This document shows positions 1-37,864 of a stretch of DNA of 37,864 nt, one piece after another. The DNA lies in the IMG/VR virus record IMGVR_UViG_3300012919_000018, positions 1 through 37,864 of that record, one strand, 5' to 3'. The stretch is from a virus. Taxonomy: Duplodnaviria > Caudoviricetes. Within the stretch, counting starts at the first letter, position 1, and each line of letters starts with the position of its first letter. The translations under genes were made by a program, and so were the position numbers. The notes below the pieces were generated by a model that saw only the letters and a program-made list of their open reading frames with translations, made no database searches and was not told the origin of the DNA.

Positions 1-1176
1 AAACAACCTGATCTAAAAATAATCCAAGCCACGAATAACGCTGAGTTAGCCGTGAGATTTGGTCGTAAGGCAAAGTCACTAATCGACACGGAAGATTATC
101 AAAAAATATTTAACACAAGATTACGTGAGGACTCACAAGCGGCAGGTAAATGGGAAACAGCACAAGGCGGCGAATATTATGCAGCCGGTGTTGGTGGATC
201 AATTACAGGTCGTGGTGCTGATCTATTAATCATTGATGACCCACACTCGGAGCAAGACGCGCTGAACGTGGCTTCTTATGATAGAGTTTACGAATGGTAT
301 ACGTCAGGTCCTAGACAACGTTTGCAACCTGGGGGTAGAATAATTGTTGTGATGACTCGATGGTCAGTAGCTGACTTGACAGGTAAATTAATGAAAGCCC
401 AAAAAGAAGCAAAAGCAGACCAGTGGGAAGTGATCGAGTTCCCTGCCATATTACCATCAGGCAAACCAGTATGGCCAGGATACTGGAAACTAGAAGAGTT
501 AGAAGCGGTAAAAGCATCCGTCAATATACAAAAATGGAATGCACAGTACCAGCAAAACCCAACAGCCGCTGAGGGATCAATCATTAAAAGAGAATGGTGG
601 GTGCCGTGGGAGAAAGACGAGTTGCCGCCACTAATGCACGTGATCCAATCTTATGACACCGCGTTTATGAAAAAGGAAACAGCTGACTACAGCGCCATAA
701 CTACATGGGGAGTGTTCCAACCAAACGAGGATACGGGACCACGGCTTATATTATTAGACCTTGTAAAGGATAGATACGAGTTTCCAGAACTGCGTAGAAT
801 AGCAAAAGAACAGTATGATTATTGGAAACCAGAGACTGTAATTGTAGAGGCAAAAGCGTCAGGACTGCCTTTGACCTATGAAATGCGTAAACTGGGTATA
901 CCGGTTATTAACTTTACACCAAGCAAGGGAAATGATAAACATACTAGAGTGAACTCTGTTGCTCCGTTATTTGAGTCAGGTATGATTTATTATCCGGATC
1001 GCAAGTTCTCTGAAGAGATGATTGAGGAGTGCGCTGCATTTCCACTGGGGGAACACGATGACCTAGTTGATAGCATGACTCAAGCAGTAATGAGATTTAG
1101 GCAAGGTGGCTTTATAGAACATCCAGAAGATTACGAGGATGAAGAGTTACCACAACAGCAAAGGACGTACTACTAA
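1..1176 (+). CDS. terL: Terminase large subunit (5'-partial; frame open from base 1)
   Basis: Frame 1 is open from base 1 (KQPDLKIIQATNNAELAVRFGRK...). Contains the ITGRGADLLIIDDP Walker B region, VVMTRW coupling motif, and RNase H-like nuclease acidic motifs QSYDTA, DYSAITTW, HDDLVDS. Confidence 0.95.
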   Translation, partial: KQPDLKIIQATNNAELAVRFGRKAKSLIDTEDYQKIFNTRLREDSQAAGKWETAQGGEYYAAGVGGSITGRGADLLIIDDPHSEQDALNVASYDRVYEWYTSGPRQRLQPGGRIIVVMTRWSVADLTGKLMKAQKEAKADQWEVIEFPAILPSGKPVWPGYWKLEELEAVKASVNIQKWNAQYQQNPTAAEGSIIKREWWVPWEKDELPPLMHVIQSYDTAFMKKETADYSAITTWGVFQPNEDTGPRLILLDLVKDRYEFPELRRIAKEQYDYWKPETVIVEAKASGLPLTYEMRKLGIPVINFTPSKGNDKHTRVNSVAPLFESGMIYYPDRKFSEEMIEECAAFPLGEHDDLVDSMTQAVMRFRQGGFIEHPEDYEDEELPQQQRTYY

Positions 1177-3326
1177 TGGCAATTAGAGAAAAAGGCTTAA
1201 GAGGTATATTAGAAAAGTTAGGTCTTGATAAACTTTTTAAAAAAGCTGAAGAAGTTGAAGTTCAAAAAACAGATGTGGGTGAAGTTTCGGGTAAGTTTGA
1301 TGAAACAACAAAACCTGGCGAGTTTAAAAAACAAGGTGACATCATAGGGCCAGAAGGCGAAACACAAACTAAAGTTTACAGTTACAGACCAGAATCTTTT
1401 TCTGAGATGCAAAAGAGAACGGGCGTAGGAGAGTTCTCTGACGAAGCACTTAGCAGATCATTTATGGATAGTGTTGATGCAGATGTTATGTCATTAGATG
1501 AATACATAATGAAAGTCCGTGGCATAAGTTTAGACCAACTAGAAGCAGAAAGAGCTCTAAAAGCAAAAAAGGTTTCACCAGAACCAAAACAAATTGCAAC
1601 ACCAGAAGCTGATAAATTTATATCAGATGTACAAGCTGCAACAAACAGAACAGAAGAAGATATTAGAGAAACAATCGTTGATATTATGAACGAAGGTTAT
1701 GAAGCAGGTGATCCAAAGAGAACAATGTTTGATGATGATGAAATGATAAATGCATTTCTAGGTGTTAAGAAAGTAAACCAAGGAGACTTTGAAGAGTTTG
1801 TAGATACTTTTATGAAAAGATTGGTTGCAAGAGAGCCATCAGAATATACACCACCAGTTCTTAGAGATAAAAAATCATTTAAACTTAAAGCAGGAGAAAG
1901 AGTTTTTAAAGATGATGATTTCCAAAAATCATATGACATGGCTGATGAATATGGGTTTAGAGTTACAGACGACCCATCAGATATTATTCCTTACAGTCAA
2001 TTATCAGAAAAAGATATTAGACTAATTAAATTAGGTGTGCCTATGAATAGTAAAAAGTACAAGGCACAGATGAAAGGATTAGAAGAAGGTAAACTTCTAT
2101 CAGACCTAGAAGATGATCCTATTAAGAAAGCAAATGCAAAAGCTTTTGAAGATGCATCAGGTGCAACAGAAAGAACAAAAATAATTAAAGCAAACGAAGA
2201 CCTAAAAGAACAAGCAACAAAAGAGATTATGGAAGCTATTGAAGAAGGTAATTTTAGAAAAGCAGAAGCAATAGAAAACGCATTTAATGATGGCACATAC
2301 GTGCCTGGTGGAAAGAAAAGAACACTAAATGCAAAAGGTGGTCGTATTGGTTTTGCAGATGGTGACTTTGTTGCACCAGAAGACGTAATGACAACTAGAG
2401 GAGACAATGAAAGTAGAATAGCTGAGTACATGGCAAAGATAGAAACAGGTGAATTAGTTTACGATCCTGAAACAAAACAGTTTATACCTGCTCCAAAGAA
2501 AAGACGGAGACAAAATACTAGACCTGCCGACAATGAAGAATACATGTCTGACTTGATGTATAGAATGAAGATGAACGAGATGTATGGTAAAAAAGATGGT
2601 GGTCGTATTGGTTTTGCAGAAGGTGGTGGCGGACCAAAAATAAATAGACGTAATTTTTTACAACTTGCGGGCGCAGGACTTGCAAGTTTAATGTTTCCAT
2701 TTGGAAGAGCTGCTAAAGAAGCTGCACCAGTGGTTACTAAAGCAATTCAACCAGTCGCAGGAATGCCTGATTGGTTTCCATTACTTGTAAATAGAATTAG
2801 AACCAAAGGTAAAGTTACAAGCGAACCAGATTATGCAGCGTTTACTTCTGGTGGTGATACTGAAAAAATTTACAAACTTGATGACTATACTTTGTACGAA
2901 GATATGGCTACAGGTAAAGTTACAGTAAGTGGTAGAGGTAACGACTACCAACAAGTTTCTATGGAATACACTCCAGGTGAAAATAAAGTTATGACTACGA
3001 AAAATCCTATTACAGGAAAAATGGAAAGAGGAGTCATGACAGAAAAACCAACTTTTGAAGCAGGAGAATACGCAAAAGGTGACCCATATGATTATGAAAA
3101 TTTTGGCGACTTTGATGATCTAAAAGGTGACGTTCGTAACTGGGAAGATTTTGCAACGGGTGGTAGAAAAACAGACGAGAAAACAGTAAAACAAGCTGTA
3201 GAAGAGTTTATAAATAAACAAACAGACCCAAATATTATAGATGACATGGCAAAAGGTGGTAGAGTAGGCATGGCACAAGGTGGCATAGCATCTAAATTTA
3301 AGGAGAGAGTACACTATGGTAATTGA
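1176..3326 (+). CDS. 716-aa multi-module protein between terminase and portal; three GGR[IV]G..GG-type motifs and an internal Tat-like signal peptide; putative ejected polyprotein
   Basis: Long ORF coupled to terL by a TAATG overlap. Motifs AKGGRIGFADG, DGGRIGFAEGG, AKGGRVGMAQGG, and NRRNFLQLAGAGLASLMFP after the second motif. Confidence 0.75.
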   Translation: MAIREKGLRGILEKLGLDKLFKKAEEVEVQKTDVGEVSGKFDETTKPGEFKKQGDIIGPEGETQTKVYSYRPESFSEMQKRTGVGEFSDEALSRSFMDSVDADVMSLDEYIMKVRGISLDQLEAERALKAKKVSPEPKQIATPEADKFISDVQAATNRTEEDIRETIVDIMNEGYEAGDPKRTMFDDDEMINAFLGVKKVNQGDFEEFVDTFMKRLVAREPSEYTPPVLRDKKSFKLKAGERVFKDDDFQKSYDMADEYGFRVTDDPSDIIPYSQLSEKDIRLIKLGVPMNSKKYKAQMKGLEEGKLLSDLEDDPIKKANAKAFEDASGATERTKIIKANEDLKEQATKEIMEAIEEGNFRKAEAIENAFNDGTYVPGGKKRTLNAKGGRIGFADGDFVAPEDVMTTRGDNESRIAEYMAKIETGELVYDPETKQFIPAPKKRRRQNTRPADNEEYMSDLMYRMKMNEMYGKKDGGRIGFAEGGGGPKINRRNFLQLAGAGLASLMFPFGRAAKEAAPVVTKAIQPVAGMPDWFPLLVNRIRTKGKVTSEPDYAAFTSGGDTEKIYKLDDYTLYEDMATGKVTVSGRGNDYQQVSMEYTPGENKVMTTKNPITGKMERGVMTEKPTFEAGEYAKGDPYDYENFGDFDDLKGDVRNWEDFATGGRKTDEKTVKQAVEEFINKQTDPNIIDDMAKGGRVGMAQGGIASKFKERVHYGN
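2337..2620 (+). repeat. 23-nt exact direct repeat ggtggtcgtattggttttgcaga (2337-2359 and 2598-2620) encoding GGRIGFA
   Basis: Direct sequence comparison; the match extends to 28 nt with one mismatch. Confidence 0.9.
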
Positions 3327-5808
3327 TAAAAAAACATTGAATGTTCCAAGACCAAGACGTTCATTCCAAATAAAAGGGCCACAAGCAGGCGCTGCCGCTG
3401 CAACAGAAATGTTGCAACAACAAATGAATGTCAAACCACCGATAGAAGTTACACAAGATGAAGATGGTGGTGCAACTATTGATTTTGATCCGCAAGCATT
3501 AAACGCAACATTAGGACCACAAGGTCATAACGAAAACTTAGTTAATCTAATGAACGAGGATGACACTGAGCAACTAGCTAGTGATTTAATAGAAGTTTAC
3601 GAAGACTGCAAAGCGTCAAGACAAGACTGGGAAAATACATATACAAAAGGTATGGACCTTCTTGGTTTTAAATATGAAGACAGAGCAGAACCATTTAGAG
3701 GTGCAAGCGGTGCAACACACCCTGTACTTGCAGAGGCAGTTACACAGTTTCAAGCACTAGCATACAAAGAATTATTACCAGCTGATGGACCTGTAAGAGC
3801 ACAGATTGTTGGTGCTGTTACACCTGAAAGAGAACAACAAGCTGATCGTGTAAAAGATTTTATGAACTATCAAATTATGGTTGAGATGAAAGAGTACGAG
3901 CCAGAGTTTGATCAAATGTTATTTAACTTACCATTATCAGGTTCTACATTTAAAAAAGTTTATTACGACCAATTACTAGGTCGTTGTGTTTCTAAGTTTG
4001 TACCAGCAGAAGATTTGTATGTGCCATACACTGCAACAAGTTTAGATGATACAGAAACAATTATTCACAAAATAAAAATGAAAGGCAACGATTTACTAAA
4101 ACAACAGTTGTCTGGTTTTTATGCTGACGTGCCTGTTGAAGAGGATGAAAATGTTGGTGAGGTCACAGAGAAAAAAGACGAGCTAGGTGGTATAGATCCA
4201 CACAGCGATGAAATTTACAATGTTCTAGAATTTCACACACACTTAGATTTACCTGGTTTTGAAGAGTTAGATGAGATGCAAGAACCAACAGGTTTAAAAG
4301 TTCCTTACATTGTTTCTATTGATGAAGGATCAGGAAAAGTTTTAGCTGTCAGAAGAAATTATGACATGCAAGATCAAAACAAAACAAGAAAAGAATACTT
4401 TGTTCACTTTAAGTTCCTACCAGGACTTGGCTTCTATGGGTTCGGCCTAATCCACATGATCGGCGGATTGTCTAGAACTGCAACTGCAGCACTTAGACAA
4501 TTACTAGACGCCGGCACCTTGTCAAATTTACCGGCCGGATTTAAAATGCGAGGCATTAGAGTACGTGATGAAGCTCAACCGTTGCAGCCGGGTGAGTTCA
4601 GAGATGTCGATGCTCCTGGTGGAAACTTAAGCGACGCATTCATGCCTTTACCGTTCAAAGGCCCTAACGCAACGTTGCTACAGCTTATGGATTTTGTAGT
4701 TCAATCTGGGCAACGTTTTGCAAGCATAGCAGATATGCAGGTCGGTGACGGAAATCAAAGTGCAGCTGTTGGTACAACAGTTGCATTACTAGAACGAGGT
4801 TCTAGAGTTATGTCTGCAATCCACAAAAGATTATATGCATCAATGAAACAAGAATTTATGTTATTGGCTGATGCTTTTGCAACATATCTACCACCGGTTT
4901 ATCCGTACGATATTATTGGTGCACAAAAACAAATTAAACAAGCAGACTTTAACGAAAGAATAGATATTATCCCTGTAGCAGATCCAAATATCTTTTCTCA
5001 AACACAAAGAATTACAGTTGCACAAAGTGCACTACAATTAGCAATGTCAAATCCAAAAATGCACAACTTATACGAAGCGTATAGAGGTATGTATGAGGCA
5101 CTTGGTATAAAAAACGTAAATGTTATACTACCACCACCGCAAAAACCTGCTGCGATGGACCCTGCTATGGAAAATATTATGGCAATGTCAGGAAAACCAT
5201 TCAAAGCATTCCCAGGACAAGACCATCAGGCGCACATGGATGCACATTTGACATTTATGGGTACGTTTATGGCTAGAAATAACCCTCAAGCACTTGCATT
5301 ATTGTCAAAAAACTGCATGGAACACATTGCATTGATGGCTCAAGAGCAAGTTCAGCTAGAATTTCAAGAAGAAATTGCACAAATTCAGCAATTAACAGCA
5401 AATATCCAACAAATGGGCGGTATGAACCCGAAAAATCCACAAGTTATGCAGGTTCAACAGCAAATTAAGCAAGAAACTGACAAAATTGAAGCTAGAAAAG
5501 CCCAATTAATTGCTCAATTAACCAATGATTACCTAGAAGAAGAGAAAAAAGTGTTAAATCAGCTTGATAATGACCCATTATTGAAATTAAAGGCAGACGA
5601 AGTGCAGTTAAGAGCTCAAGATCAGCAAAGAAAAGAGAAAGAAAGCGAAGAAAAAGCCAATATGGAGACTCTAAAATTGATCAGAGGAGGTCAAGAATTT
5701 GACGCTAAATTACAGCAAGATGACGAACATGCTAAGCTTAGGGCGTCTGTTTCACTTGCAAAAGACGGCATAAAACAGATGAAAGCAACAGTAATAGAGG
5801 ATAAATAA
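3316..5808 (+). CDS. Portal protein (P22-like, long C-terminal helical barrel)
   Basis: 830 aa downstream of terL. Motifs PFRGASGATHPVLAEAVTQFQA, GSTFKKVYYD, FLPGLGFYGFGL, Q/E-rich coiled-coil C-terminus. RBS aggaga upstream. Confidence 0.9.
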   Translation: MVIDKKTLNVPRPRRSFQIKGPQAGAAAATEMLQQQMNVKPPIEVTQDEDGGATIDFDPQALNATLGPQGHNENLVNLMNEDDTEQLASDLIEVYEDCKASRQDWENTYTKGMDLLGFKYEDRAEPFRGASGATHPVLAEAVTQFQALAYKELLPADGPVRAQIVGAVTPEREQQADRVKDFMNYQIMVEMKEYEPEFDQMLFNLPLSGSTFKKVYYDQLLGRCVSKFVPAEDLYVPYTATSLDDTETIIHKIKMKGNDLLKQQLSGFYADVPVEEDENVGEVTEKKDELGGIDPHSDEIYNVLEFHTHLDLPGFEELDEMQEPTGLKVPYIVSIDEGSGKVLAVRRNYDMQDQNKTRKEYFVHFKFLPGLGFYGFGLIHMIGGLSRTATAALRQLLDAGTLSNLPAGFKMRGIRVRDEAQPLQPGEFRDVDAPGGNLSDAFMPLPFKGPNATLLQLMDFVVQSGQRFASIADMQVGDGNQSAAVGTTVALLERGSRVMSAIHKRLYASMKQEFMLLADAFATYLPPVYPYDIIGAQKQIKQADFNERIDIIPVADPNIFSQTQRITVAQSALQLAMSNPKMHNLYEAYRGMYEALGIKNVNVILPPPQKPAAMDPAMENIMAMSGKPFKAFPGQDHQAHMDAHLTFMGTFMARNNPQALALLSKNCMEHIALMAQEQVQLEFQEEIAQIQQLTANIQQMGGMNPKNPQVMQVQQQIKQETDKIEARKAQLIAQLTNDYLEEEKKVLNQLDNDPLLKLKADEVQLRAQDQQRKEKESEEKANMETLKLIRGGQEFDAKLQQDDEHAKLRASVSLAKDGIKQMKATVIEDK

Positions 5809-6818
5809 TGCCTATTGATGCTGATGTAAAGGGAGGATACGGAACCGCAGGAAATAGACCTAACGATCCTAGGGATAGAAATAAAGACGACACCAAGGGC
5901 GGAGAAGGTAACAGCGCTTTACATGATTTTTCTTATCAACCTACTCAAACTAATTATCTAGGCACTCAAGATTTCGAACAAGATTTTTCAAACACAAGTC
6001 AAGATTACGATCCTAGTAAACATACCAATAATATTATTGAGGCCATGTTTAGCCCTGATCTTACGTTTAAATACAACCCACAAATGGACTATGTAGACAG
6101 GGTTTATGGTGGTCTTAGACCTGATCAGAAACAAAGGATATTAGATCAAGTAGACCCTAAAGGAATTTTTGGTGGTAATTTTGGTTCTTTTGTAGATGCA
6201 AACTACGGTAATTTATATGATGCAGGTAATATTACAGGTCAAAATATTGCAGATGCTTTTACTAGTGTAGCTGATTATTTTACCGCCATGCCAAATAAGA
6301 TAGCCAACTACAATCCAACAATGCCAACACAAGAAGGTATTACAAGTTTAACACAGAACATAGGCAAAACCATTTTTGCAAACCCTTTTACAACTCTGAT
6401 GGGAATGAATCCTGCAGGACTTCCTCTAGGACTGTTCGCAGCTTTAACTATGAATGAAGGTCCATTTAAGTTAAATGAAGATGGCACTTACAATCCTGAA
6501 CTTGGAGATATTGCAAACTTAACAAACGCACCTTCTAATTACATAAACGCTATTGCAAACTATCAAGGTCAATTAACACCAGAACAAATGTCACAAGTGG
6601 CAAGTGGTATGGCAGCAAAAGCAGAAGAACAAGCGAATACTAAAACTGGAGTAGAACTTACAGCAGAAGAAAAAGCAGCGTTACAAGCTCAAATGAATGC
6701 GGCAAGTATACAAAGTTACAAAGACACACTTGATCAACAACAGTTAAGAATATACGAAAGACTTGCGGGACAAGGTTATAATGATGATTACATCAGAGCA
6801 TACTTAGGTTTACTATGA
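5808..6818 (+). CDS. Hypothetical N/Q-rich protein, possibly an internal virion protein
   Basis: 336-aa ORF coupled to the portal by TAATG; one weakly hydrophobic segment (PFTTLMGMNPAGLPLGLFAALT). Confidence 0.6.
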   Translation: MPIDADVKGGYGTAGNRPNDPRDRNKDDTKGGEGNSALHDFSYQPTQTNYLGTQDFEQDFSNTSQDYDPSKHTNNIIEAMFSPDLTFKYNPQMDYVDRVYGGLRPDQKQRILDQVDPKGIFGGNFGSFVDANYGNLYDAGNITGQNIADAFTSVADYFTAMPNKIANYNPTMPTQEGITSLTQNIGKTIFANPFTTLMGMNPAGLPLGLFAALTMNEGPFKLNEDGTYNPELGDIANLTNAPSNYINAIANYQGQLTPEQMSQVASGMAAKAEEQANTKTGVELTAEEKAALQAQMNAASIQSYKDTLDQQQLRIYERLAGQGYNDDYIRAYLGLL

Positions 6819-6970
6819 AAAAAGAAAAGAAAATCAGCAAGGTAATGCGTGAGTTTAAAAAAGGTAAATTAAATATTGGAAAAAGTAAGAAAAAGGTTAA
6901 AAATAGAAAGCAAGCCGTAGCCATCGCGTTAAGCGAGGCCGGTGTAAATAAGAAGAGGAGACGCAAATGA
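6815..6970 (+). CDS. Small very basic protein, DUF6496-like (not in ORF track)
   Basis: Hand translation MKKEKKISKVMREFKKGKLNIGKSKKKVKNRKQAVAIALSEAGVNKKRRRK*. The KVMxEFKxGxL...RKQAxAIALSEA pattern is typical of DUF6496. ATGA overlaps on both sides. Confidence 0.8.
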   Translation: MKKEKKISKVMREFKKGKLNIGKSKKKVKNRKQAVAIALSEAGVNKKRRRK

Positions 6971-7077
6971 TCGAATCAATAAAAGAAAAAGCAATGCATT
7001 ACTGGACAGAGCACAAGTATATAGTTTGTGCTGTTGCTTTTGTAATCGTAGTTCTACTAATAGGTAACTTCACATAA
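6967..7077 (+). CDS. 36-aa single-pass membrane protein (not in ORF track)
   Basis: MIESIKEKAMHYWTEHKYIVCAVAFVIVVLLIGNFT*; RBS gaggag at 6955-6960; ATGA overlap with the upstream gene. Confidence 0.7.
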   Translation: MIESIKEKAMHYWTEHKYIVCAVAFVIVVLLIGNFT

Positions 7078-7081
7078 CCAT

Positions 7082-7459
7082 ATGATACTTGACGTAGTCA
7101 AACTAGCAATCGGCGCTGGCACACACATAATGACAAATAGACAGAAGCGCAAAATGCTCGAGTCAGATGCTGCTATGTTGCATGCACAAAAAATGGCTAA
7201 TGGTGAAGTCGAGTATCAACAAACTGTAAGACAATCAAATGACAAGGGATGGAAAGACGAGTTCGTTTTGATTTTAATTTCGCTCCCAATTTTATTGTTG
7301 ATATGGAGTGTGTTTAGTGATGATCCAACAATACAAGAAAAGATAGATGTGTTCTTTGACAAGTTTGCAAATCTGCCTTTTTGGTACCAGAGTCTATTTA
7401 TTGGCGTGGTCGCTTCGATATACGGACTCAAGGGCGCAGATATTTTCAAGAAAAAGTAA
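7082..7459 (+). CDS. Putative holin (3TM/GTA-holin-like membrane protein)
   Basis: Hydrophobic segments WKDEFVLILISLPILLLIWSVF and LPFWYQSLFIGVVASIYG, with a basic C-terminus (FKKK). Confidence 0.6.
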   Translation: MILDVVKLAIGAGTHIMTNRQKRKMLESDAAMLHAQKMANGEVEYQQTVRQSNDKGWKDEFVLILISLPILLLIWSVFSDDPTIQEKIDVFFDKFANLPFWYQSLFIGVVASIYGLKGADIFKKK

Positions 7460-7562
7460 TTTGACTTAAAAATACATTTGGGGGAAAAGATGGGGGACGA
7501 AAACAAACCCAAGAATCCACTTGATGAATTCTGGGCACAAATAGGAGATAAAAAGAAAAAAT

Positions 7563-7799
7563 ATGTCAGAAGTTACAGACCCAATAAACGTGATATACAA
7601 ACTTCGAAGAGAGCTACAAACTCAAATGGAAACTCTGGTACAAACCCTCGCAAACGGCGGGATTGACAATTACGAAGAATATAAGTATATCTTAGGTAAG
7701 ATCCACGCAACGGATAATATAAATCAGGAACTCTCTAACCTGCTAGAACCAAAGGAGCCAAATAACGATGATGACAAAGTCACACGCATTAGAAACTAA
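7563..7799 (+). CDS. Hypothetical helical protein upstream of GroES
   Basis: 78 aa, RBS-like aggag upstream, amphipathic helices with YEEYKYILG. Confidence 0.7.
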   Translation: MSEVTDPINVIYKLRRELQTQMETLVQTLANGGIDNYEEYKYILGKIHATDNINQELSNLLEPKEPNNDDDKVTRIRN

Positions 7800-8184
7800 A
7801 TACGAAGAACAAGACAAAGAAGCTACAGAAGCACCTACCAAAACAAATTTAGAAAAATTACCTGACCCTACGGGTTGGCGTATACTTGTTATGCCTTTTC
7901 AAGTAAAAGAAGAAACAAAGGGCGGAATTATTATTGCACAAGAAACATTAGACAGAGCAAGAGCTGCTGTACAAGTTGGTTATGTTTTAAAAAAAGGTCC
8001 ACTGTGTTATGCGGATAAAGAAAGATATCCCACAGGAGCATGGTGTGAAGAAAAAGATTGGGTGATCTTTGCAAGGTATGCAGGATCACGCATGGAAATA
8101 GATGGTGGAGAGATAAGAATGTTAAACGATGATGAGATACTTGGGACAATAGGGGATCCTAAAGATCTTATTCACGCAATGTAA
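7768..8184 (+). CDS. groES: Co-chaperonin GroES (Cpn10)
   Basis: PTGWRILV, EETKGGIII mobile loop, VIFARYAGSRMEIDGGEIRMLNDDEILG are Cpn10 signatures. Confidence 0.93.
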   Translation: MMTKSHALETKYEEQDKEATEAPTKTNLEKLPDPTGWRILVMPFQVKEETKGGIIIAQETLDRARAAVQVGYVLKKGPLCYADKERYPTGAWCEEKDWVIFARYAGSRMEIDGGEIRMLNDDEILGTIGDPKDLIHAM

Positions 8185-8201
8185 TCATAGGAGGATTTAC
8201 T

Positions 8202-9125
8202 ATGCTAGACGAAAAAATAGACGTCGGTGATTTAGACGAACAAGAAACAGAAATAGATCTTGACGCTGCACCACAAGAAGAACAACCAGAAGAGAAACCA
8301 GAAATAGAAATTGCTGAAGCTCCTGGTACAACACACGAAGAAACAGAAGAAGTAAAAAAGGCAGAACCAAAAGAGGAACTGTCTGAGTATTCTGAAAGTG
8401 TAAAAAAGAGAATAGCAAAACTTACGCACAAGATGCGAGAGGCTGAAAGACAAAAAGAAGAAGCCATTGAGTATGCTAAAAATCAAAAAAGTTATGCTGA
8501 TAAATATCGACAAAGATATGAATCATTAGATAGTGACTACACAAAAGAATTTGAAAAAAGAGTTACGTCAGGAAAAGAGGCTATACAAACAAAACTAGCA
8601 GCAGCGATTGCGTCTGGTGATGTAAATGCTCAAGTTGCAGCTCAAACTGAATTAGCTCAATTATCAATGGATGCTAGTAGACTGGCTAGAATAAAAGAAG
8701 TTGACCAAAAAATGGTTACTCCACAAGAACCAGAAGCACCAAAACCACAAGCACCAAGACAGCCAGATCCCAAAGCAGACGCTTGGGCAGCTAAAAACCC
8801 TTGGTTTGGTACAGATAATGCAATGACTTACACTGCATTTGACATACACAAACAGCTTGTAGAACAAGAAGGTTTTGATGGTCAGTCTGACGAATATTAC
8901 GCAGAAGTTGATAAACGAATAAGACTTGAATTCCCACATAAATTTGATAATGTGGGATCAAATACAACAGCTGAACCAGTTCAGACTGTTGCAAGTGCAA
9001 ATCGTCCGGCCGCAAAGGGACGCAGAAAAACTGTGAAGCTCACACCATCACAGGTAGCTATTTCTAAAAGACTAGGTGTGCCACTCGAAGAGTATGCGAA
9101 ACAATTAGCCGCGAAGGAGGTATAA
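8202..9125 (+). CDS. Putative capsid scaffolding protein
   Basis: Acidic N-terminus, long coiled coil, AWAAKNPWFG and C-terminal LTPSQVAISKRLGVPLEEYAK; upstream of the capsid genes; RBS aggagg. Confidence 0.7.
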   Translation: MLDEKIDVGDLDEQETEIDLDAAPQEEQPEEKPEIEIAEAPGTTHEETEEVKKAEPKEELSEYSESVKKRIAKLTHKMREAERQKEEAIEYAKNQKSYADKYRQRYESLDSDYTKEFEKRVTSGKEAIQTKLAAAIASGDVNAQVAAQTELAQLSMDASRLARIKEVDQKMVTPQEPEAPKPQAPRQPDPKADAWAAKNPWFGTDNAMTYTAFDIHKQLVEQEGFDGQSDEYYAEVDKRIRLEFPHKFDNVGSNTTAEPVQTVASANRPAAKGRRKTVKLTPSQVAISKRLGVPLEEYAKQLAAKEV

Positions 9126-9129
9126 GCAT

Positions 9130-9591
9130 ATGGAAAAGAAAACGAATAAAAAAACTTCCCGCGCGAGTCAGACTCGGGCTAAAACTGAAAAGCCTAAAGT
9201 ATGGACTCCACCATCAGCACTAGATGCACCGCCTGCACCAGACGGATATAGACACAGATGGATAAGAGCCGAGAGTATGGGAAACGATGATTCCAAAAAT
9301 ATTACCGGTAAAACTCGATCTGGTTGGGATTTTGTCAGAGCTGACGAATATCCTGATGAAGACTACCCGTCAGTAGAAACAGGTAAGTATGCAGGTGTTA
9401 TAGGAGTTGGTGGCCTTGTGCTGGCAAGGATACCCGAAGAGCTCGCGCAACAACGAGAAGCATATTATCAACAGATGACTGCTGATCGTACTGAAGCATT
9501 AGATAACGATGTCTTGAAGGAACAGCACCCAAGTATGCCGATCAACCAAGATCGACAGACTCGTGTAACTTTTGGTGGTACAAAGAAATAG
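9130..9591 (+). CDS. Head-module hypothetical protein
   Basis: 153 aa between scaffold and decoration/capsid genes; RBS aaggagg; PPAPDGYRHRWIR motif. Confidence 0.7.
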   Translation: MEKKTNKKTSRASQTRAKTEKPKVWTPPSALDAPPAPDGYRHRWIRAESMGNDDSKNITGKTRSGWDFVRADEYPDEDYPSVETGKYAGVIGVGGLVLARIPEELAQQREAYYQQMTADRTEALDNDVLKEQHPSMPINQDRQTRVTFGGTKK

Positions 9592-9647
9592 CATTTTGAT
9601 ATTTCGACCACTGATATAAACAACAACCTTTAAGGAGGGTAAAACAT

Positions 9648-10190
9648 ATGGCAAATTTAGACGCCGCATTTGGTTTGAACCCAGTTGGCAGTATCAGCGG
9701 AGGAGCTAACCAAAAACTCAATGAGTACAAAATTGCATCTAACGAAGCTAATGCAATTTTCCAGGGCGACATGGTACAGCCAGACTCTGGCAATATCCAG
9801 CAAGCTGGAACAGGTACGACTAACATTGGTGTTTTTTGGGGTTGTAAATTCGACGACGCAACAACTAACAAACCAACTTTTAAAAACCAGTCTGCAGCAA
9901 GCGGAAACGGAGCTGTAGCTGACGCGTTTGTATATGATGATCCACACCAAGTATTCGAAATACAAGGTGACGGTGCATCTGCACAAACTGACGTTATGCA
10001 AACAGCAGACGTAGTCGTAGGCACAGGCTCAACAGCAACAGGTGTAAGTGCAATGGAATTAGATTCTAGTGACATCGGTACTGGTGCCAATCTAATGATT
10101 ATCGGTTTTTCTGGAAAAACTGGTAGATCAGAAATTGGTTCAGCTAACGCAGTCTACAAAGTTCTAATTAATGAGCACTTGTACGCATAA
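9648..10190 (+). CDS. Putative capsid decoration/cement protein
   Basis: Gly/Ala-rich beta protein directly upstream of the major capsid gene; RBS taaggagg. Confidence 0.6.
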   Translation: MANLDAAFGLNPVGSISGGANQKLNEYKIASNEANAIFQGDMVQPDSGNIQQAGTGTTNIGVFWGCKFDDATTNKPTFKNQSAASGNGAVADAFVYDDPHQVFEIQGDGASAQTDVMQTADVVVGTGSTATGVSAMELDSSDIGTGANLMIIGFSGKTGRSEIGSANAVYKVLINEHLYA

Positions 10191-10209
10191 TAGCAGGAGG
10201 ACATAAATA

Positions 10210-11112
10210 ATGGCTATATCAAGACAACAACTAGCTAAAGAGCTAGAGCCAGGTCTGAATGCATTATTCGGACTTGAGTATAAAAACTACGAGAACCAAC
10301 ACGCAGAAATCTATGATACAGAAAATTCTGATCGAGCATTCGAAGAAGAAGTAATGTTATCAGGTTTCGATAAAGCGAATGTAAAAGCTGAGGGTTCAGC
10401 AGTTGCTTATGACAACGCGCAAGAGACTTTCACTGCAAGATATCAACACGAGACAATTGCTCTCGCGTTTGCAATCACTGAAGAAGCGATTGAAGATAAC
10501 TTGTATGACAAGATCTCTACTCGTTATACAAAAGCACTAGCTAGATCTATGGCTCAAACAAAGCAAGTTAAAGCTGTCAATATTCTTGACAACGCTTTCA
10601 CATCAGCTACTGGCGGTGACGGTAAAGCACTTTGTGCAACTGACCACCCAACAATAGCTGGAACTTTCTCTAACGAGTTAGCAACATCTGCTGACCTTAG
10701 TGAAACTTCACTAGAGCAAGCTTGCATTGACATCGCTAAGATGACTGACGAACGTGGCTTAAAAATTGCAGCGAAAGGGCAGAAGTTAATCATTCACTCT
10801 TCACAACAATTTATAGCTGAGAGAATCATGAAATCTGCAAACAGAGTTGGAACAGCTGACAATGACATCAACGCATTGGCATCTAAAGGAATGATCCCAC
10901 AAGGATATGTGGTAAACAATTTCCTATCTGATGATGACGCGTTCTTCATTAAGACTGATGTTCCTAACGGTCTGAAACACATGGTTCGTGCACCAATCAA
11001 AACTGCCATGGAAGGTGATTTTGAAACTGGTAACATGAGATATAAAGCTAGGGAAAGATACAGCTTCGGCTTCTCTGATCCTAGAGGTATCTTCGGATCT
11101 CCAGGTGCATAA
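10210..11112 (+). CDS. Major capsid protein (HK97 fold, Mu gpT-like family)
   Basis: 300 aa; MAISRQQLAKELEPGLNALFG, ALAFAITEEAIEDNLY, YKARERYSFGFSDPRGIFGS; strong RBS; followed by a terminator. Confidence 0.9.
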   Translation: MAISRQQLAKELEPGLNALFGLEYKNYENQHAEIYDTENSDRAFEEEVMLSGFDKANVKAEGSAVAYDNAQETFTARYQHETIALAFAITEEAIEDNLYDKISTRYTKALARSMAQTKQVKAVNILDNAFTSATGGDGKALCATDHPTIAGTFSNELATSADLSETSLEQACIDIAKMTDERGLKIAAKGQKLIIHSSQQFIAERIMKSANRVGTADNDINALASKGMIPQGYVVNNFLSDDDAFFIKTDVPNGLKHMVRAPIKTAMEGDFETGNMRYKARERYSFGFSDPRGIFGSPGA

Positions 11113-11137
11113 TCGTTAAGGTTACAAACCTATTAAG

Positions 11138-11165
11138 AGGGGCGCTTCGGCGCCCCTTTTTATTT
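11138..11165 (+). terminator. Rho-independent terminator after the major capsid gene
   Basis: aggggcgc-ttcg-gcgcccct hairpin with a cUUCGg tetraloop followed by a T-tract. Confidence 0.9.
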
Positions 11166-11192
11166 GCAAATAACATATTAAAAGCGTATATT
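11164..11192 (+). promoter_or_regulatory. Sigma70-like promoter
   Basis: TTGCAA (11164-11169), 17-nt spacer, TATATT (11187-11192), just after the terminator. Confidence 0.6.
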
Positions 11193-11198
11193 CACAAT

Positions 11199-11270
11199 AC
11201 TGCGATAAAATAGTTAATATAGACGCGCGCAGTCGACGGCCTAGAGACTATATTAACGGAAACTAGGAGG
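11199..11270 (+). ncRNA. Structured RNA leader / pseudoknot; candidate Mu-gpT downstream element (Mu-gpT-DE)-like motif
   Basis: gttaatatag (11213-11222) pairs with ctatattaac (11248-11257). actgcg (11199-11204) pairs with the loop sequence cgcagt (11228-11233). Lies downstream of a gpT-like capsid gene. Confidence 0.5.
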
Positions 11271-11278
11271 ATTATATC

Positions 11279-11671
11279 ATGGCTAAAACTACTTTTTCAG
11301 GTCCAGTACTAGAAGGTAAAGAGGGTGTAAATATTGAAACTAAAGCTTCAAACTACACTGTCGTTGCTACTACAGACTCAGGAAAAACTTTTGTAAGTTC
11401 AACTGACGGAGTTGTATTTACTTTACCGGCAATTGCTACTGGAGAGGTTTACAAATTTGTAAACGCTGCAGAAGATGGCACTAACACATTAACTATCAGC
11501 CCAAATGCTTCTGACGGAATCCAGTACGCTGGTTCTGCAACAGATGATAAAGATTTAATCAACACAAAAGCTACCTCTAAACAAGGTGACTATGTTGTGA
11601 TTGCATCTTTAGACAGCACAACTAACTGGTCAGTTACTGAAGTTAGAGGCGTTTTTGCTAAAGAATCGTAA
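11279..11671 (+). CDS. Putative minor virion / head fibre-type protein
   Basis: 130-aa Thr/Ser-rich beta protein (VFTLPA...LTISPN); RBS aggagg. Confidence 0.6.
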   Translation: MAKTTFSGPVLEGKEGVNIETKASNYTVVATTDSGKTFVSSTDGVVFTLPAIATGEVYKFVNAAEDGTNTLTISPNASDGIQYAGSATDDKDLINTKATSKQGDYVVIASLDSTTNWSVTEVRGVFAKES

Positions 11672-11681
11672 GATTAATTAA

Positions 11682-11701
11682 TGTGGGGCTTCGGCCCCAC
11701 A
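11682..11701 (+). terminator. GC-rich hairpin with UUCG loop (weak terminator or mRNA stabiliser)
   Basis: tgtggggc-ttcg-gccccaca; lacks a clean U-tract. Confidence 0.5.
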
Positions 11702-11720
11702 AATTTAGGAGGATAATATT

Positions 11721-12005
11721 ATGGCAGGTGGAGGATCTTTTACATCTGATCAGAGAACAGCTCATCTAGCAGCTGACGGACAATTAGTAACGGGACCTTG
11801 TAGAGTAACTTCTATACAAGCAGCAGGAGCAGCAAGCTCAACTGTTGTGTTATATGATGGAACTTCTGCATCAGGAGACTCACATACTTTTAAGTTTGGC
11901 ACAGAAGGACTAGAGGTGTATGTACCAGGTAGTGGTATAAGATTTAAGACAGGTGTGTTTTTAGATTTAACAGCTACTGGTGGCGTTACAGTAACGTTTA
12001 ACTAG
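11721..12005 (+). CDS. Hypothetical virion protein
   Basis: 94-aa beta-rich ORF with RBS aggagg, in the structural module. Confidence 0.65.
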   Translation: MAGGGSFTSDQRTAHLAADGQLVTGPCRVTSIQAAGAASSTVVLYDGTSASGDSHTFKFGTEGLEVYVPGSGIRFKTGVFLDLTATGGVTVTFN

Positions 12006-12013
12006 GGGGCTAA

Positions 12014-12760
12014 ATGGCAACATCAGGTACAACTACTTTTGAAAGTGGTTTCTTAATTGACGATGTCATACAAGAATCTTACGATCGAGTAGGAGTTAAA
12101 TCAGTAAGCGGTTATCAATTAAAATCAGCAAGACGTTCTTTGAATATAATGTTCCAAGAATGGGCCAATAGAGGTCTGCATTATTGGGAAATAGATAAGA
12201 CGAATATTGACCTAGTAGAAGGACAAGCAGAGTATAAGTTTTTTAGAAGCACTGATGACGGCACAAGTGCAGTTACAACACCGACAAATGGTATATATGG
12301 TGTTGATGATATATTAGAAGCTGCTTTGAGAAATAACAGAACACAAACGACTCAAAGTGATTCTGCTCTTACGAAGATAAATAGATCTACATACTCCGGT
12401 TTATCTAACAAATTATCAAAAGGATCTCCCTCACAATATTACGTGCAAAGATTTATTGATCATACAATGTTAACTGTTTACCCAACACCTGACGCAACCG
12501 CTGCTACAAAAGATCTTGCAATTTATTTTGTAAAAAGAATTCAAGACGCAGGTGGATATAGTAATACAGCTGACGTTCCTTACAGGTTTGTGCCTTGCAT
12601 GACAGCTGGTCTTTCTTATTATTTAAGTCAAAAAGTAAAACCAGAATTAGTACAGCAAATGAAATTATTATATGAAGATGAATTACAAAGAGCGTTAGCA
12701 GAAGACGGCTCATCTTCTAGTACGTTCATAACTCCACAGGCATATTACCCAAATGTCTAA
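12014..12760 (+). CDS. Head-tail adaptor / tail tubular protein A-like
   Basis: SARRSLNIMFQEWANRG helix, PSQYYVQR...LTVYPTPD beta insert and helical C-terminus, typical of podovirus adaptor rings. Confidence 0.7.
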   Translation: MATSGTTTFESGFLIDDVIQESYDRVGVKSVSGYQLKSARRSLNIMFQEWANRGLHYWEIDKTNIDLVEGQAEYKFFRSTDDGTSAVTTPTNGIYGVDDILEAALRNNRTQTTQSDSALTKINRSTYSGLSNKLSKGSPSQYYVQRFIDHTMLTVYPTPDATAATKDLAIYFVKRIQDAGGYSNTADVPYRFVPCMTAGLSYYLSQKVKPELVQQMKLLYEDELQRALAEDGSSSSTFITPQAYYPNV

Positions 12761-13778
12761 TTTTGCAACAGGTAGAAAATCAAAAGCCATTTCAGATAGA
12801 AGTGGTATGGAATTTCCATACACAGAAATGCGTAAAGAATGGAATGGAGCTTTTGTACATGAGTCTGAGTTTGAACCAAAACACCCACAACTAGAACCAA
12901 AAGTACAAAAAGGAGATGCACAAGGTTTGCAAAATGCAAGACCAGATAGAGTAGAACCTCCTGTTGCTCACATGTTAGGATTGAATGCTTTTTCTTCTGG
13001 TGTCAGAGATTCCATAGTTGTAAATGTAAATGATCCTGGACATGGATTTGTAAACAACGACGTTGTAAGATTTAGAAATACACAAGGTAAACTTCCTCCT
13101 TATCCAGAAGTTTCACATTTAGAAGGACATGATTTAGATGTAGCTCAAGGACATGTAGTTACAAAAATAGACAATGATAATTTTTCTTTTAGTCCTAATG
13201 ATACCTTAGATAAATTTTTGACAGACAATTGCACTCCTGGAACAACGACAGTCTATGTAGATTTAGATGGAACTCTTACAGAATATTATCAAGCAGTAGC
13301 AACTTTTGCTACATCACAAGGTTTGTTAGACTCTGGCGGTGATTGGTATGGACTAACTCCAGTGATTGAAGCAGCCGCAGTAAATGCAGCACCTACAACA
13401 TATTTTCAAAACCTTGCTAAAAGAGCAGAAGCAGACGCTTTGATAGATTTAGTTATAGCTAAAAACGGATCTTGGGAGGTTTTATCTTCTCAAGTAGTTG
13501 GAACAAATCAGGTTGCACAAAAAGACGCTTGGGTTACAGCAAACTTTGGCACTCCTGGATCAGGTGTTGGTAGAGCTCCTGCAGCCACTAACTACGCAAC
13601 TAATTTTAATAAAGGTCCTTACGGTGGAGCTAATAAAATATTAATTGACGACAGAACTACCTATATTAATCAATTTGAAGCTGCTGGAGGTAAAGGCTTT
13701 AAATACTATGAAAGTGGTGGTATATTGAGATTTGGAGGAGGCAGGTCATCAGTTGGACCTGTTACAGCATTAGCATGA
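12753..13778 (+). CDS. Tail-region structural protein with an inserted HAD-superfamily phosphatase (5'-nucleotidase-like) domain
   Basis: N-terminal AISDRSG..EWNG..EPKHPQLEP, then beta domain DPGHGF..DVVRF, then HAD motifs I (VYVDLDGT), II (VLSS), III (NK), IV (ILIDDR). Confidence 0.75.
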   Translation: MSNFATGRKSKAISDRSGMEFPYTEMRKEWNGAFVHESEFEPKHPQLEPKVQKGDAQGLQNARPDRVEPPVAHMLGLNAFSSGVRDSIVVNVNDPGHGFVNNDVVRFRNTQGKLPPYPEVSHLEGHDLDVAQGHVVTKIDNDNFSFSPNDTLDKFLTDNCTPGTTTVYVDLDGTLTEYYQAVATFATSQGLLDSGGDWYGLTPVIEAAAVNAAPTTYFQNLAKRAEADALIDLVIAKNGSWEVLSSQVVGTNQVAQKDAWVTANFGTPGSGVGRAPAATNYATNFNKGPYGGANKILIDDRTTYINQFEAAGGKGFKYYESGGILRFGGGRSSVGPVTALA

Positions 13779-14476
13779 CAACATACGCAGAATTAGTAAC
13801 GCAGATTAGAGATTACACAGAAACCGATAATCAGGTTTTAACTGATGCTATTATTAATGATTTTATTGAGCATGCAGAGCACAGAATATTTAGAGATATT
13901 GAATTAAACAGTGATAATGTTTATGTAAATGGAAACACAGCAGCTAATAATAGGTTTGTTAGATTACCTGGTTTTAGTGCAACAGATCCTAGTAAACCAT
14001 CTATAGATGAAATAGCGACTATTAGGTATGTGACTTTATACACAGATACGGCTCCTAGAACACGTTTTGATCTAGTTAGAGTTGATCAAGATTTTTTGGC
14101 TGAGTATTATGACACCCCAGAAGTGGGCTCTTCGGCTAAACCCAGATACTTTGCTAACTGGGATATGGGCACAATAGTCGTTGCGCCTACGCCCAATGCA
14201 GTGTATAAATTTGAGATAGGTATTACTAAAAAACCAACAGGCTTATCAAGTAGTAACACCAAAACATGGGTTAGCGTAAACGCTCCTAATGTTATTTTGT
14301 ATGCCTGCCTATGTGAAGCTTTTAAGTTCTTGAAAGCTCCACAAGACCAACAAGTGTATGAAGCTTCTTATCAAGAGGCCATACAAGCACTTGCACAAGA
14401 ACAATTAGGTAAAAAAAGAAGAGATGAGTTTAGGGATGGGTCGTTACGTGTTCCTATACCATCAGCAAACCCTTAA
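13775..14476 (+). CDS. Second adaptor/tail ring protein
   Basis: MTTYAELVTQIRDY...FIEHAEHRI, KPRYFA...IVVAPTP, ILYACLCEA; ATGA-coupled. Confidence 0.65.
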   Translation: MTTYAELVTQIRDYTETDNQVLTDAIINDFIEHAEHRIFRDIELNSDNVYVNGNTAANNRFVRLPGFSATDPSKPSIDEIATIRYVTLYTDTAPRTRFDLVRVDQDFLAEYYDTPEVGSSAKPRYFANWDMGTIVVAPTPNAVYKFEIGITKKPTGLSSSNTKTWVSVNAPNVILYACLCEAFKFLKAPQDQQVYEASYQEAIQALAQEQLGKKRRDEFRDGSLRVPIPSANP

Positions 14477-14488
14477 TAGGAGAATATT

Positions 14489-14929
14489 ATGGCAATATCA
14501 CAAGCAGTTTGTAGTGTATTCAAACAAGAGCTTTTAAAAGGAAACCACGATTTTGATGGTGGTGCAACTTACTATCTTGCATTATATACTTCTTCAGCAA
14601 ACTTAGGAGCTGCAACCACAGCTTATTCTACATCTAATGAAATTACAAATGCATCAGGAACAGCTTATACAGCAGGCGGTAAAGCTTTAACTAACCCTTC
14701 TGTTACTTTATCTGGAACAACTGCTTTTGTAGATTTTGATGATGTGTCTTTTACAAGTGCGTCTTTTACTGCAAACGGTGCACTAATTTATAGACAAGAT
14801 GGTGGTGGCCCAACTAATGATGCTGTTGTTGTGTTAGCGTTCGGTGGTGACTTTACAGCTTCTAATGGTACATTCACAGTTCAATTCCCAACAGCGGGTG
14901 GTGGATCAGAGATTATCAGATTAGGATAG
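14489..14929 (+). CDS. Virion structural protein (tail-associated)
   Basis: FKQELLKG, LALYTS, YTAGGKAL, GALIY motifs; RBS aggag. Confidence 0.6.
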   Translation: MAISQAVCSVFKQELLKGNHDFDGGATYYLALYTSSANLGAATTAYSTSNEITNASGTAYTAGGKALTNPSVTLSGTTAFVDFDDVSFTSASFTANGALIYRQDGGGPTNDAVVVLAFGGDFTASNGTFTVQFPTAGGGSEIIRLG

Positions 14930-14937
14930 GAGGATAA

Positions 14938-16716
14938 ATGGCCTTCGTCGTAAATGATAGAGTCAAAGAAACGACCACAAGCACAGGAACGGGTACAATT
15001 AACCTTGCTGGAGCTGAGACTGGTTTTGAAACATTTGTAGCAGGAATAGGTAATAGTAATACAACTTACTACTGTATCCAAGCACAAGGTGGTTCTGCTT
15101 TTGAAATAGGTGTCGGTACAGTTACTGATGCGTCGCCTGATACACTTTCACGTACAGCAATTATTTCAAGTTCTAACAGTGATGCTGTTGTTGATTTTGC
15201 AGCAGGTACAAAAGATGTTTTTTGTACACTTCCTGCATCCAAAGCTGTAATAGAAGACAGTAGTACAAACGCCGATATTGCTGGAAACTTAACTATTGGT
15301 GGCACAGTAGATGGTGTTGATATTGCAGCTAGAGACGCTGTCTTAACTTCTACAACCACGACTGCAACAAACGCAAATACAACCGCTAATGCAGCTTTAC
15401 CTAAAGCCGGCGGCACCATGACTGGTAATATAGTCATGTCTGGATCAGAAACAGTTGATGGTGTAGATATTTCTGCAAGAGATGCCGTACTAAGTTCTAC
15501 TACAACCACGGCTACTAATGCAGAAACTACAGCAAACGCCGCTTTACCAAAAGCTGGTGGCACAATGACTGGCAACTTAGTTCTGAGTAGTGCTAACATT
15601 ACAATGAGTGGTTCAGAAACTGTTGACGGCGTAGATATTTCAGCAAGAGATTCAGTATTAACTTCTACAACCACTACAGCAAATGCTGCCTTGCCAAAAG
15701 CAGGTGGCACGATGACTGGTGACATTTCTCATGCTTCTAACTTTACTTTAGATATTGGTGGCAACATAAGATTAGATGCTGATGACAATGGTGAAGTTAG
15801 ACTATTAGATGGTGGTACACAATATGGCGCACTAAAAGTTGACAGTTCAAGATTAAAAATTCAAGGCATAGTTTCAGACGCAGATATGATGTTTGCTGTC
15901 AATGATGGTGGAAGTGAAATAACTGCTCTTACACTTGATGCCTCTGAACAGGGAAATGCAATTTTTAATAAGAACGCTGTATTTGCAGATAATGGTAAAG
16001 CCCTATTTGGTGATGGCACCGACTTAGCAATTTATCACGATGGTAATGATAGTTACATAACCGAAGAAGGAACAGGAACTTTAATTATAAGAGGATCAAC
16101 TGCTGTAAGAATTACAAATGTTGGTGGTGATAATATGTTTCAAGGAACTGATGGTGGAGCAGCAGAGCTATACCACGCTGGAACAAAAATGTTTTCTACT
16201 ACTTCAAGTGGGTGTCAAGTTGAAGCTGATAAAAGATTAGAAATTGTTAATGGCGCTAACTGGTCAGGTGAACAAGTAGGTAAAATAGAACATCACTCTA
16301 ACAGTATGTATCACCAGTTTAACACTAGTTGGATTGCAAGAAATTCAAGTGGTAATAATATGTTTACTCTTGATAGCTCTGGAAATGGTACTTTTAACGC
16401 CAATGTTACAGCCTATAGTGATAATCGTTTAAAAGAAGATATTAAAACAATAGACAATGCTTTAGACAAAGTTTGTAAACTAAGAGGTGTTGAGTACACA
16501 CGAAAAGAAACAAAAGCTAGAGAGATTGGTGTTATTGCTCAAGAGGTAAAAGAAATCGTGCCTGAGTTGGTAGCTATAGAAAACTTAAAGTCAGACATAA
16601 ACCCAGATGCCTTAGAAGATATGCATACAATGAAATATCAAAATACTGTTGGTTTACTTATAGAGGCAATTAAAGAATTAAAAGCTGAAATAGAAACATT
16701 AAAAAAGGATAAATAA
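14938..16716 (+). CDS. Tail fibre with C-terminal intramolecular chaperone (peptidase S74) domain
   Basis: DRVKETTT..GTG N-terminus, ALPKAGGTMTG shaft repeats, C-terminal YSDNRLKEDI...IGVIAQEV...LIEAIKELKAEIE. Confidence 0.88.
   Translation: MAFVVNDRVKETTTSTGTGTINLAGAETGFETFVAGIGNSNTTYYCIQAQGGSAFEIGVGTVTDASPDTLSRTAIISSSNSDAVVDFAAGTKDVFCTLPASKAVIEDSSTNADIAGNLTIGGTVDGVDIAARDAVLTSTTTTATNANTTANAALPKAGGTMTGNIVMSGSETVDGVDISARDAVLSSTTTTATNAETTANAALPKAGGTMTGNLVLSSANITMSGSETVDGVDISARDSVLTSTTTTANAALPKAGGTMTGDISHASNFTLDIGGNIRLDADDNGEVRLLDGGTQYGALKVDSSRLKIQGIVSDADMMFAVNDGGSEITALTLDASEQGNAIFNKNAVFADNGKALFGDGTDLAIYHDGNDSYITEEGTGTLIIRGSTAVRITNVGGDNMFQGTDGGAAELYHAGTKMFSTTSSGCQVEADKRLEIVNGANWSGEQVGKIEHHSNSMYHQFNTSWIARNSSGNNMFTLDSSGNGTFNANVTAYSDNRLKEDIKTIDNALDKVCKLRGVEYTRKETKAREIGVIAQEVKEIVPELVAIENLKSDINPDALEDMHTMKYQNTVGLLIEAIKELKAEIETLKKDK
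15304..15720 (+). repeat. Three tandem coding repeats in the tail fibre (TVDGVDI.ARD.VL.STTTTA..AALPKAGGTMTG)
   Basis: Units start at about 15304, 15451 and 15619; the third is 7 aa shorter. Confidence 0.88.
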
Positions 16717-17876
16717 TGTTTTTTGGAGCAACCGCATTTGGACAGTCTCCTTTTGGAGCAGTAGGTGAAACCACAGAATTAATTACCGTTGCACCTTCAG
16801 GCGTATTATTAACACTTACTTTATCTAATGCGTATACCATAAACAAAACTCACTTTGTAAACGGTTTTACTCTACCACTTACACAAGGAACAGTAACACC
16901 GCAAGTTATTCCACAGGAAGATAGTTTTAATACAACTGTCTCTTTAAATTCACCTGTTGTAACTGCAGACGGAACAATACACTTACCAGCAAATAGTTTG
17001 GGAATGACTGTAAGTCTAGGTGCAACAATCGGAGTTAGTAAGTTTATTGCTACAGGAACAAGTGTCAGCACGACTGTAAATAGTGTTAGTCCTTCTGGTT
17101 CAGGTAATCCTACTATTAGCACAAATTTAATAACGTCTGCTGTAGGAACAGTTGCGTTGGGTCCTGGTATAACAGCACCGCCTGCTATTGATCCACAAGT
17201 TGCAGGTATACCGGCAGCTGACACAACTTTCGTTGTCACTGTAGTGCAATCAGGTGGTCAAAATATTTTTGTTATTGATGGTGTACAGAAACCAACACTT
17301 ACAATGACAAAAGGTAGAAAATATATATTTGATGTAAGTGATCCTACAAACGCAACACACCCACTAAGATTTCAAACAACATCAGGCGTCGCTATTACAG
17401 ATGGGGTTGTTATAACAGGATATCAAGGGCAAGCTGGAGCAAAAGTAGAATTTACTGTTCCATTCAATACTTTTGAAATTATTAGATATTACTGTACTAC
17501 ACATGGTGCCGGCATGGGCAACACTATAGATATTAAAGGACTGAAGGTAAAACTAGCTCCTGTAGTAGCTGTCACTGGCACATCCATGACATCTGCTGTA
17601 AACTCAGTAATACCAGGTATAACTGCTCAACCTTCAGGACAATCCATAACTTTATCTATAAATAGTGTAGGTCTTGGTTATGGTATAAATGTATCAGGAA
17701 ACTCCATAACATCTGCGGTCGGAACAACTTCTACGTTTACATTTAGTGATGTAGATGATACAACTACAGCTACTATACCTTTAACCTCTGTAGACACTTC
17801 AGGGGCTGGAGGAAGCTCTTGGACTGAGGTAGATGAAACCGGAGCTGGAACTATTGATGAGAGAGAGGTAGCATAA
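16716..17876 (+). CDS. Virion structural protein with a cupredoxin-like domain
   Basis: MFFGATAFGQSPF N-terminus, Ser/Thr/Val-rich body, internal PTLTMTKGRKYIFD...HPLRF...YYCTTHGAGMG. Confidence 0.65.
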   Translation: MFFGATAFGQSPFGAVGETTELITVAPSGVLLTLTLSNAYTINKTHFVNGFTLPLTQGTVTPQVIPQEDSFNTTVSLNSPVVTADGTIHLPANSLGMTVSLGATIGVSKFIATGTSVSTTVNSVSPSGSGNPTISTNLITSAVGTVALGPGITAPPAIDPQVAGIPAADTTFVVTVVQSGGQNIFVIDGVQKPTLTMTKGRKYIFDVSDPTNATHPLRFQTTSGVAITDGVVITGYQGQAGAKVEFTVPFNTFEIIRYYCTTHGAGMGNTIDIKGLKVKLAPVVAVTGTSMTSAVNSVIPGITAQPSGQSITLSINSVGLGYGINVSGNSITSAVGTTSTFTFSDVDDTTTATIPLTSVDTSGAGGSSWTEVDETGAGTIDEREVA

Positions 17877-18628
17877 TGGCATCAAGCTATACAACCAGAT
17901 TAAGAACAGAATTAATTGGCACAGGAGAGCAGTCAAACTCTTGGGGTAATACAACAAACAATAACTTTTCTAATATTTTTGATGAGGCCATATCTGCTGT
18001 TTATTCTAAAAACTTAGCTTCTGAAAGTAGTCCTTACACTTTAACGTATGGACAGGGTCCAGTTACTCAAGCAAACAACGAAGACAGACAAGCAGCCATT
18101 AGATTTCATGGTCACAATTCAGCTTTCATAATCCAACAAGAATCAAGTCCACAACTACACGATAGAATATACATTATAATAAACGATGGCACTGCTAGTG
18201 GAACAATACAAATGAAACTAGAAGGCACATCCACTGTTTCAGAAATTGTGCCTCCAGGAGGACGCGCAGTCATAGCAACTGATGGTACAAATTTTTATAC
18301 TATTTTAAGTAGTGGTGCTTCAAATAAAAACTGGAGAACAGTTACAGCAGCAACAGACAATGTTTTTTCTGGAGAAAATATTTTAGTAGATACCACAAGT
18401 AATCAAATTACACTTACTTTACCAGCTTCAATGGGTGCAGCAAATGTAGGTGAAGAAATTAGGTTTATGGATTTAGCAGGAACTTTTGATACAAATGCTT
18501 TAACTATAGCTAGAAATGGTGCCAACATTTATGGAGCGGCGTCAGATCTAACTGTTTCAACTGAAGATGCTGCTTTTAGTTTAGTTTATACAGGAACGGC
18601 ACAAGGTTGGAAAATAACGGAGAAATAA
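17876..18628 (+). CDS. Tail fibre / fibre-attachment protein
   Basis: GEQSNSWGNTTN N-terminus; C-terminal LVDTTSNQITLTLPA...LTIARNG...LVYT..GW module as seen in long tail fibre proximal repeats. Confidence 0.6.
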   Translation: MASSYTTRLRTELIGTGEQSNSWGNTTNNNFSNIFDEAISAVYSKNLASESSPYTLTYGQGPVTQANNEDRQAAIRFHGHNSAFIIQQESSPQLHDRIYIIINDGTASGTIQMKLEGTSTVSEIVPPGGRAVIATDGTNFYTILSSGASNKNWRTVTAATDNVFSGENILVDTTSNQITLTLPASMGAANVGEEIRFMDLAGTFDTNALTIARNGANIYGAASDLTVSTEDAAFSLVYTGTAQGWKITEK

Positions 18629-18629
18629 A

Positions 18630-19367
18630 ATGGCGACATATGAGTCAAAGAAATATGCTACCATTCCAATAGCAGCCACACAAGTTGCTGACGGTTCCGT
18701 AACCAATGCTGAGTATCAATTTATAAATACACTAAGTTCTAATGCACAAACTCAACTTGATGCAAAATTAAATTCTGCTGGAGCGTTTACAGTTCAAACA
18801 GGAATGATCTTACCTTTCTCTGCAGCTGCAGCAAACATACCTACAGGGTATTTAAACTGTGATGGTGCAGCTGTTTCACGTACTACTTACAGCACATTAT
18901 TTAACCTGATTGGAGTTTCGTATGGATCAGGAAACGGATCAAGCACTTTTAATGTTCCAAACTTAGCAAGTCGTATGCCGATTGGTAAATCAGGAACCTA
19001 TGCTCTTGCTTCTACAGGTGGCGCTACAACTGCAACTGCTACTATATCAGGTTCTGTTTCTGTTACTGTGAATGATCACACACTAACTACGAGCGAGATC
19101 CCAGCACACAATCACTTAATTACTCATGCAGGTGGTGGTATCAGTGCAAACTACTTTCACCCTACTTATGGTGCATCTATTTCATTTGGTGATAACAACA
19201 CATCAATAGCAACAAATCCTTTTTACACATACCCTAGTGCCTGTATGAGTGATACAGGTGGTGGAGCAGGCCATAATCACACTGCTTCTGGTTCGTTCGG
19301 AGGAGCTAATGATACATTTAGTATTTTAAATCCTTATCTTTCTGTTAATTTTATAATAAAGACATAA
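18630..19367 (+). CDS. Tail fibre with tail-collar domain
   Basis: TGMILPF...IPTGYLNCDGAAVSRTTYSTLF..IG..YGSGNGSSTFNVPNL collar motif, HNH motifs, NPYLSVNFIIKT end. Confidence 0.88.
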   Translation: MATYESKKYATIPIAATQVADGSVTNAEYQFINTLSSNAQTQLDAKLNSAGAFTVQTGMILPFSAAAANIPTGYLNCDGAAVSRTTYSTLFNLIGVSYGSGNGSSTFNVPNLASRMPIGKSGTYALASTGGATTATATISGSVSVTVNDHTLTTSEIPAHNHLITHAGGGISANYFHPTYGASISFGDNNTSIATNPFYTYPSACMSDTGGGAGHNHTASGSFGGANDTFSILNPYLSVNFIIKT

Positions 19368-19368
19368 C

Positions 19369-20355
19369 ATGGCTACATACGAATCAAAAAAATATGCAAC
19401 GATACCAATAACAGCAACACAAGTAGCTGATGGTAGTGTTAGTGATACAGAGTATCAACACTTAGATGGTGTAACTTCTGATATTCAAACACAGTTAAAT
19501 GCAGTTCTTGGTGCCGGTGGTGGTACAATGACTGGTAATCTAAATTTTGGCGACGATGTCAAAGCAAGATTTGGAGATAGTAATGATTTAGAAATCTTTC
19601 ATGACGGTAATAATTCTATTGTAAAAGATGTAGGAACAGGAGATTTAGTTTTAGGTGGTGACAATGTACAAATAACAAATGCTGCGTTATCAGAAAACCA
19701 AGCTGTATTTACATCTACTGGAGCCACTACGCTATATCACGCAAACAATGCTAAGCTTGCTACCACGTCTTCTGGGGTAAACGTTACCGGAACATTATCT
19801 GCAACAACTGCTATAAGTGGACCTTTGTCTGGTGATGGGTCAAGTATTACATCTATAAATGCATCTAATCTATCATCAGGAACTGTGCCTGCAGCAAGAT
19901 TACCTGTTACCGGTAGACTTTTAAAAATGCAAACATTAGTAAGTGGTAGTAACTTTGATACCACTTCAGTTATTGCTTTTGACTCTTCAACACCTACTTC
20001 AAGTGAAGGCATTCAAGTAATGTCTCAAGTTTATTCACCGGTGGCAAGTAACAGTCAGCTGCTGCATGTTTTATCAAGCGCAGTTACAAATGCTTCACAA
20101 GGTGGAACTTGTATTTGGTCTATTTTTAATGATAGTTCAAACATTGGTGCTTTTGCAAATACAACAGGTACTAATGGAATTTGGAATCAGTTTACATGTC
20201 AAGCATACGAGGCAAGCTCAAACAATACTACAGGAAGAACATACACCGTAAGATTTGGTGTTAATACAAGTAGAGGTCACTGGTTACAAACAAATAACTA
20301 CAATTATTATTTAAACGCAAAAGCCGTTTATACTATTTTCGAGATTGCCGCATGA
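19369..20355 (+). CDS. Tail fibre protein sharing its N-terminus with 18630..19367
   Basis: MATYESKKYATIPI N-terminus; GGTMTG and FGDSNDLEIFHDG fibre modules. Confidence 0.75.
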   Translation: MATYESKKYATIPITATQVADGSVSDTEYQHLDGVTSDIQTQLNAVLGAGGGTMTGNLNFGDDVKARFGDSNDLEIFHDGNNSIVKDVGTGDLVLGGDNVQITNAALSENQAVFTSTGATTLYHANNAKLATTSSGVNVTGTLSATTAISGPLSGDGSSITSINASNLSSGTVPAARLPVTGRLLKMQTLVSGSNFDTTSVIAFDSSTPTSSEGIQVMSQVYSPVASNSQLLHVLSSAVTNASQGGTCIWSIFNDSSNIGAFANTTGTNGIWNQFTCQAYEASSNNTTGRTYTVRFGVNTSRGHWLQTNNYNYYLNAKAVYTIFEIAA

Positions 20356-20666
20356 GTATTACTATTATGGACGCAATATTGGCGATTAACCCGGACGCAA
20401 AAGTATCTATTAAACATGATATGACTATAAATCCACCTGCCATAGATGAGATTACATGGCATGAAGGAACTACGCCTATTTCAGATATTAATATAGCTGC
20501 AAAAAAAGCTGAACTTGAGGCTGAGTATAAGGCTAACAAATATCAAAGAGACAGAAAAGAAGAGTATCCAAGCATAGAAGATCAACTAGATGATATTTAT
20601 CACAATGGTATAGAGGGCTGGAAAGCGACCATAAAAGCTGTAAAAGATAAATATCCAAAGGAGTAA
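20352..20666 (+). CDS. Putative tail fibre assembly chaperone
   Basis: Follows the fibres; YQRDRKEEYPSIEDQLD...WKATIKAVKDKYPK pattern. Confidence 0.6.
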   Translation: MSITIMDAILAINPDAKVSIKHDMTINPPAIDEITWHEGTTPISDINIAAKKAELEAEYKANKYQRDRKEEYPSIEDQLDDIYHNGIEGWKATIKAVKDKYPKE

Positions 20667-20667
20667 C

Positions 20668-22503
20668 ATGGCATTAGTTAAAGCATCTTTTGCTCCAGGA
20701 ATAGATAAACAAACAACAACCTATGGTGCTGAAGGTCGTTGGGTAGATTCTAAGAATGTTAGATTTAGAACAGGGTTACCTGAAAAAATAGGTGGCTGGG
20801 ATAAAGTTATTACATCAACTCTTATAGGTGTTGCTAGAGCAACACTAGCGTGGGTATCAAATGCCGGTGTTAGACATTTAGCAATTGGCACAGACAGAAA
20901 ATTATATGTTTATGTTGAGGGTAGAGCATATGACATTACACCCATTAGATTAGAAGCAGCGTTGACAGGTCCATTTGCCATGACTAGTGGATCACCAATA
21001 GTTACTGTTACACACACTTCTCATGGAGCGGGGCTCGGGGATTTTGTAACCTTTGATTCTTTTTCTACGGCTCAAGGTTTAGATATGAATCAGGAGTTTG
21101 AAATTACAGAAGTTGTAGACGGCAACAGTTATAAGATTACGCATACAAGTAATGCATCTGGCACAGCTAGTTCTCAAGGTGGTACAGGTAATGCTAAATA
21201 TCAAATAAATATAGGTGCAGAAAAATCAGCGTTTGGTTTTGGGTGGGGTACTGGAACATGGAACGAAAGCACTTGGAATACACCAAGGTCATCTAGTTCT
21301 ATTAGTCTTGATTCAAGTTATTGGTCGCTAGATACATTTGGTGAAGATTTACTAGCTATAAGAAATGATGATGCTTTGTATCGTTGGACTGTATCTGGTG
21401 GATTGGCAGCTAGAGCACAAAAAATAGCTGCAGCCCCTACAGCAAGTAGAGTTCTACTTGTATCATCTCCAGACAGACATGTTTTTTTGTTTGGAACAGA
21501 AACAACTGTCGGGACCTCAAACACACAAGATGATTTATTTTTACGTTTTTCTTCTCAAGAAGATTTTAATACATGGGCACCTGCATCTACAAACACAGCT
21601 GGATCTTTTAGAATACAAGATGGATCTAAAATTGTTTGTGCAAAAAGATCTAGGGGATCTATTTTAGTGTGGACTGACACAGCTCTACACGCCTTAAATA
21701 ATATTGGTCCACCTTTTATATTTGGACTTAACCAAGTTGGTTCTAACTGTGGTGCTGTTTCTGCAAATTCTGTTACAGATGTAAATGGTGTCACATACTG
21801 GATGAGCCAAACAGCTTTCTATCAGTTTGATGGTGCAATTAAAAAATTAGATTGTACCGTGCAGGATTTTGTATTTGACGATATTAACGCAACTTCTTTA
21901 GGACAAGTTGCTATCGCTGTTAACACAGACTTTAATGAAGTAACTTGGTTTTATCCAAAAGCAAATTCTGATTTTTTAAATGCAAGTGTAACTTACAATT
22001 ATCTAGAAAATGTTTGGTACACTAACGATGGTTTTGTTAGAACATCTTGGGTAGATAGAGGTGTTTATGCTTTACCTTATGCAACTTTTTATTCACCTAC
22101 TAATTTTGCAACAAACACACCAGTGCCTCTTGGACTGACTAATGGTGCAACAACATTATACGAACATGAAAAAGGGGTTAATGATGATGGCAATGCTATG
22201 GATTGTCAAATTACAAGTGGTGACTTTGATATAAAAGAAGGTGATCAAGTATTTTTATGTTCTAGAGTCATACCTGATTTTAAAGATCAAAATGGTGAAA
22301 CAGATGTAAGAATAGAATTTGCAAACTATCCAGCTAGTACAAACACAAGATCTTTTACATCTACTACAACGCCTACAACAAAATTCTTTTCTGTAAGAGG
22401 TAGAGGCAGACAAGCTAACGTAAAAATATCAAGTGATACAAGTGATGCTAACTGGAGATTTGGAACAGTTAGATTAGATATACAACCAGATGGAAGAAGA
22501 TAA
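20668..22503 (+). CDS. Tail nozzle / tail tubular protein B-like (P22 gp10-like beta-propeller)
   Basis: 611 aa, WVDSKNVRFR..PEKIGGW N-terminus, beta-rich, directly before the ejection-protein block. Confidence 0.72.
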   Translation: MALVKASFAPGIDKQTTTYGAEGRWVDSKNVRFRTGLPEKIGGWDKVITSTLIGVARATLAWVSNAGVRHLAIGTDRKLYVYVEGRAYDITPIRLEAALTGPFAMTSGSPIVTVTHTSHGAGLGDFVTFDSFSTAQGLDMNQEFEITEVVDGNSYKITHTSNASGTASSQGGTGNAKYQINIGAEKSAFGFGWGTGTWNESTWNTPRSSSSISLDSSYWSLDTFGEDLLAIRNDDALYRWTVSGGLAARAQKIAAAPTASRVLLVSSPDRHVFLFGTETTVGTSNTQDDLFLRFSSQEDFNTWAPASTNTAGSFRIQDGSKIVCAKRSRGSILVWTDTALHALNNIGPPFIFGLNQVGSNCGAVSANSVTDVNGVTYWMSQTAFYQFDGAIKKLDCTVQDFVFDDINATSLGQVAIAVNTDFNEVTWFYPKANSDFLNASVTYNYLENVWYTNDGFVRTSWVDRGVYALPYATFYSPTNFATNTPVPLGLTNGATTLYEHEKGVNDDGNAMDCQITSGDFDIKEGDQVFLCSRVIPDFKDQNGETDVRIEFANYPASTNTRSFTSTTTPTTKFFSVRGRGRQANVKISSDTSDANWRFGTVRLDIQPDGRR

Positions 22504-22670
22504 TGGCTAGAATTAATATTACAAGATTACCGTTACCACAAGATAAGTTTGACAGACAACAGCAAGACATACTTATTCGTGAGCTTGAGAACATAATCAA
22601 TCAACTTAACTTTACGTTTCAACAAGATTTAAGAGAACAATCAACAGCAAGGTCTTGGTATTTAGGATGA
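22503..22670 (+). CDS. 55-aa hypothetical protein (not in ORF track)
   Basis: MARINITRLPLPQDKFDRQQQDILIRELENIINQLNFTFQQDLREQSTARSWYLG*; TAATG and ATGA overlaps at the two ends. Confidence 0.75.
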   Translation: MARINITRLPLPQDKFDRQQQDILIRELENIINQLNFTFQQDLREQSTARSWYLG

Positions 22671-23026
22671 GTGATATATACAAAAATAGAAGTATAGCAT
22701 TAGCCAATACAGCGCAAACGACACTGTATACTGTGCCAACAGCAGACGTTTCAACTGTTCCTGCACAAAAACCAGTTCAAGCAATTGTCAAATCCATACG
22801 TGTTTGTAACGTGACAGGAGGAGCACAAACAATAACTATTGTAAATACAGATGCTAGTGTGGGTTCAAATATAAATATTACAAGTCTTTTATCAGTAGAT
22901 GCAAACACAGCTACAGAAATATTGTCACAACCATTAATTTTAGAAAATAGTGACGCTATAAAAGTAACAGCTAGCGCTGGTGGCGCTTTACACGTAATTT
23001 TATCTGTGTTGGAAATATCAGAATGA
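22667..23026 (+). CDS. Hypothetical virion protein (likely start ATG 22667)
   Basis: MSDIYKNRS...TTLYTVP...IVKSIRVCN...LILENSDAIKV; ATGA coupling supports the 22667 start. Confidence 0.7.
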   Translation: MSDIYKNRSIALANTAQTTLYTVPTADVSTVPAQKPVQAIVKSIRVCNVTGGAQTITIVNTDASVGSNINITSLLSVDANTATEILSQPLILENSDAIKVTASAGGALHVILSVLEISE

Positions 23027-23265
23027 AGAAAATACAAGAAGCAAAAATACTGGGTACACAGATGGTTGAAGGCAAAGAAGTGCCAGTTATACAGCCAGAG
23101 GTGTATCAACGAATTTATTGTAAAAATTGTGATAATGAGGTAGATTCGGAAGAACAGGCAACCGGCACCTGCAGCAACTGTGGCCAACCCTGGTCAGTTC
23201 ATAAAGCCAAAGATATACAACTAAAAGTAGTCCAAGTACCAATTGGGTCTGGAACCGGAGAATAA
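23023..23265 (+). CDS. Small zinc-ribbon protein
   Basis: CKNC-x13-CSNC; ATGA-coupled. Confidence 0.7.
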   Translation: MKKIQEAKILGTQMVEGKEVPVIQPEVYQRIYCKNCDNEVDSEEQATGTCSNCGQPWSVHKAKDIQLKVVQVPIGSGTGE

Positions 23266-23266
23266 T

Positions 23267-24559
23267 TTGAAGAATTTTTTTAATAAAATAGGAGACATGT
23301 TTGTACCAAAGGAGATTGCTCCTTATCTAGGTATGATCGCTCCAATGGTTGCACCGCAACTTGGAATTGTTGGAAGTCTGGCTCTTAGTCAAATGGGCTC
23401 TTTCAAACAACACGGTGGTAAGTTTGATCCTTTCTCAGCCGTAGCAACAGGCATAGCATTAGCATCACCACAAGCAAGAGCCATAAGAGCAGCGGGTAGA
23501 TCAGGTGGTCAAGGTACAATCGGACAACAATTGTCTTCTGGAATAAGTGAAAGTTTAGGAAAAATGAGTTCAGATCCAAAAAGTTTTACATCTACTTTAG
23601 CTAGAGGTTTTGATCCAACTCAAGCTATGAGTGCTAGCACTGCTGGTGGTCATGGCAGTTTTTATGAAAATCCTTTTTTAGCTGACCTTGATAAATTTGG
23701 TGAATACACAGCTCCAGATGGAACTGTGATGGAGATTGATTCTGTTGCATCTGGTAACGCACGTCTTCAAGATCTTGACGAAAAAAGTTTAAAACGAGTT
23801 TTAGGAGATACATACGACGCTAAATACGGTGTAAAAGCAACAGAGGCAGAACTTAGAGAAATATATGGTGATGACGTTTATGAGAAATTTACAGGGGAAG
23901 AGTTAGCAGCAGCTCAAGATATTAATAGAACGGGCGGAAGTCTTTCTGAACTAAAAGGTGTTGAAAAGTTTGCAGCTGGCGCAGCGGAAATGGGATCTAA
24001 TTTAGCTGGAGGCATATTCCCTGGTTTTGGTGAGTATGATCCTTTAACAGGACGAATGATACCTGGCACTTTTGATTTTGGTAAAGCATTACAAACTGTA
24101 GGTGTCGCTGCAACTGTTGGATCATTAAAAGCCATAGGTGAAGAACTTAAAAAACAGAAACAGCTAGACGAACAAAAACAAAGAGAAATATGGACAACTT
24201 ATTTTAAAAGCTACGAACGAGCTGCCGGCAAACCTTACAGCGAGTCTAATTATCCAGATGCAAATATTATGGAAAAATTCAATAGATTTATGCTGGCAAC
24301 TGGTGGTAGAGTCGGCTATAATATGGGAGGCGGCATCATGGCGGCCTCTGGTGTACCTCAAGGTATGCAAGTCGACGGACGTAACGGCACATTCATTCCT
24401 ATGGGTGTAAAAGAGAAAGCTGACGACGTACCTGCCATGCTATCAAAGAATGAATTTGTAATGACAGCAGATGCTGTAAAGGCAGCAGGGGGCGGGGATG
24501 CAAATGTAGGAGCACAAAGAATGTACGATCTTATGCATAATTTAGAGGCACAAGTTTAA
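23267..24559 (+). CDS. Putative internal/ejection protein with a GG motif and C-terminal DDVPAMLSKNEFV domain
   Basis: Probable TTG start at 23267 after ggag (ORF track starts at 23243). Hydrophobic N-terminal helices; ATGGRVGYNMGG followed by ADDVPAMLSKNEFVMTADAV. Confidence 0.7.
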   Translation: MKNFFNKIGDMFVPKEIAPYLGMIAPMVAPQLGIVGSLALSQMGSFKQHGGKFDPFSAVATGIALASPQARAIRAAGRSGGQGTIGQQLSSGISESLGKMSSDPKSFTSTLARGFDPTQAMSASTAGGHGSFYENPFLADLDKFGEYTAPDGTVMEIDSVASGNARLQDLDEKSLKRVLGDTYDAKYGVKATEAELREIYGDDVYEKFTGEELAAAQDINRTGGSLSELKGVEKFAAGAAEMGSNLAGGIFPGFGEYDPLTGRMIPGTFDFGKALQTVGVAATVGSLKAIGEELKKQKQLDEQKQREIWTTYFKSYERAAGKPYSESNYPDANIMEKFNRFMLATGGRVGYNMGGGIMAASGVPQGMQVDGRNGTFIPMGVKEKADDVPAMLSKNEFVMTADAVKAAGGGDANVGAQRMYDLMHNLEAQV

Positions 24560-25782
24560 TGAGCACGCAAACAACTATACAACAACAATTACCACCGGGT
24601 TACGTCACCGCCATTGGAGAATTATTTACTGACTATTTTACAGGTGCGCCTGATCAACAAACAGGTGCTCAAACTGCATTTGTTCAAGACAGTCCTTTTT
24701 ATGCTGATCCTAATCAAATGTTTGGTGGATCATTTGATCCAACAACAGGACAGTTTACAGGTATAACAGGAGCCAATGTTCCTGCATCAGATTTCTTTGT
24801 TGCAGCTCAAGATCCTTTACAAATACAAGCACAAAATATCGCAACAGGTCAGCAAGCAGCACCGACAACTGGACTTGGTCAATATCAAGATTATGTAACA
24901 CAAGCTGATCAAATGAATACATTGGCGCAAGGTATCGCTACTGGACCAGTTGCTGGAACACAAGCCTTGGCTGATGCAGCAGGGACCGTCGGATTAGCAG
25001 CAGGTGCAGCAAGTGCCGGACAAAACGCAGCCACACCTTTCTTACAACAAGCTCAACAGTTTGCAGGACCACAAGGGTTCCAACAATTTATGTCGCCGTA
25101 TCAACAACAAGTTGTTGATGCAACACTTGCACAGTACGATCAGGATGCAGCTGAAGCTGCTGCACAGTTTGGAGCGTCTGCAGGAAGCGCATATGGTGGT
25201 GGACGATTTGGAGTAGCAGAAGGACAAATGGCTGCAGATACAGCAAACCAAAGAGCATTACTACAAGCTCAATTATTAAATCAAGGATTTATGCAATCAC
25301 AAGGATTAGCAAACCAAGCAGTACAAAACCAAATTAATATGGGTCAAACTGCATTAGGTAACGCATTACAAAATGTTGGATTGTTTGGACAAACGGCAGG
25401 TATGCAAGGTGCTCTATCGGGCCAACAACAAGGACTGCAAGCTGCACAACTTGCAAACTTAACGGGTGTTGGTAATCAAGCATTAAATATTGGTGGCTTT
25501 GGACAAACAGGTATTGGAAACTTACTCAATACATTTACAACCATGGGTCAACAAAATCAGCTTTACAATCAAGCTATACAAGATCAGTTGGGAGCTCTTG
25601 CTTCAGGTATACAACTTGCACCTTCACAAACTATGGGTAACCTTGGTCAGTTCCTATCAGCTGCTTATGGTACGCCTTCATCTACAACTTATCAGCAATC
25701 ACCAGCTCCTAGCACATTACAAACATTACTTGGTGGAGGTATTGGTCTTGCAGGTATTATAGGAGCTTTGACAGAAGACTAA
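24559..25782 (+). CDS. Putative DNA ejection/pilot protein (Gln/Gly/Ala-rich)
   Basis: FMSPYQQQVVDATL, GSAYGGGRFGV, hydrophobic C-terminus LLGGGIGLAGIIG; TAATG-coupled. Confidence 0.7.
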   Translation: MSTQTTIQQQLPPGYVTAIGELFTDYFTGAPDQQTGAQTAFVQDSPFYADPNQMFGGSFDPTTGQFTGITGANVPASDFFVAAQDPLQIQAQNIATGQQAAPTTGLGQYQDYVTQADQMNTLAQGIATGPVAGTQALADAAGTVGLAAGAASAGQNAATPFLQQAQQFAGPQGFQQFMSPYQQQVVDATLAQYDQDAAEAAAQFGASAGSAYGGGRFGVAEGQMAADTANQRALLQAQLLNQGFMQSQGLANQAVQNQINMGQTALGNALQNVGLFGQTAGMQGALSGQQQGLQAAQLANLTGVGNQALNIGGFGQTGIGNLLNTFTTMGQQNQLYNQAIQDQLGALASGIQLAPSQTMGNLGQFLSAAYGTPSSTTYQQSPAPSTLQTLLGGGIGLAGIIGALTED

Positions 25783-26957
25783 TGGCTAGGATATTAAATA
25801 GACCAATGTTTAGACGAGGTGGTAGTACAGGTGGTATTACAGCTAACCTAAAAAAACCTAGAATGGGTTTTGAACCGGGTGGAAAAGTTCCTGATTTTCA
25901 AAATATCTTAGCGCAATATATGCAAGCTCCTGAACAACCAAAAGGTTTAACATCAAGTGATTATCTTAGACTAGCTGCAGCAGGTGCAGAGATTATGGGA
26001 GCACAGCCAACATCAGATGGTAGTGGTTTCTTAGCCGCACTATCTTCAGCAGGACCAGCTCTATCAGGGGCAGCTACGGATATAGCAAGTAACATTTCTG
26101 CACGAAAAGAAAATTTTAGAGATAGAAAAGCTGCTTATGATGCAGCCATGGGACAAGCAGCTGTAGATCAAGCATCAGCTCAGTTTACTAGAGACGCAGA
26201 GGTAGAGGATAGAGATGCGGGTTTCCAACAAGATAAAGATATATTACAATTACAATTTGATTACGACAAACAATTACAAAGTATAGAAGCACAAAATGCT
26301 ATTGATTTATTAAAAGAAGAGAAAAAATTAAGTCCATACGATTTTGAAAAAGAGTATGTAGATAAAGAAGGACAGAAATTAATTGAAGAAGCGATAGCAG
26401 CTATAGAAGCTGATGATAGAGCAACATATGAACAGAAGAAAAGTCAGTTTCTAAATGGTTTATATGGTGAAAGCACAAGAGCAAATACAGAAGAAAAAGC
26501 AAACCTATTGGCCGATGCTGATTTCTTAAAAGCAGTTAGACTAGAAGTGGATGCGATCATGGAACCAGGTGGTTCAGCATCAATAGCTGGCAACAAGTAT
26601 TCTGGTAAAACAAGAGAAGAAGTTAGAGCAATGGTTCTAAACGAAACGTTTGGTAGAGTCATCAGTGAAATTTATTTCCCAGAGTTTAAAGCAGAAGGTG
26701 GTCGTGTTGGAATGCAAGAAGGTGGTATGGCAGCAAATCCTAACATGCGAGAAGGTGCATCATCAGCAGACATACAATTAACTTTTACAGAACTAAGAAA
26801 AAGATTACCACCAGAGGTAAGTGACGGTGTCATAAATTTAATTATGAATAGCGAACAAGCCATGATTGATTTTGCACAACTTATGACGCCAGAAGACATA
26901 GCAGTATTTAACGATAAATATAACGTAGATTTACAATACCCAACACAGGTAGCGTAA
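25782..26957 (+). CDS. Putative internal virion/ejection protein with GG motifs
   Basis: MARILNRPMFRRGG start, RMGFEPGG, coiled coil, FKAEGGRVGMQEGG before a C-terminal domain. Confidence 0.7.
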   Translation: MARILNRPMFRRGGSTGGITANLKKPRMGFEPGGKVPDFQNILAQYMQAPEQPKGLTSSDYLRLAAAGAEIMGAQPTSDGSGFLAALSSAGPALSGAATDIASNISARKENFRDRKAAYDAAMGQAAVDQASAQFTRDAEVEDRDAGFQQDKDILQLQFDYDKQLQSIEAQNAIDLLKEEKKLSPYDFEKEYVDKEGQKLIEEAIAAIEADDRATYEQKKSQFLNGLYGESTRANTEEKANLLADADFLKAVRLEVDAIMEPGGSASIAGNKYSGKTREEVRAMVLNETFGRVISEIYFPEFKAEGGRVGMQEGGMAANPNMREGASSADIQLTFTELRKRLPPEVSDGVINLIMNSEQAMIDFAQLMTPEDIAVFNDKYNVDLQYPTQVA

Positions 26958-26958
26958 C

Positions 26959-29900
26959 ATGAGTATCTTCGATAAGATTAAAGAGCCCACAGGGATTGAG
27001 CTTGTTGATACTATGCTTGATCCTTACTTAAGAGGAGAGGGAGTACTTGCGGATACAGTTAGAGGTTTTTATTCTGGCGAAGAAAGATTAAAGAATATAC
27101 AAAACTTTAATACTACAGAAAAACTGTTAGATAAATACACAAAGAAAGAAGAACAAATAGATAGGATGTTAGCAAACGAGTATGGTCCTGCAACTTTTGA
27201 TAGTGCTGAATTTTTAAAAGGCGCAATGGAAGAACAAGGAGTAACCAGTCCTTATGACGTAGATGTAGGATCTGAATATGATAGGTATGTTAGACAAGTA
27301 AAAGACACAAAAGGTTTAGTGTTAGCAGAACAACTAACAACTGATTCTAAATATGATGTGTTTGCTAAAGCCACAGCAATGGGTGTGGCTGATGCAGGAT
27401 TATTTATTGCATCAATGTTAGATGGGTATGGAGGTGATTTACAGTTTGAAAGAATGTCGAATGCTGTAAGAAATAATAAATACGTTGATTTAAAATATGC
27501 CATAAACAGAGAAAATTTAGCTAGTCTTTTAGGTAAAACTGTTGAGGAAATAACAACAAAAGATTTAGAAGACGCAGAAGCACAGATTTACGCACTACAT
27601 AACATGTCACATTTAGGGTATGGTCTTGGAACTATCGGTTCTTTTCCTGCAGAAGATGTTTTGTTTAGAGGTGCGTTTGCAGCTTTTACGCAAGGTGGTA
27701 AACTTGCTTTTAATAATCCAAAAACTACAGCTGCTGTTGCAGGAGCTGCAGTTACTTCGCAAACTAGCGATGCTGAAGCTAGACAGAAAGTAATTAAATA
27801 CGCAAACGAGCTAGGACAAGGAGATGATGTTGCAAAACAATCAGAAGTAGATCAAATGGTTGCAGATTATCTAGCAGGCAAAACAAAAACAGATAAAACT
27901 GACACTACACCAACAAAACCAGTAGTTGAAGGCGGAACTACCACAATAAAAACCAGAGCTCCGGGTGGAGGTCCTTATAAAAAAACAGAAGTAAGCACAG
28001 AGTTGTTAGATAAAGCTGCTGAGATGTATAGAGGTGAAGGTGTTAGATGGTCTGATCTAAGTTCTGGTGAAAGAACTCACTTATTTGACAGTAGAGGAAT
28101 TGGACCAAAAATAGATATAGAACAAGGAACAATAAATCCTCTATGGAAACCAGTTACTAAAAAGCCTGTTTATGGTGGAACTACAGATGCTGACATTGCA
28201 TACACGAAAGAATTAGATAAAGCCGCTGCTTACGTAAGTAATGGTGAAAGAACATACGGTGAATTTTTAACAGAAGCACAACGAACAGAACGAGGTTTAA
28301 AAAGAGGAAATACAGAAACTCAAGCATATCTTAGAAATCATTGGATAAGAAACAACAAATTTATTGGTCCAACATCTGCAGGAAAACAATCTAATATAAA
28401 AGCTGTTAAAAATGCTCTAGAAGAAAAATTAAAACGCCGTGCAGAAGCTTTTTACGAACAACACGATAGATACCCTACACAAGCAGAATTACATTTTAAT
28501 ACTTTTGGTTATGCTGTTAGAGAAGCTGCAGATTTAAATTTAGTAGATCACAGTAAACTTATAAGGAAGTTGGAAGACGATGGTATAATAATATTATCAA
28601 AAGAAGATGAAGTTAGGGTTGTTAAAAAAGTTGAAGAAGAAGATAATTTTCAAAGAGGCATTCCTGCGTTTGAAAATCAATATAATACAGTAGCAGAAGT
28701 TATCTCAAGAAAAACAGGTATACCTAAAGATAGAGTAACAGATTTTTTTCATAGAGGTCATTCATTAAGAGAAGATTATTTTAATAGAGTGCCCGTAGAA
28801 TTACAGGAACAGGTACTAAGACCAAACCAACTTTTAACATCTGGTCAAAATGCAAGACACGTACACTATGAAAATACCATCATAGATATGTATAATTTAA
28901 AAGAAGAGGCTATGGGTTACTTAAATCAAATTTTAAGAGCCGAACGAACTTTAGATAAAACACAACTAGCAGCACTTGATGATCTTGTAGAAACTTTTGG
29001 CACTGGAGTTAAAGAAAATGCAAACAACCTGCAAAAGGCTCAGTCTGTTTTAAAAGGTATAGAAAAAAATTTAAACCAAGTAGATAATCAAATGTTAGAA
29101 GAAGGCTTATACACACCTATGTATGATCCTGTTACTGGTAAAGCAAGAACATTTGGTCAACCTGCAGGTGGCGGATTTGATCCACTTGATCCTAAAAGAC
29201 CAAGAAGTGATCAAACAAGAGTGCCACCAAATATAGCTTCTCAAAAAGCAACCTCAGCAGATGTAATGAGTGCAGCTAGAAGACTAGAAGAAAAAATGAA
29301 AAGTGTAGATCCAGAAACAGGTTTGCCTACTGCTACAGATCAGTACGGCCGAGCATTACGTAAAGGGGGTAAAGTAAGAGCTTTTGGTAATGAGGGTGGT
29401 GATGAAGAAGATTTAAAAAGAAGACCCGTCTTTGAAAAATACTTAGACTTTAAACAAGATAAAGCTGGAACTCAATTAGGCCTTGAGTCTATGCCTGAGT
29501 CACAACAAAAACAAATGGCTTTCTTTTTAGCAGATCCTATAGAAGGACAACAAAGAATAGAAAGAGAAAAAGTTGCGGACGCTAGTGTTAGGTATAAAGT
29601 TATACCTAAAGACGATAGCATATCTTCTGTGCAACAAAAAATAGCAGAAAAAATGATAGATGCTAAACCTACTAAATTTCCTTTAACTAGTTTTCCAAAA
29701 CTACTAACAGAAAACCCTTTAACAAAAAGTATGGATAGGCAAATGAAAACACCTTTCCTAATACTAGCTGCAGCTGCAAATGATATTATAAATAAGATGG
29801 GTGGCGATGAAAAAGAATTTAACGAAAGATTTCCTAGACTAACTTCTTATTTAACTTCTGGTTATCAACCTACTCCTGGCACGAGCCAAGAAGCAGCTTA

Positions 29901-32900
29901 TATTGATGGCATAGATGAAATAAACAGGGCGCTAGAAACAGGCGTCAGGAATCTTGGATTTAATACCATGGACTTAGTTTTAGGTGGCATAGATCTAACT
30001 GGTTTTGGTGATGGTAGATTATCTGAACGACTAAGAGAAAATTACGAAAAGACAGCAAAGAATGATCCTGAAACTTTTATGGGTGACTTGCTTGCACTTC
30101 TTACTGAGTTTGGTGTGCCAGGTGGTTTAGTAACAAAAATAGTTACTAGAATGCAAAAAGCATTAAGACTAAAAGGTTTTAACACTATGACTCGTTACGT
30201 AGATGACGATGTTGTAGGTGCTGCAAGACTTGCTATGAACACAAGTAACATAGCAAAAAGAATGGGAACAGGTGCAGTAATATTTGGAGCGGCTGATTTT
30301 GTTGGTGGTGGTCCATACAGTTCACTAAAAAGAATGTTTCCAGAAGACGCCACACTATTGCCGGGCAAACCAATAGACACTACAGATTTATCAGGTGTAG
30401 AACTTGCTGTAGCAAACTTTAAAAACAGAGTTAGATTTGGGGCCGATGGAGCGTTGATTGGGGGATTATTCCCTCTTGTCGGCCCACCAGCTTGGGCCTT
30501 AACTAAAGGCACACTTGCATTGCCATTTAAAACATTGCCTGGAATTAACAGGTCTGTTTTTGGTGGCGCATTGCAATTAGCAGGAGTGCCATTAAAAATA
30601 GCAGCAGATTCTTTAGCAGGTAAAATACCTTACACTAATAAAACAATACCACTTGTTGGAGAAGGCATAAGTTATTTAGGTAAAAAAGGTGCAACAGCTG
30701 CACAAGCTACAGCTGCTTTTATAGGTAAACAAGTTTTTACTAGAGCTGCACTTGGTCTCTATGATGCAGCCTATGCTAGGTCAGGAATATATTCAGGCAT
30801 GCGGCCAAACACTACTATGTTTACAAAAAACTTACCTAAGTTTGAAGATTGGAGAAGATTTTCTGTAAACAGCAGAGATCCTTTGCACCAGTATCTTGCA
30901 AAAATTGATAATAAATTAGCTTTGTTTAGAGACATAGGTAAACTAGGCAAAGATGCTTTTGCAACAAAGACACAAAGCGATCTATACATACGAGCAAAAT
31001 CTAGAGCCGTAGAAAAATATTTAATAGATGTTGAAAGAATAGCATACAAGTTGGCAAAAGCTTTTGAGGAACGACATCAAAAGTATGGTGAGTTTGAAAC
31101 TATACAGAAAAAATATTTAGATGATGTATTAGATTTCTTAGAAGGTAAAATAAGAGTTGATCAACTGCCTAAACAATTGCAGGTGCCAGCTAATGATTTA
31201 AGAAATTATACAAACTCATTAAAGAAAGAGTTTGGAGAATTATTACCTACAACTGATCCCATAAACTATTTATTACAAGCAGATATAAATGCTGTAATGC
31301 GTAGATCTTTTGCTGCATTTACGAATAACTCATACCAACCAACAAAAGAGGCTGTAAGAAATGCTAAAGAGTTTATAAAAAATTTAATTAAAGATAATAA
31401 CAGTTTAAAAATGGAAGCAGAGCTGGCGTTTCCAGATAAATCTATAGCAGAAGCAATAGACGAATTTGCATCATTAAAAGTTGCTGACATTATGCATACA
31501 GCTAGATACGAAATGTCTGATCCATTTAAAGCACTAGAAAATATTGCTTTTAGAAAACTTGGATTAGATGACATATCTCTTGTTACTGGAGATGAACTAC
31601 CTAAAGCAATAAGAGCATTATTGGGTGAAGAAAAAAATCTTAGATCTTCTTTACTACAAACAACAGGTAATATTATTGCAAGCACCTCACAGAAGAAAGC
31701 ATTAGATCAAATTGCTCAAATGGGTCTGACTAACGGATGGTTGTTTAGATCTGCCGATGAAGCATTAGGTAAGGGCATACTAAATGCAGCACCTTTAACA
31801 GATGTAAAAGGATCTGGTTTTTTACTTAATGATGCAATTGGTTTGTATGGCACTCCAGAAATTATAAAACAACTTAGTGGTTACAGTTTATTTGATGGCT
31901 TCTTAAAAAGCACAATATATCAAAATATACTAGCAGCAAAAGCTATGGTGCAAGGAGGTAAGACTCTTTACTCACCAGCTACACAAATGCGTAACGTAGG
32001 ATCAGCCGCACTATTTGCTCTTAATGTAGGTCACATTGGTGGTAGCGCAAGTGTACCACAAGCTTTTAAAATAGTTATGGATGACATATTTGGTCCTGGA
32101 CGAAACGTAGACAAGAAAACACTAAATAAATTTATTGAAAGAAAAATTGAATTAGGTGTTATTGACGAGAACGTTGTTGCGCAAGAACTAACAGCAATAT
32201 TAAATGATTTAAAAGGTGCAACAAAAGAAACCGGTGAACCTGTAATTAGTAGTTTTAATCAACTAATACAAAGAGTCGGTAACACACAGCTTAGCCAATA
32301 CGTGCAAAGGTTGTATGCAGGTGGTGATAACTTATGGAAACTCTATGGTCACGAGTTTTATATCTCCGAACTTAAACAATTTACTAAGTCTATAGATGAC
32401 GTAAAAAGATATTTTGATGACATAGTAGGTAGAGAGTTTGTAGAGATCAGCCCAAAAACTGGTGGCAAAAAGACTGTAATGGAAGGTATCGAAGAAATAG
32501 CTGCACATTTAGTACGAGATACTTACCCTACATACAGTAGAGTGCCACCTGCAATACAAGCAATTAGAAAACTACCTATAGGTAACTTTATATCTTTCCC
32601 TGCAGAGATGTTAAGAACCACAGCTACAACACTATCTACGTCACTAAAACACATTGCATCAGGTAATCCAGGTTTACAAGCTATGGGATACAGATCTTTG
32701 TTTGGTCAATTTAGTACACTATATGGGGTAAACGAAGGAGTAAAAGCTTTAGGACATACCTTTACTGATGTATCTCCAGAGGCTATGAGAGCTTACCAAG
32801 ACGGACTAGGTCCTAGATTTATGGAAAACCATCTAATGGTGCCACTAACAAATAAAGATCCACAAACGGGTGAGTTTAAAGCGTTTGATTTATCTTCTTA

Positions 32901-34008
32901 CAATCCATACGCGTATGTTATAGATCCCGTAGAAAGTTTTATACGAGAACTTGGAACTACGAGGATGTCTGTTGATCAGGTAGAGGGTGAGGTTTATAAC
33001 AGAATATTTGATGCAGCTAGTCCTTTAATGGCATTTATAGAACCATTTACATCAGAAACTATTTTACTAGAACCTATGTTTGATATTTGGGCACGACAAG
33101 GTAAAGCACGTAATGGAGCAACTGTATTTAGTCCAACAGATGATTTTGGAGACAAAGTTAGTAAATCGTTCCGACATATTATTGGAACTGTAGCTCCTGG
33201 ATTTGTAAGAAGCACAGGACAGGTGTTAAATGCATTGAGTCTAGATACAAAACAAGGACGATTATCTGAGCTAGGTGATGTGTTGCTTAGATTATTAGGT
33301 GGTTCAATCATAAACGTAGACCCGGTTAGTGCCCTTGATTATAAAGCAATTGATATACGTGATATACGATCTAACGTATACAAAACAGAACACTTTTTTA
33401 GTAAAGAAAATGCGTTAGAACGTGGGCCTGATGTTATGGCAGCAGAGTTTCAACAAATACAAAACGAAGCGCTTGCAGCTCAGTTTGAAGTTTACAAAAT
33501 GTTTAGTCAAGCATTAGAATCTGGATTACTAACAAGAGATCAAATTGAACAGGTGTTAGGTAAAGATGGTCGTAACGTGCCAAACTTAGATAATTTAATG
33601 GATGGTTATTTTACACCGGTTTCATACTCTGAGTCTGGATTAGAACAAAGAGCAGATGAACTTTACAAAGAATATTTAAAAAGTGGTATAGTAATAAACA
33701 GAAGTGACTTACTACCACTTAGTAAACTTGACTCTATTATATTTAAAATGGAAAACATAAGATTTAAAGATTTAGTAGATCCTGATAGAGAACCTTTAGC
33801 TCAACCAAAAACTAGTTCTGATAATTTATATTTTGGTGGTCAACAACAAGAACCTGTAACTCCAGAGTTGCCTAACATGCCAACACCAATAGTGCCAAAC
33901 ACTAATGTAAACCCAGTCAATCCAGCAACTGGATTGACAACTACGGAAACTGCTTTATTATCGCCAGGCGAACAAGCCATAAGACAACGTCAAAAGGGGA
34001 TGGCCTAA
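26959..34008 (+). CDS. Giant (2349 aa) internal virion/ejection protein
   Basis: Last gene of the ejection block; largely helical with hydrophobic segments; one degenerate GG motif (LRKGGKVRAFGNEGG); HNH-like motif near aa 598-634. Confidence 0.75.
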   Translation: MSIFDKIKEPTGIELVDTMLDPYLRGEGVLADTVRGFYSGEERLKNIQNFNTTEKLLDKYTKKEEQIDRMLANEYGPATFDSAEFLKGAMEEQGVTSPYDVDVGSEYDRYVRQVKDTKGLVLAEQLTTDSKYDVFAKATAMGVADAGLFIASMLDGYGGDLQFERMSNAVRNNKYVDLKYAINRENLASLLGKTVEEITTKDLEDAEAQIYALHNMSHLGYGLGTIGSFPAEDVLFRGAFAAFTQGGKLAFNNPKTTAAVAGAAVTSQTSDAEARQKVIKYANELGQGDDVAKQSEVDQMVADYLAGKTKTDKTDTTPTKPVVEGGTTTIKTRAPGGGPYKKTEVSTELLDKAAEMYRGEGVRWSDLSSGERTHLFDSRGIGPKIDIEQGTINPLWKPVTKKPVYGGTTDADIAYTKELDKAAAYVSNGERTYGEFLTEAQRTERGLKRGNTETQAYLRNHWIRNNKFIGPTSAGKQSNIKAVKNALEEKLKRRAEAFYEQHDRYPTQAELHFNTFGYAVREAADLNLVDHSKLIRKLEDDGIIILSKEDEVRVVKKVEEEDNFQRGIPAFENQYNTVAEVISRKTGIPKDRVTDFFHRGHSLREDYFNRVPVELQEQVLRPNQLLTSGQNARHVHYENTIIDMYNLKEEAMGYLNQILRAERTLDKTQLAALDDLVETFGTGVKENANNLQKAQSVLKGIEKNLNQVDNQMLEEGLYTPMYDPVTGKARTFGQPAGGGFDPLDPKRPRSDQTRVPPNIASQKATSADVMSAARRLEEKMKSVDPETGLPTATDQYGRALRKGGKVRAFGNEGGDEEDLKRRPVFEKYLDFKQDKAGTQLGLESMPESQQKQMAFFLADPIEGQQRIEREKVADASVRYKVIPKDDSISSVQQKIAEKMIDAKPTKFPLTSFPKLLTENPLTKSMDRQMKTPFLILAAAANDIINKMGGDEKEFNERFPRLTSYLTSGYQPTPGTSQEAAYIDGIDEINRALETGVRNLGFNTMDLVLGGIDLTGFGDGRLSERLRENYEKTAKNDPETFMGDLLALLTEFGVPGGLVTKIVTRMQKALRLKGFNTMTRYVDDDVVGAARLAMNTSNIAKRMGTGAVIFGAADFVGGGPYSSLKRMFPEDATLLPGKPIDTTDLSGVELAVANFKNRVRFGADGALIGGLFPLVGPPAWALTKGTLALPFKTLPGINRSVFGGALQLAGVPLKIAADSLAGKIPYTNKTIPLVGEGISYLGKKGATAAQATAAFIGKQVFTRAALGLYDAAYARSGIYSGMRPNTTMFTKNLPKFEDWRRFSVNSRDPLHQYLAKIDNKLALFRDIGKLGKDAFATKTQSDLYIRAKSRAVEKYLIDVERIAYKLAKAFEERHQKYGEFETIQKKYLDDVLDFLEGKIRVDQLPKQLQVPANDLRNYTNSLKKEFGELLPTTDPINYLLQADINAVMRRSFAAFTNNSYQPTKEAVRNAKEFIKNLIKDNNSLKMEAELAFPDKSIAEAIDEFASLKVADIMHTARYEMSDPFKALENIAFRKLGLDDISLVTGDELPKAIRALLGEEKNLRSSLLQTTGNIIASTSQKKALDQIAQMGLTNGWLFRSADEALGKGILNAAPLTDVKGSGFLLNDAIGLYGTPEIIKQLSGYSLFDGFLKSTIYQNILAAKAMVQGGKTLYSPATQMRNVGSAALFALNVGHIGGSASVPQAFKIVMDDIFGPGRNVDKKTLNKFIERKIELGVIDENVVAQELTAILNDLKGATKETGEPVISSFNQLIQRVGNTQLSQYVQRLYAGGDNLWKLYGHEFYISELKQFTKSIDDVKRYFDDIVGREFVEISPKTGGKKTVMEGIEEIAAHLVRDTYPTYSRVPPAIQAIRKLPIGNFISFPAEMLRTTATTLSTSLKHIASGNPGLQAMGYRSLFGQFSTLYGVNEGVKALGHTFTDVSPEAMRAYQDGLGPRFMENHLMVPLTNKDPQTGEFKAFDLSSYNPYAYVIDPVESFIRELGTTRMSVDQVEGEVYNRIFDAASPLMAFIEPFTSETILLEPMFDIWARQGKARNGATVFSPTDDFGDKVSKSFRHIIGTVAPGFVRSTGQVLNALSLDTKQGRLSELGDVLLRLLGGSIINVDPVSALDYKAIDIRDIRSNVYKTEHFFSKENALERGPDVMAAEFQQIQNEALAAQFEVYKMFSQALESGLLTRDQIEQVLGKDGRNVPNLDNLMDGYFTPVSYSESGLEQRADELYKEYLKSGIVINRSDLLPLSKLDSIIFKMENIRFKDLVDPDREPLAQPKTSSDNLYFGGQQQEPVTPELPNMPTPIVPNTNVNPVNPATGLTTTETALLSPGEQAIRQRQKGMA

Positions 34009-34268
34009 TGAATGATACGGTAAAAGGCATAACACCAGAAGGTGACAGAGAGCACATTATTTCTTTGTATGGACATGTCAAAGGTGTAGAGCGTGAAATA
34101 GAAATAATTAAAACTAATCACCTTGCTCACCTAGACAACAAGATTACACACGTGCACGAAGACGTAGAGAAATTGGGGGGCAAGATAGACAAAATCTATT
34201 GGGTAGTTCTTACCACGGTGGGTGCCGTTGGTTTAGTGTTCATAGAAACTTTATTGGGGATGATATGA
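34008..34268 (+). CDS. Small coiled-coil protein with C-terminal TM helix (possible lysis-associated protein)
   Basis: IKTNHLAHL coiled coil, then IYWVVLTTVGAVGLVFIETLLG; immediately upstream of the endolysin. Confidence 0.6.
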   Translation: MNDTVKGITPEGDREHIISLYGHVKGVEREIEIIKTNHLAHLDNKITHVHEDVEKLGGKIDKIYWVVLTTVGAVGLVFIETLLGMI

Positions 34269-34726
34269 AACTTTCAGCAAACTTTTCACTAGCAGAGATG
34301 ACTAAATCTCAAACAGCAACGCGCAAAGGTATTAGAAACGAACCATCAACTGCGCACATAGAAAACCTTATTCACCTAGCGGAGTCCGTCCTGCAACCAG
34401 TGAGAGATCACTTTGGTAAAGCGGTCATGATATCTTCAGGCTATCGTAGCCCAGAGCTGTGCGAAGCTATCGGATCTTCGACTAAGTCACAGCATGCCAG
34501 GGGTGAGGCAGCAGACTTCGAGATACATGGAGTTGACAACAAGGAACTTGCGACGTGGATTAGTAAAAATACGGAATTTGACCAACTAATTCTGGAATTT
34601 TATGATGAGGGAGATCCGAACTCTGGATGGGTGCACTGTTCAGCGGTGATGGAAGAGCCAAGAAAACAAGTGCTAAGAGCGAGCAAAGTAGAAGGACGGA
34701 CCAAATACGAAAATATAATTCTCTAG
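34265..34726 (+). CDS. Peptidase M15A family Zn metallopeptidase (putative endolysin); likely start ATG 34265
   Basis: MKLSANFSLAEM, SGYRS, SQHARGEAADF (SxHx6D) and WVH zinc ligands. Confidence 0.88.
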   Translation: MKLSANFSLAEMTKSQTATRKGIRNEPSTAHIENLIHLAESVLQPVRDHFGKAVMISSGYRSPELCEAIGSSTKSQHARGEAADFEIHGVDNKELATWISKNTEFDQLILEFYDEGDPNSGWVHCSAVMEEPRKQVLRASKVEGRTKYENIIL

Positions 34727-36171
34727 ATCCAGTCTTTGATATCCTCGCCCATAATTTCATTTGCAATGTTAACTTTATTCCTAAGTGATTTAACTATTTT
34801 ATCGTCTACAGTATTTTCAGCTACAAAGTCAACATAAGTAACGCTGCCAGTCTGGCCAATACGATGAGCTCTATCTTCTGATTGTAATCTTTTTTCGAGA
34901 TCATAACTGTTAGAATAATATACTACCGTGTTAGCAGCAGTCAGGGTAATTCCGTAGCCTCCAGTTTGTGGATTTCCTACGAAATAGCGTGTAGGGCCGT
35001 TTTTTTGCTGAAATAGAGCAATTTGCTTCTGCCGGAGGGTAGAGTCCACCCCACCGTGATATTCGACTGTAGAGGCATCTCCGTAAGCTTTTTTTAAAGC
35101 TTCGGCTATATTTTTTATGTCTTCTCTGTAGTTTGCCCAAATAATAACCTTGCCGTCAGTTTCTTCTAATAATTCTAATAGTGCATCAATACGATTGTTT
35201 TTTAATGCCGTAACTGTGCCATCATCTGCCTTAAAATTGCCACAAGTTATTTGGTGTAGTCGCATAAGCTGAGTCATAACATTTACAGTAGTCATAACTT
35301 CTCCATTATCAAGCATAGCTAGTGCCATTTGTTTCATTTGTTTATATGCTTTGTCTTGTTCTTTGGTTAACTCAACATATCTTTTTGTAAATATTTTTTC
35401 TGGTAAATCTAAACAGTCTTCTTTTAGTACACGATAAGAAAATTTATCTAGTATATCTGCTAGTTCATCGAGTCTTCTGTAAGAAACTACAAGCTGCACT
35501 TGTCGACCGCCGAAATTTCTTTTGACCATGTTTGCATAGCGCGCACGAAAACTATAGTAGGAGGCATGACCCAGGTGATGTGGGTCTAGAAATTCACATT
35601 GACTAAACAAGTCAAGAGGTGACTTTGTAACTGGTGAGCCGGTTAGAATTCTACGATATTTTGCAAGATCCCCTATTTTTAAAATATTTTTTGTTCTTTT
35701 AGCTGTCGGATTTTTGATTGTCGTAGATTCATCAATTCCAAATAAAGCTCTTCCAACAAAAATGTTAAGGAAACTTCGCGCAAAGTCCAGTCCTTTTGAC
35801 GTAGAAAATGCTTCTACGTTCATTATCAATATCTTAAGTTTGTGATTATCTTCAAAAAGTGTATCTAACTCAGCCTGTTTTTTCTTTGTAATCGTCGGTT
35901 CCCATAATACTTTTGTATATTCTATGTGTTCTGGCATATGTGTGGGAAACTCTATTTGATCCCAGTTCTTGTATACACCTTTGGGTGCTACAATCAGAGC
36001 CCCTTTGATAGCACCTCTATCATATAGGATAGCTATATTATCGACGAGGACCTTGGATTTGCCGGTGCCCATCTCCATAAAAAGCCCGTAAGTCTCAGAA
36101 GCCCAGGATTTTTCTAAAGCTTTGAGCTGGTGCTCGTATGGCTTAGTTTTAAACTTATAATTTTTTATCAT
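34723..36171 (-). CDS. SNF2-family (SF2) DNA helicase
   Basis: MEMGTGKS Walker A, DEST Walker B, LTGSP motif III, GGYGITLT and QSEDRAHRIGQ motifs. Confidence 0.92.
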   Translation of the reverse strand: MIKNYKFKTKPYEHQLKALEKSWASETYGLFMEMGTGKSKVLVDNIAILYDRGAIKGALIVAPKGVYKNWDQIEFPTHMPEHIEYTKVLWEPTITKKKQAELDTLFEDNHKLKILIMNVEAFSTSKGLDFARSFLNIFVGRALFGIDESTTIKNPTAKRTKNILKIGDLAKYRRILTGSPVTKSPLDLFSQCEFLDPHHLGHASYYSFRARYANMVKRNFGGRQVQLVVSYRRLDELADILDKFSYRVLKEDCLDLPEKIFTKRYVELTKEQDKAYKQMKQMALAMLDNGEVMTTVNVMTQLMRLHQITCGNFKADDGTVTALKNNRIDALLELLEETDGKVIIWANYREDIKNIAEALKKAYGDASTVEYHGGVDSTLRQKQIALFQQKNGPTRYFVGNPQTGGYGITLTAANTVVYYSNSYDLEKRLQSEDRAHRIGQTGSVTYVDFVAENTVDDKIVKSLRNKVNIANEIMGEDIKDWI

Positions 36172-36188
36172 ATTTTAATTATTCTTTC

Positions 36189-36225
36189 TTGACATTTATA
36201 TAATGATGACTATGTTGAATGTCAA
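36189..36225. promoter_or_regulatory. Overlapping divergent sigma70-like promoters / 8-bp inverted repeat
   Basis: ttgacatt (36189-36196) and aatgtcaa (36218-36225). + strand: TTGACA-N16-TATGTT. - strand: TTGACA-N17-TATATA. Confidence 0.65.
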
Positions 36226-36240
36226 CACAGAAAGTATGAA

Positions 36241-36663
36241 ATGAGAAATAAATTATTTGAATTATACAGGCCAAAACAATTGGCAGAATTTTTAGAGTTT
36301 AACAAAGAAAATCCTAAAGAGGATTTTGTATACGTTTTACAACACCCTCCAAGAAATATAAATATTTTAACAGCATCTGACTATGGATATTTGGTAATTT
36401 GTTTACCAGAAAATTCACAGATGTTGTTTAGTCCACAACCTTTTATACATAAGATGAGAAAAAATTTACAAGATTTTAAAGAAACAGATTACATACTTTG
36501 TTCTGGCGATCCTGCTATCATAGGATTGTCAACAGCAATTGTAAGTGATATAACACAAGGTAGATTTAATTTACTGAAATGGGATAGACAGGAGACAAGA
36601 TACTATCCACTTAGTTTTAATTTATTCGAGAAAGGAATAGAAGATGACAGAAATAAATTTTGA
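36241..36663 (+). CDS. Hypothetical protein (replication/early module)
   Basis: 140 aa; DYILCSGDPAII and LKWDRQ..RYYP motifs; first gene of the rightward unit. Confidence 0.75.
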   Translation: MRNKLFELYRPKQLAEFLEFNKENPKEDFVYVLQHPPRNINILTASDYGYLVICLPENSQMLFSPQPFIHKMRKNLQDFKETDYILCSGDPAIIGLSTAIVSDITQGRFNLLKWDRQETRYYPLSFNLFEKGIEDDRNKF

Positions 36664-37195
36664 AGAAGACCAACAAGAAATAATAGAGAAGACTGATATT
36701 TCTAGTTTGGCAGGATATTGTAAAGAGCTGAAAGCTTACGAAGATGAGATTGCAGACTTAGAAGAAAAAATAAAATATAAAAAAGAAAAAGCAGACAAGA
36801 TTAGTTCAGAGATAATACCTAATATGCTAGCAGAGCAAGGGTTGTCATCTTTGAAATTAGCTGACGGCAGCGCTGTAGAGGTAAAAAAATCTTACAGTTG
36901 CACTATCAAAAAAGATGATATTGAGTCAGCTTACACATGGCTTCGAGAAAACGGGCTAGGAGATCTTATTAAAAATGAGGTCTTTGTAACGTTCGGTAAA
37001 GGCGAAGATAACAAGGCGAAGGATCTCCTGGACCTTGCGGAGCAATCTGGTTATGAGCCACAACAAAAATCAAAAGTTGAACCCATGACTTTGAAAGCTC
37101 TTTATAGAGAGCGTGTCGAGGCCGGCCTCGACATGCCCTCGGATTCTTTTCATTTATTTGTAAAAGATCAAACTAAAATTAGCCGGAAAAAATGA
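36644..37195 (+). CDS. Hypothetical protein of the phage replication module
   Basis: 183 aa; coiled coil, LKLADGS, AYTWLRENGLGDLIKN, VEPMTLKA; RBS aaagga. Confidence 0.75.
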   Translation: MTEINFEEDQQEIIEKTDISSLAGYCKELKAYEDEIADLEEKIKYKKEKADKISSEIIPNMLAEQGLSSLKLADGSAVEVKKSYSCTIKKDDIESAYTWLRENGLGDLIKNEVFVTFGKGEDNKAKDLLDLAEQSGYEPQQKSKVEPMTLKALYRERVEAGLDMPSDSFHLFVKDQTKISRKK

Positions 37196-37219
37196 ATCAT
37201 GAATAAGGAGAAATGAAAC

Positions 37220-37864
37220 ATGAACCAAGTAGCAAAAAAAGAAAAGTCAGACGTAGCTCTAACGAGCATGTTTGAAGCAGACGCTAACACAGGTTTTGGC
37301 AACATGGATCAAGACGATTATGCATTGCCATTTCTTAGAGTGTTAGGTCAACTCTCACCTGAGTGTAACAAACGGGACGCCAAATATGTGGATGGTGCTG
37401 AGCCCGGTATGATATTTAATACCGTGACTAAGCGACTTTACGATGGTGAAGAAGGAGTTAATATAATTCCTTGTTTTTACAAGCGGGAGTATGTTGAGTG
37501 GAGTGATAGAGGCGAGGGCACAAGTGCTCCTGTAGCTATACACACTGTTGACAGTGGAATTATCAAAGAAGCAACAAGAGATGCAAGTTATAAAGATAGA
37601 TTACCAAACGGTAACTATCTAGAAAACACAGCATCATACTTTGTTGTCGTTGATGATGGTTCCCAGGCGTTAATTTCTATGAAGTCTACACAACTTAAAG
37701 TTAGTAGAACATGGAACTCAATGATGAACAGTATCAAACTTAAAGGTAAAAATGGTCTGTTTACACCGGCTATGTATAGTCACGTGTATAATCTTAAAAC
37801 AGTGCAACAATCAAATGACAAGGGAACTTGGTTTGGTTGGAACATTGAAAAGGTTGGTCCTGTA
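37220..37864 (+). CDS. Putative ssDNA-binding/replication protein (3'-partial, not in ORF track)
   Basis: RBS aaggag at 37205-37210. Open to the window end: MNQVAKKEKSD...DYALPFLRVLGQLSPE...GAEPGMIFNTVT...YVEWSDR...MKSTQLKVSRTWNS...NDKGTWFGW. Function inferred from position and aromatic/beta content. Confidence 0.65.
   Translation, partial: MNQVAKKEKSDVALTSMFEADANTGFGNMDQDDYALPFLRVLGQLSPECNKRDAKYVDGAEPGMIFNTVTKRLYDGEEGVNIIPCFYKREYVEWSDRGEGTSAPVAIHTVDSGIIKEATRDASYKDRLPNGNYLENTASYFVVVDDGSQALISMKSTQLKVSRTWNSMMNSIKLKGKNGLFTPAMYSHVYNLKTVQQSNDKGTWFGWNIEKVGPV

Follow-up and report, generated by a model that had tools for sequence, protein, structure and literature searches.

A phage protein punctuated by a repeated double-glycine (GG) motif contains what appears to be a mobile module of ~210 aa, headed by a conserved twin-arginine peptide. 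The reading that we tentatively prefer is that this motif-delimited protein is packed into the virion and likely cut at the GG motif. The cut would free the signal, which would bind the host TatBC receptor; the folded domain would then likely be exported and stay anchored in the inner membrane. The parts of this reading differ in strength. The peptide probably engages TatC, and packaging with the motif as tag is fairly likely. Export is slightly favored over mere docking, and for cleavage at the motif the balance is even. While processing is pending in the producing cell, the signal of a fused protein would stay masked by the long N-terminal part. Masking is not required, because stand-alone forms of the module exist; in these, the exposed signal would compete with packaging. 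As a speculative suggestion, the purpose may be protection or remodeling of the envelope in the cell just infected, for instance to keep out a second phage.

The window, by which we mean the whole stretch of 37,864 nucleotides that was analyzed (IMG/VR record IMGVR_UViG_3300012919_000018), looks like a pelagiphage genome of the HTVC023P/HTVC027P type. Its features are collected in Table 1. The cassette ORF matches no PHROG family; its aa 470-716 have 222 homologues. The first 384 residues have no Pfam match, and their Atlas matches lie below 0.9 and are all hypothetical. A contig of run X1, possibly the window's own source, spans the whole ORF with 2 differences. This contig and the many independent homologues that are also fused make an assembly artefact an unlikely source of the fusion. 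RNA runs contribute only small shares for this window, and run X18 has no contig covering the RR region.

Table 1. Features of the cassette gene and of related loci in the window
Feature	Position	Strand	Remarks
Motif-delimited cassette protein, 716 aa	1176..3326	+	between TerL and portal gene
N-terminal variable module, aa 1-384	1176..2327	+	no assigned function
Motif copy 1, aa 385-396, tandem octapeptide-type GG motif	2328..2363	+	
Optional cassette between motif copies 1 and 2	2364..2588	+	87-aa spacing; relatives lose or replace cassette
Motif copy 2, aa 472-484, putative processing or boundary site before signal	2589..2627	+	motif directly before RR in 109/132
Twin-arginine consensus N-R-R-N-F-L-Q, aa 490-496	2643..2663	+	
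h-region-like uncharged run, 18 aa, aa 493-510	2652..2705	+	
Basic amphipathic c-region or linker	2706..2750	+	no conserved signal-peptidase site; low pLDDT
Predicted folded passenger domain, ~aa 526-675	2751..3200	+	AlphaFold2
Motif copy 3, aa 691-703, and conserved short basic C-terminal tail	3246..3323	+	putative packaging tag
Portal gene directly downstream of cassette gene	3316..5808	+	phrog_1216, E 1e-57
Same motif in 438-aa ORF 23243-24559	24296..24334	+	presumed ejection-protein cluster
Same motif in 391-aa ORF 25782-26957	26691..26729	+	presumed ejection-protein cluster

How closely does the peptide resemble a Tat signal? The first-pass annotation had placed N-R-R-N-F-L some 490 aa into the ORF, a few residues behind a GG motif, and we find it there, at aa 490-495, behind the second motif copy. 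R-R-N-F-L starts at aa 491 (nt 2646), 16 aa past the first Gly of the motif and 7 aa past the last. It is the sole [RK]RxF[LIM] match in the 35 plus-strand ORFs examined; this pattern appears by chance in 3.9% of 20,000 shuffles of the 716-aa protein. A TatFind-like rule of our own accepts the 18-aa uncharged run after RR; an h-region of a Tat signal has ~13 or more uncharged residues. The window peptide scores below the curated cut-offs of both PF10518 in Pfam (14.9-16.9; cut-off 22.7) and TIGR01409 in NCBIfam (14.8; cut-off 16.7). Its position is not the N-terminal one of Tat signals, which only the stand-alone homologues show. We claim that the peptide would work like a Tat signal, and do not class it as a canonical member.

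Conservation was assessed across relatives. The profile used to collect them (A1) was built without the motif and without RR and is hence unbiased towards RR. It found 418 clusters at 50% identity, with 132 usable representatives; 394 IMG/VR stretches carry the module. [RK]R-x-[FLVTAM]-[LIMVF] is kept in 128 of the 132, and 3 more have RR. The variants among the representatives are 104 RR and 24 KR, with neither RK nor KK seen, so that the second Arg is invariant (128/128) and Lys is allowed at the first position only. Phe stands at +2 in 109 of the 132 and Lys at +4 in 72. R492 is conserved in 74 of the 75 filled rows of a second alignment (A2). According to PMC6708511, thylakoid Tat tolerates KR and not RK, with TtrB as a naturally occurring KR substrate; 80% of Tat motifs contain Phe. 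The rule taken from that source is that the second Arg is essential, so that KR is tolerated and neither RK nor KK is. The RR/KR substitution profile of the module fits this published pattern. PF10518 is matched by 34 of 85 members at E up to 0.1, the best at 3.3e-6. The likeness to known Tat signals and anchors (PF10518, TIGR01409; SufI, TtrB) extends to the S/T-R-R-x-F-L-K consensus, the invariant second Arg and the KR variants, a moderately hydrophobic helix, a basic c-region and a folded passenger, here a predicted one. Unlike these, the peptide is phage-encoded and usually lies ~200 to 990 aa inside a larger protein, behind a repeated motif; its h-region is shorter and more amphipathic, and it comes with no conserved signal-peptidase site, Cys or cofactor motif.

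The passenger behind the peptide is predicted to fold. AlphaFold2 with 85 sequences gives it a pLDDT of 82, with a block at 88-98 over aa 526-665; prediction from the single sequence (pLDDT 38) was too poor to use. The predicted domain starts with GMPxWF, runs as a helix, a beta-meander and further helices, and has no Cys. Foldseek against PDB returned no match at E 1e-3, and all that a fold search of BFVD returned was a pair of virus proteins (247 and 950 aa), both uncharacterised. The best VIA-align score (Z 6.2, 72 residues, rmsd 3.3) corresponds to a generic beta-meander. An absent fold match is not proof of a new fold. Sequence searches of PDB gave nothing useful, and those of the ESM Atlas gave only hypothetical viral clusters (one with PF10518 on 20% of its members). 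GenBank phages and plasmids, searched by tblastn with the module, yielded no match. Among GTDB genomes no relative of the domain turned up. Portal relatives do occur in GTDB; their contigs are short, the MAGs belong to unrelated taxa, and no reliable host emerges from them.

The GG motif is the second conserved element. In the cassette ORF, copies of GGR[IV]G begin at aa 388, 475 and 694 (nt 2337, 2598 and 3255), all three having the longer form GGR[IV]G[FM]A. The 35 plus-strand ORFs hold 5 copies in total, against a mean of 0.013 over 300 shuffles, for a pattern that was composed after the motif had been seen. Within the window the motif is limited to the cassette ORF and two presumed ejection proteins, the larger of which has a weak tape-measure PHROG match at aa 352-428 (phrog_5448, E 1.7e-5). 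Comparable genes of HTVC027P, HTVC023P, 023Pt_psg01 and DSL-LC04 carry it as well, among them gp41, gp42 and gp82 of HTVC027P. Its codons differ synonymously, which argues for a signal at the protein level and leads us to reject a DNA-level or Shine-Dalgarno signal. Among 120 homologues the motif spacings are 55, 86-87, 114 or 116 aa, or there is none. On a contig of run X2 the RR module follows motif 1 with no cassette in between. Of the 118 in-frame loci with motif and RR, 2 have an unrelated-looking passenger behind the same peptide. To judge from these arrangements, cassettes are gained and lost at motifs, and the motif appears to mark a module boundary.

Where the signal sits relative to the motif bears on what the motif does. 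It lies behind a motif in 109 of the 132 representatives, one of two arrangements that the first-pass annotation suggested looking for in homologues, and at the N terminus in 14. The module also occurs alone with an N-terminal signal, the other arrangement raised there: among 120 locus hits, 16 have an in-frame stop 3-29 codons upstream and are thus genuine stand-alone genes. Stand-alone genes start 2-13 aa before RR. The distance from the motif's aromatic residue to RR is 7-16 aa in the 97 cases measured, in keeping with the stand-alone N-termini. On a quick tree the stand-alone label needs 13 changes, at least 6 of them forced by well-supported branches, although some stand-alone rows may be gene-call fragments. 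By these comparisons, 'behind a motif' and 'at the N-terminus' are equivalent positions for the signal.

Is the motif then cut? It had been proposed as a processing site, and part of that proposal stands: since RR is kept behind the motif and stand-alone genes start at the signal, a Tat-like function is likely and the motif is a module boundary. The cleavage itself fares less well. A scan of the window ORFs, in a record that is 62% complete, gave no protease candidate, and 7 of the 132 representatives have RR with no directly preceding motif; the 4 long ones among these have their nearest motif 203-227 aa upstream. Both observations suit an account without cutting. Here the motif serves as a packaging tag and as a linker that favors recombination, and either Tat recognizes the signal inside the intact protein or the peptide does no more than dock on TatBC, tethering cargo or blocking export. 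The motif is present somewhere in 128 of 132 representatives and ends 89 of 101 stand-alone-like proteins, downstream of the domain. Stand-alone forms thus keep a C-terminal motif, which means that unmasking RR is not its sole role. Lys residues flank the short h-region, and internal Tat signals can function with a loop of ~8 aa or more (PMC5449189). The actinobacterial Rieske proteins of that study resemble the phage protein in having the twin arginine far from the N terminus. Their signals, however, come after transmembrane helices inserted by Sec and need no cut to release them, whereas the phage signal follows a soluble region (inspection of the window protein reveals no such helices) and a GG motif, and has stand-alone forms. 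The position of the signal behind the motif, at the spacing of stand-alone N-termini, also speaks against an uncut tag, as does the replacement of Phe in most motif-less cases. We consider this account unlikely, and prefer a packed protein that is cut. The superinfection exclusion and TatBC jamming raised in the first-pass annotation stay speculative.

A virion location for the module is fairly likely from gene context and the late expression of HTVC027P gp42. The module would resemble the podophage ejection proteins (T7 gp14-16, P22 gp7/16/20; PMC8954989), internal virion proteins acting at the envelope. According to the same source, P22 gp20 may need cleavage by a host enzyme. Differences are that no homology links the two, that the module is accessory and outside the ejection cluster, and that Tat use is not described for podophage ejection proteins in the accessible part of that source. 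There is also a likeness to MuF (SPP1 gp7; PMC5576092), a variable cargo gene beside the portal whose product is head-packaged in one studied case. Pfam searches gave no match to the MuF domain (PF04233, PF06152). Unlike MuF, the module gene lies upstream of the portal in a lytic podophage-like family, and a short motif replaces the packaging domain.

The module might instead act late in the producing cell and not be carried over, being exported by Tat or bound to TatBC. It could thereby anchor the assembly of portal or procapsid at the membrane, or set the timing of lysis or exclusion. Of 100 classified locus hits, 96 have it directly in front of the portal, and stand-alone forms would expose their signal on synthesis. 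In the cultured HTVC027P, gp42 carries a KR version of the module (full-module HMM, E 3.5e-7); a domain-only HMM fails to detect it, and tblastn with it matches only itself. This gene is expressed late, like the portal (PMC12753301 Tables S3 and S4). HTCC1062, the host of HTVC027P (the window's host may differ), has and expresses tatA, tatB and tatC (PMC12753301). The late expression and the tat genes of this host fit our preferred reading as well. By 6-15 h after infection with HTVC027P, host tatC has risen 2.2-4.2-fold; with HTVC022P no such rise is called. The neighbors serS (2.3-fold) and secD (2.8-fold) rise too in HTVC027P infection, so the tatC change is not specific and is not counted as support. 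The module went undetected in the fetched parts of HTVC023P, 023Pt_psg01, DSL-LC04 and CRP-901, and is therefore accessory; several cultured relatives assemble normally without it. The motif is moreover common to the module and the presumed ejection proteins. Action in the producing cell is accordingly quite improbable, and we retain delivery with the virion.

A further concern is whether the Tat likeness is convergent, the peptide being an amphipathic helix that binds membranes, like those of ejection proteins or membrane-active peptides. When the phage peptides are set beside 21 host-type signals, their uncharged run is shorter (median 12.5 vs 19), and both their hydrophobic moment (0.57 vs 0.38) and their Lys content (5 vs 2) are higher. 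The TatFind-like rule accepts 61 of 128 relatives and rejects 67, and the window's own scores are those given above. The Ala-rich end noted in the first-pass annotation does not amount to a conserved site for signal peptidase: A-x-A is absent from RR+17..32 in the window and present in only 14% of the 128 relatives, vs 29% of the host-type signals. Such scarcity is compatible with an uncleaved anchor. A helix selected only for membrane binding should, we infer, swap Arg and Lys freely; the invariant second Arg, Lys confined to the first position, and Phe and Leu at +2 and +3 oppose this. Convergence is no likelier than action in the producing cell, and a peptide that engages TatC remains our reading.

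Lastly, translation might start internally just before RR, yielding a short Tat substrate and making cleavage unnecessary. Among 87 distinct fused contexts, 40 have ATG two codons before RR (-2) and 43 have ATG, GTG or TTG between motif and RR; many stand-alone genes begin at exactly that -2 Met. The other 44 have no canonical start there, and the window is one of them. The first-pass annotation stated that no ATG occurs between its motif and RR; we find no in-frame ATG, GTG or TTG there (nt 2598-2645), although ATT (I478) and ATA (I489) do occur. The ATA is at -2, and the Gly codons upstream could pair weakly with the anti-SD. In 27 of the 87 contexts the -2 codon is not plausibly initiating, and GGAG, AGGA or GAGG lies upstream in only 2 of the 43. 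The -2 Met may be explained as a relic of gene fusion together with the hydrophobic -2 residue of host signals. Met codons farther upstream in the window, at 2544, 2556, 2565, 2571 and 2580, have no GGAG or AGGA within 20 nt before them, and no sigma-70-like site was found in 2200-2700. As a general mechanism a start at these Met codons is rejected: a Met lies no more than 15 aa from RR in only 36 of 109 fused representatives, and the Met codons of the window have no Shine-Dalgarno sequence. We regard an internal start as very improbable, and keep to release of the signal at the motif.

Double-glycine bacteriocin leaders are short N-terminal leaders that end in GG and are served by a dedicated peptidase-ABC transporter. 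The motif is not such a C39 substrate, being internal or C-terminal and repeated, with no C39 or ABC match in the window ORFs scanned.

In the literature searched we found no phage protein that targets the host Tat translocase and no description of the motif or of phage Tat cargo. A screen of tatC-sensitive Klebsiella phages saw no Tat signals in phage proteins (PMC13412088), and the main text of PMC9599517 mentions neither twin-arginine nor signal peptide nor protease. A possible parallel for the motif is lambda gpH, an ejected virion protein. Its processing (gpH* and gpHC) removes a piece of ~14 kDa, the cut falling in a glycine-rich region at an unmapped site (PMC12617516). A similar short aromatic-Ala-x-Gly-Gly motif lies near aa 733, 12.7 kDa from its C terminus, near the size of the lost piece; BLASTP against gpH is not significant (best E 0.16). 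Unlike the module, gpH is a siphophage tail protein and has no Tat signal.

Of the marine phage groups known, the HTVC023P-type group is reported to be the most abundant (bioRxiv 10.1101/2019.12.14.876532). Its virion genes mostly lack annotation. A wider view, which we offer as conjecture, is that these phages make motif-punctuated virion polyproteins. The motif would package them and be cut, freeing swappable cargo that includes a cryptic Tat signal; the injected protein would be exported by Tat or jam it early in infection, and the gpH cut site may share the motif. The cultured pair of HTVC027P and HTCC1062 makes the module testable now. The repeated motif offers a handle on how podophages select cargo for packaging, and a candidate site for the cleavage of lambda gpH.

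The case for a twin-arginine (Tat) signal inside the 716-residue protein between TerL and portal depends on conservation, because the pattern [RK]RxF[LIM] alone appears in 3.9% of shuffled sequences. GGR[IV]G is found at residues 388, 475 and 694 of this protein (ORF 1176-3326) and RRNFL at residue 491. The peptide has an uncharged run of 18 residues, and Tat models match residues 488-505 with scores under the cut-off. Since it lies internally and not at the N-terminal position of Tat signals, we leave it out of the canonical Tat signals and say only that it works like one. The protein is not a MuF protein (PMC5576092).

Our first homologue query included the RR pair. Among 120 homologues listed of 222, 112 carry RRxF[LIM] behind the motif, and the five examined of the remaining eight have RRxVL or RRxLL. 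Because such a query could bias the result, we restricted an unbiased profile to the downstream domain (residues 523-688), which yielded 418 clusters at 50% identity. The best 150 were assessed; 18 were dropped (17 with fewer than 36 residues upstream or starting inside the domain, one that looked unrelated) and 132 representatives kept. The Tat-type pattern [RK]R-x-[FLVTAM]-[LIMVF] is matched in 128 of these 132; three of the others have RR with different neighbors and one has none. Their logo is [GSTNA]-R/K-R-x-F-L-K (Phe 109, Leu 99, Lys 72), with 104 RR, 24 KR and no RK or KK at the twin positions. The published Tat consensus is S-R-R-x-F-L-K (PMC5539426), Phe is found in 80% of Tat motifs, KK abolishes export and thylakoid Tat accepts KR, not RK (PMC6708511). 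The second Arg is present in 74 of 75 rows of alignment A2, a level of conservation close to that of the domain core. Judged by sequence comparison, the RR peptide that the first-pass annotation noticed behind the motif is real and conserved.

The peptide occurs in two settings. The motif lies within 30 residues before RR in 109 of the 132 representatives, and RR falls within the first 20 residues in 14, one of which, probably a fragment, begins at the motif; in five RR is internal without the motif, and four do not match the pattern. Among 120 domain matches in contigs (refetched contigs counted more than once), 96 are fused behind the motif, four sit at a contig edge and four are cut at the 5' end. 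The remaining 16, each having a stop in frame 3-29 codons ahead of RR, bear out the stand-alone N-terminal form that the annotation had envisaged. The stand-alone gene in the relative L050 overlaps the preceding gene's stop and is followed by portal; 96 of 100 classified domain matches lie directly before portal. The stand-alone label changes 13 times on a quick tree, at least six of them forced, so fusion and fission recur. Scanning IMG/VR with a DNA pattern that joins the motif to RRxF found at least 119 loci, 118 in frame, and the same domain follows in 106 of the 118. The other 12 comprise three truncated loci, five divergent versions, two chance matches and two (L177 and L226, from position 801) in which motif and peptide head a passenger of about 150 residues that looks unrelated. 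An AlphaFold2 model of the module from 85 sequences (mean pLDDT 81.9, pTM 0.70) shows a short helix where the signal lies and, past a linker of low confidence, a confident helix/beta-meander/helix domain, which lacks Cys and found no fold match in structure searches. The Tat-type peptide thus described is, from these comparisons and predictions, the head of a mobile, predicted-folded module placed N-terminally or directly behind the motif.

The motif itself reads [FYL]-A-x-G-G-R-[VI]-G-[FLY]-x-x-G, a tandem octapeptide whose codons vary synonymously. Besides its three copies in ORF 1176-3326, the window has one each in ORFs of 438 and 391 residues in the presumed ejection cluster and a looser copy in the cluster's 2349-residue ORF; it is absent from the capsid, portal, tail and replication ORFs examined. 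At the C-terminus of the 438-residue protein is a short conserved domain, weakly matched by a tape-measure PHROG, that HTVC027P gp82 and 023Pt_psg01 also have. Four cultured or assembled relatives carry related motifs, both in comparable genes and in small basic proteins; the loose pattern used for them also matches some glycine-rich tail proteins. The motif fronting the RR module is, on this evidence, shared with presumed ejection proteins, and we infer that it is a packaging signal. Between-motif cassettes of 55, 86-87, 114 or 116 residues are gained and lost, and in a contig from sequencing run X2 motif 1 abuts the RR module. The 120 listed homologues have 291 motif copies, 119 of them followed by RR; 128 of 132 representatives have at least one copy anywhere. 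Of 101 stand-alone-like proteins, 89 have a copy after the domain, so unmasking RR is not its only role.

Coordinates of features in the window and in other loci (L-numbers)
Feature	Location	Remark
Terminator-like hairpin within h-region codons	window 2662-2688	1 observed, 0.4 expected; probably chance
Acidic, Asn/Gln-rich ORF after portal, 336 aa	window 5808-6818	L002 homologue starts with full tandem motif; window copy without it
Structural-module protein fused to 5'-3' deoxyribonucleotidase-like domain	window 12753-13778	domain at aa 164-318 (phrog_2643, E 1e-9)
Presumed ejection-protein cluster	window 23243-24559, 25782-26957, 26959-34008	first two ORFs with strict GG motif
Small Lys-rich proteins after portal	L026:22466-23660, L028:23012-24022, L029:22312-22917	same motif type; may be internal DNA-binding proteins
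Large, highly variable pre-portal proteins	L026:17182-19860, L021:1175-4735, L022:2-2497, L050:1622-3784	several with His-rich HNH-like stretches (by eye; no Pfam HNH match) and weak HTH matches; locus like a polymorphic cargo locus
Lambda gpH (gene H)	L067:143-2704	short look-alike motifs at aa 733 and 778

Is the motif cut? A piece of about 14 kDa comes off lambda gpH in a glycine-rich region, at a site and by a catalyst yet to be identified (PMC12617516), and the first similar motif of gpH lies 12.7 kDa from the C-terminus. BLASTP gave no significant homology to gpH, so the likeness is a lead only. No protease was found among the window ORFs scanned, and RR lacks a motif directly in front in seven of 132 representatives, the nearest being 203-227 residues upstream in the four long ones. 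Tat is able to use a signal that lies internally (PMC5449189). The motif might be an uncut tag, with the signal read internally or jamming the translocase, a reading we consider unlikely but the strongest of the rivals. Action of the module in the producing cell is less probable still.

The window (GC 38%; 62% complete by CheckV) encodes TerL, portal, GroES, capsid, adaptor, tail and helicase. The portal shares 63% identity with that of 023Pt_psg01, 58% with that of Pelagibacter phage HTVC027P and 53% with that of HTVC023P. We take the window for an HTVC023P-type podophage-like genome, with its host inferred; that group has been described as lytic and as the most abundant phage group known in the sea (bioRxiv 10.1101/2019.12.14.876532). 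Contigs of the family (L131-L136) have been placed, probably by mis-binning, in MAGs labelled Rickettsiales, Nitrosopumilaceae, Polaribacter and Roseovarius; L131 has an HTVC027P-like RR module. The C-terminal part of HTVC027P gp42 consists of the motif, S-K-R-K-F-I-K and a divergent domain (full-module HMM, E 3.5e-7; domain-only HMM, no match), and HMM searches found no RR module in the fetched parts of HTVC023P, 023Pt_psg01, DSL-LC04 and CRP-901. PMC12753301 (Tables S3 and S4) has gp41, gp42, portal and gp82 among the late genes, and tatA, tatB and tatC in the host (SAR11_0975-0977). There tatC rises 2.2- to 4.2-fold at 6-15 h of HTVC027P infection and tatB up to 2.4-fold late (Table S4, SAR11_0976-0977); tatC is not called up with HTVC022P. 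We do not count the tatC rise as support, because serS and secD rise too.

A non-Tat amphipathic helix is as improbable as action in the producing cell. The host-type comparison set was 21 TIGR01409 matches (unverified and partly orthologous) in the genomes of three marine bacteria from a single order. In the 128 phage peptides the uncharged run is shorter (median 12.5 versus 19), the c-region more basic (+3 versus +1), the hydrophobic moment higher (0.57 versus 0.38) and the A-x-A site less frequent (14% versus 29%); only 61 of 128 pass a TatFind-like rule. These differences point to a putative uncleaved anchor or docking peptide and away from a classical signal that is cleaved.

Least probable is an internal translation start supplying a short product. 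The window is one of 44 among 87 distinct fused contexts without a canonical start after the motif: no ATG lies from motif 2 to RR, as the annotation had noted, and no GTG or TTG either. GGAG and AGGA are absent before its Met codons at 2544-2580. The other 43 contexts have such a start, an SD-like 4-mer accompanying it in only two; ATG stands two codons before RR in 40 of the 87.

Searches of literature largely outside the subscription journals, and of the main texts of pelagiphage genome papers, gave no description of the motif or of Tat-signal phage cargo. We tentatively favor, at somewhat under even confidence, a module that is packaged, cut at the motif, bound by TatC and exported. The motif would probably recruit the protein to the procapsid, and the chances that it would be cut are evenly balanced. 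Once ejected into the cytoplasm, which the RR site of TatC faces (PMC13186574), the peptide would quite likely bind TatC; that the domain would be exported and remain anchored is slightly favored. The most likely single purpose of the module, itself doubtful, would be to guard the envelope against a second phage.
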